In this document: piece after piece, positions 1-64,000 of the stretch
Numbering within the stretch: position 1 is the first letter of the stretch
Layout of the letters: each line of letters opens with the position of its first letter
DNA from: a virus
Lineage: Duplodnaviria; Heunggongvirae; Uroviricota; Caudoviricetes
IMG/VR virus record: IMGVR_UViG_2721755711_000002
DNA: 64,000 nt
Reading direction: 5' to 3' (one strand)
Notes under the pieces: model-generated
What the model saw: only the letters and a program-made list of their open reading frames with translations
The model's database searches: none
What the model was told of the DNA's origin: nothing
Position numbers and translations under genes: made by a program

Positions 1-1020
1 TTACTTACTGACCACAAGAGGTAGATCCAGTGTTGGCGTGATTTTTGTTTTGCGATCATAAATCAACACCTGATTTTCTGTTTTGTGCCCACTGAAAATT
101 TGTTTGTCGCGGCTGCTGCCTTCGTAATCTGAAATCCCTTTGGCTTTTATGTCATGGAAGTTGCACCCAAACGGAACGCCGGCTTTTTGCTCGGCTGCAC
201 GTTTAGCCTGATTCCACCAGTTGTTCAGCGTTTTAGCTATGACCTTCCCGCCTTTGGTTGTGTTGATCACATACTCGCATGTGCCGGAAGATACATTTCG
301 GGCTAATTGGATCACTGTGCGTAATCGTGGAGACCATTCCTTGATTTGTTTAGTGCCGGTCTTGTTTTGCTCAATGTAAATCCCTTTATCCATAATATCC
401 TGCCATTTCAGCTCGAGTACATCACCGAGCCTTGCCGCACAAAGATAGGATATCTCCATTGCAATACGTAACTGTGGAATTGCTTCCGCATATATTGCAG
501 CATACTGTTCATCGGTGATGTAAACAGTACGGGCTTTAAGTGTGAATTTTCTGACTCCTTTGCATGGATTATTTTTCACATACCCACGCTCATATCCCCA
601 TCCGTATACACGGCTCAGACTTGCCAGTTCATGGTTTGCCTGGGTCTTGCTCTCAAGTCCTCGCTTATCCATGAAAATTCTTACCTGTTCAATTTTTACA
701 TTATCAGCAAGCACTTTTCCGAATACTGCCAACAATGCCCTTTGATGTTGCCGATAATCTTTTTGGGTTCGGGGGGCCAGTTCTGTAAATGCAGGGGAGT
801 CCATAAACATGTGCCATAATTTAGCTACTGTCATTATGTTGTGGAGTTTTGCTTTTTCCAGCTCATAATTTTGCCAGACTTTAGCTACGCTGGTTTCCCG
901 CACTCTTCCGAGCCCTATAGTTCTTGTGCTTCCTTCGGGTTTCCATACGTAACTGTAACCATTCGATCTAACACGCGGTGGTAGTGCATTATCTTTTTTG
1001 TTTTTTCTTGGTCTTCCCAT
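1..1020 (-). CDS. int: Tyrosine-type site-specific integrase, complete (stop codon at window positions 1-3)
   Basis: 339-aa ORF with phage-integrase-like sequence; Xis-like ORF overlaps its start; position at prophage left edge. Confidence 0.85.
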   Translation of the reverse strand: MGRPRKNKKDNALPPRVRSNGYSYVWKPEGSTRTIGLGRVRETSVAKVWQNYELEKAKLHNIMTVAKLWHMFMDSPAFTELAPRTQKDYRQHQRALLAVFGKVLADNVKIEQVRIFMDKRGLESKTQANHELASLSRVYGWGYERGYVKNNPCKGVRKFTLKARTVYITDEQYAAIYAEAIPQLRIAMEISYLCAARLGDVLELKWQDIMDKGIYIEQNKTGTKQIKEWSPRLRTVIQLARNVSSGTCEYVINTTKGGKVIAKTLNNWWNQAKRAAEQKAGVPFGCNFHDIKAKGISDYEGSSRDKQIFSGHKTENQVLIYDRKTKITPTLDLPLVVSK

Positions 1021-1240
1021 TGTTCAGCGCCTCAAAATCGGGTTCAGCGGAAACCAGTTCAGGTGCTTTTGGCATCGTAGTCAGTCCGTGTGGAATATCC
1101 CTGCGAAGAACTATTGGTTCGTTTTTAGGACCGATTACAAATGGGATACCGTGCAGCCTTAACTGGTGTTGCTGTTTTGTGTATCGCTCGTATTTCGTGA
1201 TCTCTTGAATCTCTGCTGGCGATAGAGTTAATTCGTACAT
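989..1240 (-). CDS. xis: Excisionase-like small basic protein
   Basis: 83-aa ORF overlapping the integrase start, same strand; classic int-xis arrangement. Confidence 0.55.
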   Translation of the reverse strand: MYELTLSPAEIQEITKYERYTKQQHQLRLHGIPFVIGPKNEPIVLRRDIPHGLTTMPKAPELVSAEPDFEALNNGKTKKKQKR

Positions 1241-1306
1241 GTGGTCACGTGCCTTACAGCATGACCGCCGCCAATATAATTCGGAGACGGCGATCAGGGT
1301 TGAACA

Positions 1307-3814
1307 TTAAAAATCAACCGGATTCGGGATCAGTTTTTGCCAGATTGCTGAAACGTATTTTGCCTGGTGACGGGCGTCATCCAGTGCATTGTGGCGCACG
1401 CCTTCGAATGGAATAACGGTTTTGGCATCAAAGTCGATTGTTTTTCCCAGCTCAACGATTGTGCGTACATCGCGATCGTTGTGGTAGCGCCACGGGCAGG
1501 GGATCTCCAGACGTTCGTATGAGGTGCGCAAAATTGCGTTATCGAAAGTTGCACCATTACCCCATACCTGAACGAATTTTTCATCTGAGTATTCGTTGAT
1601 GAACTCCCGAAACCGCGAAAGGGCATCCTTCAGTTTTACCTGGTCTGTTAAAATGGCAGCTCTGGCTTCACTGGACTGCTTCAGCCACCATTTGATGGTT
1701 CCACCGTCAGGAGCAGCCCCTGTATTCATTGCGTCAGTCAGACTGATAACGATATAAAATACTGGCCCGATTTCCCCTGTTTGTGGGTCGAAGAAAACCG
1801 CACCAATAACCACGATGGGCGCATTGGTGTTGGTTCCCATTGTTTCAAGGTCGATCATCAGGTGGTACCACACTCTGCTGGTGGATGTGATAACGTGATG
1901 ACCGTTCACCACAATTAAGGGATCTGCCGTCTCACCAGTTTCATTATCGCTGGTGTGATGCTGATCGTTACCAGCATTCTCATTGTTCGGATGTTCAGCG
2001 CCTTCCATTTCCTCCGGATCATCTTCCTGAACTTCAGCCTGATTTTTTTCATCGAATGTTTCCTGGTATGTTGCGTTGCCCATCACCGCGCCACAGTCAG
2101 GACAGTTGCCGCCGCCGGTCTGACTGCAGGTGGTGCAGACTTTTTCCGGTTCTTGTTGCTCTTTTGGTTCAGGCTGTTTCGTTTCTGGCTCGTTTTGTAA
2201 CGCATTTGGGCTGTTTTGTTCCGCTTTCTGGTCGTTTTGTAACGCATTTGGGCTGTTTTGTTCCGCTTTCTGGTCGTTTTGTTCCGATTCGGGCTGGTTC
2301 TGGTTCACAGAATCGCGGGTTTCAATCCCCTTAACCCATTTCGGATCATTCGGGTCGCTAATTCCGTCAACGAACTCACCGCGATGGACTGCCAGTATTT
2401 TGTCGGCATCAGGCTGGTTGATATTGGCTGCCTGCATAATTTTGTTTACTTCGTCAGCGGTAACTTTTACCTGTTTAACTGGATCTACCTGTTCCTGAGT
2501 ATCCAGCGATTGCGTGTCCTGGTGATGTTCAGTTGTATCCGGCTCCATTGCTTCGGCCGTTGCCTGTTCATCTGCCATTGCGTCAGACGGTTGTGATTTT
2601 TCCTCATTATTTTTTTCTTCTTCTGTTTCGCGTTCAGCAGCCAGTTCGCGGTTAACTTCTTCCAGGATATCTTTTTCCGGTGTATGTCGTGCAGCAGTGA
2701 GAGTTTCCTTGCTGGGGTTCTCGTGATCAGTCTCCGTTAAGTGGGCGTTGATATACCCCTGAAGGCGTCCCGGGTAGTGATAAAACTCAGGGTGAGCGCT
2801 CCGGATAAGTGCAAAAATAGCGGCGCGGGAATAATCCAGAATACCCGGGGTTGCGCGAAGTGCTGCGGACCATTCTTTGAACGGACTTTCTCTTTTCAGG
2901 ACGATTTCTTTTGCGCGACGATAAACGCTACCCGGAATTTCATAAATATTAAAATCCATCGGAAGTGTGGCTGCTGCAGTCTCCACATCCAGCGTATCGA
3001 AGGTGTGTACTAAATTCGGATTGCGATCGGTTTTGTTCCCGCCACCGGCATTTGCACCGGAAGCCGTACGGGTGATACGCGAAACACGATTTCCTTTCAT
3101 CCACTCTTTTGTCAGCAGACCGCGATCGGTGTAGTCGGCGTCCAGGTATGCTTCGATAAAAGAAGTTATCAGTCCCAGGTCCGAATTTACGGGGGCGGGG
3201 AAAACTTTGTCAGTGTCTCGCACCAGTTTGTGGAGATCGCGAATCTCCAGCGGTTCGAGTTGCGCTGCTTTATTTGAGATAGCCAGCGCGGTAACGGCGG
3301 GAAGTTTTTCATCCTGTGCGTTATGTAATGCGCGCAGTTCGTCCCGCGAAACGTGTGTGATCGGTTTTTCGCTGCCGTGCTGTGCCAGCCATCGAACAGG
3401 CAGAATCTGACCTGAAACCGGCAGGAGCATGTTCTCCTCAATCTCAGTCATGTCTTCGCCGTTGACGTTGGTATTGTCAGTGTTGGCTGGTTTATCCTGA
3501 ACAGAGGGCGAGGGCGCGATAAGTACCATTGTGATACCATCTTCCCCGCCTTTTTCGTATCGGTTGCAGAATTCGGTATCAAACACGCCTTCCGGAGGAA
3601 GGTCATTCACAACGGGTAAATGGACGCGAACAGGTTTTTTAAAGTCGTCTTCATCATAATCGTTGTCATCCATTGCGGTAATGCAGCGGGAGATGGCAAC
3701 AGATAATTTTTTTGCTGTAGTCCAGTAAAAACCACCTTTAATTCCAAGGCGTTTTCTGACTTTGTCATTTTTTGCTTCACAATATAATGCAAATTCTTCT
3801 TTATCAGTGCTCAT
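1307..3814 (-). CDS. Large exonuclease with C-terminal DnaQ-like (DEDDh) 3'-5' exonuclease domain and acidic repeat-containing N-terminal region
   Basis: 835-aa ORF; C-terminal motifs MIDLETMG, WGNGATFDNAIL, HNALDDARH match Exo I/II/III of DEDDh nucleases; sits in the lambda exo position. Confidence 0.7.
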   Translation of the reverse strand: MSTDKEEFALYCEAKNDKVRKRLGIKGGFYWTTAKKLSVAISRCITAMDDNDYDEDDFKKPVRVHLPVVNDLPPEGVFDTEFCNRYEKGGEDGITMVLIAPSPSVQDKPANTDNTNVNGEDMTEIEENMLLPVSGQILPVRWLAQHGSEKPITHVSRDELRALHNAQDEKLPAVTALAISNKAAQLEPLEIRDLHKLVRDTDKVFPAPVNSDLGLITSFIEAYLDADYTDRGLLTKEWMKGNRVSRITRTASGANAGGGNKTDRNPNLVHTFDTLDVETAAATLPMDFNIYEIPGSVYRRAKEIVLKRESPFKEWSAALRATPGILDYSRAAIFALIRSAHPEFYHYPGRLQGYINAHLTETDHENPSKETLTAARHTPEKDILEEVNRELAAERETEEEKNNEEKSQPSDAMADEQATAEAMEPDTTEHHQDTQSLDTQEQVDPVKQVKVTADEVNKIMQAANINQPDADKILAVHRGEFVDGISDPNDPKWVKGIETRDSVNQNQPESEQNDQKAEQNSPNALQNDQKAEQNSPNALQNEPETKQPEPKEQQEPEKVCTTCSQTGGGNCPDCGAVMGNATYQETFDEKNQAEVQEDDPEEMEGAEHPNNENAGNDQHHTSDNETGETADPLIVVNGHHVITSTSRVWYHLMIDLETMGTNTNAPIVVIGAVFFDPQTGEIGPVFYIVISLTDAMNTGAAPDGGTIKWWLKQSSEARAAILTDQVKLKDALSRFREFINEYSDEKFVQVWGNGATFDNAILRTSYERLEIPCPWRYHNDRDVRTIVELGKTIDFDAKTVIPFEGVRHNALDDARHQAKYVSAIWQKLIPNPVDF
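2191..2274 (-). repeat. Perfect in-frame 42-bp tandem duplication (2 copies) inside the exonuclease gene
   Basis: cgttttgtaacgcatttgggctgttttgttccgctttctggt occurs twice back to back; encodes duplicated 14-aa unit QNDQKAEQNSPNAL. Confidence 0.85.
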
Positions 3815-3891
3815 TGATAAACCTCATTACAGATTTAAGGGTGAACAAATCCCTGTCATTGCTGACATATAAAAATGAAACCGAATATCAA

Positions 3892-4095
3892 TTACGGCGC
3901 TGTTTTAAGTCCTGCCGGGATTTCGTTATTATCCTGGTGAATAACTTTATCGACCGGATAACAGTTACCGGGAATTTTCTGTTCATCTGCGGCAGCCATG
4001 CATTCTTTCATTGAGCTGTATACGCCAGTAACCATGTCAACTGGTTCACCGGAAACAAGAAAAACCGTCAGAACAAGTGCAAATGTGGTATTCAT
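3892..4095 (-). CDS. Small secreted protein of unknown function (signal-peptide-like N-terminus)
   Basis: 67-aa ORF from MNTTFALVLTVFLVSG; start overlaps stop of upstream ORF (ATGA coupling). Confidence 0.4.
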   Translation of the reverse strand: MNTTFALVLTVFLVSGEPVDMVTGVYSSMKECMAAADEQKIPGNCYPVDKVIHQDNNEIPAGLKTAP

Positions 4096-4280
4096 TGCCA
4101 GCATCCTTTTTGCGTCGGGCGTAAACGGGCCAGCATTGAAGCAATGCATATCTCATTTGATGAATCTGGCTCATGCTTTATCTGATTAATGGCATCCTCA
4201 ATAAAGTTTTTATCGCCAGTGATAACGCCAATTTCAAAACGAGTCTCAGGCGTAGTGGAATTGAGTAATAACGTTTCCAT
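4095..4280 (-). CDS. Small hypothetical protein
   Basis: 62-aa ORF from internal ATG with GAGG ribosome-binding site; translationally coupled to next gene. Confidence 0.35.
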
Positions 4281-4832
4281 TATCGCGTCCTCAACAATGA
4301 ATTTTGTGATGCGGTGCCTGGTGCCTCCAGGTGACGTTAACCAGTTAACAATTAACGCCGGAATACAGGGACCCGCCTGCAAGTACCTACCCATAAGTAT
4401 TGATACGGAGAACAAATGGTCTTTTAACTGTTCCGCGTGCGCTTAGCCGCATTCACCACATCACAAAATTCACTTTAAAAAGGGCGGACATCAGCCAGCA
4501 ATTAAACTGATGCCGCCAAAGGTCAATACTCAACATGGAGTGTTGTAGCGGGGTTGTCACTTAAGCGTATGGTCAACCTGCCAACCCGGTGCCACAATGG
4601 GGTAAGGATAACCCCGCCATACTTACCGCCGCGCCATTTCGCGGAGTGCCACAACCGGAAGCGCACGGTCGAAGAAATCTAACGACAAGACTTCTAAGGA
4701 AAAGAAACCTTCGCCGTGCGATTTCGTGTTGTGTGCCTGCTTTTAACCACATCAGGCGAGGTGGTTCCTGTTGTTCCCCAACAACAAGAAATTTGTATAA
4801 TCCGGATACCCCAACAACACAGAGAGTTAAGA

Positions 4833-5351
4833 ATGCTATCTGGAATAACTTCATCAATAACGGCAATTAAAGTCTCGATTGATTTATTACAGGTAATACT
4901 TGATGCAAAAAGCCAATCTGAACGTGAAAAGGCTGTCTACGAAATGCGTCGCCAACTGGCAGACTTACAAATACAGAACGCAGAGCTAGCGAAAACGCTC
5001 GCGCTTCAGTACGAGGAAATACTCTTGCTTAAGCAAAAATGTCATGAAATTGACGAGCGTAATCGAAAACTTGAATGCTATACGATACACAAAACTGGTT
5101 TTGGGCATTTTGTCTATGCTTTCAGGAACAGCCTCGACGAAGAAGACACATGTTTTCACTATGCCTGTCCCAATTGCTATCAGCATGGTGTAATAGCAAT
5201 ACTTCAACCTGTTGAAATTGGTGAGCATGATAAGTTCCATATTTCTAAATGCCTGAAATGTGATTCGCGCTTTAAATTTGAACGCAATGATGACTATATA
5301 CCGCCCCCATCTGAAGAAGAGATAGGTAGAGCATTGAGCAGCAATCCGTAG
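4833..5351 (+). CDS. Hypothetical coiled-coil protein with C-terminal CxxC...CxxC zinc-ribbon-like motif (moron candidate)
   Basis: 172-aa ORF on opposite strand to neighbours; AT-rich by eye; upstream TGTATAAT extended -10 at ~4793-4801. Confidence 0.5.
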   Translation: MLSGITSSITAIKVSIDLLQVILDAKSQSEREKAVYEMRRQLADLQIQNAELAKTLALQYEEILLLKQKCHEIDERNRKLECYTIHKTGFGHFVYAFRNSLDEEDTCFHYACPNCYQHGVIAILQPVEIGEHDKFHISKCLKCDSRFKFERNDDYIPPPSEEEIGRALSSNP

Positions 5352-5513
5352 GTTATTGCTGTTGTGGATATCCAGATTGTTAAAGAGCATGCCGGAAGGT
5401 TATCCGTGTCCGGCGCACGACCACACGTAGCAGCGTGTTGGTCTCCATTTTTAATTCACCCCTTAATGGAGGATAAAATAATCGTGGTGCTGGTCGGCTC
5501 GGTCCCGCAGGTG

Positions 5514-6149
5514 TTACCCTTTAAACCAGTCAATCCAGAGTGGATAGTGTTCAGCATAAATATAGCTATACACATCCAGGTTGTATTTGCGGTCTGTCCT
5601 TAGCAGGTCGCAAATACAGGCCGCAGCTTCCAGGGCAGCAGCTTTGTTGCTGAATAACCATGTAGCAACATTCCGGCGATTATCTGTATCCCACTCTTTT
5701 GTGAGGGCTGACACCACGAAGGAGCCGTTGGTGTTGCCATCAAATACTTCCGTTTCCAGATTTTTAAGTAATGCCTGGTGAATTTTTGCCAGGTATTCAG
5801 TCGGAATTTCGCCACGAATTCGGATAAGTTTGTCATAAACAAACATGTTCCCCGCATATGGCGATTTTTCTTTCTTTTGTTCACTGGCAGGCTGGTCAAT
5901 TTCGTCTTCGGTTGGTTTCGTATTGATGTTTTGCACTGTCGTTTCTGCAATTTTCTTTGCCACACTCTCTGAGTCGTGTTTATTTTCAGGCGCACAGGAA
6001 TACAGTCCGACAAACGCATCTCGCACATTTCGAGCCATATTATCAGTGTCTTTTTTCGTTACCGATTCCAATGCAAGTTCGTTCAGACGTTGACGTAGTG
6101 TGTGTACTGCAATCTCCTGGATTGATAGCGGTAAATCTTTAAATTCCAT
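5514..6149 (-). CDS. Hypothetical early-left-operon protein
   Basis: 211-aa ORF from second ATG (GAGG site); no family recognised. Confidence 0.5.
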   Translation of the reverse strand: MEFKDLPLSIQEIAVHTLRQRLNELALESVTKKDTDNMARNVRDAFVGLYSCAPENKHDSESVAKKIAETTVQNINTKPTEDEIDQPASEQKKEKSPYAGNMFVYDKLIRIRGEIPTEYLAKIHQALLKNLETEVFDGNTNGSFVVSALTKEWDTDNRRNVATWLFSNKAAALEAAACICDLLRTDRKYNLDVYSYIYAEHYPLWIDWFKG

Positions 6150-6160
6150 CGTTAACCTCA

Positions 6161-6397
6161 TCAGTCAGTATTTCTGGCTAACCAGCGACGCGCGCCAGCT
6201 TCGGTTTTAAACGTTTTGCTTTTGGTATACGTCATCGCGGTGAACGTACCGTCCTGGTTTGGAAACACGCCGTATACCAGAGATTCGTTGTTGCCAAGAT
6301 CGATAGTATCCATGCTGACCTCATTTCCCCTTAACGCCGGGGTAGCGGAACAAAAACCTGCTGCATAGTTAAAGTTGAACCCTGCCGTCATGTTCAT
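6161..6397 (-). CDS. Small hypothetical protein, first gene of leftward early operon
   Basis: 78-aa ORF immediately downstream of operator-like palindromes; stop abuts next gene. Confidence 0.45.
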   Translation of the reverse strand: MNMTAGFNFNYAAGFCSATPALRGNEVSMDTIDLGNNESLVYGVFPNQDGTFTAMTYTKSKTFKTEAGARRWLARNTD

Positions 6398-6495
6398 ACG
6401 CCTCGGGCTGGCTACTTAACCCCTGACCACAGCCTGGTAACTCGAAGTATTGCCCTGCGTTCTGTGGGGCGGAGTGGGTTGGCATGAAAGGAAGG

Positions 6496-6534
6496 ATACC
6501 CATGGGTATCCAAAAAGTAAATACCCATGGGTAA
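6496..6534. promoter_or_regulatory. Two copies of palindrome ATACCCATGGGTAT (second 13/14), OL-like operator candidate
   Basis: Perfect 14-bp palindrome at 6496-6509 and near-copy at 6521-6534, between repressor 3' end and leftward early genes. Confidence 0.4.
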
Positions 6535-6577
6535 TTTTTTTTGAGGTGTCTTAACTGGTGATTGGTTGTTTGGTTAG

Positions 6578-6997
6578 TTATGATGCGTTTTGTGCTTTCT
6601 TTTTACGGATTTCTTCGTAGATCATATTGTAATACTGTTTTTTCTCTTCAAGAGTTTTTAATAAGTTATCCGCTTCACTTTCTGGCAGTTCGTCTAAGAG
6701 ATCTAAAAAAATACGTTGTCGTGGCGTTAGAACCCTTGTTTCATAATTGGAGGCTGTGTTCGTTGATGATGAAACGATACCATCCATCCATCCTCGGGGT
6801 AACCCAAAGGACTCTTCGATAATCTCCACCATATCATCAGCGATCCGTTTTTTTCCCTTTTTCCCCTCTGGGTACAACATTCTTGATACATAAGAAGGCT
6901 CGCGACCGATTTTTCTGGCTACGTTAACCGCTTTACCATCGCATTTCTCATCACGAATTTTGATGAGTTGCTGTCGTCTAAATTCATATTTGTCCAT
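6578..6997 (-). CDS. Prophage repressor-like DNA-binding protein (Rac RacR-like position; no S24 peptidase domain recognised)
   Basis: 139-aa ORF divergent from Cro-like gene; HTH-like segment VNVARKIGREPSYVSRML. Confidence 0.55.
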   Translation of the reverse strand: MDKYEFRRQQLIKIRDEKCDGKAVNVARKIGREPSYVSRMLYPEGKKGKKRIADDMVEIIEESFGLPRGWMDGIVSSSTNTASNYETRVLTPRQRIFLDLLDELPESEADNLLKTLEEKKQYYNMIYEEIRKKKAQNAS

Positions 6998-7030
6998 AGG
7001 TAAATAATAGATGCGATTACCGCAAGGTAA

Positions 7031-7069
7031 ACAACCTGTAGGTATTGACTTTTGTTTACCTGTGGGTAT
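7031..7069. promoter_or_regulatory. OR-like operator/promoter region with direct repeats CCTGTRGGTAT
   Basis: Repeats at 7035-7045 and 7059-7069 in the repressor-cro intergenic region; share GGGTAT half-site with the 6496 palindromes. Confidence 0.35.
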
Positions 7070-7097
7070 TCTTTGCTGTGTTTACTAAGGAGTAGCT

Positions 7098-7379
7098 ATG
7101 GAAGAATTAAGAATATTTCTCAATTCTCTTTCGTCAGATGAACAGCGTATGTTTGCATGCGAGTGTGGTACCAGCATCGGTTATCTAAGAAAGGCATTGA
7201 GTAAAGGTCAAGTGTTAGGGGCATCGTTATGTGTCCTTATTGAGCGAGCCAGTAATGGTGAAGTTACACGTCAGCAACTAAGGCCTTTTGATTGGATGAA
7301 TATTTGGCCCGAGCTGGAAGATACCAAAACGTTAACACAACCACTTTCTAGGAGCTTGATTCATGAAAATCAAGCATGA
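7098..7379 (+). CDS. Cro/YdaS-like small HTH regulator
   Basis: 93-aa ORF with AAGGAG site, divergent from repressor; followed by YdaT-like gene. Confidence 0.55.
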   Translation: MEELRIFLNSLSSDEQRMFACECGTSIGYLRKALSKGQVLGASLCVLIERASNGEVTRQQLRPFDWMNIWPELEDTKTLTQPLSRSLIHENQA

Positions 7380-7788
7380 ACACATCCGCATGGCGATGAA
7401 TGCCTGGGCGCATCCAGACGGTGAAAAAGTTCCGGCAGCTGAAATAACCCAGGCTTATTTTGAGTTGGGGCTGACGTTTCCTGAACTGTACGACGACAGC
7501 CATCCGGAAGCCCTGGGCCGTAACACCCAGAAAATTTTCCGCTGGGTGAAGAAAGACACTCCTGATGCGGTTAAAAAAATTCAGGCGTTGTTACCAGCGA
7601 TCGAAAAAGCAATGCCGCCTCCGCTGGTGGCCCGAATGCGCAGCCACAGTTCCGCTTATTTTCGGGAGTTGGTAGAGACGAAGGAACGGCTGGTGAAAGA
7701 TATTGATGATTTCGTTGCATCAGCGATCGTTCTGTTCGATCAGATGAATCGTGGTGGCCCGGCAGGAAACACTCTGGCTGTGCATTAA
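7363..7788 (+). CDS. ydaT: YdaT-like protein (Rac prophage toxin family)
   Basis: 141-aa ORF starting MKIKHEHI as recalled for E. coli YdaT; position after Cro/YdaS-like gene. Confidence 0.5.
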   Translation: MKIKHEHIRMAMNAWAHPDGEKVPAAEITQAYFELGLTFPELYDDSHPEALGRNTQKIFRWVKKDTPDAVKKIQALLPAIEKAMPPPLVARMRSHSSAYFRELVETKERLVKDIDDFVASAIVLFDQMNRGGPAGNTLAVH

Positions 7789-7801
7789 TTGGGTAATAAA
7801 T

Positions 7802-8311
7802 ATGAGTAATGACAAAAAATTGACACTGAGCGTTTACGAAAACAGTCCGCACATCTGGCGTGGCGGTTTATCTGATATGGAGCTGGCAGAGTGGTTGATA
7901 CATAAAGCTAATGCGCTGCTCTGGCGTTTGTCAGCCAGAGAACAGCGCAAGGAAACCAGAATAAAGCTGGCTGATGCAGAAGCGTGTGCCGGGCTTATTG
8001 AGGATTATACAAATCTTGGTATTTCTTCAGCAGAGAGTGATCCCATTCAGCCTCTGAGCAGGGAGTCAATCCAGCACGCTGGTTGTATGGCACATCTTGT
8101 AACTGCTCGTCAACATGAGGTGGGTATTGGATCACTTCCGGTGGGATATTCGCTGATTCCAGAGCTGGTTGAAGCAAGAAAATCAGTTCAGAAAAAGAGA
8201 GATGACGCACTTCAATTATTGAGAGAGCACTATGGCGCGATACCAGAATGCGAACAGCGTCGATACCCTGAAGGTTATGAATGGATGCAGTCTCTTTTTG
8301 AAGTTCGCTAA
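7802..8311 (+). CDS. Hypothetical early protein
   Basis: 169-aa ORF from MSNDKK; a similar-length antisense ORF exists, so strand is uncertain. Confidence 0.35.
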   Translation: MSNDKKLTLSVYENSPHIWRGGLSDMELAEWLIHKANALLWRLSAREQRKETRIKLADAEACAGLIEDYTNLGISSAESDPIQPLSRESIQHAGCMAHLVTARQHEVGIGSLPVGYSLIPELVEARKSVQKKRDDALQLLREHYGAIPECEQRRYPEGYEWMQSLFEVR

Positions 8312-8528
8312 TCAATATGTCGAGACGAAGGTATGTTTCGGCGCGCAGCCAGGCTCTGTAATCCGGGAGCATTTCGGGGCTGTTACACCAGCGGTTTGTT
8401 GCTGCAACATTTAATACATGAGCCTGATAAAGGCTTTTCAAAAAATACATGTCGAACCTCCTCTGGTTCTGTCGATTGGGCACCACAGATTATATCCGGA
8501 GGAAGGTTCGGCACCAGATGAGGTAGCC

Positions 8529-9638
8529 ATGCGTGATTACGCAAAAGTTTCTCCGCGATTCTGGCTGGGAGAAACGGGGAGAGAACTTAGAAAGGCGGGT
8601 GCAGAAGCGCAAGTTGTTGCTTTTTACCTGATGACATCCCCTCACGCAAATATGCTGGGTTTGTATTACCTGCCAGTTTTATACCTTGCTCATGAAACCG
8701 GGCTTGGTCTGGAAGGGGCTTCAAAGGGGCTTAAAAGGGCTGTTGAAGCTGGTTTTTGTAGCTATGACCATGATGCCGAGATGGTCTGGGTCCATGAAAT
8801 GGCAGCCTGGCAGGTTGGGGAAACGTTGAAGCCTGGCGATAACCGTTGTGCAGGTGTCAGGAATGAGTATGCATCATTACCTGAAAACGCTTTTCTGTCA
8901 GCGTTTTATGACAGATATAAAACGGATTTCCATCTGGATGTGAGGCGGAATAATAGCCGAAATTCGGTAAGGGGCTTCGAAGGGGCTTTTAAGGGGCTTC
9001 GAAGCCAAGAACAGGAGCAGGAGAAAGAACAGGAACAGGACAAAAACACTATGGCTCATGGTGAAAAAAACACCACGAACCAGGCAGGGGATGTTCAGAC
9101 CGTAAATTCTGGTCAGCCAGCAGGCACGACACCGGAAGCCGATTCGGCGTATGCGCTGAAAGCCGATTCGGGCGCTGTGCAGCAGGTGATGACCGCAGGG
9201 TCGGAGCAATCACACCAACTGCAGCAGCCTGAAGCCGATTCCGCCATTCAGCGGGAAGCCGATCGGGTAGTCCCGGAAAACACCGGGCGGCCTGTGGGAC
9301 GAGTGGATTATCCGGATGTGTTCGAACAGGTCTGGCGGGAATACCCGTTGCGTGCCGGGGCAAACCCGAAGAAATCCGCATTCAGTGCCTGGAAGGCCAG
9401 ATTGCGCGAGGGGGTGCCACCAGAGACCATGCTGGATGGTGTGAGGCGTTACGCGAGATACCTGGCGGCGACCGGGAAAGCGGGAACGGAATTTGTTCAG
9501 CGAGCGACGACGTTTTTTGGACCGGACCGGAATTTTGAAAACCCCTGGTTGCTCCCGGTAAGCGGCACGAACAACCAGCGTTGTGTGAATCACATTTCTG
9601 AACCGGACACCGAAATTCCACCAGGGTTCAGGGGATAA
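8529..9638 (+). CDS. Phage replication protein (replisome organizer, O-like) with conserved phage C-terminal domain
   Basis: 369-aa ORF from MRDYAKVSPRFW with GAGG site; both termini resemble prophage replication initiators. Confidence 0.55.
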   Translation: MRDYAKVSPRFWLGETGRELRKAGAEAQVVAFYLMTSPHANMLGLYYLPVLYLAHETGLGLEGASKGLKRAVEAGFCSYDHDAEMVWVHEMAAWQVGETLKPGDNRCAGVRNEYASLPENAFLSAFYDRYKTDFHLDVRRNNSRNSVRGFEGAFKGLRSQEQEQEKEQEQDKNTMAHGEKNTTNQAGDVQTVNSGQPAGTTPEADSAYALKADSGAVQQVMTAGSEQSHQLQQPEADSAIQREADRVVPENTGRPVGRVDYPDVFEQVWREYPLRAGANPKKSAFSAWKARLREGVPPETMLDGVRRYARYLAATGKAGTEFVQRATTFFGPDRNFENPWLLPVSGTNNQRCVNHISEPDTEIPPGFRG

Positions 9639-18379: not shown

Positions 18380-19921
18380 ATGCCAACAGTTCCAATTTCT
18401 ATGAGAAAACTTAAAGAAATTCTTAGGCTTAAATACGGTGTTGGACTCAGCCATCGACAAATTGGTCGTAGTCTTGCAATCTCCCCTTCCGTTGTATCCA
18501 GATATGCTAATCGGGCGGCTCAACTTGGCATAAAGCAGTGGCCCTTACCTACAGGATGGGATGATACAAAACTAAAACATGCGTTCCTTCAGACCCAGGT
18601 TAAGATGAAGAAGCACTCTCTGCCTGACTGGGCTACAGTACACCGGGAACTGCGTAATAAATGCGTGACGCTGCAGCTACTCTGGGAAGAATACTGTGAG
18701 CGTAATCCAGGCGGTTTTTACAGCTATAACCATTACTGCCGGATGTACCGTGAATGGCTCAAAACCACTTCACCATCAATGCGTCAGGTACATAAAGCTG
18801 GCGAAAAACTTTTCGTTGATTACTGTGGACCTACCGTTGGCGTTACCGACCCTGAGACCGGAGAAATAAGAACTGCTCAGGTCATCGTAGCTGTTCTCGG
18901 GGCATCAAGTTACACATGGGCAGAGGCCACCTGGTCTCAGCAGCTTGAAGACTGGGTGATGAGTCATGTTCGCTGCTTCCAGTGGTTGGGTGGCGTTCCT
19001 GAACTTGTTGTTCCGGACAATCTGAAAAGCGCCACATCCAGGGCATGTAAGTATGATCCTGACGTTAACCCTACCTACCAGCAGATGCTTGAGCATTATA
19101 ATGTCGCAGTTTTGCCTGCGCGGCCACGTAAACCGAAAGATAAAGCCAAAGCTGAAGTTGGCGTTCAGGTTGTTGAACGCTGGATCATGGCCCGAATCAG
19201 GCATGAGATCTTCTACAGCCTTGCATCGCTTAATCAGCGCATTCGGGAGTTGCTGGAAAGACTGAATAACAAAATAATGCAGAAGTTGGGTTATTCACGT
19301 GCAGAACTCTTCATCCAGCTTGATAAACCCGCACTGAAGCCTCTTCCTGAAGCCAGTTACAGTTACACCCTGGTGAAGAAAGTCAGAGTTCATGCCGATT
19401 ACCACGTGGAAATCGACAAACATTACTACTCGGTTCCATGTTCGCTGTTAGGCCAGCAACTGGAAGCATGGATCTCCGGAGAACTGGTAAGACTCTTCAA
19501 TCAGGGGCAGGAGGTTGCTGTGCACCCGCGCAAGCGTACTTATGGCTACAGTACCCGCAACGAGCACATGCCTGAAGCTCATCGACAGCATGCCACCTGG
19601 ACGCCAGAGCGTCTTCTGGAATGGGCGGGGCACATAGGCAGTGAAACTCATAGTTATGTGCTTCATATACTGAACTCTCGTCCACATCCGGAACAAAGCT
19701 ATCGCTTCTGCCTTGGACTCCTGAACCTTCATAAAAAATACAGTAAAGCCAGACTTAATGCAGCATGTGCAAGAGCTCTGAAAACAAAGGTATGGCGTCT
19801 GTCAGGTATTAAATCGATCCTGGAAAAAGGTCTGGATAAACAACCTGTTCAGGATCCAAAACCAGATCTGTTATCCACGATGGAACACGAAAACGTACGC
19901 GGCAGTGAGTATTACCACTGA
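18380..19921 (+). CDS. istA: IS21-family transposase IstA
   Basis: 513-aa ORF with N-terminal HTH and DDE integrase-like core. Confidence 0.85.
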   Translation: MPTVPISMRKLKEILRLKYGVGLSHRQIGRSLAISPSVVSRYANRAAQLGIKQWPLPTGWDDTKLKHAFLQTQVKMKKHSLPDWATVHRELRNKCVTLQLLWEEYCERNPGGFYSYNHYCRMYREWLKTTSPSMRQVHKAGEKLFVDYCGPTVGVTDPETGEIRTAQVIVAVLGASSYTWAEATWSQQLEDWVMSHVRCFQWLGGVPELVVPDNLKSATSRACKYDPDVNPTYQQMLEHYNVAVLPARPRKPKDKAKAEVGVQVVERWIMARIRHEIFYSLASLNQRIRELLERLNNKIMQKLGYSRAELFIQLDKPALKPLPEASYSYTLVKKVRVHADYHVEIDKHYYSVPCSLLGQQLEAWISGELVRLFNQGQEVAVHPRKRTYGYSTRNEHMPEAHRQHATWTPERLLEWAGHIGSETHSYVLHILNSRPHPEQSYRFCLGLLNLHKKYSKARLNAACARALKTKVWRLSGIKSILEKGLDKQPVQDPKPDLLSTMEHENVRGSEYYH

Positions 19922-19932
19922 TACGGGATCCA

Positions 19933-20682
19933 ATGATGAATCATCTTTACGAACAACTGACCGCACTTAAACTCACCGGCTTCCGTGATGCGCTTAAAAA
20001 GCAACTTGCTCAGCCGGGCACATACCAGGAGCTGGGCTTCGAAGAACGCCTGTCATTACTGACAGCAGAAGAACTAACCTGCCGTGAAAACAGGAAGGCA
20101 GAGCGTCTGATCAAACATGCACGGTTCAGACTTAATGCTGAGTTATCAAAGCTGGATTATCGTAACAATAGAGGGCTGGACAGGGCCCTCATCCGTTCAC
20201 TCAGTCAGGGAAACTGGTTAACCCTGAAACAAAATATTTTACTGACCGGGGCCACCGGCAGCGGTAAAACGTTCCTGGCATGTGCACTTGGTCATAATGC
20301 CTGCCGACAGGGATACAAGGTCTACTATTATCGCCTTAAAGCGCTGATGGAACAGTGCTATCAGGGGCATGCTGATGGAAGATACAGCAAACTTTTGACC
20401 AGGCTGAATAATAGCGATCTGCTGCTTCTGGATGACTGGGGGCTGGAACCTCTCTCATCAGAACAGCGTAGCGACCTGCTGGAAATAGTGGATCTGATGT
20501 ACCAACGAGGCTCAATCATCGTAGTGAGCCAGTTGCCGGTGGAAAACTGGTACAAAATGATCGGAGACTCCACACATGCGGATGCCATCCTAGATCGACT
20601 GGTTCATGGCAGTATCAAGATCGAACTTAAAGGAGAATCAATGCGGAAAATACAATCTCCGTTGACCGAAGGAGATCAGTGA
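19933..20682 (+). CDS. istB: IS21-family helper ATPase IstB
   Basis: 249-aa ORF with Walker A LTGATGSGKT and Walker B LLLLDDWG. Confidence 0.9.
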   Translation: MMNHLYEQLTALKLTGFRDALKKQLAQPGTYQELGFEERLSLLTAEELTCRENRKAERLIKHARFRLNAELSKLDYRNNRGLDRALIRSLSQGNWLTLKQNILLTGATGSGKTFLACALGHNACRQGYKVYYYRLKALMEQCYQGHADGRYSKLLTRLNNSDLLLLDDWGLEPLSSEQRSDLLEIVDLMYQRGSIIVVSQLPVENWYKMIGDSTHADAILDRLVHGSIKIELKGESMRKIQSPLTEGDQ

Positions 20683-20836
20683 AGGTAATTTAAAAACGGT
20701 TCTGTGAAAGTGACACGAACCGATCTCCATCGATGTTACTCACCGATCTCCTTCACGGTAATACGCACATAATAAAAAAATCCAGAATAAAGCGCAAAAT
20801 AAGGTGATACAGCACTTTATTTGACCACTTACGTTT

Positions 20837-21403
20837 TTATTCACTGATGGGCAGACTTCTGATGGTGTTCAGGTCATCCAGCCCCGCCAGTGTTTCCTTC
20901 ATCTCCCGCTGACGGCGATAAATCTCGTCATTGCGATCGACCTGCGCCTGAACCATTGCAGTAAGCAGTTCATCCAGTTGTTGCATTGACAACTTTACCT
21001 GCTGATTTTCCGCATCACCCCATACCATAGTTTTCCGTGCCGTGACTGATTTTGCTGACATCACCACCGGATAAAGGCGGGCCATTGAATCCGGTCCCCC
21101 GTTCCAGCTATGACCGTTCCATTCAAAAATGAATGGCTGCGCCTCCTGCTCTGTACGCCATGCTTCAATTTCCCGGCGTTTGGCTGCTTTTGCTGCTTCC
21201 AGCATCTCTGACGTGACGGTGAACGGCGTTATTTCTCCCCACTTGCCGCTTTGCAGTTCCTGCCAGACTCGCTGCCCTGTCTCTGCTGTATCCGTGGCAG
21301 TTGCCGTATACGGAACCGGTTCATCCATGCCATCAAACAACACCCCACAGTCAATCGCGCCATTTTCAAGATAACGCGCATTTTCGATGCGTTTTATTTC
21401 CAT
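20837..21403 (-). CDS. Tail fibre assembly protein (Tfa-like chaperone)
   Basis: ~189-aa ORF from MEIKRIENARYLENG, directly after side tail fibre gene. Confidence 0.65.
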   Translation of the reverse strand: MEIKRIENARYLENGAIDCGVLFDGMDEPVPYTATATDTAETGQRVWQELQSGKWGEITPFTVTSEMLEAAKAAKRREIEAWRTEQEAQPFIFEWNGHSWNGGPDSMARLYPVVMSAKSVTARKTMVWGDAENQQVKLSMQQLDELLTAMVQAQVDRNDEIYRRQREMKETLAGLDDLNTIRSLPISE

Positions 21404-21410
21404 AAAACAC

Positions 21411-22835
21411 CTACGCAATACGTATGAACAAACCAATCATGACACTGGCTGACCCGGCAGACCCGAGCCCGTCACCTGACAGTGCCCGATATGACCCCGG
21501 CATACCACCACCAGAACCCCGCACATATACGGAAACGCTGCCGTTATATCCAACCCCGCTACCGGTCGTGCCGTGACACATAAATTCAACCGCGCTCAGG
21601 CGTGACCCCGGATAGCTGTAACCGCGTTTTATCCGGCGGTCGGTGTCTGCGTCTCCCTTACCGTTATAAGCCGCCAGTACAAGACTGCCTGCACCGTACC
21701 AGCCGTCCGTGGTACCGGGAGCAATACCGGACAGAAGAGAGATAATGTCCTGTGAGGTCATCTTCAGATTTTCCCAGCCAGTCAGATAACCATTACCTGT
21801 TGTCCAGTAGCGGTTGTAATAAACATCGCCATTAATACCGTAGAAAATAATGGCCTTTGCTGTATATCGCGGCTCCGGTGGATTATTGCGTGCCTCAACC
21901 CACCGGATGCGGACCATCCCGTTAAACAACACACCTCCGGATATGATTTTACTGTCACCCTCAACAAAATATTCACCCGGCGTCGCATTCCTTACCCAGG
22001 ACAGAAAATCATCCTCTGTGTTAAAACGGATACGCTCTGCGGGCAAAAAAATATGCCCAAAACCAAATGCGCCAGGTGTCGCCAGACGACCTTCAGTCCG
22101 GTCACGAATGTCGCTCTGTGGCGTCATTGTGGCTGCGCTTTTCAGTCCAAGATTATCACGGGATTCCTGCTGAGCCTCTTCACCTTCATCAGCCAGCTCT
22201 GATAAACGATTCGCCGTTTTCAGTGTCGCAGATAACGCAGTATCAATATCTGCTCTGGCCTGCTCTGCACCGGATGCGGCCTTTTTCGCGGCTTCAGCAT
22301 CCTGCCTGACCTCCGCGGCGGTATCCTCAACCCGTGAGGCCAGAGTTTCGACCTGTTGTTTACCCTCCGCAACCGCGTCGGCGTTCTGCTGTACGTCTTT
22401 CGCCAGCGCCTGACAGTCGGCCTTAATCTGCTGTGCATCAGTGGCGTGTTGTCCTGCCTGTTGTTCGCTGCCAGCGGCGGCTTCTGCGCTCTGCTGCGCC
22501 TGTGCCACCATTTCCTCAAAGCGTTTTACCACGTCGGGTTTGAGGTCGCCTTCATCGGGGGCGGTCAGAAAGTCGTTCAGCGTGCCGGGCTTTGAATCGT
22601 CATAAACAGCAATATTCCCCACGCAACATTTCGGGCCGTTCTTTTGTTTTATATGAACGGCATATTTTCCTGTCTGCGCTTCAAAGGCATACTGTCCCGC
22701 CGCATCGGTTTCAATAACCGCAAATGATTCAATAACCACTTCACTGGTATTAACCAGTGCATCTAAATAAATTTTGCATTCCGCCATCGGAACGCCAGTG
22801 CCATTAACAAGTGCACCTGAAATTAATACAGACAT
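21411..22835 (-). CDS. Side tail fibre protein (lambda Stf-like N-terminal domain)
   Basis: 474-aa ORF; N-terminus aligns with lambda Stf (ISG.L.DGTG...YEDSQPGTLNDFL). Confidence 0.8.
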   Translation of the reverse strand: MSVLISGALVNGTGVPMAECKIYLDALVNTSEVVIESFAVIETDAAGQYAFEAQTGKYAVHIKQKNGPKCCVGNIAVYDDSKPGTLNDFLTAPDEGDLKPDVVKRFEEMVAQAQQSAEAAAGSEQQAGQHATDAQQIKADCQALAKDVQQNADAVAEGKQQVETLASRVEDTAAEVRQDAEAAKKAASGAEQARADIDTALSATLKTANRLSELADEGEEAQQESRDNLGLKSAATMTPQSDIRDRTEGRLATPGAFGFGHIFLPAERIRFNTEDDFLSWVRNATPGEYFVEGDSKIISGGVLFNGMVRIRWVEARNNPPEPRYTAKAIIFYGINGDVYYNRYWTTGNGYLTGWENLKMTSQDIISLLSGIAPGTTDGWYGAGSLVLAAYNGKGDADTDRRIKRGYSYPGSRLSAVEFMCHGTTGSGVGYNGSVSVYVRGSGGGMPGSYRALSGDGLGSAGSASVMIGLFIRIA

Positions 22836-22882
22836 AAAGCCTCTGAACTGAAAACGGTCGCCAGACAGCGACCGTTATTGTT

Positions 22883-23407
22883 TTACACGTCAGGTTTTTC
22901 CGGCCACTGAATTAAATAAAAGGAAGATTCATCACTGACCTGACTTAAATCCAGCGCCTTTACCGCTTTGATATATTCCATCCACTTCGTAAGACGGGCC
23001 TTGTCGTCATCACTGATGGTGCCCAGCTCCAGCTCGGTTTTCCAGTCTGAGGTGATGTCCTTTGCTTCATTCAGCAGGCGCTGGCGTTGTTTTTCTGCCA
23101 GTTGCGAATAATCAACAGGAACCGGCAGCACTTCGCCATCTTTGTAATACCAGCAGGCTTCAATGCCAAAACCTTCCGGCAGTTCATCAACTTCCACAAT
23201 GGTGAAGCCAGCCGGATAAAGACGGGACACGTCTTCCGCCATCGAATAAATCACGCCGGTTTCCGGGTGAATACACAATTTGTATTTCTTCGTGAATTTA
23301 TCCAGTGATTCATAAAAATCCTGTCCGTCTTCACTGCGGAAATACTGAATATTTTCACCATAAGGCATATCTTCCGGGTAATAACGCGTGACGTTTCTGA
23401 GTTCCAT
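22883..23407 (-). CDS. Tail fibre assembly protein
   Basis: ~175-aa ORF from MELRNVTRYYPEDMPYG after a tail fibre gene. Confidence 0.65.
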   Translation of the reverse strand: MELRNVTRYYPEDMPYGENIQYFRSEDGQDFYESLDKFTKKYKLCIHPETGVIYSMAEDVSRLYPAGFTIVEVDELPEGFGIEACWYYKDGEVLPVPVDYSQLAEKQRQRLLNEAKDITSDWKTELELGTISDDDKARLTKWMEYIKAVKALDLSQVSDESSFYLIQWPEKPDV

Positions 23408-23421
23408 TATTTTATCCTTAA

Positions 23422-24225
23422 TTAGCCGGCTACAGTGCGCCATGCACCATTGATATAAATCTGCGCGGATTTGTAATACACACCGCCGATGTTATCCGCC
23501 GAACTTCTTCCCGTGTCCTGGACATAAATTCCTGACAACTGACAGCCGGAAGGTGCGCGGAACGTCCAGGTGATTTCGTTACCGCCGGGGTTGTAAAACA
23601 CCTCATTGGTGTACTGAAAATTACGCACAGCGCCGGAATCGGTGGTGTTGATGGTGATATCGCTGCTGCCATCAAACAGCACATTGTTAATCCTGCGGGC
23701 CGTCTGAAGGCGGGTTGCCGTTCCGGCGTTGCCGCCGATGTTGTTGATGGTGATATCCGACGTCAGGGGCATATTGTTAATTTTGCGCGTTTTCGGCGCA
23801 CCGCCGATGTTATCCAGAAACAATTGTTTATTCGGGATGTCTGCGCCGTTACGGTCTTTTGCCAGTCTGGCGTTTGCGTTATCCATCGCAATCTTGACCG
23901 CTTTTGGCGTAGCTGCTTCTGTTTCTGATTCACTGTTAACAGCACTGTTAAGCTGCACCACGCCTTTTTGCGTCAGTGATGCATCCGGGACTTTCTGTCC
24001 AATAAACGAGGTCAGCGCCTCAACCAGCTGGTTTTGTTTTTCCGGGGCAGGGGTGACGCCAGCCTCCTTAAGGACGTTAATCACCTCCTGCTGCAAATCA
24101 CGCGTTGCTGCCTGATGATTATTCATAAATTCAGCAGTAACGATGGTTCCCTCAATTCCCTGAGTCGGGTCACCATCATGAAATAACTTATCCGGCGTAT
24201 TCACCGGGGGCATTAAATTCTGCAT
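23422..24225 (-). CDS. Tail fibre protein (Mu S-like)
   Basis: 267-aa ORF with fibre motifs (AATPKAVKIAMDNANARL, repeated ITINN segments). Confidence 0.65.
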   Translation of the reverse strand: MQNLMPPVNTPDKLFHDGDPTQGIEGTIVTAEFMNNHQAATRDLQQEVINVLKEAGVTPAPEKQNQLVEALTSFIGQKVPDASLTQKGVVQLNSAVNSESETEAATPKAVKIAMDNANARLAKDRNGADIPNKQLFLDNIGGAPKTRKINNMPLTSDITINNIGGNAGTATRLQTARRINNVLFDGSSDITINTTDSGAVRNFQYTNEVFYNPGGNEITWTFRAPSGCQLSGIYVQDTGRSSADNIGGVYYKSAQIYINGAWRTVAG

Positions 24226-24797
24226 TATTCCTCCACCTCATACGTGAAATAACAGTCTGTAAAAGCCGGTTTAAGGTCTTTAAACGTGTTTTCTAAAATG
24301 GATTCACCAAAGGCCGTCAGCGGTTCGCCGGTTGCCGATGCGCCCGTTCTGAACCGGTAGACAGGTGTTTTTGTCCCGATAACATTGACCTGCCACGCCC
24401 AGCGGATTTCTGGTATCAGCAGACGGTCGCCGCAGCGGTTTATCCCCACCCGGAACGGTCGCGGCTCCGTAATGGTGATGGTATAGCCCAGACTGGCGGC
24501 AAGGCTTTTGAAGTAAGGGATTGACAGTCCCCCCGTGGCAGCCATTTTTACCAGAATGTTCTGACGCCGCTCCTGTTGTGTTGCCCCTTCACGGGGAATA
24601 ACACCGTACACGCGCTCCCAGTCGGACAGCGTCATCGATGCCTGCAACGGGGTGATTTGTGCCAGAACGCGCGCCGCTGACGCCTTCACGGCTTCCATGA
24701 CGTCAGCCTCGGCTGTCAGTTCTGCGGAAATATATTTCCCGTTCAGGTCATAACTGACAGGTGGCAGCATGGCGCGAAATAAATCGACCATATTCAT
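24225..24797 (-). CDS. Baseplate/tail protein (Mu gp48 / YmfQ-like)
   Basis: ~190-aa ORF between baseplate J and tail fibre genes. Confidence 0.55.
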   Translation of the reverse strand: MNMVDLFRAMLPPVSYDLNGKYISAELTAEADVMEAVKASAARVLAQITPLQASMTLSDWERVYGVIPREGATQQERRQNILVKMAATGGLSIPYFKSLAASLGYTITITEPRPFRVGINRCGDRLLIPEIRWAWQVNVIGTKTPVYRFRTGASATGEPLTAFGESILENTFKDLKPAFTDCYFTYEVEE

Positions 24798-24801
24798 AAA
24801 A

Positions 24802-25881
24802 TCACCCCTCACGTGGAAAAGACTGAATATCAATATTTCCCGGGCGCAGCCATTCCCACGTTGACGCGTTAATAATGGCTTTTACGTTGTCTGCTGGCGT
24901 AATGATTCGCCGGTCACTGACACCGGAAATTAATGAAATCTGGGTTTCCAGTTGTGAAATTATTAATTCCTGCCCCGGCTCCAGCCGGTTCATAAAATCC
25001 GTGATAACGTCAGTTATCTGCGGTTTTATCTGCTCAACGGTCAGACCGCTGGTTTTTACCCGGACAACGAAATCAACGGCTTTTTTCGTCGGGGACAGTA
25101 CCATAGTGTCCTTTGCTGTGACCGGGCGGACTTCCTCAATATGTGCCAGCACGGCATTAATCAGTTCCTGCGAAGGGAGGTCATTGGCTGACGTAATGGC
25201 CACATCAACCGTCCCCAGTCCACGACGCAACGGCTCCACATACGCAGACGTAACGCCATCCACTTCCAGCGCCCAGCGTTTGTAATCATATTTATTACCG
25301 CCAGCGGGCGGCCTGCGCAGAATATCCAGATAACGCGCCAGCAGGTCGGCGTCGCTTTCCCTGTCCGTTCCGCCGGTCAGGGATTTAATCGTCACCGTGC
25401 TGTTGATGCCTTCCGGCGGACTGACCAGCGTTGCCGTCTGCGTTGTGGATGCGTTCGTCTGTGCGCCCGTGGTGGTGCTTTTTACCGTCACCTCCGCGCT
25501 GCCTTCATCACCGATGGTGCAGTCTGCGGTGGTGGCCACGCTGACACCTTCACCACGAATTTCCGCACCGGCTGGCAGCGTCTTACCGGGTGTGCCGGTA
25601 ATCACTGCCGGACCGGATGAGGCCGTTGCTTTTTTACGAAAAACATTGCGCGTGCGGCAGTGCAGCTCCAGATATTCAGGGTCTGCCGTGTCAGGAAACA
25701 CCTGTCGGAGAATCCATCCCTGATGCATATACAACCCGTCAGCCACGCCGGATACGGCATTTGCACGAATGCGGTAATCGCTGTCTGCGCCGGTATCTAT
25801 GGTTTCTCCCGGCAGGGCGTTAGCGATATCACGTAGCTGGCGTTCTGTGTTTTCAGCAACGCCCGGAACAGGAAACGGCAT
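24802..25881 (-). CDS. Baseplate J-like protein (Mu gp47-like)
   Basis: 359-aa ORF, conserved position and size. Confidence 0.75.
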   Translation of the reverse strand: MPFPVPGVAENTERQLRDIANALPGETIDTGADSDYRIRANAVSGVADGLYMHQGWILRQVFPDTADPEYLELHCRTRNVFRKKATASSGPAVITGTPGKTLPAGAEIRGEGVSVATTADCTIGDEGSAEVTVKSTTTGAQTNASTTQTATLVSPPEGINSTVTIKSLTGGTDRESDADLLARYLDILRRPPAGGNKYDYKRWALEVDGVTSAYVEPLRRGLGTVDVAITSANDLPSQELINAVLAHIEEVRPVTAKDTMVLSPTKKAVDFVVRVKTSGLTVEQIKPQITDVITDFMNRLEPGQELIISQLETQISLISGVSDRRIITPADNVKAIINASTWEWLRPGNIDIQSFPREG

Positions 25882-26231
25882 TACATAATCCTCACAGGGT
25901 GTTCAAACGTCTGCGGTGTGCCCGCGTTATCCGTGACGGTGATTAACAGCAACAGCCAGCCGCGCTGGCCCGGTTTTGTGTCAACGGTAATGGCTTTTGC
26001 CCGCCCGTCATCGAGCAGGGGCTGAAGTGCCTGGCTGGCATACTGCGCTGCCAGTCTGTGAACACGGGAAACGTCTTTTTCCCGCTTCAGTTCGTGCAGG
26101 CGTGACCCCAGCGACGCATCCGCCCAGTAACTGCCAAGCGGTGTCGCCAGTCGCAGATAAACCGCGTTATGGAGTGTATAAATCCGGCGGCGTTCGTAGT
26201 CGCCGGTTGCAGGTGAAATCGTCTGGTCCAT
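25881..26231 (-). CDS. Baseplate wedge protein (gp25/GPW-like, Mu gp46-like)
   Basis: 116-aa ORF; translationally coupled. Confidence 0.55.
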   Translation of the reverse strand: MDQTISPATGDYERRRIYTLHNAVYLRLATPLGSYWADASLGSRLHELKREKDVSRVHRLAAQYASQALQPLLDDGRAKAITVDTKPGQRGWLLLLITVTDNAGTPQTFEHPVRIM

Positions 26232-26284
26232 GCCGCCAGTCTGGCAGCATGGACAGGTCAGAATCAGGTGAGGGTGTTCAGCAC

Positions 26285-26938
26285 TTAATTAACCGGCGTG
26301 TCAGACATGCCGTGTGGGGTTGGATGTTTGTGCGTTCCGATTTTAACGCCATTAATGGTGACGTCAACGGAGGTAATCACACCGCCCACATGGTTGATGT
26401 TGCCTTCAAAGGTGGCGGCGTATTTCTTACCTCCGCTGATGGCCATGCCACCGTTGCCGGTGATTTTGCCTTCCACCGTCAGCCTGTCGCTGGCTGTCAG
26501 TAACGGTGTCGTGAATGCGGCGTTCTCCTCTGCCTCAACCTCATAGCGTTTGCATTTCACCCGGTAAACGTCACATTCGTTTTCAACAATCCGCCCGCGC
26601 TTCAGTACGATTTTCGCGCCTTCGTCGGTATACAGGGCCACTTCCCCGGGTTTCAGTTCCGTCAGGCGATATGCGCCGTGCTCGGTGGCTACGACGACGG
26701 TATGGGAGGTATTACCGTTCAGCGGAACGGCAATACCCATCGAGCCGGGCGGTGGGGATGTGGTGAGGCCGTAATGCTGAAAATACTCCGCACCGTCCAG
26801 CTGTTCGCCTGCCAACCCGTTCAGCTGGAGAAGCTGTACTTTGGTTGAACTATCCGTCGTGCCGGTGATCACCCTGAACGCCTGGCGAACGGTCGCCAGT
26901 GCCTGCTGTATGCGCTGATTAACCTTGTCCCACATCAT
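26285..26938 (-). CDS. Baseplate spike / assembly protein V-like (Mu gp45-like)
   Basis: 217-aa ORF in baseplate module. Confidence 0.6.
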   Translation of the reverse strand: MMWDKVNQRIQQALATVRQAFRVITGTTDSSTKVQLLQLNGLAGEQLDGAEYFQHYGLTTSPPPGSMGIAVPLNGNTSHTVVVATEHGAYRLTELKPGEVALYTDEGAKIVLKRGRIVENECDVYRVKCKRYEVEAEENAAFTTPLLTASDRLTVEGKITGNGGMAISGGKKYAATFEGNINHVGGVITSVDVTINGVKIGTHKHPTPHGMSDTPVN

Positions 26939-28146
26939 TTCTCCCAGACCTTAACAATGGTGACCTCTTTTTTCTTTTTGCCCCTGCGGTGATGGCGTTT
27001 CTTCTCACGCGGGAAGGCGTCAGGTATCCACACGCCGTCCTCCTTAAAGCGAAGCCGGGTTGTCTGCCCGTTCCGGCCTCCGCTGAACTCACGCCCCATC
27101 AGGAAAAAGATGGCATCAATGCCGTGGAGTTCGCTGACAATCCGCACCCGCTGGCCGGGCTGCCACAGAACACCATCTGCCGTGCGATGACCTGCAACCA
27201 GTGCGACGATATCCAGCCCCGACAGGCGGGCATCACTCATCATTTTTTTTGCGCGCCAGTTCACCTGCTCCATGTTACTGGTGTCGCCCTGGGTGATTAT
27301 CTGCGGGCGGTAATAATCCACGGTAGGGTCGGTGGCCACGGCTTTCATGTTATGAATGCCTGTCTGACCACTGCCTGTATTACCGCTGTCCTGCCCGGAT
27401 AATGTGCGCACGCTGCCGTCCTCGTTCCAGATATCCAGCGGCACCACGGCCACCTGTTTCTTGCTGTCTGCGCGGCGGGCGTGGCTCTGGGCCAGCACCG
27501 TCAGCTCGGAGAAACAGCCGTTAATGGACCGGGTATCGTCCAGCTCCATCACGTTGTTCCCGGTGCCGTCCAGCTTCATAATCAGTGTATCCACCGGCGT
27601 GGTGGTGTAGTCAGGGCCACCCACAACCAGCGTACCGTCAGGCTCAAACCACGGCCATAAGCCGCGACCGGCGGCAGCTTTAGCCAGTGCATCCCACGCA
27701 CGCATCCCCGGTTCTATAACGACCTTGTCATTACGTGACACACCGGACGCCTGAATACGGATGCGCTGTATCCCCAGCGGTCTGACAATCCTGTCGATGA
27801 CCTCGTCCAGCGTCAGCTGATTGGCGCTGAACACCGGCGCGGCACAGTCCACCAGAATGGCGGCATCATCACGCCCGGACAGGGTCAGCGTGCAGCTCTG
27901 ACGGGATACACTGCGGCGCACGCTGTCCACGCGCCCACTGAGCACCGTCTCGTCTCCCACCTGCAAACGGACCGGCGCACCCCGGACGATATCCGCCGGG
28001 AACACCTTTTCAGGCAGTCCCAGCTGAAGCTGCCAGCCGTCAGCGGCTTTCAGGAAATCGCTGTCAATACGATAACTGCTCCAGTCAGAATGCGACCTTC
28101 CGGCAATGACCAGGCTGATTTTGTCGTCGTTATTTTGCGTAGGCAT
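26935..28146 (-). CDS. Baseplate hub protein (Mu P / gp44-like)
   Basis: 403-aa ORF between DNA circulation protein and spike. Confidence 0.6.
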   Translation of the reverse strand: MPTQNNDDKISLVIAGRSHSDWSSYRIDSDFLKAADGWQLQLGLPEKVFPADIVRGAPVRLQVGDETVLSGRVDSVRRSVSRQSCTLTLSGRDDAAILVDCAAPVFSANQLTLDEVIDRIVRPLGIQRIRIQASGVSRNDKVVIEPGMRAWDALAKAAAGRGLWPWFEPDGTLVVGGPDYTTTPVDTLIMKLDGTGNNVMELDDTRSINGCFSELTVLAQSHARRADSKKQVAVVPLDIWNEDGSVRTLSGQDSGNTGSGQTGIHNMKAVATDPTVDYYRPQIITQGDTSNMEQVNWRAKKMMSDARLSGLDIVALVAGHRTADGVLWQPGQRVRIVSELHGIDAIFFLMGREFSGGRNGQTTRLRFKEDGVWIPDAFPREKKRHHRRGKKKKEVTIVKVWEK

Positions 28147-29479
28147 TAATCACCATCCCGGCGGTTATGTTGTTCGGGTCACGCAGCTGCGGGTTCAGAC
28201 GTTGCAGCTCTGCCGCACGGCTGTAATCACCGTACCACTGCCACGCCAGCAACAGCAGACAGCTGTCCGCCTGCACCTGTTTCTGCGTCAGCGGTGGGCG
28301 GCGTGACAGAACCAGCAGGCCGACATCCTGCACGGATGCCGCCACGTTCTTCATGCTCTGAATGATTTCCGGGTACATCAGCCCCAGCGGTGATGCGGTT
28401 TCGGTTATCCGTTCGCGTTCGCCTTCATAGCGTTCACGGAACAGCGTGATGGCGGCCTGTAAGCGGGTGCGCACATCCCCGACCAGTCGCCCGATATCCG
28501 CCGGTATAAGCTGCTCTGACTGGGCTTCATCGGACAGTATCGCCGTCGCCACGCTGGCCAGCTCTGAGGCTGCCAGAACCGCATAAGCCGCTTTCACGTC
28601 CTGCACGTCTTCCACGGACGCATCCGGCGGAAGTGCCACAGACGGCGTTTTATCGCCGCTGACCAGTGCGACCGGCAGCGCGACCAGCTCATCCATATCT
28701 GCCATCACCTCATTCCAGCAGGTCATCACTGTCGCAGAACTGGCGACGCTGTCTTCCCCGGTCAGTCCGGTCGTGGTGGCGGAATCAGTACGCTCCAGCA
28801 CCGGCACCGCGTGCCCGACATCTGACGTGTGGATTTCCAGCACCTCTGCCAGCCCGCCGATGAACTTTCCGGGTTCGCTGGCCAGTGACATCATATTGTC
28901 GATGGATGAGAGAAAATCGCTTTTGAACGTCAGCAGGGTATTCACCAGCGTGGCACGCACCGTCTGGATTTTTTTTATCACGCTGTTAATGGTCTTTAAA
29001 GGGGCCGTAACAGCGTCAAATAATTCGCTTAACTGTGCCAGTAACTTATCCAGTTCTTCAAATAACTGCTGTGCAAACAGCTCCGGTAACGGGGTGCTGA
29101 ACAACGCGCTGCCGGTGCGGTTCTCCAGAAAGCTCATGTCGATGGTGCAGCTGTCCGGGCTTTCTGCGTCATGGCGAATGCTGTAGCCGGTCACAATCAC
29201 CGACGGTACGGAGCCGTAAACCGGGTGAATCAGCTCACCATCGCCGCCTTCGTCCAGGGCGGCGATCAGCTTTTCAAGTTTATATTCGTAATACTCCCCC
29301 CACAGGAACGCCGTCATGCGGAACGGTCGCGCCTTGCGTCCGAGGTCGTGCAAATCCGCCCCGTCAACAAACGGGTATTCATAGACCGCATGGTCGCGGC
29401 TGATTTGTTCGTCCGTGTTCAGTACATCAAACTGCACGCCACGAAAGGAGGCGTTTTGCAGGTTTTCAGCCCAGCCCAT
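28130..29479 (-). CDS. DNA circulation protein (Mu N / gp43-like)
   Basis: 449-aa ORF directly after tape measure. Confidence 0.65.
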   Translation of the reverse strand: MGWAENLQNASFRGVQFDVLNTDEQISRDHAVYEYPFVDGADLHDLGRKARPFRMTAFLWGEYYEYKLEKLIAALDEGGDGELIHPVYGSVPSVIVTGYSIRHDAESPDSCTIDMSFLENRTGSALFSTPLPELFAQQLFEELDKLLAQLSELFDAVTAPLKTINSVIKKIQTVRATLVNTLLTFKSDFLSSIDNMMSLASEPGKFIGGLAEVLEIHTSDVGHAVPVLERTDSATTTGLTGEDSVASSATVMTCWNEVMADMDELVALPVALVSGDKTPSVALPPDASVEDVQDVKAAYAVLAASELASVATAILSDEAQSEQLIPADIGRLVGDVRTRLQAAITLFRERYEGERERITETASPLGLMYPEIIQSMKNVAASVQDVGLLVLSRRPPLTQKQVQADSCLLLLAWQWYGDYSRAAELQRLNPQLRDPNNITAGMVINAYAK

Positions 29480-31761
29480 CAGTAAGTTCCTCCCGTGCCT
29501 CTGTTGCCGTCCTGAAGGTTGTATTTGTTCACTGCCTCCGCCACGACCTGACCATCGAGCACCAGTTGTGTGGTGAAATTAATGGGGCTGGCAGGTGGTC
29601 CCCAGTGCGTGAGGTATTCCGGCTGGGTGATGCGTCCGGGTTGCTTTGATGCTGTTTCAGACGCTGCCATTCCGGCTTGCTGTCGGACTTGTTCTGGTGT
29701 TGGCAGAGAATCACCGGCGATAACCCCGGTTTTTTTCAGTTCGTCAAGATACTGCTGGATCCATTTCTCGTTTTCTGTTGAGTAACCTTCGCCAAACTGC
29801 CACCACGGCTGATATTTTTCACGGGCAGCATCAATCAGCCACTGAGGATATTTAGCCCGTATATTTTTCCAGCGCTCCTCGCTTCCTTCGACGGCGGCGT
29901 CTTCTTCCGGGCTGGTTGCAGTGGCCAGTGCCGTAACGGTGCCACCGAAAGAAAGCAGGCTACCGGCAATGCCGGGGAATTTAAATCCTTTGCCTTTTTT
30001 GACCGTGTTTTCAATTACATCACCGACAACCTCGCCAGCCTTGCCACCGGGTTTACCCCCGGTCAGGATTTTGATCCCGGCCCATGTCAGAGCCGCTGCG
30101 GTCATCGCTTCAATGGCTGTCGTGGCACCCACCACTGCTGTGGTCAGCCCCGGAAATTTTTCACCCGCCCAGCTTATGGCATCGGCCACAGTACCGGACG
30201 CATCAGCCAGCTTTTTCATGCTGTCCATTTGTGAAAATTCAAGCGTGTTTTTAGCCTGTTCGGTTTTAAAATCATTCGTGCCTGACATGAATTTAAAATC
30301 CAGATCTCCGGCGCGCTGACCTTCTGGCAGGGTGCGTTGCTGACTGATTTCAGCTTCGACCTGCTTTCGGTATTCCGGGTTATTCCTGTAAGCCAGGATT
30401 GCCTTCAGTGCCTGCATATCACCGACAAGCTCACCAACACCGAACCCCTCAAGAATTTTCGCCATAGACTCCAGAATTTTGTCCTGCTGGCCTTTGTCTT
30501 TTGTTGCTGCCAGGCGCTTCTGAAGCTCCTGATATTGTTTGTTGTTCGCGGCGACTTTATCAGCAAGGCGTGAAAATGCCTCTATCGGATCAATGCCGTT
30601 TTCCATAGCTCGGGTCAATGTACCGGGTAAATCAATACCCTTTCCATCAATCGTGATGCTTTTCGCCCTTGTTGCTGATTCACTACTGAAAAGTTTGGCC
30701 AACAGGTTTACAACGTTATTACCTGCCTCACTGCTGCTGCCTGCGGCAATACCTGCGACCTCATTAAATGCCAGTAATTTCTGGAATCCATCCAGTCCTT
30801 TCATTCCGGCGTTACCAGCTAACGCCATCTGAGGTCCAAGATGCTCCGCCATATCCCGTAGCTCAAAATTACCGGCTTTACCGGCTGCAATAGCCATATT
30901 AAACATGGCCGGAAGATCGTTGTCTGTCAGTCCAAATGTTTGCTTAGCTTTGGCCGCCATAGTGACCAGATCGCGTGGGGATGCACCGGATGCAGTAGCA
31001 AATTTCATAATCTGCGGTAAGAGATTATTCGCGGTATCCCAGGAAAAAGCGCCGCTGGCCAACATCTCATTCATTGCTTCAGCTGCATCCTCTTTCGTTC
31101 CGCCACCATACGTTACCGCCGCGCGGATACTGTTTTTCAGCTTTTCACGCCCAAACTGCCTGCCTTCCAGACCACCATCACTGAACGCCGTGTTCGCCAT
31201 CATGCTGAGCTGACGTTCATAACTCATTTGATTTCTGACTGGTTGCGTCATAATGGCGGCCCCTGCCATAATTCCGCCGCCTATTGTCACGGCATTCCCG
31301 CCAAATGCAGCCGCACGGGCAAAACGCCCCCGTTCAGGGATAACAGGCGTTTTCGCCATCTTCATCTGAGCCTGAGTGACGCCATCCAGTTCACGCTTGA
31401 GTGCCCGGGCTTTTTCCCGGGTGGCCTGCATGGCGCGCTCCTGCTCCTGCGCAGATTCAAAACCGGCGCGGGCCAGACGGTTATAGCTGGCAACCGTCTG
31501 ATAAATTTCACGCCGGATTTCACGTTCTGCACGAATACCGAGCGTTTCCCGGGCACGGGCGGCACGCTGTATCTCTTTTGCCGCCTTTTTCGTGCTGTTA
31601 ATGCTTTCCTGCTCGGTACGCTTCTGCTCTGCGCCTGCCTTCCGTGTCGCCTTTGTTACACCTTCGGTGGCTTTGATAACCTGTTTTTGTCCCTTTTCCA
31701 GAACCTGCGAGGCTTCGTCCTTCGCAGTCAGGGTCATGCCAACTTTGAAATTACCGGCCAT
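29479..31761 (-). CDS. Tail tape measure protein
   Basis: 760-aa ORF, Ala/Gly-rich with central hydrophobic segments. Confidence 0.85.
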   Translation of the reverse strand: MAGNFKVGMTLTAKDEASQVLEKGQKQVIKATEGVTKATRKAGAEQKRTEQESINSTKKAAKEIQRAARARETLGIRAEREIRREIYQTVASYNRLARAGFESAQEQERAMQATREKARALKRELDGVTQAQMKMAKTPVIPERGRFARAAAFGGNAVTIGGGIMAGAAIMTQPVRNQMSYERQLSMMANTAFSDGGLEGRQFGREKLKNSIRAAVTYGGGTKEDAAEAMNEMLASGAFSWDTANNLLPQIMKFATASGASPRDLVTMAAKAKQTFGLTDNDLPAMFNMAIAAGKAGNFELRDMAEHLGPQMALAGNAGMKGLDGFQKLLAFNEVAGIAAGSSSEAGNNVVNLLAKLFSSESATRAKSITIDGKGIDLPGTLTRAMENGIDPIEAFSRLADKVAANNKQYQELQKRLAATKDKGQQDKILESMAKILEGFGVGELVGDMQALKAILAYRNNPEYRKQVEAEISQQRTLPEGQRAGDLDFKFMSGTNDFKTEQAKNTLEFSQMDSMKKLADASGTVADAISWAGEKFPGLTTAVVGATTAIEAMTAAALTWAGIKILTGGKPGGKAGEVVGDVIENTVKKGKGFKFPGIAGSLLSFGGTVTALATATSPEEDAAVEGSEERWKNIRAKYPQWLIDAAREKYQPWWQFGEGYSTENEKWIQQYLDELKKTGVIAGDSLPTPEQVRQQAGMAASETASKQPGRITQPEYLTHWGPPASPINFTTQLVLDGQVVAEAVNKYNLQDGNRGTGGTY

Positions 31762-31923
31762 TTTTCTGCTTACCTTTTCTGCGTTTCTTTCTGAGGGATT
31801 TAAATGACTGGCGGGTGGTCTGTGAGGTGTCCTTCCTTCCTGAGCCGCCGCCGTTCAGCCTGTCAACGGCGGCAAGCCAGCCGTCCAGCTCGGGACGGCT
31901 CATGGTCATGATTTGCTCTTCGG

Positions 31924-32307
31924 TTATTCCGTAGCGCCCGAGGATGAGGACTGCGAGCCGGAGTCCGGCGAGCCGGGATTCCCGCCGTTCCGCTTTACCT
32001 TCAGGACGTTGCGTGATGCCAGCAGAATATTAAAATCATCCGGCGTCATGTTGTCGTGTAACAGCTCCGCCGTCAGTTCTTCCTGCGGAATATCCCCCAG
32101 ACGGACCAGCGTTGCCGCCATCACCGCACAGCGGTAGTAATAATCCGCCGCGAAGCCATCCACCGTCTGAAAGCGTTCTTCAGTTTCTTCCAGTGCCTGC
32201 CCGTTATCACGCATGACCGGCAGACGCAGCTCAAAGTTTTTATGAACGGTGCCGTTAAACACCACGCCATCAGACAGCTCGCCGGTCTGTGTATTAATCA
32301 AAGTCAT
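31924..32307 (-). CDS. Tail assembly chaperone-like protein (Mu gp41 position)
   Basis: 127-aa ORF between tube and tape measure. Confidence 0.45.
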   Translation of the reverse strand: MTLINTQTGELSDGVVFNGTVHKNFELRLPVMRDNGQALEETEERFQTVDGFAADYYYRCAVMAATLVRLGDIPQEELTAELLHDNMTPDDFNILLASRNVLKVKRNGGNPGSPDSGSQSSSSGATE

Positions 32308-32678
32308 CCTGTCACCTTCCTGAGTGCAGCCATTTTGATATCAATTTTCGCTTCATTATCGACGGTGTATTTCTCACCCACTTCGGTTGTGAAGCAGTCC
32401 AGATAGGAGGTGCGCTTGCCGCTGTTGCTGAGCGGATAAATTGAGATTTTCACACCTTCCAGATTTTCCCAGTCCGGCTCGTTGGTATCAGGGATAACCG
32501 CCGAAACTGAAATATCGTAGGTGGCAATGCCACGGGCAAAGCCTTTGGCCCTGCCGGTTTTGTTCATGGTCTTGACCAGCTTTCGTCCGGTGTTGATCTG
32601 AACATCAAAGTCGGTGATCTCGATTTCCTGGCTGTCCACCTCCAGCACAATCGAGCCGACATATTCTTTAATGGACAT
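32304..32678 (-). CDS. Tail tube protein (Mu M-like)
   Basis: 124-aa ORF following sheath gene. Confidence 0.7.
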   Translation of the reverse strand: MSIKEYVGSIVLEVDSQEIEITDFDVQINTGRKLVKTMNKTGRAKGFARGIATYDISVSAVIPDTNEPDWENLEGVKISIYPLSNSGKRTSYLDCFTTEVGEKYTVDNEAKIDIKMAALRKVTG

Positions 32679-32690
32679 TTACCGCGCTCC

Positions 32691-34112
32691 TTACAAAATC
32701 ATGTCGATGCGACCGGCAAACACATGCAGGCCGTTAACCACATCCGCCGGAACCACGCAGTCGAGACGGTTTGCATCTTTCCCGTTTCGCTGAACGCGCA
32801 GCTTTGCCTTGTTCGCTTCCACGTTCTCCAGAATTTCCGCTTCCTCCAGCTTGATCAGCACGTCATACAGTTCGCTTTCCACTTTTGCGATAGTGCGGGT
32901 GCTGAGTTTTTCGCGCGGGAAGCGAAGGCTGATGCGTTCGCGGCACGCCTTGCGGGTGTAATCCAGCGTTCTGATGGACGTGATATCCAGTAACGAGACG
33001 TCAGTCACGCCCTGTGCGTTAACCGTGTACGTACTGACCGCACGCACAATCTGCACCGTGTTACCCGGGCCAACCTCAACCGGCGTCAGGCCGTTATGCA
33101 GGGCGTTTTCCTGCTCGTTACGGCTTTCACGCTGTGACATTGCGACCACATCCAGCCCGGACAGCGCCAGCGAGTTCAGCGGACGCGCCGGGTCTTCCTC
33201 GCCCGCCATCACAGCGCCGTAGATGGCAGCCAGCACCGCTGGCAGCTTCACGGAGCCGCGATACCAGGGGACAGACACGCGCCCACTGTTCACACCGGCG
33301 GCCAGGGTGATCCCGTTTCCGAGACTGCCCGTCCAGCCTGCACAGCCAATCGCGCCGCGCTGTTCCATCGCGTTCCCGGTTTTCTCCAGATGCTGCTTCA
33401 GGGCGGCAAGGGCTGGCGTGGTACTGAACGGACAAATCAGAATGTTGTGACCGGCGGCAAAGACCGCATCCAGTGCGGGCTGAATATCCGGGTCCATTTC
33501 GCCGTTCGCCATCGGCGTGGCGCTCACGGTCAGACCGCCTGCCGTGGTGGATGCTGACAGGGTGATATCATTCCCCCAGGCACCTTTGGTCCGGGTGGTG
33601 ACCGTCAGCTGAGAGGTTTCTGATTTGTATTCCCCCGTCACCAGAAGCGAGGGCGTCTGCGTCATTGCTTCCACCAGTGCCGGAATGATTTTCGACGGTC
33701 CATCACCGGTTTCCACATCCACCGAAACCTGCTCACCGGCAACCCATACCGACAGTGTGCCGCTGCTGATTGCCGTACCGCTGACAGTAACCGCACCGGT
33801 TGCTGCCTTTCCTGCGCCACTGTCTGCAATACCGATAACATCCAGTTGCAGATAGCTGTTGGCATTAATGGCCGCGCGCGCCATTGCAGCGGCCAGCGAA
33901 CCGGCCCCGAAATACAAATCCGCTTCGTCTTCGGAATACACAGAAACGGCATTCAGGGGCCTGGCGGTGCCGCCTGACAGCATCGGGCCAATCACCAGAA
34001 CACGCTGTTCGTTACCCGGCAGCGTGTTAACGGCGAGCCGGGTATTGAACTCAAAATGCACACCGGGCTTACGGATGCCGCCCGAAATGGTGTCAAACTG
34101 AATTTCACTCAT
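32691..34112 (-). CDS. Contractile tail sheath protein (Mu L-like)
   Basis: 473-aa ORF. Confidence 0.85.
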   Translation of the reverse strand: MSEIQFDTISGGIRKPGVHFEFNTRLAVNTLPGNEQRVLVIGPMLSGGTARPLNAVSVYSEDEADLYFGAGSLAAAMARAAINANSYLQLDVIGIADSGAGKAATGAVTVSGTAISSGTLSVWVAGEQVSVDVETGDGPSKIIPALVEAMTQTPSLLVTGEYKSETSQLTVTTRTKGAWGNDITLSASTTAGGLTVSATPMANGEMDPDIQPALDAVFAAGHNILICPFSTTPALAALKQHLEKTGNAMEQRGAIGCAGWTGSLGNGITLAAGVNSGRVSVPWYRGSVKLPAVLAAIYGAVMAGEEDPARPLNSLALSGLDVVAMSQRESRNEQENALHNGLTPVEVGPGNTVQIVRAVSTYTVNAQGVTDVSLLDITSIRTLDYTRKACRERISLRFPREKLSTRTIAKVESELYDVLIKLEEAEILENVEANKAKLRVQRNGKDANRLDCVVPADVVNGLHVFAGRIDMIL

Positions 34113-34347
34113 CGGAATCCACCTGTTTCTCTCTCTTCGCCTTCGCTTTTACCTGCACGGCGTCCTGTTCAGCCGTCACGATAGTTTCAGGCTCATCCTT
34201 CACCAGAATCAGGTCACCGTCCTGAACGGCTCGCCGGTAATAAACGGTGTTCTCAACGGTCACAACTTCCGTGGTGATGTATTTCCGGGCGTTATCCTCC
34301 ATCGGGAACTTCATCCCGGGAGCCGCCTTAACCTTCATTTTGTTCAT
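34105..34347 (-). CDS. Small conserved Mu-like protein (gp38 position)
   Basis: 80-aa ORF upstream of sheath. Confidence 0.45.
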   Translation of the reverse strand: MNKMKVKAAPGMKFPMEDNARKYITTEVVTVENTVYYRRAVQDGDLILVKDEPETIVTAEQDAVQVKAKAKREKQVDSDE

Positions 34348-34988
34348 GCTGTTGCTCTCTTAATTCAGTCAGCCCTGATATTTCAGCGTCGCTGTCCTGC
34401 ATCTGGTACCGGATGCCAAGGTTCAGCAGCTCCGGGTCAAGGTCTGACAGCCTGCCGTGGTAGCGGTTGAAGAGGCGGTCCGCTTCTGCGCCACGCTCCG
34501 GCCATTTGCCGTTCTCCAGCGCGTGCTCCACCCAGCGGGTATCGAACTCACAGGCAAACACGGACATTGCCCGCTCTGCCACGCCGGTGTTAAACAGCGT
34601 CCTGACCCGCCCGGGTTCGAAATAATCAATCTCCAGCCCCAAATCCTGACCGGTCAGCAGGCGACGGACGGATTCAACCAGCTGGTTTGTCCCGACCTCA
34701 TCCCGGACGGTGCCTCCCTGTCTGGCGCTCTGTTCGCTGCGGGTGTTGTAATCACCCACCACAACCACAAAGCGTCCGGTGGCAATGTATTTCCGGCGTG
34801 ACGTGGAATAGCGTTCGGTTTTCACGATGCCGCCGAACGTCACCCAGGCTGCCGGAAGGCTGCGAACAATCCGGCCCGGATCTTCATCCAGTTCACCGGC
34901 ATAGGTGCGGACATCCTGCACCATATGCCCCAGACCACAGCGCAGACGCTCAACCAGCGCCCGTTCAATTTCAGTAATCAGAATGCAC
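34328..34988 (-). CDS. Mu gp37-like protein; 5' end disrupted by IS629
   Basis: ORF continues from inside the IS629 inverted repeat; phage-derived part starts at 34988. Confidence 0.5.
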
Positions 34989-35030
34989 TGAACCGCCCCG
35001 GGTTTCCTGGAGAGTGTTTTATCTGTGAAC

Positions 35031-35922
35031 TCAGGCTGCCAGATCATCGTTTCCGATGGAAGCATAATAAGCTTTTTCTGCTTCTGCCGGTGGGATATGG
35101 CCCAGCCTTTCCAGCAATCGTCGATTGTTATACCAGTCCACCCACGTGAGTGTGGACAGCTCCACTTCTGTCCGGTTTTTCCAGCGCTTACGGTGTATTA
35201 CCTCCGCTTTGTAAAGGCCATTGATGCTTCTCCGCCATCGCGTTGTCATACGAGTCACCAGTACTCCCTGTTGATGCCAGTAAGCCGGCTTCCTTAAGCC
35301 GCTGCGTGTAGGCCAGCGATACATACTGAGAACCTTTATCACTGTGGTGGATTGTGCCGGACGGCCGACGGGCCCACAACGCCTGCTCCAGTGCATCCAG
35401 CACGAATGCCGTTTCCATGGATGATGAGACCCGCCATCCCACGATGTATCCGGCGAACACATCAATGATGAACGCCACATAAACGAAGCCCTGCCATGTG
35501 TTTACCCAGGTAAAATCAGCCACCCACAACTGGTCAGGACGTTCTGCCACGAACTGACGGTTTACGCGGTCGCATGCGGCAACGGCTTTCCGGCTGACGG
35601 TAGTGCGGACCTTTTTACCCCGGAGAACACCGGCAAGTCCCATAACCGCCATGAGACGTGCCACAGTGCATCTGGCCACTCTGATACCTTCCCGTAACAA
35701 CTGACGCCAGACTTTACGCACACCGTATACCTGGTGATTTTCATCGTATACGCGCTGTATCTCTTTCTTCAGCCAGTCATCGCGCTGCGCACGGGCACTG
35801 CGTTTATCAGGATGATGTCGCTGTTGCTGACAGTGGTAATACGTTGACGGGGCAATATGCAGTTCGCTGCATACCGGTCCGACCCCGTACTGCTCACGCA
35901 GCTTATCCAGCAGTGGCATCAT
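35031..35922 (-). pseudogene. IS629 transposase orfB interrupted by a 1-nt insertion frameshift
   Basis: ORF pieces 35188-35922 and 35031-35480 are in different frames; extra base in GAGAAGC (plus-strand ~35227-35231) breaks the expected DNAMAESINGLYKAEV. Confidence 0.7.
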
Positions 35923-36245
35923 TTTTTCCAGAGGCGGTCGAACTCCGCCTTCGCAAAATAAGCGGAAGCCTGGCGAAGGATATCGTTACTGCGGCGCAGT
36001 TCACGATTTTCACGTTCCAGCTCTTTCAGACGCTGACGTTCAGCGGTGGTGAGCCCACCATCACCGCCCCCGGTATCCCGCTCATGCTGGCGAACCCAGA
36101 CACGCAGAGTCTCCGGCGTACAGCCAATTTTTGGGGCAATGGAACAAATTGCCGCCCACTGTGAATCATACTCATCCTGACTTTCCAGAACCATACGAAT
36201 CGCTCGCTGACGGACTTCGGGGGAAAAACGAGTATTTTTAGTCAT
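35919..36245 (-). CDS. IS629 transposase OrfA (HTH)
   Basis: 108-aa [24 protein letters not shown]... with leucine-zipper-like C-terminus. Confidence 0.85.
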
Positions 36246-36270
36246 CCTGTTTACCTCTTTCTCAGGGAGT

Positions 36271-36723
36271 TTAGTCTCCAGGATTCCCGGGACGGTTCAC
36301 ACCTCCCCGCGTGGACTCACGCCCGAACTGACGGGAGCCGGAGCGGATACGCACCTGTGACGATGACTGGATCACACTGCCGGACGTATCCCGCCCGAGG
36401 TTGATTTGTCCTGCCGCGACTTTCTCCAGAAAGCGGATGGCGTCCCGGTAGCGCATCTGAATTTCTTCTGAGCAGATACGGTAATCGGTCGCCAGGTGAT
36501 AACGGGCGATATCGCAGCAGTAACCCACCAGAATCCCCGGGCTGTCAGGCCACGGGGTCCGGTAACGCCCCACCAGATAGCCATCAATCTGGGCACTGGC
36601 GCGTGCAAGCGCGGAGGCCAGCTTTTCTTCGTCGATGAATCCCGTCATGTCTTCATCCGTCAGTGTGCGTGCCTCGCGTTCACTGAACGCCCTGATGAAC
36701 TGTTCCGGTGTGGCGTAAGACAT
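36271..36723 (-). CDS. Mu gp36-like protein; last ~9 codons replaced by IS629 end sequence
   Basis: 150-aa ORF whose 3' end runs into the IS inverted repeat. Confidence 0.55.
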
Positions 36724-36726
36724 GGG

Positions 36727-37056
36727 TTACTTCTCCTTTTTGTCCGCTTTTTTTGTTTTCTGTGCGGCGGTCAGTTCACTGACTTTCTGGCGTTCTTCTT
36801 CCAGTTGCGCCGTCAGTTCGCTGACTTTCTGACGCTCGGCATCCAGCTGTGCGGCCAGCTCATCACCCCGGGCCGCGTCGTTCTGGCCGGACGCTTTATC
36901 GCGCTCCACCACAATCAGCATGGGGTCAGCCTTCAGCACCGCCAGCTGTTCCGGGGTGAACGCATCCGCAGGCCATTCCTTCGTGGTTGCGCTGTGTGCC
37001 ACACCGCAGCGGCGAAAACCCTCACGGCGGGCGGTAATTTCAATCACCTTTTCCAT
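36727..37056 (-). CDS. Hypothetical head-module protein with internal 11-aa tandem repeat
   Basis: 109-aa ORF; QKVSELTAQLE repeat; adjacent to major head gene. Confidence 0.5.
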   Translation of the reverse strand: MEKVIEITARREGFRRCGVAHSATTKEWPADAFTPEQLAVLKADPMLIVVERDKASGQNDAARGDELAAQLDAERQKVSELTAQLEEERQKVSELTAAQKTKKADKKEK

Positions 37057-37059
37057 GCA

Positions 37060-38010
37060 TTACTCCGTCGTACCATCAGAACCAAATGCCATCTGCCAGA
37101 AGCCGTAACCGCCGTTACAGCGCGCTTCGGCACCAAACAGGAACTTCTTACGCTTGAACACGTTGTCGCTGTTGTAGTCCGTCTGCTCCACAAAAACAGG
37201 CTTTTTACGCAGCTGATAAATCAGCGGTTTCACCGGTTTGGTGGTGTCAAACAGGAACCACGCAGAATCCGACGCCAGCTCCGGCATCACCAGCACTTCG
37301 GCGGTATTGCGGTACGGGTTCGGCGTGCCGTCCGGGAACTTCTCGGCGGTCATCAGGTAGTTCGCGTCATCCTCCAGCGCCGGTGGCACAACCAGCAGAT
37401 TCGGGCGAATTTTGAGGGATGCGCCTTCGTCATCTTTCAGACTACGCATGGCCGTACGGGCGGCACCGTAGGAGGCTTTCGCCTCGGCAAGCGAGCCAAC
37501 TTTGAGTTTTTTGGTGCCTTTGTTGGACACCGATTTACCGGCGACCAGGTGGTCGGTATCAAAGAACATCTGACCGTCGTAACATGGATTGGTAAAACCG
37601 TTACTGATAAGGGACGCCACAATATCTGCCGGTAGCTCTGCTGCCGACTGTCCGGCTCCTTTCGCCTGAAGGGCATAGCCCATAATCTGGTCGTCCTCGA
37701 TGTCGTTACGATCGACTTCAACCGTGGCTTCCCAGTCCTTGTTACGGATGGTGTAGTTAAATGCCGCCAGTGATTTGACGACCTTGTCACCAATCCACTC
37801 GCGCATTTTCGGGAAACGACTTAACCAGCTGTAGTCGTTCTCCTTGCCGTTTGATGGCACTTCCATTGCCACCTTCTGCCAGTCAGTTGGTGACTGGTCG
37901 AAGGCTTTCTGGAAGGTGGCCTTCAGATTGATAAAAATCTGTTTGACGTTTTTAACGTTGACTAACACGTTTTGCTCCTTAACTGAAATGAACCCAGACG
38001 CCATCGTCAC
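37060..38010 (-). CDS. Major head subunit (Mu T-like)
   Basis: 316-aa ORF in the Mu T position. Confidence 0.75.
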   Translation of the reverse strand: MTMASGFISVKEQNVLVNVKNVKQIFINLKATFQKAFDQSPTDWQKVAMEVPSNGKENDYSWLSRFPKMREWIGDKVVKSLAAFNYTIRNKDWEATVEVDRNDIEDDQIMGYALQAKGAGQSAAELPADIVASLISNGFTNPCYDGQMFFDTDHLVAGKSVSNKGTKKLKVGSLAEAKASYGAARTAMRSLKDDEGASLKIRPNLLVVPPALEDDANYLMTAEKFPDGTPNPYRNTAEVLVMPELASDSAWFLFDTTKPVKPLIYQLRKKPVFVEQTDYNSDNVFKRKKFLFGAEARCNGGYGFWQMAFGSDGTTE

Positions 38011-38374
38011 CGATGCCGATCACTTTCCCGGCGACAGGGCGGGCGCTGCTGTTGTCGGTTTTCGCCACGGTCACGCTGTCTTCCACGTAGCATTCTTTAC
38101 CAACCTGCGATTGCGTGACCGGGTCTGAGGTGCTGTTCGCCATCAGAAAGGCTTTGCCGCAACGCACCAGAACGGTGGCGTCGCCATCGCTGCCCTTGCT
38201 GTTATCCACCCAGCCATCAGACACGCCCAGCGTAATCTGTGAGGCCGTGGCACTGGCCGGAACGGCATAACCGGATGCGTTAACGGCCACCATATGGCCG
38301 CCAAAAATTTCGGTCGCAGCGGCAACCGGCACCGGGTTCAGCTCGCCGTCACGGTAGGGGGTATTGCGATCCAT
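37979..38374 (-). CDS. Hypothetical head-associated protein
   Basis: 131-aa ORF between protease/scaffold and major head. Confidence 0.45.
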   Translation of the reverse strand: MDRNTPYRDGELNPVPVAAATEIFGGHMVAVNASGYAVPASATASQITLGVSDGWVDNSKGSDGDATVLVRCGKAFLMANSTSDPVTQSQVGKECYVEDSVTVAKTDNSSARPVAGKVIGIGDDGVWVHFS

Positions 38375-39499
38375 TTACTCATCTCCTGCGTAACGGGCGA
38401 CATCCTCTGGATCAACGCCCATCATGGAACAAATGGCGATATCGACATCGACGTCATCGCCGGTTTTAATCTGCGCCGGGGCAGGCGACGGCGTTTTGGG
38501 TGGCTTGCCGCCGGTCTGGGTCTGACTGAGCGCAACAAGTTTCGGCGCGTTCTCCAGCCAGGACTTAAAGCCGTTGATATCGCGGCTGGCGTAATCTTTC
38601 GCCCAGTCTTCCTGCGCCGGAAGCAGTCGCCCGTCAGACAGCGCCGCCTGAATCAGTGCCCCGGCTTCGGCCTCACCGGACTGTTGCGCCAGTGCGGCAT
38701 AACGTCCCTGAAGTTCTTCATATGCCGTCAGAGGGATATGCTTCGTCGGGTCATAGGCACTGGCTGACAGGCTGGCGATTTGCTCGTCTTTCTGATTCAG
38801 CAGGGTCAGCAGGCTGACGGATGCCGCCGCCGTTCCCTGACCGTTCGAAATCATGTCAACGACCTTTTGCAGCTCGTTTTTGATATCTTCCGCCGTTGAG
38901 GTAACCGGGAGGTTAAGCATCCAGCGCAGGCTGGACAGCAAATCGTTTAACAGTTCTTCATCCACTGTTGTGGTCTCCGTTTCAGTTGACAGACTCGCCA
39001 GACGGCTGGCCGCAGCCAGCATGACTGCATCCATACCGTCCAGCGCCGGGGTATTGGTCAGCGCAGCGTGTAACAGCTCCAGCACTTCGCCGCGCTTGTT
39101 GTAGGCAAAAACAGGGGAAATAAACTTGTACTCACCGGCGGCAATCATGGCCGCCGCGTTATCCGTCCACTCCACACCGGTGGCATACAGGCCCGCACCT
39201 TCTCGCCATTCCACCTGGCTGAACCAGCCCGCCGCCGGGGCGGGCTTGCCGTTGTTTACGGCGCGCAGCGTCTGATGTTCGTAATCAATGACAAAAGGCG
39301 TGGTACGGGCGGCCACCTGCGCGACAAGCTGCGCGGCCAGTTCAGCGGTCAGCACCCATTTACCGCTTTCGACTTCATCGGTATGTGGGCGACCATCCAC
39401 CGCGCTGAACTCGCCCGCCGGAAACAGCTGGATTTCGCTGTGGGTTGCTTTAGTAATTTCGAGGCTTAATGCCGCAATGTTCAGTTTCATACGCGGCAT
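38375..39499 (-). CDS. Head maturation protease/scaffold (Mu I-like)
   Basis: ~375-aa ORF between G-like and head genes. Confidence 0.65.
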   Translation of the reverse strand: MPRMKLNIAALSLEITKATHSEIQLFPAGEFSAVDGRPHTDEVESGKWVLTAELAAQLVAQVAARTTPFVIDYEHQTLRAVNNGKPAPAAGWFSQVEWREGAGLYATGVEWTDNAAAMIAAGEYKFISPVFAYNKRGEVLELLHAALTNTPALDGMDAVMLAAASRLASLSTETETTTVDEELLNDLLSSLRWMLNLPVTSTAEDIKNELQKVVDMISNGQGTAAASVSLLTLLNQKDEQIASLSASAYDPTKHIPLTAYEELQGRYAALAQQSGEAEAGALIQAALSDGRLLPAQEDWAKDYASRDINGFKSWLENAPKLVALSQTQTGGKPPKTPSPAPAQIKTGDDVDVDIAICSMMGVDPEDVARYAGDE

Positions 39500-39699
39500 G
39501 ATGACGGAAGGGGAACACGGGGTACTGTGGAGGGTGTTCAGCACCCTGCCATAACGGGAAAAGATAAAAGAGGAAATAAAACCGTTTTTAAAACCCTTTT
39601 AAAAACGATTCTGACAGCATTTACGGGGTGCAGTGCTGTAATGACTCATCCGTGAGGCGTTTATGTTGTCACAGGCGATTACAGCGCGTTTGTGGCCAT

Positions 39700-40251
39700 T
39701 CAGTCAATCACACGCGCAAAATAGCGGTTTGCGGTGTTCTCCAGCTCGTCGATGTCGTCCTGCACAAGCTGAAGGAAGGGACGCGCGGGCATGTTGACCG
39801 TATACGCTCCGACCGTTGCGCTCTGCACAAAATTACTGTTGCGCTTTTTCACAAAGCGGGTACTGACGCTGCCGTTTTTGTACTGTTTAAAATACAGGTT
39901 CTGCGTCCGTGCCTGATGGCGGATTTCGCCGCCTTCGTTGTGGATACGGGCATAACGAACGTTTGTCCCGACCGTGGCCTCGTTATTGTTAACCGCAGAG
40001 CGGATACTGGCAGCCAGTCGCCCTGACTTCTGAAGGATTTGCCCGGGACCGCGTCGCTTCGCATAAGCCGGACTCCAGCCCATCCATTTCGGGCGACCCT
40101 GTTGTTCAAAGTTAGTCTCAACCGCATCCAGCATGGAACCCGCAAGTGCCGCCATCAGGTCGCGCCGGTCCTTCACGGAACGAATCAGTTTCCCCAGCGT
40201 GGTGTTATACGCGCTTAAATCAATCTTAATATCCAGTTTACCGTCGCTCAT
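39700..40251 (-). CDS. Virion morphogenesis protein (Mu G-like)
   Basis: 183-aa ORF after F-like gene. Confidence 0.65.
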   Translation of the reverse strand: MSDGKLDIKIDLSAYNTTLGKLIRSVKDRRDLMAALAGSMLDAVETNFEQQGRPKWMGWSPAYAKRRGPGQILQKSGRLAASIRSAVNNNEATVGTNVRYARIHNEGGEIRHQARTQNLYFKQYKNGSVSTRFVKKRNSNFVQSATVGAYTVNMPARPFLQLVQDDIDELENTANRYFARVID

Positions 40252-41414
40252 GATGCCTCCGGGGTGTCCTGCATAACCCAGCCTGTCAGCACGTCATCCT
40301 CAACCGTCGCCACTGACCAGCGGTCGCCCGACTGTAACGCATACCGCCACGCGTTGCCGTCCTGCGTGACATGCTCCGCCCGTTCGATGGTCTGCTGCAT
40401 CAGCACATAGTCGGCGGCGGTCGGGGGCGTGTCTGTTGCACTGAGGCGCTTCATGACGTCAGCCGTAAGGTTTACCGTCTGCCGTGCAGCGCCCGTGGCG
40501 GCGACCTGTTCCGGTGAACGGATGGCCAGCGGATATCGCTGGCGCGCATCCAGTTCGCTGACGTTCGCCAGTCCCCGGGCAAAATCCGGCCCGGTCAGGG
40601 TGCCGGTGACATACTGGCGGGCGCTGCGGTAATCATATTTTTCCAGTTCCGGCTGCCATGCCACCCGACCGGGATTAAATCCGAAGCCCGGGTCGGCGGT
40701 ATACACGGAGCCGTCCGGCATCTTCAGCCCCATTGTTCTGATGGTCTGGCCCGGCTGGCCATATTCCTGCTCAACCTCAACCAGTCGCCCCTCGCTGCTC
40801 TGCACCGTCAGGCCGTATTTCTCCACATCAGACGCCGAACGCGCCCGGATACGGCAGCGGCAGTGATAACCGTCCGGGGTGTATAAAAACTCCCAGACCG
40901 GGTCATCCGCCCGGGCGGTAAAACCGTTCAGGGCGGCGTGTTTCGGACGGGTGTGAAGGTCCATCACTGCCACGCGTTCAAAATAAGGCCGATCAGCCAC
41001 GTTCGCCATCTGTTGTTGATAACGCCCGGCGTTATATGACGACTGAATGTTGGTATCAAATATCGTGCGTAACCGGCGCGGCGTCAGTTGTCTGCCATGC
41101 AGTTCGCCGGTGTCCTCGTCCACAATCAGTTTTTTACCCAGCCAGCCTTTTGATTCCAGCAGTGGTTCCAGTTGTGCAGCAAACTCCCGGAACGTCCCGC
41201 CGTCAGCCAGTGCCGCCGTCAGGCCATCACGGACATCCTTCAGAACATCCAGTTTCAGCACACCCGCCACCGTGAACGCCCGGGCGTTGGCGATGTCCTT
41301 CACATCGTGCCAGCGGAAGCCGATAACGTACCCCTTGCTTTCGAAATACTTGATCGCTTCTTCCGGTTTCAGGGTGTACGCATAACCCAGGTCAACATCG
41401 TCAGCTGTCGGCAT
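40248..41414 (-). CDS. Head morphogenesis protein (Mu F-like)
   Basis: 388-aa ORF immediately after portal. Confidence 0.75.
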   Translation of the reverse strand: MPTADDVDLGYAYTLKPEEAIKYFESKGYVIGFRWHDVKDIANARAFTVAGVLKLDVLKDVRDGLTAALADGGTFREFAAQLEPLLESKGWLGKKLIVDEDTGELHGRQLTPRRLRTIFDTNIQSSYNAGRYQQQMANVADRPYFERVAVMDLHTRPKHAALNGFTARADDPVWEFLYTPDGYHCRCRIRARSASDVEKYGLTVQSSEGRLVEVEQEYGQPGQTIRTMGLKMPDGSVYTADPGFGFNPGRVAWQPELEKYDYRSARQYVTGTLTGPDFARGLANVSELDARQRYPLAIRSPEQVAATGAARQTVNLTADVMKRLSATDTPPTAADYVLMQQTIERAEHVTQDGNAWRYALQSGDRWSVATVEDDVLTGWVMQDTPEAS

Positions 41415-42996
41415 TCAGTCGCCCCCAGATATCCGCCACAAAGAATGCCTGCGTCAGCAACTGCCGCAGCGTGTCATCCGGCAGCTCCGGCCATGCTTCC
41501 GCCAGTACGTTCATGGCCTCGTCTGCATCCCGGCCTTCCTGTATGGCCTGCACCAGTGGGGCCACCAGTTCGTTCATCCCCTGCGCGATGGCCTCTGCCG
41601 GAAGCTCTGCCCGGTCGATGGTGCACTGTGCCGGGTCGTCCTCCCCGTTGTCCTGCTGACTGAGTACAGCAACATTCAGCCGCTCCCTGTGCTGGCTGAG
41701 GCCCGCCTGCGCAGGGAGACGCTGTGCCACTGGTACCAGTACCTCTTCGCCGTCTTTCGGGGTGGGGATACCGGTTTTTTTACGTACCCACGACACCGGG
41801 ATATCCTTCATCCCCACGTTATTGACCAGTATGCTGATGGCTTCCGCCACGCCCTTAATATCAGACTCCTGCTGTACATCGAATACCAGACGTGGCAGAC
41901 GACGAACCGGGATATCCTTCCAGCCATTCAGGCTGGCCATCATCTGGATCAGACTGCTGAACATGCCGGACAACTGGCGGGCATCGGCGGCCAGAATATC
42001 GTGACGGACCTCGTTGTGGATCACACCCAGCGCATTGGTGGAGGTTTTACCGTCTGCCTGTGTGGTTAACGTGCTGCCAAGAATGGCTTTTGAGGTGGTC
42101 CGCTCTGCCCAGTCCACCATCGCCATAAAGGCCTCCGGTCCGCCTGATGCGGCCTCCTTGAATTCAATCTCGTTACCCTGCGGCAGGGCTGCCACCGCTT
42201 CATGGCCCAGATTGACCAGGGCTTCGAGAATGTTGTCCCGGTCTTCGTCACTGGTGCCCTGTGCATAGTACGCAATACGCGCCGGAAGGCCGTAAATCTC
42301 CAGGAATTCCGCCATATCACGCAGCGCAAAGTTTTTGAACAGATACGGCCAGACCAGTACGCGGAACAGGCCGGATGAACCCAGGAGCCCCGACCGGGCG
42401 TTGTAACGGTGAACCAGCCAGCCGAACGGCCACAGTGCGGAACCGTCCTTACCATCTTCCCCGCGACCGCCGTCATCCAGCCGGAGTTCGTCATTGTGTT
42501 CCGGCAGGGTTATGAACCAGTTATGCGGGCGCAGCGTCACCGCATCCGGTAACCACGTTTTATCCACGAACGCCCAGCTGATTTCCTGACAGCTGAAGCC
42601 GTAACCGACACTGCTCATCCCGTTGAGGATGATGTCCTCCATGTCCGGGATACCGTGCAGCCATTCATCCACGGCGGCGGCCAGCTCCTTTTCTGCCTTC
42701 GAGGCATTGCGGGGCGGCTCCACCGACCAGTCCAGCGTCAGCAACGCTTTTTTGCGCTTTTCCATCTCGGCGAACAGATGGCCATCACGTTCTTCCATAT
42801 CCGCAAACAGCATCGCCTGCGCCGGAAGATAACCGCGTTCGGCAGCTTCCAGAATGCGCGGTAGTTTTCTGATGTTCAGACCACGCGACGGGTGGTCGGG
42901 ATAAATGCGCAGCCGTTCTGCCACTCTGACCGACTGCGTGGTTTTGAGTGCCTCACGTTTCAGCGGGCGTCCGTAAATATCAACAAGCTGTGCCAT
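41401..42996 (-). CDS. Portal protein (Mu gp29-like)
   Basis: 531-aa ORF following large terminase. Confidence 0.8.
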   Translation of the reverse strand: MAQLVDIYGRPLKREALKTTQSVRVAERLRIYPDHPSRGLNIRKLPRILEAAERGYLPAQAMLFADMEERDGHLFAEMEKRKKALLTLDWSVEPPRNASKAEKELAAAVDEWLHGIPDMEDIILNGMSSVGYGFSCQEISWAFVDKTWLPDAVTLRPHNWFITLPEHNDELRLDDGGRGEDGKDGSALWPFGWLVHRYNARSGLLGSSGLFRVLVWPYLFKNFALRDMAEFLEIYGLPARIAYYAQGTSDEDRDNILEALVNLGHEAVAALPQGNEIEFKEAASGGPEAFMAMVDWAERTTSKAILGSTLTTQADGKTSTNALGVIHNEVRHDILAADARQLSGMFSSLIQMMASLNGWKDIPVRRLPRLVFDVQQESDIKGVAEAISILVNNVGMKDIPVSWVRKKTGIPTPKDGEEVLVPVAQRLPAQAGLSQHRERLNVAVLSQQDNGEDDPAQCTIDRAELPAEAIAQGMNELVAPLVQAIQEGRDADEAMNVLAEAWPELPDDTLRQLLTQAFFVADIWGRLNADS

Positions 42997-42999
42997 TAA

Positions 43000-44646
43000 T
43001 TACCATCCTCCTGAACCAAAACGCCCGCCACGGTCACGCCCGCTGCTGCGTGGGGTGTGTATCTGAAATTTTGCGCTACGCGAAACCGCCAGCGTCCACA
43101 GCATGTGCAGACAGTCCGGGCCATCATCGTGGTCAGCTTTGGGGTAGTGGCGCAGCTGGTCAATCAGCGTCTGATGTGTGTGGCTGATACGAATCAGGCC
43201 GTTGGCCATATGCGGCTGAAGGGATTCGATACGCAGTGCCTTATCCTCCAGCGGGATGACCGGCAGCGCCGGAACCGGTACGCCCAGCGCCGCCGAACGC
43301 TCAACCAGCACGGTACGCAGAAACTCCTGAAACTGAACGGACTCAAACGACCAGCACAGACAGTGGTATTCCCGCTGATACTTGATCACGTCTTCGATAA
43401 TTTTATTCGGCAGACGTCGGCGGATATCGGCTTCAACCACATCCAGAATGCCGGTAAAGCGGTTAAAGCCCCCCACGAGAATGGCTGACGGGTCGCGGTT
43501 TTTATTCTTCTTCCCGAGACTGGGGTCAGCAGCACCATAAAACACCCATTCATCAAGACGGTTAACCCAGAACTTAATGCAGCCCGCAAACAGCGCGTCT
43601 TCACCGCTGACCGGGTCGTTCTGGTATTCAGAATCAAAGGTGTCGTGACCGTCACGGACACGAATTTTCATCAGTGCCAGCAGTGGACGCGCCGCCCATG
43701 ACACCACCGACCCGGCGAGCATGTCGGCTTCGTTCTGCTGATAAAGCGCCTCCGCCGCTTCCGGCTGTTTGTTGCGGATGAGTTCTTCCCACTCGTCCCA
43801 CAGCTTCATGTTGGCAGGCCACTGAATGACGGCCTTAAAACGGGCCGTTTTCCACATCGGGTTATTGAGTGTGCGCGACAGTACGGAGTCGTAATGCAGG
43901 ATGGTCCCGATATAAATAATATCGGTTTTACCGCCAGCCTCGCCCAGCGGCATCACGGTTTTGGTAAGCCAGTTATGCAGCTTGTCGCGCTGCTCCGGGT
44001 TACGCACCATCTCGTCGTTCTCGATGTCGTCGAGGATGACCAGGTCAGGACGGTACGGACCGTGGCGCAGACCACGCAGTTTTTTACCACTACCGGCAAC
44101 GGTCACCTTGATATTGTTGGCTGTGACGATGGTCCCCATACGCCAGACGCGACCCTGCCCACACACCTCCGGGAAATCGTTTTTTAAACGGGGGTTAAAT
44201 TCCAGTTCAGCCTTGATGGCTTCCAGCATCGGATAAGCCTGGTCGATACTGTCCATAATGATGACCGGATAATGCTTAATACCCCGGATAATGGTCCACA
44301 GGGTAAACAGCTGAGTCACCAGCGTGGATTTTGCTTCACCACGGGGCGCGGCGATGGCGTCGTTCTCCGGGTCCGGGCTTGCCACAACCTGTGGCAGACG
44401 GGTGAACAGGTATTTATGCAGCTCACTTTTTGCCGGGTTGCGGACGTAGTGCGGGAAATAGTTTTCGACAAAATAATCGTAGCCCGTCACCGGGTCGCAG
44501 ACTGCCGCCCGGCGGGCCTGTGTGGCCTGCGGGTTAACATCGAACCCCAGACATTCAGCCTCAATGGTCTGGCGGAGGTTGGCGATGTACTCCTGCAGGC
44601 TTCTCTGAAACTCTTTAATGGAAAGTTTACGTTTACGTTTTGCCAC
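43000..44646 (-). CDS. Terminase large subunit
   Basis: ~548-aa ORF (GTG start proposed next to MTase stop); Walker-like and nuclease-like segments. Confidence 0.8.
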   Translation of the reverse strand: MAKRKRKLSIKEFQRSLQEYIANLRQTIEAECLGFDVNPQATQARRAAVCDPVTGYDYFVENYFPHYVRNPAKSELHKYLFTRLPQVVASPDPENDAIAAPRGEAKSTLVTQLFTLWTIIRGIKHYPVIIMDSIDQAYPMLEAIKAELEFNPRLKNDFPEVCGQGRVWRMGTIVTANNIKVTVAGSGKKLRGLRHGPYRPDLVILDDIENDEMVRNPEQRDKLHNWLTKTVMPLGEAGGKTDIIYIGTILHYDSVLSRTLNNPMWKTARFKAVIQWPANMKLWDEWEELIRNKQPEAAEALYQQNEADMLAGSVVSWAARPLLALMKIRVRDGHDTFDSEYQNDPVSGEDALFAGCIKFWVNRLDEWVFYGAADPSLGKKNKNRDPSAILVGGFNRFTGILDVVEADIRRRLPNKIIEDVIKYQREYHCLCWSFESVQFQEFLRTVLVERSAALGVPVPALPVIPLEDKALRIESLQPHMANGLIRISHTHQTLIDQLRHYPKADHDDGPDCLHMLWTLAVSRSAKFQIHTPRSSGRDRGGRFGSGGW

Positions 44647-44647
44647 G

Positions 44648-45388
44648 TCACACCTGCGCTGTTTCTGCCTGCGCTTTTTCGATACGTGCGCAGGCGATAT
44701 CAAAATACTGGTTAGTCATTTCAATGCCGGTAAACCGTCCGCCACGGGCAAGTACAGGGATGGCGGTGGTGCCGCTTCCCATAAACGGATCGAGAACGTG
44801 CGCATCCGGTGCCAGCGGTTTAACCAGCTCGGCCATCAGCTGAACCGGCTTTGCGGTCATGTGCAGTTTTTCGGACGGGACAACACGCTGCGTAATCACA
44901 CCCGGGAACGGGCCACCGTGCGGGCATTTGTCGAGTTTTCCGTTGCTGCCCCAGACCACATACTCGGCCTGATGCCGGAAATAGCCGGTGTGTGGCGCAC
45001 GGGAAGCCTGCGTTTTATCCCAGACAACCAGACCGCGCCACAGCACACCACCGGCCTGAAATGCATCGGTAAGCGCCGGTAGTTGTCGCCAGTCACTGAA
45101 CACCATGAAATAACCGCCGGGATTCAGCCTGTGCAATGCATGAGATATCCACATGGAACACCAGAACGCCCAGCTGCGCTGGTCGCGGTTATCGCCGGTG
45201 AACTCGGCATACTGGGTGTGACCGACATACTTGTCCGAAGGGGCCATGCTGCGGTCTGATTTGTGTGTGCCACCACTGCTGTAAGGCGGGTCGGTAATGA
45301 CGGCATCAAAACGTTCAGATAACGCTGGCAGCACATCAAGAACATCACCGCAATACAACGTTGCGTTACCAATAATCTGTTTTTGCAT
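44648..45388 (-). CDS. Orphan DNA methyltransferase (beta-class N6-adenine or N4-cytosine)
   Basis: 246-aa ORF with DPPY motif early and FMGSGTT AdoMet motif late; no adjacent restriction endonuclease ORF. Confidence 0.85.
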   Translation of the reverse strand: MQKQIIGNATLYCGDVLDVLPALSERFDAVITDPPYSSGGTHKSDRSMAPSDKYVGHTQYAEFTGDNRDQRSWAFWCSMWISHALHRLNPGGYFMVFSDWRQLPALTDAFQAGGVLWRGLVVWDKTQASRAPHTGYFRHQAEYVVWGSNGKLDKCPHGGPFPGVITQRVVPSEKLHMTAKPVQLMAELVKPLAPDAHVLDPFMGSGTTAIPVLARGGRFTGIEMTNQYFDIACARIEKAQAETAQV

Positions 45389-45434
45389 TACAAATCCCGA
45401 ATATCAGACGGCCCGGAAAACCGGGCCGCTGTGG

Positions 45435-45935
45435 TTAACTGAAATTATCCTCAAGCTCTTTAGCGAAGCCTTCGAGCACCTCAAGAAACGGGGCATACTG
45501 TGCCGGGTGACGCTCCTTGATGAACGCGCCGAGCCGCTGCACCACTTCCAGTGCCGTGGCGAGCCGGTCGGTTTCCGGCAGGATTTTTTTGCTGCTGGCC
45601 ACCGCCTTACTGAGACTGTCGGACAGACTCGCCAGCAGTTCGACGGACTCCTGCGGCGGGATGTCCGGGTTCTGGTTCAGCCGTTCAAGCGTCGTCTGAC
45701 ACTTCACCACCAGACTGATAAGCACGGTGCGGGCGACACTTTCCAGCCCGTCACCGGCGAGCGCGTGCGCGGCCCGCAGCTTGTCCCAGTCGTCGCCGTT
45801 CTTCATCGCCTGCGTTTTCCAGCGCCGCGCGGTGTCGTGCGGCACGGCGTACTTCATGGCGACGATATCCAGCGGAAGCTGGTCAAAGATGTACCCGTTA
45901 CGGACTTTGTCCCTGATATCCTGTGACCACGCCAT
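45435..45935 (-). CDS. Putative terminase small subunit (Mu gp27-like)
   Basis: 166-aa ORF upstream of MTase and large terminase; assignment by position. Confidence 0.4.
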   Translation of the reverse strand: MAWSQDIRDKVRNGYIFDQLPLDIVAMKYAVPHDTARRWKTQAMKNGDDWDKLRAAHALAGDGLESVARTVLISLVVKCQTTLERLNQNPDIPPQESVELLASLSDSLSKAVASSKKILPETDRLATALEVVQRLGAFIKERHPAQYAPFLEVLEGFAKELEDNFS

Positions 45936-46141
45936 TAAGTGACCTTCTGAGCCTGTTCAATCAGGCATTTAACTTCGTCGGGATTTTCAAGAACATACAC
46001 GTTTTTCCCGGTATCCAGCTCAATGATCGTGCCACCATATGCACCACACTGACGGTAAAAATGGGTGATGCGTTCAGCGACTACCATGACAGCGCTGGTG
46101 CTCCCTGAGCCTGCGCATTCTGTAAATCTGATAATGCTCAC
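45935..46141 (-). CDS. Small hypothetical protein
   Basis: 68-aa ORF between lysis and packaging genes. Confidence 0.4.
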   Translation of the reverse strand: MSIIRFTECAGSGSTSAVMVVAERITHFYRQCGAYGGTIIELDTGKNVYVLENPDEVKCLIEQAQKVT

Positions 46142-46161
46142 TGTGTCAGACCTTCAAAAAA

Positions 46162-46344
46162 TCAGTTCTGCGAACACTGCCGGATGCCGTCAATAATCCG
46201 GCAGACCTTTGCCGCCGCGTCAAACAGCTGGCCCGCTCTGTTAATGTCTGTGCATCCCACCGGAAGCAACATCACCAGAAACAGGGCCAGAACACAGCGC
46301 GCGGCTTTACGTGGCGTTCTGTGGGTCCAGTGCTGACGCGTCAT
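46162..46344 (-). CDS. Small lipoprotein (possible o-spanin-like lysis component)
   Basis: 60-aa ORF with lipobox LLPVGC, start overlaps endolysin stop; paralogue at 59166-59348. Confidence 0.55.
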   Translation of the reverse strand: MTRQHWTHRTPRKAARCVLALFLVMLLPVGCTDINRAGQLFDAAAKVCRIIDGIRQCSQN

Positions 46345-46886
46345 ACCGCTACGCGCTCCTTCAGCCAGCCATAAACAAACGATTCGTTAGCCTCGCGTTT
46401 CTCTGCCAGTTCCAGATAGCGGTCACCCTGCGTGCAGTTCAGGGCTGTCAGCATCACCCGTTCGCCGTCCTGACCGCGATTATTCAGGAAGGCGCGCAAT
46501 GCGCTGATGGTACGAGGTCCGATGCGTCCGTCTGCGTCCATATCCGGGTACAGCCTGCCGCGCAGGTTGAAAACGTTCAGCCAGCGTTGGAGCATTTTTG
46601 ACGCCACGGATGGCCCCATATTCACACCGGTATCACACAGCTCTGCGGCAATATCAGGGGATAATGCCGCAACCTGATCAAATCGCGGGCCATACCAGTA
46701 ATCGGCTTCAAGGATGTCCAGCGCCTGTTCGCGGGTTAACTCACGCATATCGCCACGGTATCCGTGGGCACGGGCGACTTTTTCCGTAATGCCCCATTTG
46801 GTCGGGCCGCCCTTATCATCCGGGTGATTGACGTAACCGCCTTCTTTGCCCAGGACTTCATCAAAAATTTCATCTTTTGATTTCAT
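46341..46886 (-). CDS. Endolysin (glycoside hydrolase family 108-like muramidase with peptidoglycan-binding domain)
   Basis: 181-aa ORF with N-terminal EGGYVNHPDDKGGPTKWGIT motif. Confidence 0.75.
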   Translation of the reverse strand: MKSKDEIFDEVLGKEGGYVNHPDDKGGPTKWGITEKVARAHGYRGDMRELTREQALDILEADYWYGPRFDQVAALSPDIAAELCDTGVNMGPSVASKMLQRWLNVFNLRGRLYPDMDADGRIGPRTISALRAFLNNRGQDGERVMLTALNCTQGDRYLELAEKREANESFVYGWLKERVAV

Positions 46887-47172
46887 GTGGATGCCTCAGT
46901 AACGAAAGGATTTTTGACAAATTCCCGTGCGCCCACACGATAAGCGCACAGAAAACCAGATTCAGCGCCACAACCAGCCAGCTGGAGTGCGTGTATGTAC
47001 CGGACAGCCAGCGGAACGGGATGATGATGTAGCCGAGCATCAGCCAGTACGCCAGCCAGGTAATCATCGGTTTATGCGCCGCACCGTGGCGGCGATACAC
47101 AAACAACCCCAGCACAATGGCGAGGCACAGCCAGACGTTCACGATACCGGCAAGGCTACTTTCCATTTCCAC
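46870..47172 (-). CDS. Lysis-associated multi-pass membrane protein (holin/antiholin candidate)
   Basis: 100-aa ORF with hydrophobic helices between holin-like gene and endolysin. Confidence 0.45.
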   Translation of the reverse strand: MEMESSLAGIVNVWLCLAIVLGLFVYRRHGAAHKPMITWLAYWLMLGYIIIPFRWLSGTYTHSSWLVVALNLVFCALIVWAHGNLSKILSLLRHPHEIKR

Positions 47173-47548
47173 CCCCTCCGCCGCGCAGTCTGGAAAACAG
47201 GCCGAACAGCGATGAAATTTCCTGTTGATAAAGAAAAGTCAGTATCTTGATGGATAAAGCAGAGACACCGACCGCACACAATGCATCGAGCGGTTTGTCG
47301 TTATAGTGGGTCAGCCACTGCATCAGTGACGCAGCCACGCCAGCCCCCAGAACGCCAACCACAAACGCGACGAGCAGGTGAATAGCCATTCGCCATACCG
47401 GGATTTCTTTCTGCTGAGTGACAACAAAAAGCGCCCCGGCAAACGCGCCCACCACGACCCCGAAATCGGTATTGGTGAGAAGGCCAAACACACTGGCACC
47501 ACCGATGGTGACTGCCACAGCTCCGCCGCCTGATAAGGGTTCAGACAT
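47156..47548 (-). CDS. Holin-like membrane protein
   Basis: 131-aa ORF, Gly/Ala-rich helices; homologue of the truncated gene at 17956; upstream region also similar. Confidence 0.5.
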   Translation of the reverse strand: MSEPLSGGGAVAVTIGGASVFGLLTNTDFGVVVGAFAGALFVVTQQKEIPVWRMAIHLLVAFVVGVLGAGVAASLMQWLTHYNDKPLDALCAVGVSALSIKILTFLYQQEISSLFGLFSRLRGGGGGNGK

Positions 47549-47730
47549 GAGTTTCTCCTGTAAATCTGAGCCACTGACGGCCCGTAAATAACACCCTGTC
47601 AAAGGCACAAAAGCCTTTTGCAGGGCGCTATCCCTTAAGGTGCCTTGTGGTCTGAGTGGACAGGGTAAACGGTCTGGTGTGGTGGGTACTGCTGGGGGAG
47701 TTCAGCACCCCGCGGCGGCGGGGTGATAAA

Positions 47731-48009
47731 TCAGAAGCGGGAAAGAGAATCCGGCGTAATAAGAGGTTTATTACAAAGCGGAGCAGAGGCGTTCGCCTTT
47801 TCCATCGCTGCGCGCATCTCGTTTTCGCTGGCGATGATGTCAGCAATGGCACACTGCAACGCTTCTTCCTGAACAACCATATCCGGTTGTTCGGCCATTC
47901 GGTTTAACTGACTGGCCAAATTTTTCATATAAGCAAAGCGACGTCCGGCAGCATCCCGGGCCTGCTCTGAGTAGGCCGTATACTCGCCAAGTGCCATATA
48001 GTTGGTCAT
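47731..48009 (-). CDS. Hypothetical protein
   Basis: ~92-aa ORF between Mor and lysis genes. Confidence 0.4.
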   Translation of the reverse strand: MTNYMALGEYTAYSEQARDAAGRRFAYMKNLASQLNRMAEQPDMVVQEEALQCAIADIIASENEMRAAMEKANASAPLCNKPLITPDSLSRF

Positions 48010-48035
48010 AAGTGTCTCCTTTTTTCTGAGGCCCA

Positions 48036-48503
48036 TTAATCAAAAAGCCCCACCTGAGTGGGGCTTTTCAGCGAAGTCTGTTTTTGTCGTCGGTGTATCA
48101 GCTGCCATGCGTACCGGTCTGAAATGCCGTAACGGGGACAGAGCAGTGCCAGCGCCTGCCGGTGTGAGCATCCGTCTTTTACATGCTGCTGTAAATCAGC
48201 CATAAAACGGGTGTTACGCAGGGCACGTAATGCATGATCGCAACGGGGAATGTAAAACGGAGCACCGCCAAGAAAGCGGATCAGTTTGTTGATTTCGTCT
48301 TCGGTCAGCACATCATGTAACAGGGCATGGACACCGCCGGTTCGTTCGGCGTGTGCGCCGGTTTTACCGCTTAACGTCACGCCACCAAAAGAACGGATTA
48401 ACCGGGTCAGGGCGGGGAAGCCAATCACGCTAATCAGTTGCTGCACGGAATCAGGCAACAGTGCCTGCGCATCGCGAAGATCTGTTTCACTGAAGGTCTG
48501 CAT
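48036..48503 (-). CDS. mor: Mor-family transcriptional activator (middle operon regulator)
   Basis: 155-aa ORF; C-terminal HTH region resembles Mu Mor/C family; conserved position before lysis and late genes. Confidence 0.7.
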   Translation of the reverse strand: MQTFSETDLRDAQALLPDSVQQLISVIGFPALTRLIRSFGGVTLSGKTGAHAERTGGVHALLHDVLTEDEINKLIRFLGGAPFYIPRCDHALRALRNTRFMADLQQHVKDGCSHRQALALLCPRYGISDRYAWQLIHRRQKQTSLKSPTQVGLFD

Positions 48504-48598
48504 GATGGCGTCTCCGGTAGTAACTTACTGTTATTATAGCCATACATGATCGCCTGTACAGACCACAAAAAAGCCCCTGCAAGGCAGAGGCTGATTCT

Positions 48599-49012
48599 TT
48601 ATTGTTTACGTGCTGCTCTGGCTCGTTTTCTGGCGTCTTTTGTCAGCGCCACCATCACCCCGAACAGTTGATCATCTGTCAGCCATTCGATCACATGTTG
48701 CTTATACATGTGAGATGCCAGTCCTTCCGCATACGCCCAGGAACGACCGGCATCAGCCAGCAACGCTTCAATTTTGGATAATACTGATTTTCTGCTCATT
48801 GCAACACGGGGGCGGCGACCTTTACCGGCGGGTGCCTTGCGCGGAAATCCCTGTTCGTGCATGTATTCCCGGATGATGCGCAGTTCATCAAGATTGCAAC
48901 GTGTGGTGCTGGTTTTACCTGTCAGGCGGGCCAGTGTCTGGCGATAAAGGGCATCATCCCACCCCAGATACGCCTGACCGGCTTTAATGGCCCCGATCAT
49001 CTTTTTCAGCAT
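48599..49012 (-). CDS. Mu gp16/GemA-like protein
   Basis: ~137-aa ORF immediately upstream of mor. Confidence 0.5.
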   Translation of the reverse strand: MLKKMIGAIKAGQAYLGWDDALYRQTLARLTGKTSTTRCNLDELRIIREYMHEQGFPRKAPAGKGRRPRVAMSRKSVLSKIEALLADAGRSWAYAEGLASHMYKQHVIEWLTDDQLFGVMVALTKDARKRARAARKQ

Positions 49013-49262
49013 GTTTGTTATCCTCAAAACGCACGGTAAAACGTGAAACGCCAATCCCCGACAGGAACGCGGCGGCACGGTCAAGAGACAGCCACGTCTT
49101 GTAATCGCCACGGCGTTCCTGTAGAAAATAGGACACCCCGGCGCGGCGATTCACAGCGAAGAGGTGATACACACCACCGAACCGCTGCACGACGAACTCA
49201 TCCACGCCACCGCTTTCAGCCTGTTGCCTGAAAGCTGCCATTCCGATTTGTTCAATCTTCAT
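48984..49262 (-). CDS. Hypothetical early protein
   Basis: ~92-aa ORF overlapping the gp16-like gene start. Confidence 0.4.
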   Translation of the reverse strand: MKIEQIGMAAFRQQAESGGVDEFVVQRFGGVYHLFAVNRRAGVSYFLQERRGDYKTWLSLDRAAAFLSGIGVSRFTVRFEDNKHAEKDDRGH

Positions 49263-49516
49263 AATGACCAAAACATCACTTTTGGCAGACCAAAACATAT
49301 GTTTTGGTCTGCTGTTGGTTATTATTTAATTACTTTGCGTTAGTGTGATTCTTCCAGCGATTTTGGGCTGCGCTGGGCTTGTTAAGGGAACACATCACAA
49401 TATCAGCTGTGTTTGTGAACAAACCCATTCTGCGGTTACTGAGTTTTAGCCATTGCTGGACGCCGCGAGCGTTTCTACAGGTCAAAAGAATTTTTGCTTT
49501 ACGGTTTTTCATCTGA

Positions 49517-49825
49517 TTATTCTCCTGAAATCAGTCCTGAACGGATTACTGTTTTTGCAATATGCGCCCGTAATTGCTGCGTTCCGTGGTATTTGATTGC
49601 CACATCGCGTAATTTATTAACCAGCTCCCTGAGCTGATGCTCTTTTGCTCCCGGTGTCACCGGAATGATTCCTGCTCTCCGGTATTCCTGAAGCTCCAGC
49701 AGGGACTGCCGTAAGAGCGTCCACCACTCTCTGTCTACAATCGGCCCGCGCATATCAAGCATTTTGTCAGCATCGGCAATCAGTCTGGTCAGGCCCTTAT
49801 CGCTTATTCTGGTTTGCTGGTTCAC
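49517..49825 (-). CDS. Hypothetical early protein
   Basis: 102-aa ORF. Confidence 0.4.
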   Translation of the reverse strand: MNQQTRISDKGLTRLIADADKMLDMRGPIVDREWWTLLRQSLLELQEYRRAGIIPVTPGAKEHQLRELVNKLRDVAIKYHGTQQLRAHIAKTVIRSGLISGE

Positions 49826-50112
49826 TGCGCCGCCTCCTGTTCATTTTTTTCACTCCGGTATACCAAAATCACGACATCACCTACGGGGATAACGCGGGTT
49901 GGTTCTCCCGGCTCTATGCTGTCGATATCGAAGGCCTCAAAGAACTCATTCATCGCCTTCTGCTGCTGCGTCTGTTTACGGTGCTTATTCCATGTTTTCA
50001 GGAATACAAGGGACAGCCACATCCCGGCGCGGAGCATGATGTAACACCAACCGAGAAGAGCGATGCCTGCATTCATGGCTACATCTATCGTTATCGTTTT
50101 ATCAATGACCAT
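49822..50112 (-). CDS. Small membrane protein
   Basis: 96-aa ORF with hydrophobic segment. Confidence 0.4.
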   Translation of the reverse strand: MVIDKTITIDVAMNAGIALLGWCYIMLRAGMWLSLVFLKTWNKHRKQTQQQKAMNEFFEAFDIDSIEPGEPTRVIPVGDVVILVYRSEKNEQEAAQ

Positions 50113-50332
50113 TGCCAGCCTCCTGTTTTGCCACTTTAAACGCCCGTAACATCGGAACCGTTTTACCGGTGATGACGGTTTTCATTAAAAGGCCACCGCC
50201 ACTCTGATGGCGCACTTCAGGTGCCACAAACAACGCCGCATCCACAACCCGGTTATAGCGGCGAAACTCCCAGAGCCAGCAGGTAACAATGATTTTTGCT
50301 TTAGTCCCATAGTTATAAAATTCAATATTCAT
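50102..50332 (-). CDS. Hypothetical early protein
   Basis: 76-aa ORF, overlapping neighbours. Confidence 0.35.
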   Translation of the reverse strand: MNIEFYNYGTKAKIIVTCWLWEFRRYNRVVDAALFVAPEVRHQSGGGLLMKTVITGKTVPMLRAFKVAKQEAGNGH

Positions 50333-50556
50333 TTGCAGTTAAACCTTCTTTTGTGACGTTCTACAGCGGCTTTCATGGCGTTGTGCACGGTTCTTTTAAT
50401 AATCCGGCGTCCCGCACTGTCATAGAACCGCCACCGGGAAGCCCCCGGATATCCGGGGAACTCAACCACCGCGCTACCGTCATTCATCCTGTATTCGTGG
50501 CGTTCTCCGGGCGGCTGGTATATTGCTTCGGTAACACTGAGAAGTTTAAAAGCCAT
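50329..50556 (-). CDS. Hypothetical early protein
   Basis: 75-aa ORF. Confidence 0.35.
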   Translation of the reverse strand: MAFKLLSVTEAIYQPPGERHEYRMNDGSAVVEFPGYPGASRWRFYDSAGRRIIKRTVHNAMKAAVERHKRRFNCK

Positions 50557-50558
50557 CG

Positions 50559-51269
50559 TTACACCCTCCCCAGTGCCAGCGGTCTGTTGCTCTGACCATT
50601 AACCCCCTGATGCAGTCTGGCGTTTTTCCCGGCGATAAAACCGGCTGTAGCGGCAAACTCTGCACCCCGGCACGCTTTAGCTGTGCGCATATCCCCGTTG
50701 CGCAGCCCCTTAGTGCTGTGCAGGTTCTTTCTGTAAAGCTCAAGGCGGCTTTTTTCTTCCGGGGAGACGTCATACACCGCAATGACATCACGGGCACCAA
50801 AGACCCAGCCTTCGCAGAACTGGTCGCCACGGGCTACCCGCGTGGACGGACCACAACGTTTGCAGTGTTTATCCTGATATTTTTTACGTTCAGCCATCAT
50901 CTGACGGGAAAGCACATCAAACGCGTATGCCGCAATTTCCGGGCGGCTGTCAGGACCATAAAAACGAACGTAACGTTTGAGTGAACCAGAAGCCCGGTAT
51001 TCGCCGGATATGTAACACTCGACACCGAAGGCTTTACAGACCAGGTCACACAGGATGTGCATATAACGCGGCGGTGTACTGGCATCACTCGGCGCACCCG
51101 CGCTGGCAGCTTCCTGAATGTCGAACAATTCCGCGTCGTTTTCGCTGATGCCATGCTGGCGCATATAAGCCTGGGCTTTTGCAATAGCGTTAGCGGCTTC
51201 TTCCGGGCTTGATGTTCCTCTGGCAAGGCGTAACAGTTTTTTGATTTTGGCAATGTATTTATCTTTCAT
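50559..51269 (-). CDS. DUF2786-like protein with Cys-rich C-terminal domain
   Basis: 236-aa ORF starting MKDKYIAKIKKLLRLA. Confidence 0.55.
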   Translation of the reverse strand: MKDKYIAKIKKLLRLARGTSSPEEAANAIAKAQAYMRQHGISENDAELFDIQEAASAGAPSDASTPPRYMHILCDLVCKAFGVECYISGEYRASGSLKRYVRFYGPDSRPEIAAYAFDVLSRQMMAERKKYQDKHCKRCGPSTRVARGDQFCEGWVFGARDVIAVYDVSPEEKSRLELYRKNLHSTKGLRNGDMRTAKACRGAEFAATAGFIAGKNARLHQGVNGQSNRPLALGRV

Positions 51270-51282
51270 GGTCGTCTGAACC

Positions 51283-51465
51283 TCAGCATCCTGAATTCTG
51301 AATTACGCAACTTCCGGCACGGCCTTCAGGAACGTGGGGAGTTCGTTCTGGCTGCGGTACTGAATGAACATCTGCTGTCGATTGAGAACTGGTCGCAAGA
51401 CGATTAAAACAAACGATTGTCAGATTAATTTCGCGGGCGAACTTTTTTTGCTTAGCGATATTCAT
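51283..51465 (-). CDS. Small hypothetical protein
   Basis: 60-aa ORF directly downstream of hairpin element A with GAGAGAG site. Confidence 0.3.
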   Translation of the reverse strand: MNIAKQKKFAREINLTIVCFNRLATSSQSTADVHSVPQPERTPHVPEGRAGSCVIQNSGC

Positions 51466-51475
51466 AAATAAACTC

Positions 51476-51540
51476 TCTCTGATTCAGGCGTAAGCCAGCC
51501 CCGGCGGGTTTACGCCATATACAAATAAAATTAAAAACAG
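51476..51540 (-). repeat. Intergenic hairpin element, copy A
   Basis: Nearly identical to 52551-52612; hairpin GGCGTAA(N16)TTACGCC next to TTAATTTT-rich stretch and ribosome-binding site. Confidence 0.6.
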
Positions 51541-51545
51541 ACTTA

Positions 51546-52097
51546 TTAACTACGACGTTCAGTTTTCCGGTAATGGCGGTCAACAGATTTAACGAACGCC
51601 TTCACATCACGGGAAATCGAATCCAGCGGATAATATTTATCCAGCAGTTCCATTCCGCTGAATCGAATCTGAAAAAAATCAGGCTTATCTTTATATGACT
51701 CCATCAGGTCAATAAACCGCAGCTGACGCGGGAGGGATTCCTGCACGCCTGAAATAGTGAGCAAATCATCTTCAAGGATATATGCGAGGTCTTCCATATC
51801 CTTACAGTCAGACATCATGGATATTCTTGTCAGTATGTTCCGTGTGGCGATATACAGCGCGGCTGTGTCATTCGCCATCATGGCGAACAAATCCCCCTGA
51901 ATATAAGCCCCCTTACTGGCCATAGCATTCCCGGCAATCTGCGCATCAAGTACCACATACATAAAATCGCCAGGTGCACCCAGATGGCCCAGCAATGATG
52001 ACGCCCATAACGTTACATTGGTTAACTTCCCAGATGAACGGACAGCAAAACCTTCAGGAGTAACAATAAATTCCCAGACTTTATCTTTCATATACAA
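51546..52097 (-). CDS. Hypothetical protein
   Basis: 183-aa ORF bracketed by the two hairpin elements. Confidence 0.5.
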   Translation of the reverse strand: MYMKDKVWEFIVTPEGFAVRSSGKLTNVTLWASSLLGHLGAPGDFMYVVLDAQIAGNAMASKGAYIQGDLFAMMANDTAALYIATRNILTRISMMSDCKDMEDLAYILEDDLLTISGVQESLPRQLRFIDLMESYKDKPDFFQIRFSGMELLDKYYPLDSISRDVKAFVKSVDRHYRKTERRS

Positions 52098-52155
52098 ATC
52101 CCCTTAATTCAGGCGCAGACCTGTTTACCTGCGCCATAAAAAAACGAAGTCAGAG

Positions 52156-52548
52156 TTAAAAATCGAAGACGTCAGTTAATTCCCGCTTCAGTGAAACGCA
52201 CTCAGAATAAAAGCCCTCGCTCTCACCGCACCATCTGACGACTACACAGCCTTTTGATGTGCCGAACTTAAAGAAACTCCATGTCTGATGACCTTCCCCA
52301 ACATCACATTCTTCGGTAACCACTTCAGCCTCTGTCAGCGGTTCATCTTTCAGGTCGTCAAGGTCTCCGACGATGTCCTCAATCCAGACTTTTTCGCAGC
52401 CTTCCTGAAAGTGGAAAAATGTAAACACGGTTCCCCATACTCCCCGGGAATAATCACCACGAAAAACAAGTTCATCGTTTTCATTCTTAACTACTTCTTT
52501 AAATGTACGCCCGAGCATTTCATTGATAACGGTAACACTCATTTTCAT
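52156..52548 (-). CDS. Hypothetical acidic protein
   Basis: 130-aa ORF; GGAG site directly after hairpin element B. Confidence 0.5.
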   Translation of the reverse strand: MKMSVTVINEMLGRTFKEVVKNENDELVFRGDYSRGVWGTVFTFFHFQEGCEKVWIEDIVGDLDDLKDEPLTEAEVVTEECDVGEGHQTWSFFKFGTSKGCVVVRWCGESEGFYSECVSLKRELTDVFDF

Positions 52549-52550
52549 TT

Positions 52551-52612
52551 CTCCAGATTCAGGCGTAAGTCAGCCCCGGCTGGTTTACGCCTGTTTTAAA
52601 TAACAATTAAAA
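52551..52612 (-). repeat. Intergenic hairpin element, copy B
   Basis: GATTCAGGCGTAAGTCAGCCCCGGCTGGTTTACGCC plus ATTAAAAACA, matching copy A. Confidence 0.6.
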
Positions 52613-52622
52613 ACAAATTAAA

Positions 52623-52814
52623 TTAATGCGGTGCTTTCAGTGTTTCGACTTTTACGAAATAAGGCTCGACATTAATTTCAACCACACAACCACATTTAAA
52701 ATCTCTGGCAGGTGAAACGGTTTTCACCACACGACCACCACGCAACGCCGGATGTGCAGTGTGCATGAAGCGAGTCCCTACCGGATACTGCTTATTAAAG
52801 TTCTTCGCATTCAT
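52623..52814 (-). CDS. Small hypothetical protein
   Basis: 63-aa ORF. Confidence 0.35.
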   Translation of the reverse strand: MNAKNFNKQYPVGTRFMHTAHPALRGGRVVKTVSPARDFKCGCVVEINVEPYFVKVETLKAPH

Positions 52815-53028
52815 GGCGTGGCCTCCAGCCCTTCAGGTGAGCGTTAGCGCAGAACTCCGCACGATGTTCAGCCCAGATGCGGCGCAGGGTGCTACACGGG
52901 CTTTGTGCTGCCTTACGCCACAGCTTTTCAGCCTCGGCATAATCACCGCGCTGTTCAGCTCTTGACGCTCCCAGTGAATACGCCGCGCAACGGTTCCCGG
53001 CTCTGTACTCTTTGATATCCTGATGCAT
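52795..53028 (-). CDS. Small helical protein, possibly ANR-like (AraC negative regulator family)
   Basis: ~77-aa ORF; AEQRGDYAEAEKLWRKAAQSPCSTLRRIWAEHRAEFC recalls ANR-family patterns from memory only. Confidence 0.3.
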   Translation of the reverse strand: MHQDIKEYRAGNRCAAYSLGASRAEQRGDYAEAEKLWRKAAQSPCSTLRRIWAEHRAEFCANAHLKGWRPRHECEEL

Positions 53029-53029
53029 G

Positions 53030-53674
53030 TTAAACCCCTGCAATATCAAGCGGGATTGCGCGATATTCGTCAGAATCGCCGACGCGCTCATACACACGAA
53101 TATAGCTCTTGCTGCCAATCACCTGGACGGCTTCACCAATCAGCGTCATTGCGTTATTCCAGCGTTCGTCCTCAATTTCAAGGCGACGCAAGGCCAGAAC
53201 GCGCCCGGTGTTAATGTTGCCTTCCTTGTCCGTGCTGAATGCCTCGCTGATGATGGCTTTGATTTCAGGGCGTGCACCTTCCGTCCAGTCAGCCAGGCAA
53301 TCATCAATCAGCGACTTCGCGGTCTGAATGCGTTCATCAAACGCGATACGGTCCTGCATGGCGCGCTGAATCTTGTAACGCCCGTCAAAGCTGTAAAGCG
53401 TGATATTGCCTTTTTTGCCACCTTTCACTGCGCCGTATTTCTCCGCCGACAGGTCAATAAACGCCTGAATATCACCAAAGGCACGTAGTTTCAGTTCACG
53501 CAGTGAGGCGGAGGCAGCAATCACCAGTTCCACAATCTCACCGACCAGCTGCTCGCGGTCGCGGTCAATATCTTTGATAAGGCTTTCAGGTGTCATTACG
53601 CCACGGGCATCCACCCAGTAACCTTCAGGCGCTTGAGTTTTCGTGTATTGCTTAACTTTATTTTCAGTCGTCAT
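53030..53674 (-). CDS. Hypothetical early protein (DUF3164-like)
   Basis: 214-aa ORF in Mu-like early region. Confidence 0.45.
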   Translation of the reverse strand: MTTENKVKQYTKTQAPEGYWVDARGVMTPESLIKDIDRDREQLVGEIVELVIAASASLRELKLRAFGDIQAFIDLSAEKYGAVKGGKKGNITLYSFDGRYKIQRAMQDRIAFDERIQTAKSLIDDCLADWTEGARPEIKAIISEAFSTDKEGNINTGRVLALRRLEIEDERWNNAMTLIGEAVQVIGSKSYIRVYERVGDSDEYRAIPLDIAGV

Positions 53675-53703
53675 AATTAAATTACCTCAGTGATATTTAC
53701 AGA

Positions 53704-53919
53704 TTAATTTGTGTTATGTGCGCGAGGCGCAACGTTTTCAGAAAAAATATTCACGCCGTTGTAGTCATTTCTCAGTGCTTCCTTGATAACATCATGTAAT
53801 CCTGTTGCCACCTGAAGCTCCCTTTTGGAAGCGCCATCCTTCGAATAACTCCCTGTAATCCGGGTAAAAGTCGCGCCTTTTTCATTGGTATAGATAATTA
53901 CTTCTAATTTAACCGCCAT
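53704..53919 (-). CDS. Hypothetical early protein
   Basis: 71-aa ORF. Confidence 0.4.
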   Translation of the reverse strand: MAVKLEVIIYTNEKGATFTRITGSYSKDGASKRELQVATGLHDVIKEALRNDYNGVNIFSENVAPRAHNTN

Positions 53920-53931
53920 TCTGATTTCCTC

Positions 53932-54171
53932 TCATTGCCATACGACGGTGCAGCCGTCGATACAGGATGTTTTCACCACGCGGCGCAGGCCGCTGAATGT
54001 CTGGATGATTTCCGTTACCGGCCATACAGGACCACCCACAGGCGGGCAGGCATAAACCACAGGTAAACGGTGATGTTGCCCCGTTACACGACCGCCGGTG
54101 GTGTGGATGGCCACACGGGCACGGGAACGGACGGCATTAATGGTCTGCTTTTCCATCATTTTGTTCTCCAT
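53932..54171 (-). CDS. Hypothetical early protein
   Basis: 79-aa ORF just downstream of B. Confidence 0.4.
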   Translation of the reverse strand: MENKMMEKQTINAVRSRARVAIHTTGGRVTGQHHRLPVVYACPPVGGPVWPVTEIIQTFSGLRRVVKTSCIDGCTVVWQ

Positions 54172-55064
54172 CAGTGAATTAACATTTCTGAATATTTATC
54201 AATGGCCTGCACACTGACCGGTGCATCGCTGATATCACAAATCCGGTACACACCACGCGCCAGCTTGAACAGACGACGGGCATTACCCAGCGAACGTGTG
54301 TAAAGTGCCTCACCAATTTCCGGGTCCGCCGCTTCCGGCATCATGTCTGTGGCAATCTTGTTAAAATCTTCCTGCGTCAGCGTATCGCCCAGGTTAAGCG
54401 CCAGCGCCACGCGGCTGTATAATTGAGCGAACTCACCACAACGGCCCTTAAGGTTAATCAGAAGGTGAGGCATACCCGCCAGGACAATCCCGATACCCGC
54501 TTTGTCATGCAGACGGCGCAATACCTCCAGTGCACGATAGGGGAGCAGTTCAGCCTCATCCACCATCAGCAGACGACCTGACCCACGCAGTTCACGCACA
54601 CAGGCATCAATCTTCTCGCGAATATCGCCGTGAACCTTTATGCCCAACTGGCGGCACAGTTCATCGAGTAACTTTCTGGCCGTATAGCCAATATCGGCTT
54701 CAATGAGCACTACATCCCGGTTTCTGGCGGCATATTCACTCAGAATCATGCTTTTACCCAGGCCCGCCGCGCCATACAGAACGCAAATATCACACTCCAG
54801 ATGGGCGTAGGTCAGTACTTCCAGCCCTTTGGCAGCCATGCCGGTGGTGACAAATCGCACTTTAATACGGCGGTTGTTTTCCTTTTCCCATTCACGGGTC
54901 ACAAAGGCAGAAATGCGTTCTTCAATATCAGCCATATCGCCCTGATATTTGCCCTGCAAATACTGGTTGATAACAGCGCTGCTACGACCAATAGCACGGG
55001 CAACGTGGGTCTGCGTAAAGCCGCGACGGGCCATTACGTCATTTAATTGCGTAATTAAACTCAT
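54171..55064 (-). CDS. B: DNA transposition protein B (AAA+ ATPase, Mu B-like)
   Basis: 297-aa ORF with N-terminal HTH and Walker A GAAGLGKS; follows transposase A. Confidence 0.85.
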   Translation of the reverse strand: MSLITQLNDVMARRGFTQTHVARAIGRSSAVINQYLQGKYQGDMADIEERISAFVTREWEKENNRRIKVRFVTTGMAAKGLEVLTYAHLECDICVLYGAAGLGKSMILSEYAARNRDVVLIEADIGYTARKLLDELCRQLGIKVHGDIREKIDACVRELRGSGRLLMVDEAELLPYRALEVLRRLHDKAGIGIVLAGMPHLLINLKGRCGEFAQLYSRVALALNLGDTLTQEDFNKIATDMMPEAADPEIGEALYTRSLGNARRLFKLARGVYRICDISDAPVSVQAIDKYSEMLIH

Positions 55065-55082
55065 AATTAAATACCTTTTAAA

Positions 55083-57125
55083 TTAACGATTATTTGTGCC
55101 GTTTTTCTTTAAATTGCGCTCACGGTCAGACACGAATAAATAAAGTTCTTCTTTTTCCTTTTTCTCCTGGCGTTCCAGTCCATATCCCAGATTAAACTCA
55201 GGTTTCTGCGTAATAGCCGGGGTAAGTTCGCGTTTAGCCTCTTCGATTTTCTGCGTGGCCCGTGCAATGCGGCCTCGGGCGCGTTTCTCCTGCTGCTGTT
55301 CGATAACGGCTTTCGGGAACGCATCGACCTTGTTACCGTTCCAGATGGCATCGCAGATATAAGAACCGTCCATTCGCCTGACAATCACGCTGTTTGCGTC
55401 GTGAATGTCGTAACAAACCCTGACTTCATTTCCGTGCTCTGCTGCCAGTTCTGTGGAGAAATAGATGTTTCTGAATAACACCACTTCACCGCGTCGCACC
55501 GTGCAGATGCTTTCCGGTCGGAACATTTCATGCAGTTCTTCCGGCGACAGCATGTCGATTTCAGCCTTTTGCTCTTTTATCAGTTTCCGGCGATACGCTG
55601 CCGGGCTGTAATGTTCGCCATCCTCTTTGCGGGGAAGGCTGCTGTGTGGTCGGTTGTTATACCGTTTCACCTCCAGCTCTATTGCGGCCAGCAGTTGCTC
55701 AAAGGTGGGGACTTCTCCCATCGCTTTAACCTGCCGTTTTGTCAGCTCTTTCCCTTTGTGGGTGGCCTTAATGGCTGACTGTGTGATGCGTTGCTGCATC
55801 ATCACCGTTTCCTTGTCTGCATTTTTTGAGCAGTACGTCTGGAAACTCAGGGCCACATCTTTGGGTATTCCTTTGTTTGCCCGTTCTATTACCCCGCGCC
55901 CCTGCGGGTTACCAGGTATCCCCGTGTGATGCTCCACACCCAGTCGGGGCAGAATCCCGGTAATATCGGCATCAAGCACCCGGTTTTTTTCACCGCCCCC
56001 GTTATCGGAGTAATAAATCAGCGGTATTCCGTGTTGTGACATGCCATGACGCAATGCATCAGCAACGGCTATCACGTTCTCCGACAGGGACAGCGACCAG
56101 CCCACAATAAAGCGTTGCCCCGCATCCATAACCAGCGTCACTTCTGGCCGGAATGTATTCCCGGTGGCGGGGCTGAATGCCATCAGTTTCATACAGTGAC
56201 CATCCCCGACCCATACCGCATTAACCGGTAATGTGCTCCAGTCGCGCCGCACAAAGGGATTGAGCGAACGCCAGGCTGAACCGGTGGAGCGGAAACGCTC
56301 CTTCACAATCACCGGGACGTTGCTTAACACCCGTCTTACTGCGTGAACTGAAGGCAGTGCTGCCAGCATTCCTGCGTCATTCGCGTGCTTTTCATGCCAC
56401 CAGGCTGAAAACTCGCGATACGCATATTCAACGGTCGGGCGCTTCCATGAGCGATAGAACATAAAGAAATCGCTCAACCACCAGACCTGCTCCCACGGTG
56501 TTCCCTTATGATGACCGGGAGCCAGTAACGCCAGTAACTGATTGGCATCACCGCGCGCCATCAACCAGGCGGAATACCATTCCTGCAAACTTCCCCAACT
56601 GACGCCAGTTCGCTTACCCTGTCTGGCGTTTGCAGTGCCTGCGGCCTCAATAATGCGGTCAGGTAACGCCCCCATGCGCACACCATCAATGATGTGTTTT
56701 ACTGCTGCCGTCCTGGACATTCCTGCGTATTCACGCAGTTTATGCACTTCGGTAGCCAGCAATATCCGCGCATCAGCGATGGCCTTTTGCTTGTCGGTCA
56801 GTGCCTGAACTTCGCGTAATGCCAGTTCCGGGCATTTGACCATCACTTCCAGTTCATCGCGAACGGTGACGTTTTTAACTGCCTTCTGCTCAACCACGGC
56901 GGGCAGTTGCGCATCTTCCAGAACCTGATGAGTCAGGCGCTTACGTAAAACTTTCTGCGCTTCAGTGGGCAGGCAGTCGATGTGATACTCGAATGCTTTG
57001 GTGCCTTCACGCTTGCGCTTCCATTCCGGGTGCGTCTCTGTGATCCGATTGAGCGTCCAGCGCACCCCCTGAACTGTACCGGGCAAACCAGGAAGACCGG
57101 CCAGCTCATTGGCTGAATAAAACAT
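55083..57125 (-). CDS. A: Mu-type DDE transposase A
   Basis: 680-aa ORF; N-terminus ANELAGLPGLPGT resembles MuA; ner-A-B order. Confidence 0.9.
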   Translation of the reverse strand: MFYSANELAGLPGLPGTVQGVRWTLNRITETHPEWKRKREGTKAFEYHIDCLPTEAQKVLRKRLTHQVLEDAQLPAVVEQKAVKNVTVRDELEVMVKCPELALREVQALTDKQKAIADARILLATEVHKLREYAGMSRTAAVKHIIDGVRMGALPDRIIEAAGTANARQGKRTGVSWGSLQEWYSAWLMARGDANQLLALLAPGHHKGTPWEQVWWLSDFFMFYRSWKRPTVEYAYREFSAWWHEKHANDAGMLAALPSVHAVRRVLSNVPVIVKERFRSTGSAWRSLNPFVRRDWSTLPVNAVWVGDGHCMKLMAFSPATGNTFRPEVTLVMDAGQRFIVGWSLSLSENVIAVADALRHGMSQHGIPLIYYSDNGGGEKNRVLDADITGILPRLGVEHHTGIPGNPQGRGVIERANKGIPKDVALSFQTYCSKNADKETVMMQQRITQSAIKATHKGKELTKRQVKAMGEVPTFEQLLAAIELEVKRYNNRPHSSLPRKEDGEHYSPAAYRRKLIKEQKAEIDMLSPEELHEMFRPESICTVRRGEVVLFRNIYFSTELAAEHGNEVRVCYDIHDANSVIVRRMDGSYICDAIWNGNKVDAFPKAVIEQQQEKRARGRIARATQKIEEAKRELTPAITQKPEFNLGYGLERQEKKEKEELYLFVSDRERNLKKNGTNNR

Positions 57126-57361
57126 TACGCCGCCTTACTGGCATACCGGCTTGGCCAGATCTCCGCAGGTTCCACACCAATAGCATCGGCTATGATGCGT
57201 TCATATTTAGGGCATGAGCGATACAGTGCATTTTTTAAAGAGTCTTTTTTTAGACCAGCGCGTTCAGAAAGTTCACGCAATGTAAAACCTTTGGTGTGCA
57301 CAGCGGCAACGATGTACTCGCGGTGCCAGTCTTTGTTCATTACTTCATTTCTAACCATCAT
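57125..57361 (-). CDS. ner: Ner-like DNA-binding regulator
   Basis: ~79-aa ORF with DWHREY and IWPSRY motifs shared with Mu Ner/Nlp. Confidence 0.8.
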   Translation of the reverse strand: MMVRNEVMNKDWHREYIVAAVHTKGFTLRELSERAGLKKDSLKNALYRSCPKYERIIADAIGVEPAEIWPSRYASKAA

Positions 57362-57543
57362 TAGGTTACCCTTAAAAGTTATCCGTGCGGATAACACCGC
57401 CGTGTTATCCCTTCGGATATAAGTATTGATCCATATGTAACCCATGTAAAGCAAAAATAGCCTTTTCTTTGTATTTTCTTTTTGCTTTTGGTCTTTATAT
57501 GGTTTTGTGATTGAAAATCAATTGGTTAAATAGGAAAGGAAAA
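57362..57543. promoter_or_regulatory. Divergent c/ner operator-promoter region
   Basis: AT-rich intergenic region with repeated CTTTT motifs between divergent ner and c genes. Confidence 0.4.
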
Positions 57544-58191
57544 ATGACAAAAAATGATGACGCTTTTTCTTTAGTTGACCGAGGAAAAGAAAGTTTTAGA
57601 GAGCGTTTAGTAAAACTAATAGGTGGGCGCAGTGTCAGAACTGCCGCGAGCGACTGGGGTATCCCTCCTTCAACCTTAAACAACTACATCCATAAAGGAA
57701 CAGAACCCTCTTTTAAAATAGCCTGCCTTATCTCAGATAAAGAGCGGGTGAGTTTAAATTGGCTCGCTTATGGTGAGGAACTCACCGCCACAGCAAACTC
57801 TTTATCAAACCAAACAGCGCAGCCTTCTCCCGATATTACAAACGAGCTAGCTAACGAGTTATTGAAAAGAGCGTCCACAGAAGATAAAGAACTATTGATA
57901 AATGCAATATGTGATATGGGTATCAAAGGAATCCTAAAACGTCTGCAACAACCCACTAGGCAAGCGAAACAAGCCGCTAACACGCTGGAGGAGCAAGAGA
58001 ATGCTATCCAAAGTCTGAATATCAGGAAATCACTTAAGGATGCAATCCGAGTAGCATTACATGGAAACGAAGATACTGACAGAGAGATTTTGCGAATTGT
58101 TGAATCTCATATACGACCACAATCGCCGGGTGATCAGACCGATGTCACACCGGAGCAAGAAACAAAATCTGTAAGTAAAAAATCAGCATGA
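57544..58191 (+). CDS. c: Mu-type repressor c
   Basis: 216-aa ORF divergent from ner with AGGAAAGGA site; N-terminal DNA-binding-like region. Confidence 0.7.
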   Translation: MTKNDDAFSLVDRGKESFRERLVKLIGGRSVRTAASDWGIPPSTLNNYIHKGTEPSFKIACLISDKERVSLNWLAYGEELTATANSLSNQTAQPSPDITNELANELLKRASTEDKELLINAICDMGIKGILKRLQQPTRQAKQAANTLEEQENAIQSLNIRKSLKDAIRVALHGNEDTDREILRIVESHIRPQSPGDQTDVTPEQETKSVSKKSA

Positions 58192-58465
58192 ACGCCTCGT
58201 TTTGGCGGGGCGCATGCTGCTAACTAATCAGCAACAACCACATCAAAACAAAACCAAACAGGAAAAATAAGGAAACGGGTACAGATAAAGCCCGTTTTAA
58301 AAGCATTTAAAACACGATCAATTATCTGCCATTAATGATTAAAACAGTCCAGATTTGAGCGCAAAAAAATGTACTTTTGATCATTTTCTTCAAAACGATC
58401 CAGAATCGGTAAAATCTCTCACATCCTGCGCCACTCAAGGCTTATAGGCTCGTCCAGGCTGTTCT

Positions 58466-58496
58466 CACTCAGTCCAGAATTGATCACTACCCCACA
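58466..58496. other. Candidate Mu-like prophage left terminus (approximate)
   Basis: Repeated ATCCAGAAT-like motifs at 58341-58360, 58388-58409, 58466-58486; possible end ...TGATCA at 58486; expected distance from c gene. Confidence 0.2.
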
Positions 58497-58755
58497 GGTA
58501 ACAGAAGACGGTCGTCATGTTGAGGAAGTGCATGTCCTGGGGGATATGTACCGCCTGGAGTTCTATCCGCGTAACACTCATCTTGCAGCGAAGATTGAGT
58601 ATTGCCGGGACGGGAATATTCCGTGCATTCCTGTAGAAAAAGAGGATGAAGCCTACATCATCACACTGAACGGTGACACGGCGCGTTGTATCTGTCGTGG
58701 CGACAGTGAAGCCCGGAATGAAATAGCAAGATGTCGCGCCCATACAGATAAATAA
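58480..58755 (+). CDS. Hypothetical Cys-containing small protein; 5' end uncertain, possibly a gene remnant
   Basis: 91-codon ORF (TTG in track; internal ATG at MYRLEF) with own terminator. Confidence 0.35.
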   Translation: MITTPQVTEDGRHVEEVHVLGDMYRLEFYPRNTHLAAKIEYCRDGNIPCIPVEKEDEAYIITLNGDTARCICRGDSEARNEIARCRAHTDK

Positions 58756-58763
58756 AAAGCAAA

Positions 58764-58800
58764 AACCCCGGCTGCGGGAACAGTTCGGGGTTTTCTGTTT
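58764..58800 (+). terminator. Rho-independent terminator
   Basis: Stem AACCCCG/CGGGGTT followed by TTTTCTGTTT. Confidence 0.5.
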
Positions 58801-58826
58801 CTGACCTTGAGTAAGCAAGGGAGAAC

Positions 58827-59009
58827 ATGGAGAAGTATAAACGAATTCTGTTTAGGTTGACTATGAAAAACGGCCTTGAATTGAAAGCGCCTGTAACTGA
58901 TGACATCAGCAGAGCGGTGGCTTTTGCCATTAAGTGGGTGGCTGTCGGTATCGCTGTGTCTCCGATTCTGTATGGGATGGCAAAATTGATCATTGCTGTG
59001 AAATCGTAA
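58827..59009 (+). CDS. Small membrane protein
   Basis: 60-aa ORF with C-terminal hydrophobic helix; GGGAG site upstream. Confidence 0.35.
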   Translation: MEKYKRILFRLTMKNGLELKAPVTDDISRAVAFAIKWVAVGIAVSPILYGMAKLIIAVKS

Positions 59010-59026
59010 GTGGGGCAGGGGTAAAT

Positions 59027-59161
59027 ATGTCAGATAGCATTATAAAACTGGCGCGAATTCTCTGTGTGGTTGTTGGCCTTTCATTTTCAGCAATGTTGGT
59101 TGCCATTTTCATTTCCACCGCCTGGCGAGTATTGAGCTTATCCGGATTGATTGGTGGATAG
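59027..59161 (+). CDS. Small hydrophobic peptide (44 aa)
   Basis: Short ORF MSDSIIKLARILCVVVGLSF... directly upstream of lipoprotein gene. Confidence 0.25.
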   Translation: MSDSIIKLARILCVVVGLSFSAMLVAIFISTAWRVLSLSGLIGG

Positions 59162-59165
59162 TGAG

Positions 59166-59348
59166 ATGAAGCGAAAACACTGGACACACAGAATGCCGCG
59201 AACGGCGGCGAAATGGGTACTGGTAGCGATACTGGTGCCTTTTTTCCTGGTGGGATGCGTCAGCCTGGATAAGGCGCGCCAGCTTTTCGATACGGCTTCT
59301 CAGGTCTGCGAAATTGTCGACGGTGTTCGACAGTGTCTGCAGAGCTGA
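59166..59348 (+). CDS. Small lipoprotein, paralogue of 46162-46344
   Basis: 60-aa ORF; lipobox FLVGC; mature-part motifs QLFD.A..VC.I.DG.RQC shared with paralogue. Confidence 0.55.
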   Translation: MKRKHWTHRMPRTAAKWVLVAILVPFFLVGCVSLDKARQLFDTASQVCEIVDGVRQCLQS

Positions 59349-59510
59349 TCGCCCGTAAGAGCAGAATATTTTGCTGAAAAATGAAGGATGTGTCAGCGTC
59401 CGGAAAGCATGAAATTCTGCTGCGTGTACCAATTTTATCTTATTCATTCTAAATCTTGCCGAATCAAGCAACTGCCCGGGCGGCAAGGGGTATTTTTATC
59501 CGGAGGGGAT

Positions 59511-59735
59511 ATGAAGAGATTACTGGTAACCGTAAAGCCCTTTAACGGAACGATTCCATTCAGGGTTTTGCAGCGTGGACGTGTTCTGGTTAAGGATATC
59601 TTCAGTGGTAAATGCACGGAATGTTATTCCCGGACATATGAAGTGGATGCCACGGATGAAGAAATTTCTGTTGAATGTGATCTGAACGCGAATATGGCGG
59701 GGATTGTAACAGCCACGTTGTTGCCGGTTTCATGA
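59511..59735 (+). CDS. Hypothetical protein
   Basis: 74-aa ORF with GGAGGGG site. Confidence 0.4.
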   Translation: MKRLLVTVKPFNGTIPFRVLQRGRVLVKDIFSGKCTECYSRTYEVDATDEEISVECDLNANMAGIVTATLLPVS

Positions 59736-59775
59736 ATGACATAGAATGTCTCCGGGTACCCAAAAGGAGAACACT

Positions 59776-59991
59776 ATGTTTGTAGAAAATAACCTGAAGG
59801 CTGATCCTGATAATCAGGGATGGGTTCTGGGTTGGGCTGTAGTACGTGACAAACCGTGGCATCTGGTCGGTATTTATGCGACGGAGGATGGCGCAAAGTC
59901 TAAACGCTCTGAATTGAATGGGGAGTATGAAGTTCGTTATGGTTCCCATCGTTTAGGTAGTGATGATTTTATGTCTGTCGGACTTAGCTAA
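59776..59991 (+). CDS. Hypothetical protein
   Basis: 71-aa ORF followed by terminator. Confidence 0.4.
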   Translation: MFVENNLKADPDNQGWVLGWAVVRDKPWHLVGIYATEDGAKSKRSELNGEYEVRYGSHRLGSDDFMSVGLS

Positions 59992-60012
59992 CTGGCTGTG
60001 ATGCCTGTTTGT

Positions 60013-60038
60013 AGCCCCGCAAATGCGGGGCTTTTTAT
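60013..60038 (+). terminator. Rho-independent terminator
   Basis: Stem AGCCCCGC/GCGGGGCT, loop AAAT, then TTTTT. Confidence 0.6.
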
Positions 60039-60052
60039 ATTTGGAGACGATA

Positions 60053-60445
60053 ATGAAAAAAACAGAAAATAAACCGGTTGCAATTGGTGCCGCTGTTGTT
60101 CCGTTTAAGTTTGAGTTGTCTCAACTGGTGGAGATGCGCATCAGTGATGAATGGGGTGAGGTTAAAGCCCGCGCGCAGTATGCGGATGGCGAAAACCAGT
60201 ACTTGATCCACTACAAGGCTGCTGATGGTCGCGCCACAACGGCGTGGTTTGGTGAGTCAATGCTGGAAGCAACAGAAGATGATCGCCATCCGGGCTGTCC
60301 GGTATTTGCCGGTATGAAATTACCGGAAGGCGCAGTTGAACTGCAGCCGGGTGAGGTGTTCGTAATGTCAGAAGTCATTGATGGCAAACCGCAGTATTCA
60401 CGTATTGAAACTAACGGCAAGGACGTTTGTCTGGTTCGCAAGTAA
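60053..60445 (+). CDS. Hypothetical protein
   Basis: 130-aa ORF with GGAG site; followed by hairpin GCAGCCCTT-CAGTG-AAGGGCTGC. Confidence 0.5.
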   Translation: MKKTENKPVAIGAAVVPFKFELSQLVEMRISDEWGEVKARAQYADGENQYLIHYKAADGRATTAWFGESMLEATEDDRHPGCPVFAGMKLPEGAVELQPGEVFVMSEVIDGKPQYSRIETNGKDVCLVRK

Positions 60446-60650
60446 CTTGCATTACAGCAGCCCTTCAGTGAAGGGCTGCGATAATGTGAGAAATAAAAAA
60501 CCGGTCACAGGGAGCAGCTACACAGAACCGGCCGGCGAAGACCGCCAATACCACCCATGCTTCAGTAAAACATGCATATGACATTAGCTGGTATTGATGT
60601 AAATGCAATGTTACGCATCGACAAAAATAAAAAACCGGCAGGGGAAATCC

Positions 60651-60875
60651 ATGGAAGATTTGCCGGTGGCAAAAGTTGCCAATGCTTTTATAACCGTAGT
60701 CGCAGAGTTGCGGAGTGCAACTACGAATGCTGCAGGTATATGGCTGAATGGCGTTTCAATGATGTACGTCATCTTATCTGTAAATGTTAATGATAAACGC
60801 TCCCATTTGTGCGGGTCCTTTCCGGGAGTTGAAACACCGGGGGTCATGGGACGCGCAAAAACGCGCTATTTATGA
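60651..60875 (+). CDS. Questionable small ORF overlapping the cos region
   Basis: 74-aa ORF running into cos-like sequence; may not be translated. Confidence 0.2.
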   Translation: MEDLPVAKVANAFITVVAELRSATTNAAGIWLNGVSMMYVILSVNVNDKRSHLCGSFPGVETPGVMGRAKTRYL

Positions 60876-60960
60876 AAATTTTTCGAGTTCCACTTCCGGT
60901 TTTTTAATTATCTAACCAATTGATTAGATTGTTTTTAGTTATCAAGAAAACCGGAAGTCC
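60840..60960. other. Lambda-like cohesive end site (cosN/cosB region)
   Basis: CGCTATTTATGAAAATTTTT closely matches sequence next to the lambda left cohesive end; ~170 bp upstream of Nu1; inverted ACTTCCGGTTTT / AAAACCGGAAGT. Confidence 0.45.
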
Positions 60961-61027
60961 GACCAGTTTGTGGGAAAATAGCGGCAAAAACGGAGTTGAG
61001 TGTAAAGTGAACAGCTAAAGAGGGTGT

Positions 61028-61537
61028 ATGGCAACGCAGGCGGAGGTAGCCGAGCATCTTGGTATAACTGAACGCTGGTTGCGGGATCTTCAGAAGCACC
61101 CGGGAGCGCCAAAAAATCGAAAGCGTGGTGAATACGATATTGATGCCTGGCGATATTTTTATATTTCATACCTTAAACGCAAAGGAAGAAGCGATACTGA
61201 TGACGATGGAAATAGCGATTACGAAGAAAAATTACTTATCGCCAGATGGAAATTGACTGAAGAACAGGCAATAGCACAGCAATTAAAAAATCAGGTAACC
61301 GAAGGCAAGCTCATTGATTCTGGGTTCTGCGTTTTCGCTCTCAGCAAACTGGCGATGGCATTGTCCAGTACGCTTGATTCCATTCCTTTATCCATGCAGC
61401 GACAGTTCCCGGATTTAACCCCGCGTCATATCGATTATCTGAAAACCCTTATCGCAAAAGGCGCGAATCAGTGTGCGCGGACAGGGGATAAATTGCCGGA
61501 GTTACTCGATGAATATATCCGAACTACAGCTGAATAA
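61028..61537 (+). CDS. nu1: Terminase small subunit (lambda Nu1-like)
   Basis: 169-aa ORF; central region aligns with lambda Nu1 (FC.F.LS..A...S.LD..PLS.QR.FP.L..RH.D.LK). Confidence 0.8.
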   Translation: MATQAEVAEHLGITERWLRDLQKHPGAPKNRKRGEYDIDAWRYFYISYLKRKGRSDTDDDGNSDYEEKLLIARWKLTEEQAIAQQLKNQVTEGKLIDSGFCVFALSKLAMALSSTLDSIPLSMQRQFPDLTPRHIDYLKTLIAKGANQCARTGDKLPELLDEYIRTTAE

Positions 61538-63425
61538 TATGATGGCTGCTGTTTCAGTTGCGCTGCAGCCTCTGGTCAGGGTTGTACCGATGACGGCAGT
61601 TGAATGGGCTGATCAAAATTATTATCTGCCTAAAGAATCGTCATACGGTGATGGGGAATGGAAAACACTGCCGTTCCAGGTCGCCATTATGAACAGCATG
61701 GGGCACGACAGGATCCGCACTGTTAATCTGATTAAATCGGCGCGTGTGGGTTACACCAAAATGCTGCTGGGCGTGGTCGGGTATTTTATTGAGCATAAAT
61801 CCCGTAACAGCCTGCTCTTCCAGCCGACAGATTCCGCAGCTGAAGATTTTATGAAAGCGCATGTGGAAGCAACGCTCCGGGATGTCCCCAGCCTTAAAGC
61901 GTTATCGCCATGGCTGGGCAGAAAACATCGTGACAACACACTCACTCTGAAGCGTTTTTCCTCCGGCGTGGGGTTCTGGTGCCTGGGGGGTGCCGCTGCT
62001 AAAAACTACCGTGAAAAATCAGTGGATGTGGTCTGCTATGACGAACTCTCCTCGTTTGAACCGGATGTGGAAAAGGAAGGCTCGCCAACGCTGCTTGGCG
62101 ATAAACGTATCGAAGGTTCGGTATGGCCTAAATCCATACGCGGCTCAACGCCAAAAATTAAAGGTTCCTGTCAGATTGAAAAAGCCGCGAACGAATCTGC
62201 ACATTTTATGCGGTTTTATGTGCCATGCCCTCATTGTGGTGAAGCCCAGTATCTTAAGTTTGGCGATGATGCGACAACCTTTGGCCTGAAATGGGAGAAG
62301 GGTAAACCGGAAACGGTGTATTACCTGTGTGAACATAATGGCTGTGTGATCCGGCAGTCGGAGCTTGACCAGACCGACGGGCGCTGGATTTGTGACAATA
62401 CCGGGATGTGGACGCGTGACGGCCTGGCATTTTACAGCGCCGGTGATGAGGAGATGCCGCCACCGCGCTCAATCACGTACCACGTGTGGACAGCGTACAG
62501 TCCGTTCACCACCTGGGTACAGATTGTTTATGACTGGCTGGATGCGCTGAAGGATCCGAACGGTGTCAAGACGTTTATTAACACCACGCTCGGGGAGCCC
62601 TATGAAGAGGCCGTGGCAGAAAAACTGAGCTTTGAGTTGTTGCTGGAAAAAGTCTGCCACTATGATGCGCAGGTTCCCCTGCGGGTGGTTTACCTGACTG
62701 CCGGGATCGACTCCCAGAAAGATCGCTATGAAATTTATGTCTGGGGCTGGGCTCCCGGCGAAGAAGCCTTTCTGATTGACAAGCAAATTATCATGGGGCG
62801 ACCGGAGGACGAGGACACCCTTAAACGTGTTGATGCGGTGATCCGGAAAAAATACCGCCATGCTGACGGTACTGAAATTTCCATTTCCCGCGTCTGCTGG
62901 GATACCGGTGGTATCGACCAGGACATTGTGTATCAGCGTTCCAGGAAACACGGCACTTTTTTTGTGCTTCCCATAAAAGGGGCATCGGTGTATGGCAAGC
63001 CGGTGATCACCATGCCCAAAAAGCGCAACCAGCGTGGTGTGTTTTTGTGTGAGGTGGGCTCCGATACCGTCAAGGAAATGCTGTACGCCCGTTTTGCCCT
63101 GCCGGTGGTTTCTGCCAGTGAAGCAGCCCCGTATACCTTCCGTTTTCCGGATAACCCGGACATTTTTTCGGAAGAAGAGGCGCGTCAAATCGTAGCGGAA
63201 GAACTGGTGGAAAAGGTGGTTAACGGCAGGGTGAAACTGCTGTGGGATAAAAAAGGGCGACGCAACGAAGCCCTCGACTGCCTGGTATATGCTTATGCCG
63301 CCCTGCGCGTTTCGGTACAGCGGTGGCAACTGGACCTTGAAGCGCTGGCGAGGGCACGAAGAGATGAGCAGGATGAGGATGATATGAGCATGGAAGAGAT
63401 CGCGGCTGCACTGAGTGGAGGATAA
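61509..63425 (+). CDS. A: Terminase large subunit (lambda gpA-like)
   Basis: ~639-aa ORF from MNISELQ; strong colinear similarity to lambda A (TAVEWADQNYYLPKES...). Confidence 0.9.
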   Translation: MNISELQLNNMMAAVSVALQPLVRVVPMTAVEWADQNYYLPKESSYGDGEWKTLPFQVAIMNSMGHDRIRTVNLIKSARVGYTKMLLGVVGYFIEHKSRNSLLFQPTDSAAEDFMKAHVEATLRDVPSLKALSPWLGRKHRDNTLTLKRFSSGVGFWCLGGAAAKNYREKSVDVVCYDELSSFEPDVEKEGSPTLLGDKRIEGSVWPKSIRGSTPKIKGSCQIEKAANESAHFMRFYVPCPHCGEAQYLKFGDDATTFGLKWEKGKPETVYYLCEHNGCVIRQSELDQTDGRWICDNTGMWTRDGLAFYSAGDEEMPPPRSITYHVWTAYSPFTTWVQIVYDWLDALKDPNGVKTFINTTLGEPYEEAVAEKLSFELLLEKVCHYDAQVPLRVVYLTAGIDSQKDRYEIYVWGWAPGEEAFLIDKQIIMGRPEDEDTLKRVDAVIRKKYRHADGTEISISRVCWDTGGIDQDIVYQRSRKHGTFFVLPIKGASVYGKPVITMPKKRNQRGVFLCEVGSDTVKEMLYARFALPVVSASEAAPYTFRFPDNPDIFSEEEARQIVAEELVEKVVNGRVKLLWDKKGRRNEALDCLVYAYAALRVSVQRWQLDLEALARARRDEQDEDDMSMEEIAAALSGG

Positions 63426-63428
63426 AGG

Positions 63429-63638
63429 ATGGTTTATACGCATGAAATGCTTTGCGAGGCGCGTCGGGCATTACATGAACTGATGATCGGGCGTGCTGTG
63501 GTTTCTGTCGGCAGGAACGGACGGCAGGTTCAGTATTCGCGTGCGACGATTGGTGAACTGCGGCAATACATTGAAGAGCTGGAGAGTGCGCTGGGCGTGT
63601 CCGGACGGCGTCGCGGTCCGGTGGGAGTGAGACTGTGA
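63429..63638 (+). CDS. W: Head-tail joining protein (lambda gpW-like)
   Basis: 69-aa ORF aligning with lambda W (ARRALHELM.G..V..V...GR.V.......EL..YI.ELE......RRRGP). Confidence 0.8.
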   Translation: MVYTHEMLCEARRALHELMIGRAVVSVGRNGRQVQYSRATIGELRQYIEELESALGVSGRRRGPVGVRL

Positions 63639-64000
63639 ATGTGGAGTTGATAGATGTTCACGGACAGCCCCTGCGACAGAGTATGGGATATTCCGGTGGC
63701 GGCTCCGGATTTGGTGGGCAGCTTGCGGAATGGTTACCTGCACCAGAAAGTGCCGACGTGGCGCTCTTACCTTCCATTCATCTGGGTAACGCCCGCGCGG
63801 ATGATCTGGTCCGTAATAATGGCATTGCCGCGAATGCTGTGGAAATTCATAAAGACCATATCGTCGGGCATATGTTTCGTCTGAGTTATCGCCCCAACTG
63901 GCGCTGGCTGGGGATGTCGGAAGCAGATTCACATGCTTTTATTGAAGATGTTGAGGCGGCGTGGATGGAATACTGCGATCCGGTGTTTGGTACGATGGAT
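63635..64000 (+). CDS. B: Portal protein (lambda gpB-like), 5' partial, continues beyond the window
   Basis: Translation from GTG 63635 matches lambda B N-terminus (GGGSGFGGQL...LLP...GNARADDLVRNNG.AANA...HKDHIVG). Confidence 0.8.
   Translation, partial: MNVELIDVHGQPLRQSMGYSGGGSGFGGQLAEWLPAPESADVALLPSIHLGNARADDLVRNNGIAANAVEIHKDHIVGHMFRLSYRPNWRWLGMSEADSHAFIEDVEAAWMEYCDPVFGTMD

Follow-up and report, generated by a model that had tools for sequence, protein, structure and literature searches.

Diverged versions of one lysis module in a lambdoid prophage and in the Mu-like prophage nested within it

The window studied here, a stretch of 64,000 nucleotides analysed over its whole length, holds two sets of lysis genes, one belonging to a lambdoid prophage and the other to a Mu-like transposable prophage lying inside it, and both are probably (we would put it at about 0.8) copies of a single mobile lysis module found in temperate phages of enterobacteria. 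Each lineage, lambdoid or Mu-like, would own a long-diverged version of this module as the outcome of old modular exchange, with no event in this genome needed to produce the resemblance. The module consists of a leader of ~85-95 nt, genes for a Phage_holin_8 and a Phage_holin_3_7 protein, a gene for a soluble endolysin (a GH108 muramidase or an M15 peptidase, the two being interchangeable) and a gene for a 60-aa lipoprotein, phrog_7528. That two nested prophages carry diverged copies of one lysis module is ordinary phage mosaicism, and the window offers a clean worked example of it, with one module common to lambdoid and transposable phages. It also records prophage decay by nesting and IS-mediated deletion, since the lambdoid prophage is without holins and endolysin while the Mu-like prophage is without one end and carries an IS insertion. 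The wider interest lies in the outer membrane, because the sole outer-membrane candidate of this common E. coli lysis module fails the definition of a spanin.

The features of the window are collected in Table 1. The left end of the Mu-like prophage reads ...CCCCACA at 58497 (TGTGGGG..., with repeats), the A, B and Mor genes are present, and comparison with two intact lambdoid relatives (L085 and L005) places this end in a small gene, at codon 8, that separates the endolysin and lipoprotein genes of the lambdoid prophage; the remainder of the small gene is followed by a clear terminator hairpin. The tip of the right end is absent, and one inverted end-repeat (20778-20810) remains beside ISEc12, which bridges the truncated lambdoid holin gene and the shortened right end of the Mu-like prophage. 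Where the element now stands, ~1.3 kb of the lambdoid prophage and ~55 bp at the right end of Mu have been replaced, the latter figure being estimated against the end of the prophage in E. coli O127:H6 E2348/69; a relative with the same tail-fibre module and an intact Mu right end was looked for and not found. Homology of the lambdoid holin gene to intact lambdoid relatives stops at 18222 and IS homology begins at 18219, and the ORF beyond codon 88, to the stop at 18247-18249, is encoded by the end of ISEc12. The lambdoid holin gene is truncated by ISEc12, not by Mu. A previous interpretation from the letters of the DNA (hereafter the sequence-only reading) had placed a truncated lambdoid holin at 17956-18246; the truncation is real, and the homologous part ends at ~18218. 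E. coli R1, an intact relative, has holin8, holin3_7 and GH108 followed by three small ORFs and then the lipoprotein, and in some lambdoid relatives the phrog_1115 and phrog_4906 genes lie between endolysin and lipoprotein. The junctions suggest two steps. Transposition would have placed the Mu-like phage between the endolysin and lipoprotein genes of the lambdoid prophage, and a later ISEc12-associated deletion would have taken the 3' end of the first lambdoid holin gene, the second holin gene, the endolysin gene and the outermost part of the right end of Mu. Through this loss of holin and endolysin genes the lambdoid module is dead, and the Mu-like module is intact.

Table 1. Positions of the prophages, insertion elements and lysis module features in the window
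Feature	Position	Strand	Remarks
Leader, lambdoid copy	17862..17955	+	Predicted hairpin 1 ~17864-17907, then U7; predicted hairpin 2 GGGCC-N6-GGCCC 17915-17930, then U6 (TTTTTT); then RBS
Lambdoid Phage_holin_8 gene	17956..18218	+	Codons 1-88 only; cut by ISEc12
ISEc12, IS21 family	18219..20777	+	istA and istB; 99.7-99.9% identity to copies in ~1,900 E. coli genomes
Mu-like transposable prophage, reversed	20778..58497	-	From comparison with the E2348/69 prophage; Pfam
Tail fibres, Mu-like prophage	from 20837
IS3-family element interrupting Mu-like prophage	34989-36299		ALIL pseudoknot
Lysis cassette, Mu-like prophage	46162-47631
Lipoprotein precursor, Mu-like copy, phrog_7528	46162..46344	-	60 aa; basic N-region; lipobox VGC, Cys31; Thr at +2
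Soluble endolysin, GH108 muramidase + PG_binding_3	46341..46886	-	181 aa; Pfam PF05838, PF09374
Phage_holin_3_7 family protein, Mu-like copy	46870..47172	-	98-100 aa; 3 membrane segments; Pfam PF05449 E 7e-17; phrog_217 'holin'; annotation in E2348/69
Phage_holin_8 family membrane protein, intact Mu-like copy	47156..47548	-	130 aa; ~4 predicted membrane segments
Leader, Mu-like copy	47549..47631	-	Predicted long two-part hairpin ~47588-47631; short GC hairpin 47568-47583; then RBS AGGAG
Mor-family activator, Mu-like prophage	48036-48503
B, Mu-like prophage	54171-55064
Transposase A, Mu-like prophage	55083-57125
Repressor-like gene, Mu-like prophage	57511-58191
Small lambdoid gene phrog_33497, 3' part from codon 8/9	58498..58755	+	Mu insertion target; junction against L085, L005
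Small membrane-protein gene phrog_1115	58827-59009	+
Small membrane-protein gene phrog_4906	59030-59161	+
Lipoprotein, lambdoid copy, phrog_7528	59166..59348	+	60 aa; lipobox LVGC; last gene of the lambdoid lysis module still present

The sequence-only reading had put the identity of both the holin-like and the lipoprotein pairs at ~60%. For the holin-like proteins (47156-47548, minus strand, against 17956-18249, plus strand) this is what composition-adjusted BLASTP returns, 54 of 90 residues (60%) with an E value of 4e-33; for the lipoproteins (46162-46344, minus strand, against 59166-59348, plus strand) the similarity stands at a slightly lower figure, 33 of 60 residues (55%) in an ungapped alignment with an E value of 5e-26. 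By homology the lambdoid lipoprotein begins with the ATG at 59166; a mechanical ORF list had the TTG at 59151. Both proteins are short, with many G, A, V and L residues, and similarity in small membrane proteins of this kind could be a by-product of hydrophobic or low-complexity composition, an explanation to which we give practically no chance. The E values already allow for composition, the identity extends beyond the membrane segments to the N-terminus (MSEPLSG) and the loops (TDFG, WR, LDAL), the Mu-like cassette and those of intact lambdoid relatives share 69.6-71% of nucleotides over ~1.3 kb that include the soluble endolysin gene, and the non-coding leader of the Mu-like copy is 82% identical to that of an intact lambdoid relative, against 67% for the holin coding DNA. 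Divergence between Mu-like and lambdoid proteins is uneven, with amino acid identities of 64% for holin8, 51% for holin3_7, 53-55% for the lipoprotein and 87% for GH108 (the last against the lambdoid enzyme of E. coli R1), and from such values (85-93% for endolysins, ~50-64% for holins and lipoprotein) the endolysin gene appears to have been exchanged more recently than its neighbours. The GC content of the cassette (55.5%) is nearer that of the Mu-like late region (57%) than that of the lambdoid background (47-50%), too weak a difference to give the direction of transfer.

The physical position of the Mu-like prophage within the lambdoid lysis region invites a local explanation, in which the Mu-like phage captured lysis genes from its host prophage or the copies are halves of one split cassette. 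We regard this as very improbable. The Mu-like copy is complete, lies on the opposite strand and is more than 10 kb from both prophage ends, its holins and lipoprotein are only 51-64% identical to the lambdoid ones, and identical Mu-like cassettes occur at unrelated sites with no lambdoid neighbour. The position of the Mu-like cassette is fixed (Mor ... cassette ... DUF1804/terminase) at unrelated insertion sites, for example in eutC of E2348/69, and in the 20 Mu-like contigs found in IMG/VR, to many of which the Mu-like holin8 is 100% identical. The E2348/69 prophage shares 96-97% DNA identity with that of the window over the cassette and most late genes and has the same order of Mor, a 92-101-aa ORF, holin8, holin3_7, GH108, lipoprotein and DUF1804; it differs in having both ends intact, other tail-fibre genes, no IS3-family insertion and another insertion site. 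The lambdoid version, for its part, is carried by many intact E. coli lambdoid prophages and by the Stx2e phage phiP27. Since the same cassettes are found in Mu-like phages elsewhere and in lambdoid prophages and phiP27, each phage would have brought its own copy. The proposal that a lysis cassette and its upstream sequence are common to two unrelated phage types is thereby borne out, and its alternative, insertion of the Mu-like phage within a homologous cassette, is literally true of the left end at 58497 and fails to explain the similarity; that Mu landed inside the lambdoid copy is chance.

In phiP27, which is not transposable, the lysis region (L28 holin, L29 holin, L30 endolysin and the L32 region) has the same leader and the two holin families in the same order. 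Its lipoprotein gene (20679-20858) encodes a protein with 55% identity to the Mu-like copy and a close resemblance to the lambdoid one, and lies ~480 nt past the endolysin gene with other ORFs between; its endolysin is an M15 peptidase, as opposed to the GH108 enzyme of the window. We surveyed 80 IMG/VR loci, 20 Mu-like and 60 non-Mu, of which 74 have enough downstream DNA for the lipoprotein. Gene order is constant throughout, and both endolysin types occur in both backgrounds (11 GH108 and 9 M15 in Mu-like loci, 31 and 27 in the others). The Mu-like cassette was matched in 137 of 5,426 complete E. coli genomes, and a megablast search of 50,697 phage records gave no match to it; its known carriers are prophages rather than isolated Mu-like phages. 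Genome contigs scanned with a single holin sequence yielded one locus, under the label 'Vagococcus sp.', with the order holin8, holin3_7, GH108 on a contig that stops short of the lipoprotein position.

Both membrane proteins of the Mu-like cassette belong to holin families, the product of 47156-47548 matching Pfam PF16931 (E 3e-25) and phrog_198 'holin' (E 9e-42). The holin3_7 gene overlaps the 3' end of the holin8 gene, and its RefSeq relatives begin two codons further downstream. The endolysin begins with the hydrophilic sequence MKSKDEIFDEVLGKEGG and has no N-terminal hydrophobic or SAR segment, so that the arrangement, PF16931 and PF05449 upstream of PF05838 and PF09374 in an enzyme without a secretion signal, reads as that of a holin/soluble-endolysin cassette. 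From what is known of these families, one of the two membrane proteins is likely the holin, and the other may be a second holin, an antiholin or a modulator; the cytoplasmic endolysin would then get out through holes in the inner membrane. The lipoprotein, anchored in the outer membrane, would be the sole candidate for the step that follows.

This lipoprotein combines features of an o-spanin with departures from the spanin definition. G30-C31 is invariant in 11 family members, the lipobox context being ...LPVGC31-TD in the Mu-like copy and ...FLVGC31-VS in the lambdoid one, and the residue at +2 (not Asp) predicts sorting to the outer membrane, as is required of o-spanins. It also has the position of an o-spanin in a lysis cassette, the start of the Mu-like gene overlapping the endolysin stop (ATGA). 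The phiP27 homologue was classed as an o-spanin in a pair that is the shortest listed, with 62 residues combined (PMC6139136). The mature protein, which contains two invariant cysteines (48 and 57), is 30 aa long, short of the length by which the periplasmic domains of spanins bridge both membranes, and no i-spanin partner, with an N-terminal membrane segment and a periplasmic coiled coil, was found in or near the cassette or anywhere else along the coding strand of the Mu-like prophage. The 64-aa 'i-spanin' of phiP27 has no homologue in the 64-kb window, and its ORF, with a TTG start and antisense to a 90-aa ORF, looks spurious. Without a detectable inner-membrane partner, and with a mature part of 30 aa, the lipoprotein cannot be a classical spanin subunit. 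Two other candidates were set aside: the phrog_4906 product beside the lambdoid lipoprotein, as an i-spanin (43 aa, essentially all hydrophobic and missing from Mu-like loci), and the lipoprotein itself as a unimolecular spanin of the T1 gp11 type, since its sole hydrophobic segment (residues 13-36) is the signal peptide and its last 30 residues are of polar or amphipathic character. No Pfam or NCBIfam model covers the lipoprotein, homologue searches returned close relatives only, and an exhaustive HMM search gave 20 clusters, some of them frameshifted fragments; on this showing the family is small and enterobacterial. AlphaFold2 predicted a single helix, residues 34-59, at low confidence (pLDDT 59).

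A role in lysis is inferred from synteny, and the lipoprotein may have no part in lysis at all. Its gene could instead serve lysogenic conversion or exclusion, as those of Bor, Cor and Llp do, and occupy the place in the lysis operon farthest from the promoter; a dedicated outer-membrane step would then be missing from the module. We think this possible though rather unlikely. The missing partner and the short mature part agree with it, as do the 31 of 53 non-Mu loci in which 90-1,220 nt and small accessory ORFs separate endolysin and lipoprotein, the terminator hairpin that ends one such ORF in the window, and the two loci lacking the lipoprotein, which resemble a locus (L001) with a Bor lipoprotein gene downstream of the endolysin. 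Against it, the lipoprotein has stayed with both holin genes while endolysins were swapped, whichever the phage type (72 of 74 loci), and in 42 loci, all 20 Mu-like and 22 others, its start overlaps the endolysin stop or lies at most 17 nt from it, which suggests coupled late expression; the signals for outer-membrane sorting and the classification of the phiP27 homologue also speak for an o-spanin-like protein. A more speculative idea, offered tentatively and on balance unlikely, is that phrog_7528 is a stand-alone outer-membrane lysis factor, a disulfide-capable, lipid-anchored helix of 30 aa that breaches or destabilises the outer membrane with no inner-membrane spanin partner. One small protein acting at this step without a spanin complex has a precedent in the 'disruptin' gp28 of phiKT, described as an outer-membrane disruptor in a phage without spanins (bioRxiv 10.1101/515445); unlike phrog_7528 it is no lipoprotein but a cationic peptide, and the mature lipoproteins of the window have net charges, counted from sequence, of ~+1 and -1. 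If true, phrog_7528 would be a third solution beside spanins and cationic disruptins, in widespread E. coli lambdoid, Stx2e and Mu-like prophages. The lipoprotein could thus point to a new way of breaching the outer membrane or, equally, to phages that lyse without a dedicated factor, a question that bears on how phiP27-type prophages release Stx2e toxin. Release of Stx2e requires a holin, of unstated family, encoded downstream of stx2e (PMC12571312).

The module resembles S-R-Rz/Rz1 of lambda in outline, with a late holin, a soluble endolysin and an outer-membrane lipoprotein in order and, by analogy, downstream of Q-dependent antitermination. The protein families are unrelated, and the module has two holin-family genes and no Rz-like i-spanin; Rz1 of lambda is 40 aa and proline-rich, whereas the mature lipoprotein here is Cys-rich and predicted to be helical. 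In phage Mu the lysis genes (SAR endolysin Lys, spanins gp23/gp23a and releasin gp25) lie between the Mor/C-type late activator and the packaging genes. The cassette of the window occupies the same genome position with an entirely different gene set, a soluble holin-dependent endolysin and no spanin pair.

Similar DNA 5' of both holin genes was among the first features noted, and the motif GTGCCTTTGAC.GGGTG...TACGGGCCG...ATTTACAGGAGAAA is indeed found in each copy, within homology that spans the ~85-95 nt before both genes. It had been taken for a shared regulatory sequence; the homology holds, and the shared stretch looks like a transcribed hairpin leader, not a promoter. No sigma-70-like promoter was found upstream of either copy, and the leader is conserved behind at least 5 different upstream contexts. 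RNA folding gave -34.7 kcal/mol (z -4.24) for the Mu-like leader and a z of -2.96 for the lambdoid one. The description of the lambdoid leader also draws on an alignment of 26 distinct leader sequences. Covariation in the hairpins was not significant, the observed values being reached in 72-86 of 500 shuffles, and Rfam gave nothing above chance with either leader; sequence conservation alone may account for the conserved structure. At both hairpins the lambdoid leader pairs a GC-rich stem-loop with a U-run, and so looks like predicted tandem intrinsic (Rho-independent) terminators. The Mu-like copy does not: its hairpins are kept and are followed by UUAC and AGAUUU, with a U-run after neither, and a terminator scan found no terminator-like site in it. 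The terminator motif is present in the leaders of 57 of the 60 non-Mu loci and in none of the 20 Mu-like loci. From what is known of these phage families, late transcription would pass through the leader in both lineages, by polymerase modified by the Q antiterminator in lambdoid phages and from a Mor/C-type activated promoter upstream in Mu-like phages. The lambdoid Q of the window lies at 15403-16098. The lambdoid hairpins and U-runs would stop polymerase lacking the Q modification, for instance that coming from upstream accessory genes, and in Mu-like phages, which are without Q, both U-runs are gone. A more speculative reading, on balance unlikely, is that the module has a tandem-terminator leader of its own that became disabled on settling in phages without Q antitermination. 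Upstream (5') of the Mu-like leader lies a GGGG-N9-CCCC dyad (47695-47711), a possible activator site.

The holin-like proteins of the lambdoid prophage and of the Mu-like prophage nested inside it share 54/90 identities (60%, E 4e-33) in a composition-adjusted protein alignment, and the two 60-aa lipoproteins align over their full length with 33/60 identities (55%, E 5e-26), bearing out the similarity that a sequence-only reading of this DNA had reported for both, at roughly 60% identity, a figure slightly too high for the lipoproteins. The DNA upstream of the two holin genes can likewise be aligned, including the motif quoted in that reading, which had noticed the similarity there. That reading had also named low-complexity hydrophobic sequence as a possible source of the resemblance, but an artefact of composition is ruled out by the ~70% nucleotide identity found in intact relatives across 1.3 kb, including the soluble endolysin gene, and by the 82% nucleotide identity of the non-coding leader between the Mu-like and lambdoid phage types. 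Amino acid identity between the two types is 64% for the Phage_holin_8 protein (holin8), 51% for the Phage_holin_3_7 protein (holin3_7), 53–55% for the lipoprotein and 87% for the GH108 endolysin. From these part-by-part values it follows that the module is old in both lineages and that exchange of the endolysin was more recent.

The suggestion of a lysis cassette common to two phage types is supported by its distribution, as each lineage has its own copy in many relatives. The E2348/69 prophage, a related Mu-like prophage of E. coli O127:H6, carries the cassette at the same internal position with 96–97% DNA identity, as do 20 Mu-like IMG/VR contigs in position, and the cassette belongs to the Mu-like lineage itself; the lambdoid version is carried by many prophages of E. 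coli and by the Stx2e phage phiP27. The order holin8, holin3_7, endolysin, lipoprotein did not vary across the 80 loci surveyed; among the 74 whose sequence extends 1.5 kb or more past the endolysin, 72 carry the lipoprotein. The endolysin itself is a GH108 muramidase (11 Mu-like and 31 other loci) or an M15 peptidase (9 and 27), the two alternating in both backgrounds (for example L008 3658-4035 versus L013 3663-4205, among loci L008-L087); the holins and lipoprotein on either side of it remain specific to their lineage. Endolysins are 85–98% identical between phage types, well above the holins. This is standard modular mosaicism, the ordinary sharing of modules between temperate phages, and annotated copies of both versions already exist in many E. 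coli genomes.

Features of the window bearing on the two lysis modules
Feature	Position	Strand	Details
Lambdoid prophage, first part	1-18218		integrase, exonuclease VIII-like, DUF968, RusA, Q (15403-16098), accessory genes, leader, holin gene
PemK/MazF-like toxin-domain protein	16213-16692		accessory gene between lambdoid Q gene and lysis leader
AraC-family regulator	16858-17778		accessory gene between lambdoid Q gene and lysis leader; own terminator hairpin 17803-17822
Holin-like protein, lambdoid	17956-18249	+	truncated
ISEc12 (IS21 family)	18219-20777		complete; istA 18380-19921, istB 19933-20682
Mu-like prophage	20778-58497	reversed	tail fibres, sheath, head genes, terminase, DUF1804, lysis cassette, Mor-family activator, B, A, repressor-like gene
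Inverted end-type repeat	20778-20810		Mu-like right end
IS3-family insertion	34989-36299		1,311 bp; near gp436/DUF1834 gene boundary, relative to E2348/69 prophage
rve transposase	35188-35922		of IS3-family element
ALIL frameshift pseudoknot (RF01497)	35848-35964		of IS3-family element
N6/N4 DNA methyltransferase	44648-45388	-	between DUF1804 and large terminase genes of Mu-like prophage, as in E2348/69
Lipoprotein precursor, Mu-like	46162-46344	-	60 aa; ATG overlaps endolysin stop
Endolysin, Mu-like cassette		-	GH108 + PG_binding_3, 181 aa, without secretion signal
Phage_holin_3_7 protein, Mu-like cassette		-	PF05449, about 100 aa
Phage_holin_8 protein, Mu-like	47156-47548	-	PF16931, 130 aa
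GGGG-N9-CCCC dyad	47695-47711	-	Mu-like-specific DNA
96-aa ORF	49822-50112	-	N-terminal membrane segment; early or semi-essential region of Mu-like prophage
Lambdoid prophage, second part	58498 onward		continues into Nu1/gpA terminase genes
phrog_1115 (60 aa) and phrog_4906 (43 aa)	58827-59161		tiny membrane-protein genes
Lipoprotein, lambdoid	59166-59348	+	60 aa

The sequence-only reading had offered, as another explanation, that the Mu-like phage inserted within a homologous cassette; such an insertion is real, yet it is coincidental to the similarity. Intact lambdoid relatives (E. coli R1 and the IMG/VR contig L085) have the order holin8, holin3_7, GH108, phrog_33497, phrog_1115, phrog_4906, lipoprotein, and comparison with them places codon 8 of the phrog_33497 gene against the Mu-like left end (position 58497, placed there from comparison with the E2348/69 prophage in eutC and reading TGTGGGGTAGTG... 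inward), so that transposition of the Mu-like phage must have hit the lambdoid lysis region after the endolysin gene and before that of the lipoprotein. At the opposite junction, homology to the intact relatives ends at about 18219, in codon 88 of the holin gene, a truncation caused by ISEc12, which bridges the broken holin gene and the truncated Mu-like right end at the site of a deletion. There a single inverted end-type repeat survives next to the element. Compared with the E2348/69 end, the tip is shorter by about 55 bp, and the lambdoid DNA has lost about 1.34 kb, which held the remainder of holin8, all of holin3_7 and the endolysin, and the first part of phrog_33497; one IS-associated deletion would be the simplest account of both losses. 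About 1,900 E. coli genomes contain ISEc12 copies that match this one at 99.7–99.9% identity. Within the Mu-like prophage lies a further insertion, an IS3-family element, whose junctions show an apparent 3-bp overlap, and given this insertion and the ISEc12-side deletions both prophages are defective. The lysis genes of the Mu-like prophage remain intact, with a holin8 100% identical to many other copies. The genes phrog_1115 and phrog_4906, found between endolysin and lipoprotein in a subset of lambdoid cassettes and never in Mu-like ones, could encode lysis modulators or be accessory genes.

The shared leader is a conserved element of ~85–95 nt immediately 5' of the holin start; the sequences that precede it are of at least five unrelated kinds (an AraC-like gene, tRNA-Gly, stx2e/L27, other accessory genes, and Mu-like Mor/101-aa genes), and it is absent altogether from L023 (a Mu-like locus) and L027 (a non-Mu locus). 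Its predicted fold, a long hairpin in two parts plus a short one of the form GGGCC-N6-GGCCC, has z-scores of -2.96 (lambdoid) and -4.24 (Mu-like); covariation support for the hairpins was not significant, and the leaders matched no Rfam family. In lambdoid leaders a run of 5–9 U follows each hairpin, so that the leader resembles two tandem intrinsic terminators right before the ribosome-binding site. Mu-like leaders keep the hairpins and have lost the U-runs: a T-run follows the second hairpin in 0/20 Mu-like and 57/60 other loci. In Q-dependent phages the leader may thus shield the lysis genes from transcription without antitermination, a role that would have been lost in phages using a Mor/C-type activator. 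Sigma-70 promoter prediction found none in the lambdoid or Mu-like upstream region, and phage-specific promoters must sit 5' of the shared part. About 65 nt 5' of the Mu-like leader, a dyad (GGGGTGCTGAACTCCCC) conserved among Mu-like relatives could be bound by the Mor-family activator or act as terminator for the preceding gene.

The lipoprotein belongs to phrog_7528, a small family (20 clusters at 50% identity) annotated 'unknown function', for which neither Pfam nor NCBIfam holds a model. A lipobox, Cys31 and the further Cys 48 and 57 are invariant, and the +2 residue (Thr, Val, Ser or Ala) predicts outer-membrane sorting. Kongari et al. 2018 (PMC6139136) classed the homologue in phiP27 as a 'separated' o-spanin whose periplasmic part has 30 residues, paired it with a 64-aa i-spanin, and remarked that no shorter pair was known. 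The ORF for that i-spanin (3670-3864 of the phiP27 locus L006; 20348-20542 of the record) starts with TTG and lies antisense within a 90-aa ORF (3654-3926, minus strand); its annotation is probably spurious, because the ORF is not conserved beside the lipoprotein in other phages, and the window contains no homologue. No i-spanin-like ORF was found in the cassette or elsewhere on the Mu-like coding strand, where the sole other membrane-protein candidate, the 96-aa ORF, is an unlikely i-spanin given the basic residues after its membrane segment and its distance from the cassette. Lipoprotein character and synteny agree with an o-spanin but partner and length do not, and we therefore do not file the phrog_7528 protein as a spanin. 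Our best guess from sequence, at a probability of roughly 0.55, is an outer-membrane role in lysis, favoured because linkage to the endolysin is tight and often overlapping; the lipoprotein abuts the endolysin in 20/20 Mu-like and 22/53 other loci, and the linkage persists through endolysin swaps in both phage types. An accessory lipoprotein unconnected with lysis, the main rival, seems rather unlikely.

A lower-GC holin8, holin3_7 and GH108 set, with holin identity of 47–49%, occurs at 3474-4718 of L007, a contig labelled Vagococcus sp. WN89Y and so assigned to a Gram-positive genus; it adjoins an IS-type integrase fragment, and the occurrence may be contamination or mislabelling.

Follow-up and report, generated by a model that had tools for sequence, protein, structure and literature searches.

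The window, which is the whole 64-kb stretch of DNA that was analysed, contains the early operon of a Mu-like prophage, and the sense strand of this operon is the minus strand. In the direction of reading, the minus-strand genes at the locus are a 63-aa gene (52623-52814; phrog_5591, no assigned function), a DUF7448 gene (52156-52548; the start annotated in relatives corresponds to 52542 here), a 181-aa gene (51546-52091; phrog_7741, no assigned function), a 60-aa ORF (51283-51465), and a gene encoding DUF2786 and DUF7168 (50559-51269). The 63-aa gene was found in every E. coli-type relative compared, while the DUF7448 gene and the 181-aa gene are accessory cassettes that are variably present among close relatives. 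Of recombination enzymes, the Mu transposase and its ATPase are annotated in the vicinity. The initial annotation described a repeated hairpin element placed before two small genes. The positions hold, but the gene after one of the copies is doubtful: the 60-aa ORF overlaps what remains of the 3′ part (51283-51407, plus strand) of a 72-aa gene, which relatives have in intact form, and the synonymous and non-synonymous counts favour neither frame.

The repeat itself was confirmed. A repeat finder returned a single family in the window, consisting of two 57-nt copies (51481-51537 and 52556-52612) with 82% identity and 1075 nt spacing. The pattern GGCGTAA-N16-TTACGCC occurs exactly twice in the 64 kb (51487-51516 and 52562-52591), while 0.21 matches are expected from shuffles and none of 100 shuffles had at least two. 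These hairpins are parts of two larger modules on the minus strand, at 52549-52622 (copy 2, in the gap between the 63-aa gene, which is the final gene ahead of the first module, and the DUF7448 gene) and at 51466-51545 (copy 1, between the 181-aa gene and the 60-aa ORF). A third, diverged copy, which is also matched by a covariance model, lies between the other two, at 52098-52155 on the same strand (copy 3, between the DUF7448 gene and the 181-aa gene). With the genes on the minus strand, the parts of the element come in the order leader, hairpin, UGAAU, Shine-Dalgarno (SD) sequence, and AUG. In each copy, a stop codon precedes the A/U-rich leader.

Copy 2 has its leader at 52594-52622, the hairpin GGCGUAA ACCAGCCGGGGCUGAC UUACGCC at 52562-52591 (a CA/UG pairing can extend the stem to 52560-52593), UGAAU at 52557-52561, and the SD sequence GGAGA at 52550-52554; the covariance model matches 52550-52605 (68.8 bits, E = 1.9e-15). 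Copy 1 has its leader at 51517-51545, the hairpin GGCGUAA ACCCGCCGGGGCUGGC UUACGCC at 51487-51516, which is the commonest variant of E. coli prophages, UGAAU at 51482-51486, and a purine-rich SD sequence at 51473-51480 (model match 51475-51530; 69.9 bits, E = 8.7e-16). The stem-loops of these two copies are 30 nt long, GGCGUAA-N16-UUACGCC, and differ at 2 positions. Copy 3 has a U-rich leader, the hairpin GGCGCAG GUAAACAGGU CUGCGCC with an N10 loop at 52112-52135, UGAAU at 52107-52111, and the SD sequence AAGGGG (model match 52100-52149; 43.1 bits, E = 5e-8). The A/T-rich stretch, the lack of a U-tract on the gene strand, and the site just before the ribosome-binding site were all described correctly in the initial annotation.

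In general, the module is about 75-95 nt long and intercistronic in the early-operon mRNA. The A/U-rich leader (27-41 nt) usually ends in UUUAAAWAU and is followed by a G+C-rich stem-loop. In this stem-loop, the basal stem has 5-7 bp (GGCG.../...CGCC), the upper part is irregular, and the apex, C(A/C)GG(G/A)G, is purine-rich. A short A/U spacer, UGAAU or AAAUU, then leads to the SD sequence. The AUG lies 16-28 nt after the stem, and the distance peaks at 18-21 nt irrespective of the gene. The apical loop is SD-like, and reads CAGGAG in Mu. A two-codon mini-ORF, AUG-GCG-UAA, is frequent at the stem foot, although neither the main E. coli copy nor type D has it.

The module is a conserved, covarying RNA hairpin on the sense strand. 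Practically all alignment cells have the basal stem paired, in four combinations: UAA/UUA, CGA/UCG (Muvirus), UGA/UCA (Pantoea), and CAG/CUG (copy 3 of the window). Double-sided stem changes were counted in 33 cells, compared with 11.3 ± 2.4 in shuffles, and none of 500 shuffles reached 33. Stem cells are paired in 89.5% of cases, as against 17-43% when the partner is slid, and RNAalifold predicted the basal stem independently. In the upper stem, the pairing is poorly conserved, and columns 24/39 and 25/38 are often unpaired. The covariance-model E-values for the copies range from 1e-8 to 1e-17, and all real copies (matches above 32 bits) sit on the sense strand of the operon. The modelled pairs include 9 G.U cells and only 2 A.C cells, and the basal stem adds two independent G.U pairs. 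In context, the window hairpins fold at -19 to -23 kcal/mol, with z-scores of -1.2 to -5.8 that vary with copy and strand. The commonest E. coli variant has a better fold on the antisense strand (-18.2 kcal/mol) than on the sense strand (-13.9 kcal/mol). As regards the strand of action, the folding energies are thus inconsistent across variants, and only the G.U counts lean to the sense strand.

Is the module common in other Mu-like genomes? A set of loci was collected via the DUF3164 protein, comprising 26 from Enterobacterales and 54 from other Proteobacteria. The covariance model found the hairpin in 24 of the 26 Enterobacterales loci and in none of the 54 others. The related genomes carry it on the sense strand, 16-28 nt ahead of start codons, and in several relatives, for example L007, it is directly upstream of the DUF2786 + DUF7168 gene. 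Phage Mu itself has the hairpin in the gam-gp11 gap (44.2 bits), and the Mu-like context proposed from the sequence was right. Other carriers are SfMu, a Yersinia Mu-like phage, a Mu-like insert, and Klebsiella phage Kp4852-3. A DNA search of the GenBank phages with the E. coli variant gave no real match; Mu was detected by the covariance model only. Among E. coli genomes, the element was found in 58 of 5426, at 88 places (one to four per genome), and the inspected places are all within the early regions of Mu-like prophages. The module matches no Rfam family: with Rfam 15, no family came up to its gathering score in the window, in 11 Enterobacterales loci, or in Mu, and a weak match to Lnt RNA is noise (26.7 bits, with a gathering score of 55). 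A full-text literature search with the hairpin sequence gave no match (the ribozyme-discovery papers PMC4509812 and PMC3867598 are outside its scope), and nothing relevant was found in the literature on Mu early-transcript processing.

The module is located at the start of, and within, a variable block of accessory genes. In close relatives, the flanks are 90-100% identical, while the DUF7448 gene, the 181-aa gene, and/or the 60-aa region are missing in nearly all combinations. The break points of gene presence and absence fall inside the hairpins. The junction sequences revealed that the leader travels with the upstream gene and the SD region with the downstream gene; one relative (L002) carries a chimeric hairpin variant. 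When Mu is compared with SfMu or the Yersinia phages, the homology ends right after the hairpin. Since the relatives differ in the genes between the copies, the hairpins are recombination joints, and the suggestion that such joints bracket a swapped gene was demonstrated directly by this comparison. Thus, the near-identical 30-35-bp hairpin is a site of gain, loss, and exchange of accessory genes between related phages.

A precedent is the PeSL (promoter-early stem-loop) cassettes of T4-type phages, which are also short, conserved, intergenic stem-loop cassettes repeated around non-essential genes in variable regions, and insertions, deletions, and replacements occur by crossover at these cassettes (PMC2839356; PMC4122927). 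The module shares the defining arrangement of stem-loop repeats that flank variable genes, with indels ending in the motif. However, a PeSL cassette carries a strong sigma-70 early promoter and a terminating stem-loop, while the module has neither a promoter-like site nor a sense-strand U-tract, lies inside one long operon, and carries the SD sequence of the next gene. The promoter scan found no promoter-like site in 51466-51545, 52098-52155, or 52549-52622.

What occupies these junctions outside Enterobacterales? In relatives from other Proteobacteria, these junctions were found to have type II hammerhead ribozymes, arranged in the same way. The type II hammerhead pattern was present on the sense strand in 31 of the 54 non-Enterobacterales loci and in none of the 26 Enterobacterales loci. 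Of 11 loci tested, 9 gave a match to Hammerhead_II (RF02276) at 58-81 bits, where the gathering score is 37. Ten loci have two hammerhead copies, most of them 452-1167 nt apart, and stem I is a median of 22 nt away from the start codon. Orthologues of DUF2786 + DUF7168, as in Pseudomonas and Chromobacterium relatives, and of GemA have a hammerhead immediately before them. The remaining 23 of the 54 relatives have neither hammerhead nor hairpin; thus, such an element is not obligatory. Neither the window nor any of 11 Enterobacterales loci had a hammerhead at gathering score, none appeared at E-values up to 5 over 47000-58000 of the window, and a permissive scan (E up to 1) of the Mu and SfMu early regions gave no hammerhead and nothing relevant. 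A possible hammerhead relic was dismissed, as CCUGAAUCAG resembles CACUGAUGAGCAG too slightly for homology.

In prophages, hammerheads are known on either side of single genes, the identity of which varies, and this implies the processing of long phage transcripts (PMC3088659). The strongest gene associations of hammerhead and twister ribozymes are with Mu-like phage genes, for a reason that is unexplained (PMC10085705; PMC6765202). The hairpin shares this intercistronic, sense-strand niche flanking single genes in Mu-like early operons. Both elements occur in the same operon and at the same junctions, such as upstream of DUF2786/DUF7168, in one to three copies around single genes of varying identity; both fill an intergenic length of about 65-95 nt, and both have a stable hairpin that ends about 20 nt before the AUG. 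In contrast to the hammerhead, the hairpin has neither the CUGANGA / GAAA / UH core nor a three-way junction, and any cleavage of it would require a host enzyme or unknown chemistry. The taxonomic distributions of the two are complementary.

Since hammerheads sit at the same junctions in 31 of the 54 relatives and the hairpin in none, the hairpin may take the place of the ribozyme as a site of mRNA processing or punctuation. Of the readings in the initial annotation, RNA processing thus gains strong indirect support, from the covarying sense-strand hairpin and from the hammerheads at the orthologous junctions. The best explanation, to which I give a probability of about 55%, is that the module is the enterobacterial counterpart of the hammerheads and may, by analogy of position, punctuate or process the early mRNA. 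The cut by a host endonuclease would fall in the unstructured A/U leader or at the hairpin base, and the downstream cistron would then begin with a stem-loop that is just outside the ribosome-binding site. The shape of this product would equal that of the hammerhead product: a stem-I hairpin, about 22 nt, and the AUG. The long early transcript might thereby be divided into segments of separate stability and translation. Hairpins that process or stabilise mRNA include the RNase III sites of the T7 early region, the RNase E sites by stem-loops in T4 gene 32 and papBA, and REP stabilisers. They combine an untranslated A/U-rich stretch with a stable stem-loop between cistrons, and segmental stability is the expected outcome. 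The module is likewise an A/U-rich stretch plus a stem-loop between cistrons of a long transcript. However, its hairpin is short for an RNase III site (about 12-13 irregular base pairs), and, as against REP stabilisers, it is not dispersed in the host. Also against the explanation are the poorly conserved pairing of the upper stem, the better antisense fold of the commonest E. coli variant, and the 23 relatives with neither element. In addition, the stem and the 5′ half of the loop are conserved in primary sequence beyond the needs of a mere structural barrier, which points to a specific binding partner.

This conservation also bears on a possible but unlikely alternative, in which the module is an operator that a specific phage or host factor binds as RNA or DNA. 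This protein would read GGCG..CGYCAGGGG..CGCC and control the translation of the next gene, or a boxA-like U-rich leader and the hairpin would act in nut-like antitermination. The stem and the 5′ loop are near-invariant from Photorhabdus to E. coli, while the neighbouring DUF3164 protein is only 66-78% identical, and the SD-like apical loop and the site of the module just outside the ribosome-binding site would suit such an operator. As in the lambdoid nut sites (boxA + boxB), the nascent early transcript has a U-rich motif and then a small conserved hairpin, close to where a stretch that needs read-through begins. Some leaders are boxA-like, such as CUCUUUUAAAUAU in L078, judged by the boxA consensus. 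However, the E. coli copies are only weakly boxA-like, the boxA match is partial and not conserved, the loop and stem differ from boxB, and no N-like protein is known in Mu-like phages. Besides, no candidate protein co-varies with the module: the upstream gene is gam in Mu, and the other lineage has the 63-aa gene, the DUF3164 gene, or an ANR-family gene there. In copy 3 and the GGCGCUC-type variants, both half-sites and the loop length are altered but the hairpin is kept, and the hammerheads at the same junctions favour cleavage over binding. That the repeat is a pure recombination linker, kept for homology in the exchange of accessory genes and having no RNA function, is rather improbable. 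The indels and gene swaps that terminate in the hairpins, the near-identity of the copies within one phage, and the precedent of PeSL cassettes for repeats driving modular shuffling (PMC2839356) are what such a linker would predict. It would not predict compensatory changes that keep the stem paired in four combinations, G.U pairs that suit the sense strand only, a fixed orientation and start-codon distance, or cross-genus conservation greater than in the flanking genes; moreover, PeSLs are themselves functional promoter-terminator units.

There is only a slim chance that the module works on the plus strand, as an antisense terminator or insulator that shields the core early genes from transcription out of reverse-oriented inserts. 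The terminator scan flagged copy 2 only, on the antisense strand, where 15 pairs are followed by TTTTAAATAA and the fold reaches -23.3 kcal/mol (z = -5.8); in L002 and L005, the plus-strand 72-aa gene reads towards a copy. However, the plus strand of copies 1 and 3 has no T-run, the plus-strand tail across genera has just 0-5 T, most phages have no plus-strand gene at the site, and the G.U pairs favour the sense strand. It is equally doubtful that the hairpin is a new class of self-cleaving RNA replacing the hammerhead or twister ribozymes in enterobacterial Mu-like phages or, in a weaker form, a dedicated, sequence-specific substrate to which a host RNase is recruited. The niche and arrangement are those of the hammerheads, this niche has already been the source of three ribozyme classes (PMC10085705), and the stem and loop sequences are strongly conserved. 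On the other side, the conserved part is one irregular hairpin with A/U flanks and no evident pseudoknot or multi-stem junction, no known ribozyme family matches at E-values up to 5, and the hairpin is absent from the earlier surveys of the niche in the literature examined. An ordinary host repeat of the REP type or a chance palindrome can be practically dismissed. The hairpin is a G+C-rich extragenic palindrome that shares GGCGTAAAC with the REP consensus, but a REP would be expected in hundreds of copies dispersed over extragenic regions of the host chromosome, and the element occurs in 58 of 5426 E. coli genomes, at inspected places that are all Mu-like prophages, with 0.21 matches expected by chance; the outcome that the initial annotation named as refuting, an ordinary REP-type host repeat, did not occur.

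Several other readings were rejected. A sense-strand intrinsic terminator does not fit, as the stem is followed by UGAAUC... or AAAUUC... and by no U-tract. A -1 frameshift signal (UUUAAAU plus the hairpin) does not fit either; the slippery-like motif is past the stop codon and just 2 nt from the stem. The commonest variants have no GGA for a CsrA site, and a kissing-loop palindrome (CCGG) is found in one variant only. Integron attC sites have the core sites RYYYAAC ... GTTRRRY and are recombined by the IntI integrase; the arms GGCGTAA/TTACGCC are unfit for such core sites, and there is no integrase.

Returning to the hairpin as an enterobacterial counterpart of the hammerheads and as a crossover site, what do these results mean for Mu-like phages? 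What flanks the accessory genes of these phages was a point left open (PMC4378225). Here, the flanks are copies of the module with crossovers inside, which is the transposable-phage counterpart to the PeSL shuffling of T4-type phages. In practice, matches of the covariance model show where the accessory-gene block of such a prophage begins. The strongest tie of self-cleaving ribozymes in bacteria is to Mu-like phage genes, and this has been unexplained since 2011 (PMC3088659, PMC6765202, PMC10085705). Phage Mu and its enterobacterial relatives have a different conserved, covarying hairpin at the ribozyme junctions, with complementary distributions. Since the hairpin is present in Mu itself, the question becomes testable in the Mu / E. 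coli system. If the hairpin should prove to be a new self-cleaving class or a dedicated RNase substrate, the ribozyme niche of Mu-like phages would be open to experiment in its best-studied member.

The region is part of a transposable, Mu-like prophage, and the minus strand encodes its early operon. In the sense direction, transposase A (55083-57125) is followed by a MuB-like ATPase (54171-55064), small genes, DUF3164 (53030-53674), an ANR-family gene, a 63-aa gene (52623-52814), DUF7448 (52156-52548), a 181-aa gene (51546-52091), a 60-aa ORF (51283-51465), DUF2786+DUF7168 (50559-51269), and more genes as far as gemA and mor, all on the minus strand. These genes nearly all abut or overlap; only three gaps of any size interrupt them here, and each of the three holds a hairpin module. 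A repeat finder returned two 57-nt copies (51481-51537 and 52556-52612) with 82% identity, in agreement with the initial annotation, which had described a near-identical pair. The 7-bp stem GGCGTAA/TTACGCC around a 16-nt loop, also described there, was found twice in the 64 kb, against 0.21 occurrences expected from shuffles. On the gene strand, each copy consists of a stop codon, an A/U-rich leader, the hairpin, UGAAU, an SD, and AUG, so that the element indeed stands just ahead of a ribosome-binding site. A third copy lies between the two (52098-52155; 43.1 bits with a covariance model built later); its UGAAU-SD tail is that of the other copies, its stem is GGCGCAG/CUGCGCC, and its loop has 10 nt. 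No sigma-70-like promoter was found within the modules, and no Rfam family matched them even at E-values up to 5.

A plus-strand gene remnant (51283-51407), which overlaps the 60-aa minus-strand ORF, corresponds to the final 45 codons of a 72-aa gene (WP_000564495.1) and has no start codon; substitution counts favour neither frame. The 72-aa gene is intact in the relatives' loci L002 and L005, which have an extra 169 bp of DNA beside the DUF2786 start. A near-perfect 14-bp palindrome, TGGCAGACCAAAACATATGTTTTGGTCTGCTG, lies at 49283-49314 in the gap upstream of gemA, and its sequence is unlike the module. Between gemA and mor (48533-48592, minus strand), a hairpin that resembles a terminator and has a T-run (48592-48572) is directly followed by a promoter-like sequence, TGTACA-16-TATAAT (48560-48533). 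The early operon may end here, and mor or middle transcription may begin. At the gathering score, the only Rfam match in the window is the ALIL pseudoknot (RF01497) of an unrelated IS element (35848-35964, minus strand; 121.5 bits, gathering score 50). Since this pseudoknot is an IS3-family frameshift signal, an IS seems to lie within the prophage late region.

The module is a conserved, covarying sense-strand hairpin. In the pairing statistics on 46 sequences, the outer four base pairs of the basal stem are intact in all 46 and pairs 5-7 in nearly all, the latter occurring as UAA/UUA, CGA/UCG, UGA/UCA, and CAG/CUG. Two-sided changes occupy 33 cells; shuffles gave 11.3 ± 2.4, and none of 500 reached 33. 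Of all cells, 89.5% are paired, against 17-43% with slid partners. RNAalifold predicted the same basal stem. The upper stem is irregular and its pairing poorly conserved; conserved as sequence are the loop's 5′ half and its SD-like apex, C(A/C)GG(G/A)G. Such strong conservation of primary sequence is suggestive of a specific partner. From folding energies alone, the strands cannot be told apart. The sense-strand RNA is favoured because the modelled pairs include nine G.U and two A.C, the basal stem has two independent G.U pairs, and the orientation is fixed. The distance from the hairpin end to the start codon is 16-28 nt, with a peak at 18-21 nt, independently of the downstream gene.

In most copies, the 5′ foot of the stem reads (A/U)UG-GCG-UAA, a two-codon mini-ORF (e.g. 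51514-51522, minus strand; 7064-7119 of the relative's locus L086), which a compensatory stem change in Pantoea preserves as AUG-GCG-UGA. The mini-ORF is probably a coincidence, since type D lacks the start, as does the main E. coli copy (CAG). The variant C hairpin (e.g. locus L085, 7087-7116), GUAAACCGUCAGGGGACUGC, resembles GUAACCGUAGGGGAACCUGC of the 16S rRNA helix-45 region.

How widespread is the module? Scanning viral contigs for the pattern yielded about 59 real loci, which show five inner-sequence variants and served to build the covariance model R1; another scan, with the loop motif as its anchor, gave more than 100 further loci and additional stem variants. A sample independent of the hairpin sequence was formed by 80 loci fetched via the neighbouring DUF3164 protein. 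R1 matched 24 of its 26 Enterobacterales loci (Photorhabdus, Xenorhabdus, Yersinia, Serratia, Pantoea, Erwinia, Mixta, Lonsdalea, Kosakonia, Trabulsiella, Buttiauxella, Phytobacter, and Morganella), always on the sense strand and 60-500 nt past DUF3164, and none of the other 54. The initial annotation had proposed such a search of related Mu-like genomes for the element and the genes that it flanks. The module is present in Klebsiella phage Kp4852-3, D108, SfMu, Yersinia Mu-like phages, and the Mu-like insert of an Stx phage. Phage Mu itself has it in the 98-nt gam-gp11 gap (L156 3355-3410; about 6354-6409 of the Mu genome; R1 with filters off, 44.2 bits, E 1.9e-10), as GGCGCGA-UACGUCAGGAGAUUGC-UCGCGCC, then UGAAAC, GAGGAA, and AUG; the apical loop, CAGGAG, is a perfect SD-like motif. 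The homology of Mu to SfMu or the Yersinia phages stops just past the hairpin. Neither GenBank record of Mu has an annotation there, and the E. coli hairpin sequence had no match in the full-text literature searched. The module is restricted to Mu and Mu-like phages of Enterobacterales.

By R1, the module is absent from phage BcepMu. Its gap after DUF3164 (L155 4613-4675) has a G+C-rich hairpin unrelated to the module, CCGCGAG-CGU-CUCGCGG, and the next AUG follows about 21 nt later; therefore, some relatives with neither a hammerhead nor the Mu-type hairpin may use other stem-loops there.

In non-Enterobacterales relatives, hammerhead cores were seen in the same gaps. Rfam found type II hammerheads (RF02276) in nine of 11 loci at 58-81 bits (gathering score 37), all on the sense strand and with two copies in several loci, and one more among 11 further loci. 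Examples between early genes, all sense, are L115 (7645-7709 and 8382-8453), L109 (7568-7634 and 8723-8796), L146 (7011-7075 and 7463-7526), and L141 (6620-6685). The core pattern occurs in 31 of the 54 non-Enterobacterales loci (41 copies) and on the sense strand of none of the 26 Enterobacterales loci. At the gathering score, no Rfam family was found in 11 Enterobacterales loci, and a scan of the Mu and SfMu early regions with E up to 1 gave a chance snoRNA match only. The hosts of the prophages with hammerheads include Pseudomonas, Stutzerimonas, Bordetella, Vreelandella, Aquitalea, and Chromobacterium, often with pairs around one gene. Ten loci have two hammerheads, mostly 452-1167 nt apart, compared with 1075 nt in the window; therefore, they surround one gene as in the window. 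The end of stem I lies a median of 22 nt from the next start codon. Hammerheads stand immediately upstream of DUF2786+DUF7168 and GemA orthologues, and the module immediately upstream of DUF2786 in L007 and others. From the locus counts and junction comparison, hairpin and hammerhead exclude each other by host order and are equivalents in their position, strand, arrangement of copies, and spacing to the next gene. The hairpin module is thus positionally equivalent to hammerhead ribozymes. Prophage hammerhead clusters are known to flank single genes of non-constant identity, implying the processing of long phage transcripts (PMC3088659), and Mu-like phage genes show the strongest gene associations of hammerheads and twisters (PMC10085705).

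The module is placed at and within a block of accessory genes and is a crossover point for them. In close relatives, the flanking genes are 90-100% identical, while the genes between modules differ. DUF7448, the 181-aa gene, and the 60-aa region are all present in the window, L001, L002, L008, and L058; DUF7448 is missing from L003, L004, L016, L059, and L073, and both DUF7448 and the 181-aa gene from L005, L006, L012, L013, L039, and L063. The module immediately precedes DUF2786 in L007, L015, L019, and L061, and in L051 DUF7448 is followed directly by DUF2786. In each arrangement, the gene upstream keeps the A/U leader and the gene downstream keeps the SD region. Since the common part is only the hairpin (plus UGAAU), the crossovers fall within about 35 bp of near identity, as expected of the recombination joints bracketing a swapped gene that had been suggested earlier. 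The DUF7448 indel ends in a 9-nt repeat, CGCCUGAAU, common to two different hairpin types, and the L002 hairpin is a chimera of two variants. In L070 (348-1332, minus strand), a contig of 4.1 kb where an assembly artefact is possible, two successive genes follow two modules; the gene after the second has the SD and first eight codons (MYMKDKVW) of the 181-aa gene and then diverges completely. Therefore, the exchanged block can reach into the downstream gene start.

What does the module do? With a probability of about 0.55, the early mRNA is processed or punctuated at it. A host endonuclease would cut within the unstructured A/U leader or where the stem begins, leaving a 5′ hairpin that would insulate the downstream cistron or stabilise it. 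As a candidate nuclease site, the module resembles classical intercistronic processing sites. A hammerhead-cut downstream RNA begins with the stem-I hairpin, about 22 nt, and AUG, and the module has the same shape. The module would thus work like the hammerheads of Mu-like prophages, but it fails the test of their defining core. This placement would also suit a new self-cleaving RNA, a reading that is very improbable. A protein operator or nut-like site, to which the conserved stem and loop might lend themselves, is unlikely. A recombination linker with no RNA function would explain the crossovers and leaves the two-sided changes unexplained; it seems improbable.

Only copy 2 is terminator-like, and on the antisense strand; the sense strand has no U-tract 3′ of the stem, as the initial annotation had stated. 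An antisense terminator is as doubtful as self-cleavage. A sensitive BLAST search with the 70-nt element found it in 58 of 5426 complete E. coli genomes (88 places, one to four per genome), and every inspected place is within the early region of a Mu-like prophage. Thus, the REP-type host repeat that had been named as the refuting outcome did not occur. A REP repeat or chance palindrome can practically be dismissed. In its evolutionary behaviour, the module is like the PeSL cassettes of T4-type phages, but their promoter and terminator are both missing from it (PMC2839356).

No prior description of the module was found in Rfam 15, GenBank annotations, or the part of the literature covered. The ribozyme niche of Mu-like phages is extended to phage Mu itself, where it is open to testing, and an analysis of what flanks the accessory genes of Mu-like phages, which had been called for (PMC4378225), is now supplied.

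Follow-up and report, generated by a model that had tools for sequence, protein, structure and literature searches.

Does a small open reading frame in a Mu-like prophage encode a regulator, and is an AraC-type protein of the neighbouring lambdoid prophage its partner? The window, by which we mean the whole 64-kb stretch of viral DNA that was analysed, contains both genes. [quoted passage not shown] We find that the window gene encodes Rnr, an ANR-family regulator that is already known and annotated, and that it occupies the place in a Mu-like prophage where Rnr is usually found.

The ANR reading frame lies on the minus strand and runs from an ATG at 53028 to 52795, stop codon included. Its translation, MHQDIKEYRAGNRCAAYSLGASRAEQRGDYAEAEKLWRKAAQSPCSTLRRIWAEHRAEFCANAHLKGWRPRHECEEL, is a 77-aa protein of 8,973 Da (8.97 kDa) with a pI of 8.8, in which WRKAA...EHRAEFC occupies residues 37-60 and the slightly longer LWRKAAQSPCSTLRRIWAEHRAEFC (LWRKAA...WAEHRAEFC) residues 36-60. 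A single base separates the stop codon of the DUF3164 gene from the ATG (TAA-C-ATG), a GGGG Shine-Dalgarno-like run is found 5' of the ATG, and the final 20 nt of the gene are shared with the start of a 63-aa reading frame, orf63. An alternative version, 52795-53118, starts with TTG, would encode 107 aa and runs into the end of the DUF3164 gene. RefSeq and the published Rnr constructs have the 77-aa form with its ATG start; the 107-aa version is probably an over-extension. Some databases hold over-extended ANR calls of 94-98 aa that match this TTG version.

Selection on the gene was estimated from 21 orthologous loci with 19 distinct DNA sequences: the copy in the window, those in 18 prophage contigs from IMG/VR and those in two E. 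coli genomes. In this set, dN/dS was 0.096 overall and 0.027 across core codons 14-64. Synonymous divergence amounted to 0.28 per site, whereas non-synonymous divergence was 0.033 overall and 0.009 in the same core codons. Constraint was weaker in the first 13 codons and in the last 13, the latter being the part that overlaps orf63. The ANR reading frame is a genuine gene under strong purifying selection. An Rfam search returned no RNA element at this locus.

ANR proteins are defined as smaller than 10 kDa, with three predicted helices and a seven-residue signature followed by an aromatic-Cys pair (Santiago et al. 2016, PMC4983702). The published signature, A10, E14, A22, W26, A29, W43 and R47 plus the aromatic-Cys pair (PMC4983702), is present in full in the window protein as A21, E25, A33, W37, A40, W52, R56, F59 and C60. 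These are precisely the positions that stay invariant once the protein is aligned with Aar, Rnr of E2348/69, SuMu gp09 and Yersinia homologues, and the loop between helices 2 and 3 of the window protein is two residues shorter than the published consensus. ANR clade 2 spans masses of 8.5-9.05 kDa (PMC10148876); at 8.97 kDa, the window protein falls within this range and below the 10-kDa family limit. An AraC-family protein is also encoded in the window (17032-17778), which is a weak criterion for an ANR, AraC proteins being ubiquitous in Enterobacteriaceae.

Comparison with profile models gave the same answer. The NCBIfam model NF033650 (ANR_neg_reg), whose cut-off is 32 bits, matched the protein at 56.9 bits with an E of 1.3e-15, and the match extended over model positions 2-52 of 54. 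This is the search that the earlier note had proposed, naming the lack of a significant match as evidence against the family, and the match is significant. On the same model Aar scored 65.5 bits, SuMu gp09 66.4 bits and E2348/69 Rnr 56.9 bits, equal to the window protein. In PHROGs the best match was phrog_2227, a group of unknown function (E 1.1e-27). AlphaFold2, run on a shallow alignment of seven sequences, predicted helices at residues 3-27, 30-42 and 47-66 and a short low-confidence C-terminal turn, with a mean pLDDT of 79.5 and core blocks at 85-94. Neither a PDB sequence search nor Foldseek found a solved ANR structure. The helical 77-residue protein described earlier is therefore real as a reading frame and as a predicted three-helix fold, and assignment to the ANR family is supported by the NF033650 score, the signature, the size, the helices and 95% identity to Rnr.

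Rnr (RegA-negative regulator) of EPEC E2348/69 is the closest characterised relative. We located its gene from the primers with which rnr had been cloned and deleted, as listed by Rodriguez-Valverde et al. 2023 (PMC10148876) in a methods table. The sense primer ATGCATCAGGATATCAAAGAGTACAGGGCTGGGAACCG translates to MHQDIKEYRAGN, and the arm for lambda-red recombination corresponds to the 3' end of a DUF3164 gene. In NC_011601.1 the gene is E2348C_RS14140 (WP_000553850.1), annotated as 'ANR family transcriptional regulator', the name that RefSeq also gives in all 57 of the E. coli genomes that carry the gene. Alignment of the window protein with E2348/69 Rnr is gapless, with 73 of 77 residues identical (95%). 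The four differences, R69K, R71P, C74R and E76T, all fall in the last nine residues, where the gene overlaps orf63. Both proteins have 77 residues and both genes have the same overlapping downstream reading frame. In E2348/69 the order is HTH repressor, Ner-like gene, Mu transposase, AAA ATPase, DUF3164, ANR, 63-aa reading frame, DUF2786, gp16/GemA and Mor. Members of the Rnr clade share 93.5% identity at 100% coverage (PMC10148876), and the window gene shows what marks this group, namely high identity and an identical MuA-MuB-DUF3164-ANR-orf63 order. Judged by sequence and gene order, the window gene is a further allele or orthologue of Rnr, within ANR clade 2.

The setting is shared as well. 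In E2348/69 and in C. rodentium, as in the window, the gene directly follows DUF3164 in a Mu-like early operon, and the prophage is inserted at a different site in each: within a lambdoid prophage in the window, within the eut operon of E2348/69 and within the Flag-2 cluster of C. rodentium. ROD_02851, the 234-nt orthologue of C. rodentium, was described as part of a phage region with flagellar genes on either side (PMC4038620). This region is CRP28, one of three randomly inserting Mu-like prophages, all of which are transcribed nearly whole in ordinary growth (PMC3072379). The members of clade 1, Aar of EAEC 042 and Cnr of ETEC, fit the same family model and carry the same signature residues as the window protein. 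Aar is about 31% identical to the window protein in our alignment (about 25% in the literature), is shorter, and has a helix 2-3 loop two residues longer. Aar is plasmid-borne beside an AraC regulon and is transcriptionally activated by its AraC partner, a negative-feedback trait that marks the archetype and not every ANR, whereas the window gene lies in a phage early operon.

The earlier note had placed the reading frame in a Mu-like early region, and its neighbours agree with this: Ner-like, MuA, MuB, Kil, DUF3164, DUF2786/DUF7168, GemA and Mor genes, together with a divergent CI-type repressor (Table 1). The order of the operon is ner, MuA, MuB, Kil, orf71, DUF3164, ANR, orf63, DUF7448, orf183, DUF2786/DUF7168 and GemA, followed by a terminator-like hairpin and then Mor. 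The transposase is 39-41% and the MuB protein 37-42% identical to those of the Mannheimia phage and SuMu. By analogy with Mu, the early transcript with the ANR gene on it probably ends at the hairpin, and a strong promoter-like site is located between this hairpin (48592-48572) and Mor. The left terminus of the Mu-like prophage was set by alignment: identity to the ends of the E2348/69 and STEC308 prophages is lost exactly there, the sequence has a single match in the window, and homology to lambdoid late genes (terminase, portal) returns just outside it. At the right terminus, next to an IS21-like element, a similarity search with the left terminus matched the left end only, and the presumed right end of the STEC308 prophage fell in host fim genes.

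Table 1. Features of the window that bear on the ANR gene and its setting.
Feature	Coordinates	Strand	Basis or remark
YdeO/GadX-like AraC-family gene	17032..17778	+	HTH_18, HTH_AraC; between Q antiterminator and holin of the lambdoid prophage
Terminator-like hairpin with T-run	48572..48592	-	Between GemA and Mor; consensus scan, putative function by analogy with Mu
orf63	52623..52814	-	phrog_5591, function unknown; start overlaps ANR 3' end by 20 nt
rnr-type ANR gene	52795..53028	-	77 aa; NF033650, phrog_2227, Rnr identity, dN/dS, AlphaFold2
DUF3164 gene	53030..53674	-	PF11363, E 2.5e-81; immediately upstream of ANR
Kil-like early gene	53932..54171	-	phrog_2679 'Kil protein for bacterial septation inhibition', E 1.7e-38
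MuB-type AAA ATPase (transposition protein B)	54171..55064	-	Orthologues 'AAA family ATPase'
MuA-type transposase, 680 aa	55083..57125	-	Orthologues 'Mu transposase C-terminal domain-containing protein'
Ner-like HTH gene, first of the early operon	57125..57361	-	Sequence; orthologue annotated as HTH protein; PF13693 HTH_35 at that position in related loci
Candidate Pe-like early promoter	57422..57450	-	TTTACA, 17-nt spacer, AATACT; upstream of ner; consensus scan, putative function
Divergent CI-type repressor	57511..58191	+	PF07022 Phage_CI_repr; same position as the repressor in related prophages
Left terminus of Mu-like prophage	58474..58496	-	TGTGGGGTAGTGATCAATTCTGG...

The one-base spacing between DUF3164 and ANR suggests translational coupling of the two genes. 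A search for a promoter of its own upstream of ANR gave no convincing candidate, the single weak site lying inside DUF3164, and promoter-like sites in the searched region were fewer than in shuffled sequence. We infer that the gene is transcribed from the early promoter. Embedded in the operon and lacking a credible promoter of its own, the ANR gene bears no sign, as far as its sequence can tell, of AraC-dependent control. The near-complete transcription of CRP28, which carries ROD_02851, in ordinary culture (55 of its 58 CDSs; PMC3072379) explains how lysogens can express early-operon genes, and expression of ANR from the repressed prophage is assumed here on this C. rodentium precedent.

The function of characterised ANR proteins is well documented. 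[quoted passage not shown] Aar also binds H-NS and changes H-NS-mediated silencing (PMC5570504). The regulon of Rnr in EPEC comprises more than 500 genes; Rnr acts there as a repressor of LEE/T3SS, interacts with H-NS and Ler in two-hybrid assays, and is functionally interchangeable with Aar (PMC10148876). Deletion of ROD_02851 raises expression of regA and its regulon and increases colonisation of mice (PMC4038620).

On the strength of the 95% identity to Rnr, we assign the same mechanism to the window protein. As a ~9-kDa three-helix orthologue of Rnr, it would have no DNA binding of its own and would act through protein-protein contact. The protein would bind the linker or dimerisation region of AraC/XylS activators (AggR, Rns/CfaD, RegA, ToxT, GadX/W), and this contact would block their dimerisation and DNA binding. 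It would also contact proteins of the H-NS family (H-NS, Ler) and alter silencing. Synthesis would most likely occur whenever the Mu-like early operon fires or leaks. Family, orthology to Rnr, purifying selection and operon position come from the present analysis. Binding of H-NS and Ler, repression of AraC-type activators and lower colonisation are carried over to the window protein from the literature on Rnr and Aar, and we infer that the same interactions would take place in this host. Together, the data make it very probable that the gene encodes an Rnr-orthologous ANR regulator, acting on AraC-type activators and the H-NS family, in a Mu-like early operon.

The same molecule, with the same binding chemistry, may have been selected for another biological purpose. 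Its primary role could be to serve the phage, as a core early protein of Mu-like phages that keeps H-NS from silencing the AT-rich early region or reprogrammes the host while lytic transposition proceeds, the effects on AraC-type activators being collateral. The distribution of the gene bears on this reading. DUF3164 lies 5' of ANR in 18 of 18 IMG/VR loci and in both E. coli genomes compared, a constant synteny among loci that were retrieved by close alignment and comprise near-identical prophages only. The same DUF3164-ANR-orf63 arrangement, with a reading frame of 63-65 aa and a 20-nt overlap, is also kept in diverged Mu-like elements: a Yersinia prophage, whose ANR is 64% identical to that of the window, and three metagenomic Mu-like contigs whose ANR is only 31-38% identical. 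Across phages with ANR proteins 31-64% identical, orf63 is the better conserved of the two (52-74% identity).

More distant phages extend this picture. A tblastn search of a phage collection at E<=1e-3 returned no ANR match; at E<=10 it returned weak matches, and HMM comparison confirmed three of these, SuMu gp09 and the ORFs from the Vibrio and Mannheimia phages. Matches to the ANR model are found in the early regions of SuMu, Mannheimia 3927AP2, a non-Mu Vibrio myophage and, next to RecT, a lambdoid-type prophage. Further members of the family are plasmid-borne. Gp09 of the Haemophilus phage SuMu and gp09 of the Mannheimia phage vB_MhM_3927AP2 are about 32-40% identical to the window protein and occupy an equivalent early slot, downstream of transposase A/B and Gam or DUF3164. 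Unlike in the window, no DUF3164 adjoins the ANR gene of SuMu, and the Mannheimia copy contains an in-frame stop.

A benefit to the phage is also reasonable on functional grounds, since the early promoter of Mu is repressed by H-NS (van Ulsen 1996, cited by PMC8501957), small inhibitors of H-NS are encoded by other phages (T7 gp5.5, T4 Arn and LUZ24 gp4; PMC8501957), and Rnr and Aar themselves bind H-NS. The analogy with T7 gp5.5, T4 Arn and LUZ24 gp4/Mip, which are small, made early in infection by phages and able to change silencing by binding a member of the H-NS family (PMC8501957), is functional only: they have no sequence or demonstrated structural kinship to ANR, and ANRs additionally bind AraC/XylS activators. 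Against a primary role in phage growth, the first 11 kb of Mu contain no ANR homologue, which means that the Mu lifestyle does not require the protein. Likewise, the plasmid-borne Aar and Cnr genes adjoin AraC regulons and not phages (PMC4038620), and the argument draws on about ten sampled genomic contexts. We consider a primarily phage-serving role a tentative alternative, less likely than not to be the main one. In its widest form, ANR proteins, which published work treats as regulators of virulence accompanying AraC activators, would be phage early proteins at root, a coupled DUF3164-ANR-orf63 module would counter H-NS or seize host transcription in early lytic development, and the 'antivirulence' action of Rnr would be a side effect of leaky expression; this too seems possible, though doubtful.

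A dedicated partnership with the AraC-type protein at 17032-17778 is harder to sustain. That protein is indeed of the AraC family, as had been claimed, matching HTH_18 and HTH_AraC; its best NCBIfam similarities are to YdeO and GadX, below their equivalog cut-offs. According to the proposal, the ANR protein would be its dedicated negative partner in an inter-prophage circuit. Both genes lie within the window, binding by ANRs is promiscuous across AraC/XylS members, and Aar, which lowers HdeB expression, binds the two characterised proteins that are closest to this AraC protein, GadX and GadW (PMC4983702). Contact between the ANR protein and the YdeO/GadX-like protein is thus conceivable by analogy. 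However, among 5,426 complete E. coli genomes an rnr-type gene is present in 57 and this AraC gene in 64, and a comparison of 60 listed AraC-gene carriers of the 64 with all 57 rnr carriers found both genes in at least four genomes, the near-identical STEC306, STEC307 and STEC308 and 08-00022. E2348/69 and the other rnr-bearing genomes are absent from the 60 listed carriers. In the genomes with both, 1.2 to 2.5 Mb separate the genes. Alignment to an uninterrupted relative shows that the lambdoid sequence of the window leaves off within the holin gene, at 18222, and starts again at 59161, so the closeness of the two genes is explained by a Mu-like element that sits inside the lambdoid prophage. 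Furthermore, the ANR gene is part of a phage early operon, whereas aar and cnr are divergent from or downstream of an AraC gene (PMC4038620). The separation elsewhere and the nesting of the prophages argue that the two genes are not a co-evolved unit. With more than 1 Mb between the genes in the other genomes that carry both, the inter-prophage pair is not supported as a dedicated system, and we regard it as improbable; any cross-talk here would be opportunistic.

There remains the idea that the reading frame is non-functional or mis-called, or that it encodes no regulator but a generic TPR-like hairpin. Helices 1-2 do look like a single TPR hairpin. An exhaustive profile search returned 159 matches, about half of them long TPR proteins aligned through the helix 1-2 hairpin alone (positions 21-41); word-index protein searches, which are shallow for so short a protein, returned 12 and 22 matches. 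Pfam has no ANR model, and against it the protein yields sub-threshold TPR matches only: 15.9, 14.9 and 14.2 bits for TPR_14, TPR_2 and TPR_10, against cut-offs of 23.5, 27 and 27.5. Foldseek likewise gave only non-significant matches to MIT/TPR-like three-helix folds (E >0.1). Since all three Pfam scores lie under their gathering thresholds, we rejected membership of a TPR family. Despite these resemblances, a spurious frame or bare hairpin has next to no likelihood: the NF033650 score above its curated cut-off, the purifying selection seen in dN/dS, the 95% identity to Rnr, for which phenotypes of deletion and of complementation are published, and the invariance of W52, R56, F59 and C60, which lie outside the TPR-like hairpin, refute it in practice.

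The Rnr-orthologous regulator thus stands as the preferred reading. Public pipelines already name the gene correctly, and the window adds one more copy of a characterised regulator. A strain with this Mu-like prophage would probably carry a trans-acting damper of AraC/XylS activators that also modulates H-NS. By analogy, regulons for acid resistance, adhesins or T3SS could come under the influence of this protein, among them any that the prophage-borne YdeO-like regulator controls. More widely, ANR genes form a conserved early-operon module of diverged Mu-like phages, and the family would be reinterpreted if experiments with phage bore this out.

The Mu-like prophage of the window lies within the lambdoid prophage, not alongside it. 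Homology to lambdoid phages ends at 18222, inside the holin gene, and picks up again at 59161, after which come the terminase and portal genes. Apparently, ~1.3 kb of the lysis cassette has been lost from the lambdoid prophage, and the interrupted prophage is probably defective. The lysis genes of the Mu-like prophage (46345-47608, minus strand) share ~72% DNA identity with positions 8000-9269 of the lambdoid relative L034, an interval that forms the lysis cassette of that phage and encodes holins and a GH108 endolysin. This L034-type cassette is the same one that is absent from the interrupted lambdoid prophage.

Features of the composite prophage region and of the Mannheimia ANR homologue (window coordinates unless L003 is named)
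Feature	Position	Strand or orientation	Remarks
YdeO/GadX-like AraC gene	17032-17778	+	'moron' position, interval between Q antiterminator and holin
IS21-family element, ISEc12-like istA/istB	~18223-20770		between truncated holin and Mu-like right end
Mu-like prophage	~20770-58496	inverted	~37.7 kb; right terminus approximate
ALIL pseudoknot, RF01497	35848-35964	-	Rfam, strong match: 121.5 bits vs gathering score 50
Hairpin, 15-bp stem	52560-52593		gap between orf63 and DUF7448 gene
ANR homologue gp09, Mannheimia phage vB_MhM_3927AP2	L003 5686-5880

The AraC gene, once proposed to supply the partner of the ANR protein, was found in 64 of 5,426 complete E. coli genomes, and its carriers are for the most part bovine, porcine or STEC isolates. 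Its usual annotation is only 'helix-turn-helix domain-containing protein'. Within the Mu-like prophage, the ALIL pseudoknot, an element of a type that stimulates frameshifting, falls in the tail-gene region where the ORFs 35031-35480 and 35188-35922 overlap.

Among otherwise near-identical prophages, the DUF3164-ANR-orf63 trio is flanked by variable cassettes (51546-52548 and 53704-53919): DUF7448 and orf183 differ in presence or absence, and the identity of orf71 ranges from 39% to 93%. The comparison shows a constant DUF3164-ANR-orf63 core with mosaic exchange around it. The hairpin beside orf63 resembles a terminator only when read on the plus strand, which runs antisense to the early operon; on the early-operon strand no T-tail accompanies it. 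The hairpin might mark a mosaic joint or serve RNA stability.

In Mannheimia phage vB_MhM_3927AP2, the ANR homologue gp09 is annotated as 48 aa long because of an in-frame stop, past which the same frame still encodes the conserved W..R..FC part. The gene could be a pseudogene, the stop could stem from a sequencing error, or the stop could be read through.

In the window, the end of the ANR gene overlaps the orf63 start by 20 nt (52795-52814), and this overlap is kept in four diverged Mu-like elements (L027, L030, L031 and L032), namely a Yersinia prophage and three metagenomic contigs. Conservation across diverged elements is higher for orf63, at 52-74% identity, than for the ANR protein, at 31-64%. 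Together, the kept overlap and the higher conservation of orf63 suggest that the two genes are translationally coupled, and their products possibly form a complex.

Follow-up and report, generated by a model that had tools for sequence, protein, structure and literature searches.

Putative transposase-binding sites in the left terminus of a Mu-like prophage lodged in a lambdoid prophage and deprived of its right tip

Genes and repeated motifs at the locus

The DNA analyzed here is a viral stretch of 64,000 nucleotides (hereafter, the window), in which genes for transposition and its regulation adjoin three similar sequence motifs (table 1). The predicted transposase combines a Mu-type N-terminal DNA-binding domain, a DDE core, and the Mu C-terminal domain, with PF02316 and PF09299 exceeding the Pfam cut-offs and rve matching weakly, and it is 22% identical to MuA over the aligned core. 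Its AlphaFold model (mean pLDDT of 70, with 80-90 in the domains) retrieved the Mu transpososome as the top PDB match (4FCY, E = 2e-14, ~580 columns), followed by TnsB transposases. The gene for the MuB-like protein comes directly after the transposase gene, and both are found, together with the Ner-like gene, on the minus strand and divergent from the repressor gene. The repressor itself, which the original prediction had treated as a homolog of Mu c, is of the CI type and exhibits no similarity to Mu c. Additionally, the intergenic region between the repressor and ner genes (57380-57421) harbors the palindromes GTTATCCGTGCGGATAAC and GTTATCCCTTCGGATA, which constitute candidate operators and perhaps a transposition enhancer.

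Table 1. Coordinates of the features discussed, in positions of the window
Feature	Position	Strand	Remarks
ISEc12 (IS21 family, istA and istB)	18219-20769	+	right boundary ambiguous within 20766-20769
Right-end remnant	20767-20836	+	homology to the intact right end of L023 stops at 20767
R3-like candidate site	20779-20799	-	TTTTGCGCTTTATTCTGGATT; inverted relative to R1/R2; 17.6 bits, rank 3
MuB-like AAA+ transposition protein	54171-55064	-	Pfam AAA_22, TniB; PHROG 296 (DNA transposition protein), E = 4e-98
MuA-family DDE transposase, 680 aa	55083-57125	-	Pfam Mu-transpos_C, HTH_Tnp_Mu_1; PHROG 310, E = 1e-197
Ner-like winged-helix regulator	57125-57340	-	Pfam HTH_35, E = 7e-26; PHROG 769
CI-type repressor, 215 aa	57544-58191	+	Pfam Phage_CI_repr; PHROG 3037 (transcriptional repressor); transcribed toward the left end
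L3-like candidate site	58346-58366	-	TTTTGCGCTCAAATCTGGACT; core 144-148 nt from the tip; 19.4 bits, top match of the window
L2-like candidate site	58397-58417	-	AGATTTTACCGATTCTGGATC; core 93-97 nt from the tip; weak match, lacking the GCG half
Conserved L1-L2 spacer	58423-58461	-	CAGCCTGG, AAGCCTTG, GTGGCGC, on to an invariant T at 58423
L1-like candidate transposase site	58471-58491	-	GGTAGTGATCAATTCTGGACT; core 19-23 nt from the tip; 18.1 bits, rank 2
Left terminus of the Mu-like prophage	58496	-	last base of ...CCCCACA on the plus strand; placed with RM11911, L002, and other relatives
Lambdoid gene truncated by the insertion	58497-58755	+	RM11911 protein WP_040073338.1

The three motifs, AAAACAGTCCAGATTTG (58341-58357), AAAACGATCCAGAATCGG (58392-58409), and CAGTCCAGAATTGATCA (58470-58486), stand 150-295 nt past the repressor stop (58191), exactly where they had been predicted. 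They have the 8-mer TCCAGAWT in common (starts at 58348, 58399, and 58473), and a fourth copy at 20781-20788 corroborates the related motif that had been placed at 20780-20790. This 8-mer matches the window 13 times against 3.7 matches expected from shuffles, and, by a Poisson estimate at the window's own background rate, three copies would fall within 200 nt with a probability of ~4e-6. All 13 copies are confined to the plus strand, and the nine away from the phage ends are located where long ORFs run on the minus strand; this one-strand bias probably stems from codon usage (AAT-CTG-GAx on the coding strand) and not from function.

To score the sites we used a 21-nt weight matrix trained solely on sites of diverged relatives, with zero window sites in it. 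Out of 127,960 positions, the three highest ranks went to the L3-like, L1-like, and R3-like sites, in this order and all on the minus strand, with scores (table 1) above the best one reached over 20 shuffles (16.0 bits). The middle motif (58397-58417) scored -7.3 bits on the full matrix because it does not contain the GCG half-site. The alignment of six sites yielded a bipartite consensus of ~21 nt, TTnGCG-N5-WTTCTGGRC, whose WTTCTGGRC core is distinct from the ...CGAAA core of Mu, in agreement with the departure from the Mu consensus noted in the original prediction; no CGAAA-type sites are present in the ends.

The left terminus and its counterparts in related prophages

The prophage boundary emerged from two complementary comparisons. 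Escherichia coli RM11911 conserves the lambdoid prophage without the insertion and matches the window with 98% identity from 58497 on, and the Mu-like relative L002 matches the window up to 58496. The junction sequence reads ...CCCCACA/GGTAAC (the slash marking the boundary), so that the element begins 5'-TGTGGGG... when followed inward on the minus strand (TGTGGGGTAGTGATCAATTCTGG...). Using the 305 nt after the repressor gene as a query against 5,426 complete E. coli genomes, we obtained left-end matches in 59 of them; among the matches listed, all but one stop at 58496, with the exception stopping at 58495, and they sit in unrelated places such as eutC, ypdF, an RHS element, and a TonB receptor gene, among others. 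The same left boundary, 58496, was given by seven IMG/VR contigs. The comparison with the uninterrupted lambdoid relative thus places the junction within the interval 58300-58500 initially proposed for the left end. The more precise terminus suggested at ~58486 was discarded, given that the homology of the relatives runs on to 58496 and that of the empty lambdoid site starts at 58497, and the end was moved 10 nt further out.

On the lambdoid side of the junction, all of the 85 residues encoded agree with positions 9-93 of WP_040073338.1, an RM11911 protein of 93 aa. The listed ORF at 58480-58755 borrows a TTG start and six codons from the Mu-like end; hence, the overlap between the terminus and this TTG-initiated ORF does exist as predicted, but the TTG is not a real start, the first eight codons of the lambdoid gene having been lost to the insertion. 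Past the insertion point, three ORFs for small membrane proteins (60, 41, and 60-65 aa) were observed at 58827-59348, which are common to phiP27-like and other lambdoid prophages and are annotated as hypothetical proteins only.

Nine relatives that are intact at both ends, with lengths of 34.2-38.0 kb, occupy nine different sites: eutC, alx, ypdF, an RHS element, a TonB receptor gene, yjfJ/K, trg/ydcA, the vicinity of yigF, and one more. Their tips are of the form TGT...ACA (TGTGGGGTAGTG...CGCGAAGTTACA; TGTGGGG...GAAGTTACA), and with these tips a 4-bp direct repeat flanks every one of the nine (TTTG, CACT, GGTG, AAAG, AATC, CTTC, CGCT, CATT, and CACG). The joined ypdF flanks, amounting to 186 nt with both repeat copies, align to an uninterrupted ypdF over 182 nt and are otherwise identical to it. 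A duplication of 5 bp with a shifted tip was also considered and rejected, as it fits only four of the nine relatives, those whose left-hand repeat copy is by chance preceded by an A. We therefore favor a duplication of 4 bp, since it fits all nine cases and the empty ypdF site is shorter by 4 nt.

The internal organization of these ends is equally regular. Read inward from the left tip, the cores of the relatives are found at 19, 93, and 144 nt (143 in two relatives), and the TCTGG cores of the window are located 19, 93, and 144 nt from its own left tip. In the right ends of the relatives, cores occur at 19 and 41 nt (22 nt apart), accompanied by an inverted copy at 67-70 nt. Such fixed positions sustain the resemblance, raised in the original prediction, to the spacing and position of the transposase-binding sites of a Mu left end. 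The arrangement extends to more distant hosts: across the compared relatives the transposase identity to that of the window spans 53% to 92%, with 71% in Salmonella, 76% in Yersinia, and 53% in Pantoea, and the left ends of these three all begin with TGTGGGG. The left cores are placed at 19/93/144 in E. coli, Salmonella, and Yersinia and at 19/91/142 in Pantoea.

An alignment of five genera revealed invariant blocks comprising the tip (1-7), L1 (14-23), GATTCTGG of L2 (90-97), TTTTTTGC (129-136), TCTGG of L3 (144-148), and a patch of the spacer (54-74). The cores fall within these blocks, and the sequence between them is variable with the exception of the one spacer patch. The L1-like core, invariant across the five genera, keeps the same tip distance as in the right ends of the intact relatives. 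The L2 core is likewise invariant, at position 93 in four genera and 91 in Pantoea, and it is this invariance and position, not the full-matrix score, that support the L2-like site. In the L3-like site, both TTTTTTGC and TCTGG are invariant. The motif is thus present in homologous phage ends, at fixed positions in four Enterobacterales genera, and a Pseudomonas phage (VW-6B) carries it at its right end; the records of this phage and of a Klebsiella phage are trimmed at the left, and the comparison with VW-6B covered its right end. Beyond these relatives, a search of the right-end remnant DNA against E. coli genomes gave no match, and an exact-pattern scan of one genome per species returned chance matches only, in unrelated taxa.

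These comparisons bear directly on whether the motifs are coincidental repeats of AT-rich intergenic DNA or lambdoid sequence upstream of the ORF at 58480. The confinement of all TCCAGAWT copies to one strand denotes a compositional bias that could foster such repeats, whereas the Poisson estimate, the first three ranks in the weight-matrix scan, and the invariance of the cores in five genera speak strongly against coincidence; as for a lambdoid origin, RM11911 has none of the motif sequence, its homology starting at 58497. We regard both versions as refuted by these comparisons. Instead, we propose with a probability of about 0.88, from the sequence comparisons and the analogy with Mu, that the motifs are sites for a MuA-family transposase (L1/L2/L3-like) within the left end of a Mu-like prophage that lies inside a lambdoid prophage. 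The segment 58346-58496 would then be the left attachment end of a ~37.7-kb prophage (20767-58496, in reverse orientation) whose target was a small gene in the lambdoid prophage. By analogy with Mu, transposase monomers would bind the three left sites and three sites of the right end, bring both ends together, and cleave just past the terminal CA (58496, bottom strand), and the 3' ends would be joined to the target DNA with a 4-nt stagger.

The location of the repeats just downstream of the repressor gene might alternatively suggest that they act as operators or otherwise in regulation, bound by the repressor or by the Ner-like protein. Mu repressor and transposase do share DNA-binding specificity at operators (Pfam PF02316 description), which lends this reading some plausibility. 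The right ends, however, with every early promoter 35 kb away, carry the same site, its distance from the tip being equal at both ends, and scanning 58300-58500 uncovered no promoter-like or terminator-like signal. Moreover, the left-end sites are kept in the relatives E423 and Z1323 despite a different repressor and a swapped N-terminus of the transposase, and the palindromes between the repressor and ner genes are better operator candidates. A regulatory role at the repressor gene end is consequently judged very unlikely.

A function in packaging (a pac site) or in binding a host factor at the left end, in place of transposase binding, deserves only slightly more credence and is still improbable. 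The Mu packaging signal lies within the left end, and a conserved L1-L2 spacer is present in the window; yet a one-ended signal would be expected, and the TCTGG site occurs three times at each end. The spacer at 58423-58461 forms a separate block and hence a better pac candidate than the repeats. It corresponds to left-end positions 36-74, of which columns 54-74 are invariant across genera, and conserved blocks are found within E. coli too; the blocks invariant in five genera read A..CCTT..G.G.CGC.G..T. The spacer of E2348-type relatives, GCAAGCCTTGTGTGG, resembles GCAAGCCTGTAGTG in Mu's own L1-L2 spacer. One may guess that the spacer is a packaging or host-factor site, with the likeness to Mu perhaps due to chance.

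Turning back to the putative transposase sites, we noted that E423 and Z1323 combine left ends of the TCTGGA type with right ends of the TCTGGG type. A co-variation of these variants with the DNA-binding region of the transposase was not supported, for the identity over residues 71-250 is 89-99% regardless of type and these two relatives are mixed. The specificity at the A-versus-G position after TCTGG may thus be loose. The transposases of E. coli E423 (L005) and Z1323CEC0011 (L009) are 99% identical to that of the window in residues 171-600 and 53% identical in the first 70 residues, and both strains carry a different repressor, as in the exchange of immunity modules known from Mu/D108.

The truncated right end

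The opposite boundary of the prophage could be traced with the aid of IMGVR_UViG_2737471844_000002 (L023), whose right-end region is 98% identical to that of the window and whose right end is intact (TGTAACTTCGCGATTTTTTCTGGACTATTTAGCGCTTTATTTTGAACGGTTGACATAATAAAAAAAATCCAGAATAAAGCGC...). In L023, the site that matches the 20781 motif lies 67-72 nt from the right tip, and the match to the window holds only from 20767 inward; therefore, we interpret the 20781 motif as an inverted R3-like site. It shares its strand with the left-end motifs because, rather than a terminal inverted repeat, it is the candidate inverted third site of the right end. Missing from this end are the outer 51 nt, comprising the tip, R1, and R2, and no R1- or R2-like match was found elsewhere in the window.

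The truncated end is abutted by ISEc12, which on its left interrupts the lambdoid holin gene (the reading frame runs into the insertion sequence at 18218). This copy is 99.8% identical to annotated ones, and the query stretch containing it was matched in 1,853 E. coli genomes. A piece of 59 nt (18160-18218), first regarded as unexplained sequence, proved to be a diverged allele of the holin, in frame. There is no target duplication around ISEc12, as its flanks, CTCGACGC and TAATAAAA, differ. In comparison with RM11911 (L001, roughly 1661-3003), the window lacks ~1.3 kb of lambdoid DNA, and the lysis genes absent in this region are those for a second holin and a GH108 endolysin.

From these boundaries we infer that the right end was lost through an IS-associated deletion or through recombination between two IS copies, either of which would have taken the outer 51 nt together with the ~1.3 kb of lambdoid lysis genes. 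Both the Mu-like and the lambdoid prophage would be crippled by one event. In Mu, there are three MuA sites per end, of which L1, R1, and R2 are enough to form a stable synaptic complex that can cleave and transfer strands, R3 being of no genetic importance (PMC3145075). The window copy possesses none of the intact right tip, R1, and R2 that a transposition-competent element has, and it should therefore be unable to transpose. Its left end would be intact but orphaned, and by analogy with Mu this copy is probably immobile.

In many E2348-type relatives, no more than a short piece remains of a Gin-like invertase gene next to the right end (L003 36324-36416, L004 36061-36153, and L005 6931-7023), adjoining an apparently invertible tail-fibre segment. 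The window lineage ends instead with a DUF4376 tail-fibre assembly gene (20837-21436).

Comparison with Mu and other transposable phages

We measured the cores of Mu on NC_000929 in the same way as those of the relatives' ends, which gave left cores at 22/127/167 and right cores at 22/44 with an inverted copy at 57. Mu and the family of the window both exhibit tips of the form TG...CA, three sites per end, an equal tip distance of L1 and R1, an L1 set apart from L2/L3, a distance of 22 nt between R1 and R2, and an inverted R3, along with a c-ner-A-B gene order adjoining the left end and scattered insertion sites. They differ in that the left cores of Mu (22/127/167) contrast with 19/93/144 in the window family and the site sequences are unrelated, in addition to a transposase with 22% identity, a CI-type repressor, a duplication of 4 bp instead of 5 bp, and no DNA similarity. 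A search of the left-end DNA against 50,697 phage records gave no match, and within these records no DNA similarity to Mu, D108, or SfMu-type phages was detected. Judged by its end DNA, its site, and its repressor, all of which differ, the prophage is outside the genus Muvirus (Mu, D108, and SfMu).

Nevertheless, the element conserves the attributes by which Mu-like transposable phages (the proposed 'Saltoviridae') are recognized, namely a MuA-type transposase, an adjacent MuB-like gene, TG...CA termini, several sites per end whose left and right arrangements differ (as a sequence pattern), and many unrelated insertion sites. The size of the target duplication departs from this picture: Mu makes duplications of 5 bp and B3 of 6 bp (PMC8705779), whereas the E2348/69-type relatives show 4 bp in place of the 5 or 6 bp of Mu-like phages. 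Within the searchable literature, we found no description of the end sites or the 4-bp duplication of the E2348/69 type, the only trace being a 4-bp repeat annotated in GenBank records of the related Sp18-like phages. Transposase-docking ends are an ordinary feature of such phages, and the prophage in the window is of the E2348/69 type; both the element and its family are already deposited in databases, annotated as Mu-type transposase prophages.

Another member of this family, the prophage in eutC of EPEC E2348/69, agrees with the window in its TGTGGGGTAGTG tip, in where its cores lie, and in its gene order. Transposases of this type are ~91% identical to that of the window, and relatives are present in ~1% of complete E. 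coli genomes. The two differ in the left-end DNA, where the window is ~75% identical and bears TCTGGAC/T as opposed to TCTGGGCG, and in the right tip, which the window copy does not have.

Among isolated phages, the closest transposase is that of Pseudomonas phage VW-6B (MF975721), with 50% identity. Its right end contains ATTCTGGAC / ATTCTGGACTG at 19 nt from a TGT tip and a degenerate second core 22 nt further in; the host is another one, and the third right-end site is in direct orientation, unlike that of the window family. VW-6B was described as a siphovirus (PMC7556043).

Sp18-like Mu-like phages of Shiga-toxin-producing E. coli have also been found inserted into lambdoid prophages (PMC10132054). 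In the Sp18-like element of the Stx1a phage LC727895.1, the depositors annotated a 4-bp duplication, and accordingly a duplication of this size is not unique to the E2348/69 type. The same end architecture was observed in this element, including R1 and R2 at a distance of 22 nt and a ...GCG-N-core site, with a transposase ~45% identical and the core TTTGATACC in place of TTCTGGRC. It is fairly likely, in our estimation, that the E2348/69 and Sp18 types make up an enterobacterial clade of transposable phages set apart from Mu mechanistically by a transpososome that staggers the target cut by 4 nt and not 5, and by end sites that combine a common GCG half with a clade-specific core (TTCTGGRC or TTTGATACC). 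If true, these phages would provide natural orthogonal systems of the mini-Mu type, as well as a point of comparison for how MuA- and TnsB-type transposases set the stagger length.

For a family that is already deposited, the present analysis adds precision on the exact tip, the definition of the sites, the right-end truncation, and the duplication of 4 bp. In the window, it fixes the exact prophage boundary, identifies the ORF at 58480 as an insertion artefact, and depicts a prophage probably stranded by the IS-associated loss of its right tip. For this Mu-like family as a whole, which is found in ~1% of complete E. coli genomes and also in Salmonella, Yersinia, and Pantoea, it offers a definition of the end sites (TTnGCG-N5-WTTCTGGRC; left at 19/93/144, right at 19/41 with an inverted one at ~68). 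The 4-bp scar matters for prophage-boundary callers that seek 5 or 6 bp. As a minor observation, the right tip annotated for the Sp18-like phage in LC727895.1 (L036, 1594-40930) reads ...GCGCTATA rather than ...CA.

What the first reader, a model, noticed from the sequence alone, without database searches (positions are those of the whole stretch)
58480..60480. Block of small terminator-bounded genes between the Mu-like end and cos
Seven short plus-strand ORFs, several with their own hairpin terminators, include a lipoprotein and two small membrane peptides but no endolysin. This is where a lambdoid phage carries lysis and post-lysis accessory genes, so these may be remnants of the disrupted lysis cassette or lysogenic-conversion morons.
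Basis: seen in the sequence. Interest (0 to 1): 0.35.

Follow-up and report, generated by a model that had tools for sequence, protein, structure and literature searches.

The report
Beheaded phage lysis region with orphan lipoprotein
The seven small genes are real, conserved phage genes: the leftover tail end of a lambda-like prophage's lysis region whose holin and endolysin were lost to an IS element and a Mu-like prophage. One of them, a 60-residue lipoprotein, sits where the outer-membrane lysis genes (Rz/Rz1) normally are but has no partner gene.

Summary
Window 58480-60480 carries seven plus-strand ORFs (91, 60, 44, 60, 74, 71, 130 aa). All belong to PHROG families of unknown function and all are under purifying selection (pN/pS 0.04-0.37). 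Stable hairpins follow O1, O6 and O7. There is no endolysin.

The block is the last ~2.3 kb before cos of a phiP27/E. coli R1-type lambdoid prophage. In intact relatives it follows holin-holin-endolysin. Here an ISEc12 element plus a Mu-like prophage replace the 3' part of holin 1, holin 2, the endolysin and the first 8 codons of O1.

O4 (59166-59348) is the constant fourth gene of this cassette and is a lipoprotein. It was present in 65 of 73 assessable holin loci, often about 14 nt after the endolysin gene. It lies in the slot that Rz/Rz1 occupies in other phages, and the two were never found together. No conserved i-spanin partner was found. The Mu-like prophage in this window carries its own copy, overlapping its endolysin stop codon.

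O1-O3 and O5-O7 are optional accessory genes, present in 12-51% of loci.

The most likely role of O4 is the outer-membrane step of lysis; this is inferred, not shown. Interest is moderate.

The parts
17956..18222 (+). 5' remnant of holin 1 (Phage_holin_8) of the lambdoid prophage, cut by ISEc12
   Evidence: Pfam PF16931 E 2e-16 and PHROG 198 holin. Homology to R1 L001 7249-7667 stops at 18221/18222.
18222..20769 (+). ISEc12 (IS21 family: istA 18380-19921, istB 19933-20682), lying between the holin stump and the Mu-like prophage
   Evidence: ORFs. The right end is defined by 100%-identical copies in many E. coli genomes that all stop at window 20767-20769.
46162..46344 (-). O4', the paralogous 60-aa lipoprotein of the Mu-like prophage. 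Its start overlaps the stop of that prophage's GH108 endolysin (46341-46886). Holin 2 (46870-47172) and holin 1 (47156-47548) lie upstream.
   Evidence: ORFs. 55% identity to O4. PHROG 7528 E 7e-43. The cassette is 71% identical at DNA level to the R1 lambdoid cassette.
58192..58496 (.). Left end of the Mu-like prophage, downstream of its repressor gene c (57511-58191), ending ...CCCCACA
   Evidence: Related Mu-like prophages in other E. coli genomes lose homology at window 58495-58497 and have unrelated flanks. Lambdoid homology starts at 58497.
58497..58755 (+). O1, 5'-truncated (codons 9-93 of a 93-aa protein; PHROG 33497). The start codon and ribosome-binding site are lost.
   Evidence: Intact R1 homologue begins MYALKKITVTEDG...; the window reads (TTG)ITTPQVTEDG.... 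pN/pS 0.20.
58757..58800 (+). Hairpin with U-tract after O1 (terminator-like)
   Evidence: -20.7 kcal/mol, z = -3.4.
58827..59009 (+). O2, 60 aa: basic N-terminal half plus a C-terminal hydrophobic segment (PHROG 1115). Optional gene lying between endolysin and O4 or Rz.
   Evidence: Present in 38 of 75 O4 loci. Lies between R and Rz in PhiR12_3. pN/pS 0.37.
59027..59161 (+). O3, 44-aa single-pass membrane peptide (PHROG 4906). Its stop is 4 nt before the O4 start.
   Evidence: Present in 19 of 75 O4 loci. Immediately precedes Rz in PhiR12_3 and PPyecE_EH1910. pN/pS 0.24.
59166..59348 (+). O4, 60-aa prolipoprotein (lipobox LVGC31; mature 30 aa; invariant C48 and C57; PHROG 7528). Core fourth gene of the holin-holin-endolysin cassette, in the spanin slot.
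   Evidence: pN/pS 0.25 over 72 distinct sequences.
59511..59735 (+). O5, 74 aa (PHROG 2571). Optional; directly follows Rz in Stx phages.
   Evidence: Present in 11 of 69 loci. pN/pS 0.30.
59776..59991 (+). O6, 71 aa (PHROG 4280). Optional.
   Evidence: Present in 8 of 69 loci. pN/pS 0.04.
60013..60032 (+). Intrinsic-terminator-like hairpin with U-tract after O6
   Evidence: 8-bp stem with 7 G-C pairs plus TTTTTATATTT. -17.9 kcal/mol.
60053..60445 (+). O7, 130 aa (PHROG 1935): conserved ~95-aa N-terminal domain plus a variable C-terminal tail. Optional.
   Evidence: Present in 34 of 69 loci. pN/pS 0.36. The structure model failed.
60446..60490 (+). Long hairpin after O7, without a U-tract
   Evidence: -28.3 kcal/mol, z = -7.4.
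60842..60881 (.). cos-like site. The position equivalent to cosN is followed by CGCTATTTATGAAAATTTT, identical to lambda bases 23-41.
   Evidence: Alignment with the lambda left end and R1. The phage cdtI record ends 17 bp beyond the equivalent of window 60825. Nu1 starts at 61028.

Best explanation
The block is the promoter-distal end of the late operon of a phiP27/E. coli-R1-type lambdoid prophage, running from the lysis genes to cos.

In intact relatives the order is Q ... holin 1, holin 2, endolysin (GH108 or M15), then optional small genes, the O4 lipoprotein, more optional small genes, cos, and Nu1/A. Here a Mu-like phage transposed into codon 8 of O1. An ISEc12-associated rearrangement then removed everything from the middle of holin 1 to the start of O1. 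The seven ORFs are therefore cut off from the late promoter and from their holin and endolysin.

Shown:
- O4 is the one constant gene of the block.
- It is a Sec/LspA-type prolipoprotein by sequence, with a 30-residue mature part carrying two invariant cysteines.
- It is inherited together with holin-holin-endolysin in both lambdoid and Mu-like phages.
- It is usually spaced for translational coupling to the endolysin gene.
- It lies exactly where Rz/Rz1 lies in other cassettes, and was never found with Rz/Rz1.

Inferred:
- O4 is made late, lipidated and sorted to the outer membrane (residue +2 is V, T, A, S or G, never Asp).
- It carries out or triggers outer-membrane disruption once the endolysin has removed the peptidoglycan.
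- It does this without a dedicated inner-membrane partner.

O2 and O3 are optional small inner-membrane peptides that ride at the endolysin/spanin junction, possibly as lysis modulators. O1, O5, O6 and O7 are optional accessory genes bounded by hairpins, of unknown role.
For: Architecture. The window matches the R1 prophage at 17804-18222 and 58497-60885. R1 7667-9004 (rest of holin 1, holin 2, GH108 endolysin, O1 codons 1-8) is missing. The ISEc12 and Mu-like ends are defined by copies elsewhere in E. coli. cos is placed by alignment with lambda.

Real genes. PHROG hits and pN/pS 0.04-0.37.

O4 as a core gene. All 80 IMG/VR loci found with O4 show, wherever the contig reaches far enough upstream, holin 1, holin 2 and an M15 or GH108 endolysin before O4. 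None has Rz.
- In 27 loci O4 lies about 14 nt after M15; in one it overlaps GH108 by 4 nt.
- Searching from holin 1 instead, 65 of 80 loci carry O4. Seven of the other 15 are contigs that end too soon. One (L159) has Rz with embedded Rz1 in the same place.
- The Mu-like prophage in this window has holin 1, holin 2, GH108 and O4' with an ATGA overlap.

Slot equivalence. In Stx-type phages O3 precedes Rz and O5 follows it. Here O3, O4 and O5 are in that order.

No partner. No type-II membrane ORF lies between endolysin and terminase in the O4 loci, or anywhere from holin 1 to 2.5 kb past O4 in 21 minimal loci.

Literature. Rz is reported in 277 of 279 Stx phages and the M15 endolysin pham in 2 (PMC8136144).

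Family features. Lipobox, invariant C48 and C57. A low-confidence model places the two cysteines opposite each other in a beta-hairpin.
Against: There is no experimental or expression evidence for any of the seven genes.

A 30-residue mature lipoprotein cannot span the periplasm, and it is helical and proline-free, unlike lambda Rz1 (PMC6139136 supplement). The mechanism is therefore unknown.

Seven holin loci with room for O4 have neither O4 nor Rz. The gene may be dispensable, or those prophages may be defective.

The IMG/VR loci are mostly E. coli prophages and are not phylogenetically independent. The two locus sets also share contigs.

The conserved, unusually long and basic signal-peptide n-region (KRKHWTHRxPRTAAKW) is unexplained.

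Kongari et al. 2018 list phiP27 as having a separated two-component spanin, so a partner has been proposed before.
Confidence: 0.6

Rival explanations
1. O4 is an ordinary o-spanin of a separated two-component spanin, whose i-spanin is a small membrane protein encoded nearby. Candidates are the 64-aa ORF listed for phiP27 by Kongari et al., or O2 or O3.
For: The supplement of PMC6139136 lists PhiP27 as 'sep', with the i-spanin at 20348-20542 and the o-spanin at 20706-20861. The latter is O4 read from Met10, with a mature length of 30 aa. O2 and O3 are membrane peptides directly upstream of O4, and O3 stops 4 nt before the O4 start.
Against: The phiP27 'i-spanin' ORF starts with TTG, has no PHROG family, and lies antisense to a 90-aa ORF that does match one (phrog_36812, E 5e-20). 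It recurs in only about 4 of 80 O4 loci.

O2 is absent from 49% of O4 loci and O3 from 75%. Both also occur next to a genuine Rz.

Twenty-one minimal loci have no type-II membrane ORF at all.

The periplasmic tails of O3 (about 14 aa) and mature O4 (30 aa) are too short to bridge the periplasm (inference).
Confidence: 0.12
2. O4, and perhaps O2 and O3, are not lysis genes. On this view they are accessory exclusion or receptor-masking proteins like T5 Llp, phi80/N15 Cor or lambda Bor, or lysogenic-conversion morons.
For: O4 is a small outer-membrane-type lipoprotein with a conserved cysteine pair, as described for Llp (recalled from the literature, not tested). This region of lambdoid genomes is a known moron site: bor lies after Rz in lambda. 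Hairpins bound several of the ORFs. Presence and absence are variable for O1-O3 and O5-O7.
Against: O4 has no promoter-like site of its own. It is about 14 nt from, or overlapping, the endolysin gene.

It travels with the lysis cassette in both a lambdoid and a Mu-like prophage, whose other genes are unrelated in the window. A receptor-specific function would be expected to follow the tail genes instead.

It was never found together with Rz/Rz1. It gave no hit in PADLOC, Pfam or NCBIfam.
Confidence: 0.18
3. The small ORFs are chance reading frames or decayed remnants with no function.
For: There is no Pfam, NCBIfam or PDB match. In this window they are cut off from the late promoter, and O1 is truncated.
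Against: All seven match PHROG families. pN/pS is 0.04-0.37. O4 occurs in 356 of 5,426 complete E. coli genomes. Shine-Dalgarno-like motifs precede O2 to O7.
Confidence: 0.03

Closest known systems
Lambda Rz1 and other o-spanins (two-component spanins, Kongari et al. 2018, PMC6139136)
   Same: A small lipoprotein of 60-aa precursor length, as in lambda Rz1. It is encoded in the lysis cassette just after the endolysin, has periplasmic cysteines, and lies in the same syntenic slot between O3-like and O5-like genes. O4 of phiP27 is already listed there as an o-spanin.
   Different: It has no conserved i-spanin gene and is not embedded in or overlapping one. It is proline-free and predicted to be helical plus a beta-hairpin, rather than proline-rich and unstructured. 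The mature part is only 30 aa. It has no sequence match to the Pfam Rz1 family.
Unimolecular spanin T1 gp11
   Same: A single gene product with a lipoprotein signal that does the outer-membrane step alone.
   Different: gp11 is about 130 aa with a C-terminal transmembrane anchor that reaches the inner membrane. O4 has no second anchor and is far too short.
phiKT gp28 'disruptin' (bioRxiv 10.1101/515445)
   Same: A small, spanin-replacing lysis protein in a phage that lacks Rz/Rz1. It shows that single small proteins can do the outer-membrane step.
   Different: gp28 is a cationic amphipathic peptide without a lipobox. Mature O4 is roughly neutral (net charge -1 to +1) and is predicted to be lipid-anchored.
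Colicin lysis proteins (BRPs) and entericidin B, both small bacteriolytic lipoproteins (recalled from the literature)
   Same: Mature lipoproteins of about 27-33 residues that damage the envelope. In BRPs the signal peptide itself has a role, which may be relevant to the conserved n-region of O4.
   Different: There is no sequence match (Pfam). The genetic context differs: colicin operons and the chromosomal ecnAB locus, rather than a phage lysis cassette.
Small lysis co-factors: LambdaSo Lcc6 (bioRxiv 10.1101/2024.01.23.576932) and Mu gp25 releasin (PMC9239132)
   Same: Precedents for small membrane proteins in or near lysis cassettes being required for lysis. This is a possible analogy for O2 and O3.
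   Different: O2 and O3 are optional across related cassettes.
Lambdoid morons such as bor, downstream of Rz
   Same: O1, O5-O6 and O7 are variably present small units bounded by hairpins, located between lysis genes and cos.
   Different: No promoter was detected, GC content does not clearly deviate, and no lysogen phenotype is known.

Membership tests
Two-component spanin, o-spanin component | N-terminal lipoprotein signal with a lipobox cysteine | tested here: met
   L-[VA]-G-C31 is conserved in 15 aligned family members after a basic n-region and a hydrophobic core. Lipidation itself was not shown.
Two-component spanin, o-spanin component | Encoded in the lysis cassette next to the endolysin | tested here: met
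   In all O4 loci whose contig reaches upstream, O4 follows holin-holin-endolysin. In 27 loci it lies about 14 nt after the endolysin, and in 2 cases it overlaps it.
Two-component spanin, o-spanin component | A cognate i-spanin gene (type-II inner-membrane protein with a periplasmic coiled-coil) embedded in, overlapping or adjacent to it | tested here: not met
   No such ORF lies between endolysin and terminase in the 80 loci, nor in 21 minimal loci scanned from holin 1 to 2.5 kb past O4. The published phiP27 candidate looks spurious.
Two-component spanin, o-spanin component | Sequence membership of a described o-spanin family (for example Pfam Rz1) | tested here: not met
   No Pfam or NCBIfam hit at E up to 0.1. 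PHROG 7528 is 'unknown function'.
Two-component spanin, o-spanin component | Periplasmic cysteine(s) able to form disulfides | tested here: met
   C48 and C57 are invariant. Whether a disulfide forms, and whether it is intra- or intermolecular, was not tested.
Unimolecular spanin (T1 gp11 type) | Lipoprotein signal plus a C-terminal transmembrane domain in one chain | tested here: not met
   Mature O4 is 30 hydrophilic or amphipathic residues, with no C-terminal hydrophobic segment.
Colicin lysis protein / entericidin families | Match to the Pfam family profiles for these proteins | tested here: not met
   No hit in Pfam-A at E up to 0.1. The resemblance is in size and lipidation only.
Moron (autonomous accessory unit in a phage late operon) | Variable presence between otherwise collinear relatives | tested here: met
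   O1 in 10 of 75 loci, O2 in 38 of 75, O3 in 19 of 75, O5 in 11 of 69, O6 in 8 of 69, O7 in 34 of 69.
Moron (autonomous accessory unit in a phage late operon) | Own promoter and own terminator | tested here: inconclusive
   Hairpins follow O1, O6 and O7. No plus-strand sigma-70-like promoter was found, but the scan is a simple consensus match.
Moron (autonomous accessory unit in a phage late operon) | Expression in the lysogen and a host phenotype | not testable with these tools
   Needs transcript or phenotype data.
Anti-phage defence systems (PADLOC) | Match to a known defence protein model | tested here: not met
   No hits for O1 to O7 or for the neighbouring Cys-rich ORF.

The most novel reading that the evidence does not exclude
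The O4 family (PHROG 7528) is a stand-alone outer-membrane-disrupting lysis lipoprotein. On this reading a 30-residue, disulfide-stapled lipopeptide replaces the Rz/Rz1 spanin complex in holin-holin-endolysin cassettes shared by phiP27-type lambdoid and Mu-like enterobacterial phages, without any periplasm-spanning partner. That would be a third solution to the last step of Gram-negative lysis, beside spanins and the cationic disruptin.
Probability: 0.35. Interest if true: 0.65.

Novelty: new variant of a known kind. Interest (0 to 1): 0.42.

Why it matters
As a block, this is ordinary prophage wreckage: the tail of a late operon cut off by a transposable phage and an IS element.

The part worth keeping is O4. 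About 13% of phages of Gram-negative hosts have no recognisable spanin (PMC6139136), and only one alternative has been characterised: the phiKT disruptin.

O4 is a compact, conserved candidate for another alternative. It is present in 356 of 5,426 complete E. coli genomes and in the inducible Stx2e phage phiP27. The lambda Rz-am Rz1-am complementation assay could test it directly.

The analysis also suggests that the published phiP27 'i-spanin' assignment is probably an artefact.

Tried and rejected
1. Target-site duplication. I first read TCACGGTAA at 20753-20761 as the O1 side of a Mu 5-bp duplication (GGTAA). One search showed that the sequence lies inside the ISEc12 end, which is 100% identical in many genomes up to 20767-20769, so the 9-nt match is chance. 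The Mu-like right terminus appears to be missing.

2. Structure of O7. A 21-sequence alignment gave mean pLDDT 47, so no fold search was run.

3. Structure of O4. Mean pLDDT was 67, used only as a weak hint about the cysteine pair.

4. Database searches that gave nothing: PDB sequence searches for O7 and O1, PADLOC, Pfam, NCBIfam. Rfam returned only sub-threshold noise, and there are no tRNAs.

5. The genome-contig scan for holin 1 returned a single locus and was useless for context.

6. The three large protein searches (O4, O7, O2) returned only 'hypothetical protein' or 'lipoprotein' names.

7. A profile search with O4 against 1.84 billion representatives found only 20 clusters, so no distant, better-characterised relatives emerged.

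8. Searching the window for the lambda cosN 12-mer gave only chance-level matches. cos was placed by alignment instead.
Full report
**1. The observation**

Window 58480-60480 holds seven plus-strand ORFs:

| ORF | Coordinates | Length | Notes |
|---|---|---|---|
| O1 | 58480-58755 | 91 aa | 5'-truncated (section 2) |
| O2 | 58827-59009 | 60 aa | C-terminal hydrophobic segment |
| O3 | 59027-59161 | 44 aa | one hydrophobic segment |
| O4 | 59166-59348 | 60 aa | lipobox LVGC31 |
| O5 | 59511-59735 | 74 aa | |
| O6 | 59776-59991 | 71 aa | |
| O7 | 60053-60445 | 130 aa | |

- None matches Pfam, NCBIfam, PADLOC or a solved structure.
- Each matches a PHROG family of unknown function at E 1e-19 to 1e-66.
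- Pooled pairwise pN/pS in the proposed frames is 0.20, 0.37, 0.24, 0.25, 0.30, 0.04 and 0.36 for O1 to O7.
- O2 to O7 each have a Shine-Dalgarno-like motif upstream (sequence).
- Stable hairpins follow three ORFs. After O1: -20.7 kcal/mol, with a U-tract. After O6: -17.9 kcal/mol, with a U-tract, also found by the terminator scan. After O7: -28.3 kcal/mol, without a U-tract.

The description is therefore accurate. These are real genes, not chance frames.

**2. Where the block sits**

The closest intact relative is a lambdoid prophage of E. coli R1 (L001). Its gene order is:

Q, DNA methylase, tRNA, holin 1 (Phage_holin_8), holin 2, GH108 endolysin, an unannotated Cys-rich 68-aa ORF, O1 to O7, terminase Nu1/A.

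The window matches R1 at 17804-18222 (holin 1, 5' part) and again at 58497-60885. R1 7667-9004 is missing. That stretch holds the rest of holin 1, holin 2, the endolysin, the Cys-rich ORF and O1 codons 1-8.

Two elements fill the gap:
- **ISEc12.** Its right end is fixed at 20767-20769 by 100%-identical copies elsewhere in E. coli.
- **A reversed Mu-like prophage.** It has transposase A at 55083-57125, ner at 57125-57454 and repressor c at 57511-58191. Related Mu-like prophages lose homology at 58495-58497 and have unrelated flanks, which fixes its left end at 58496.

Consequences:
- O1 here lacks its ATG and ribosome-binding site. The listed TTG start lies in Mu-like DNA.
- On the other side, the lambda left end aligns at about 60842-60881, with CGCTATTTATGAAAATTTT identical. 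The block is therefore the last ~2.3 kb before cos, and Nu1 starts at 61028.
- No plus-strand promoter-like site lies in 58100-61100.
- The Mu-like c gene reads towards the block and ends in a hairpin without a U-tract. Whether the block is transcribed here is unknown.

**3. What the genes are, judged from context**

*O4 as the query.* I fetched 80 IMG/VR loci carrying O4 and mapped marker proteins onto them.
- Wherever the contig reaches upstream, the order is holin 1, holin 2, an M15 or GH108 endolysin, then O4. Of the 75 loci with an endolysin upstream, 45 have M15 and 30 have GH108.
- None has Rz.
- In 27 loci O4 lies about 14 nt after the M15 gene. In one it overlaps GH108 by 4 nt.

The other six ORFs are optional:

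| ORF | Present in |
|---|---|
| O1 | 10 of 75 loci |
| O2 | 38 of 75 |
| O3 | 19 of 75 |
| O5 | 11 of 69 |
| O6 | 8 of 69 |
| O7 | 34 of 69 |

*Holin 1 as the query.* Of 80 loci, 65 contain O4. Seven of the other 15 are contigs that end within about 1.3 kb. One (L159) has Rz with an embedded Rz1 in the same position. Seven have neither.

*Stx-type phages with S/R cassettes.*
- In PhiR12_3, O2 and O3 lie between R and Rz.
- In PPyecE_EH1910, O3 precedes Rz.
- In Stx2_EH2201 and PPyecE_EH1910, O5 directly follows Rz.

In the window the order is O3, O4, O5. O4 therefore occupies exactly the Rz/Rz1 slot.

*A second copy in the same window.* The Mu-like prophage carries the same four-gene module. 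It has holin 1 (47156-47548), holin 2 (46870-47172), GH108 (46341-46886) and a 60-aa O4 paralogue (46162-46344). The paralogue is 55% identical to O4, and its ATG overlaps the endolysin stop codon.

The module has therefore moved as a unit between two unrelated phage types. That argues that O4 works with the lysis genes rather than with a particular tail or receptor.

**4. The O4 family**
- Fifteen aligned members share a basic n-region (KRKHWTHRxPRTAAKW), a hydrophobic core, the lipobox L-[VA]-G-C, and a 30-residue mature part with invariant C48 and C57.
- Residue +2 is never Asp. By the standard Lol sorting rule this points to the outer membrane.
- The mature part is proline-free and amphipathic (maximum hydrophobic moment about 0.5, net charge -1 to +1).
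- A low-confidence AlphaFold model (pLDDT 67) gives a helix followed by a beta-hairpin, with C48 and C57 in cross-strand register.
- The family is narrow. A profile search of 1.84 billion representatives found 20 clusters, all enterobacterial where named.
- It is frequent in E. coli: 356 of 5,426 complete genomes, 551 copies, always 'hypothetical' or unannotated.
- Among isolated phages it occurs only in phiP27, phiSTEC1575-Stx2k and vB_Apl-pPE4.

**5. Is there an i-spanin?**

Kongari et al. 2018 list PhiP27 with a 'separated' two-component spanin (PMC6139136 supplement). The o-spanin, at 20706-20861, is O4 read from Met10. The i-spanin is a 64-aa ORF at 20348-20542.

That i-spanin call looks doubtful:
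- The ORF starts with TTG and has no PHROG family.
- It lies antisense to a 90-aa ORF that does match one (phrog_36812, E 5e-20).
- It recurs in only about 4 of the 80 O4 loci.

Clustering all unassigned plus-strand ORFs between endolysin and terminase gave only ParB-like, HNH and small-terminase genes plus noise. Scanning 21 minimal loci from holin 1 to 2.5 kb past O4 found no type-II membrane protein with a periplasmic domain. The Mu-like prophage has none next to its cassette either.

O2 and O3 cannot be obligate partners. They are absent from 49% and 75% of O4 loci and also occur beside a genuine Rz.

**6. Most likely mechanism**

*Shown:* the architecture, conservation and coding constraint of the block; the linkage of O4 to the endolysin gene; O4 and Rz/Rz1 never co-occurring; the absence of a partner gene.

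*Inferred:* O4 is expressed late with the endolysin, lipidated and sent to the outer membrane. It acts at the outer-membrane step of lysis without spanning the periplasm. It may act as a membrane-active lipopeptide, in the manner of colicin lysis proteins or entericidin B, or through a host protein.

I put about 0.5 on a lysis role for O4, and about 0.35 on the stronger claim that it is a stand-alone disruptor.

*Rivals:*
- A cryptic two-component spanin (0.12).
- An exclusion or conversion lipoprotein like Llp, Cor or Bor (0.18). The lack of a promoter, the coupling to the endolysin and the co-transfer with the cassette all argue against this.
- Non-functional ORFs (0.03).

For O2 and O3 the best guess is optional lysis modulators in the inner membrane. 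Precedents are Lcc6 of LambdaSo (10.1101/2024.01.23.576932) and Mu gp25 (PMC9239132). For O1, O5, O6 and O7 I can only say that they are optional, hairpin-bounded accessory genes of the lysis-to-cos region. O7 has a conserved ~95-aa N-terminal domain and a swappable C-terminal tail.

**7. Comparison with known systems, and verdict**

As a block this is an ordinary, already-understood kind of thing: the lysis-distal accessory region of a lambdoid prophage, here beheaded by mobile elements.

O4 works like an o-spanin in position and chemistry. It fails the defining test of having an i-spanin partner, and it matches no described spanin family. I therefore file it as a new variant of a known kind, not as a member.

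Its existence as a putative phiP27 o-spanin is already in the literature. New here are:
- its status as the conserved fourth gene of a cassette shared by lambdoid and Mu-like phages;
- the finding that it never co-occurs with Rz/Rz1;
- the likely spuriousness of its published partner.

Interest is moderate (0.42). It gives a cheap, direct experiment on the open question of how spanin-less coliphages breach the outer membrane. Nothing about function has been demonstrated.

Noticed in passing
window 46162-47548 (minus strand): The Mu-like prophage uses a holin-holin-GH108-lipoprotein lysis cassette about 71% identical in DNA to that of the R1-type lambdoid prophage. This differs from the endolysin/gp23/gp23a arrangement described for Mu in PMC9239132. 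The window therefore holds two O4 paralogues.
   Followed up: yes
window 18222-20769 and about 20770-20836: ISEc12 (IS21 family) abuts the Mu-like right side directly. The sequence after the IS (TAATAAAAAAATCC...) does not start with the usual Mu-type 5'-TG, and only one TCCAGAAT-like repeat is left. The Mu-like right terminus is probably deleted, and the prophage is probably unable to transpose.
   Followed up: partly
window 20753-20761: TCACGGTAA matches O1 codons 7-9 of the R1 relative and looked like a Mu target-site duplication. It lies inside the conserved ISEc12 end, so it is a chance match.
   Followed up: yes
L002 (phiP27) 4670-4864, plus strand, versus 4654-4926, minus strand: The ORF listed as the phiP27 i-spanin in the Kongari et al. 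2018 supplement overlaps, antisense, a 90-aa ORF with a PHROG match. It is not conserved among O4 loci and is probably a mis-call.
   Followed up: yes
window 16213-17778: Between the Q-like gene (15403-16098) and the holin stump lie a 159-aa ORF and a 306-aa ORF that looks like an AraC-type regulator by eye. This is the position where Stx phages carry stx. Neither ORF was analysed.
   Followed up: no
L001 8695-8901 (E. coli R1) and 9 of 69 O4 loci downstream of O4: An unannotated 68-aa Cys-rich ORF (PHROG 4298, ...CYWCCRDCHTS) lies upstream of O1 in some prophages and downstream of O4 in others. It behaves like a small mobile accessory gene.
   Followed up: partly
window 60842-60853: The position equivalent to cosN reads GGTCATGGGACG-like rather than the lambda GGGCGGCGACCT, although the adjacent 19 bp are identical to lambda. 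R1 is closer to lambda here. The cohesive-end sequence of this prophage may differ or may have decayed.
   Followed up: partly
O4 residues 2-17 (window 59169-59216) and all family members: The n-region of the signal peptide is unusually long, basic and conserved (KRKHWTHRxPRTAAKW). Signal-peptide n-regions are normally free to vary. No overlapping gene explains the conservation in the lambdoid copies.
   Followed up: no
L159 6466-7072: This is the one holin-holin-M15 cassette that carries Rz with embedded Rz1 instead of O4. A different 45-aa membrane peptide (PHROG 6632) sits directly before its Rz, in the same position that O3 holds elsewhere.
   Followed up: partly
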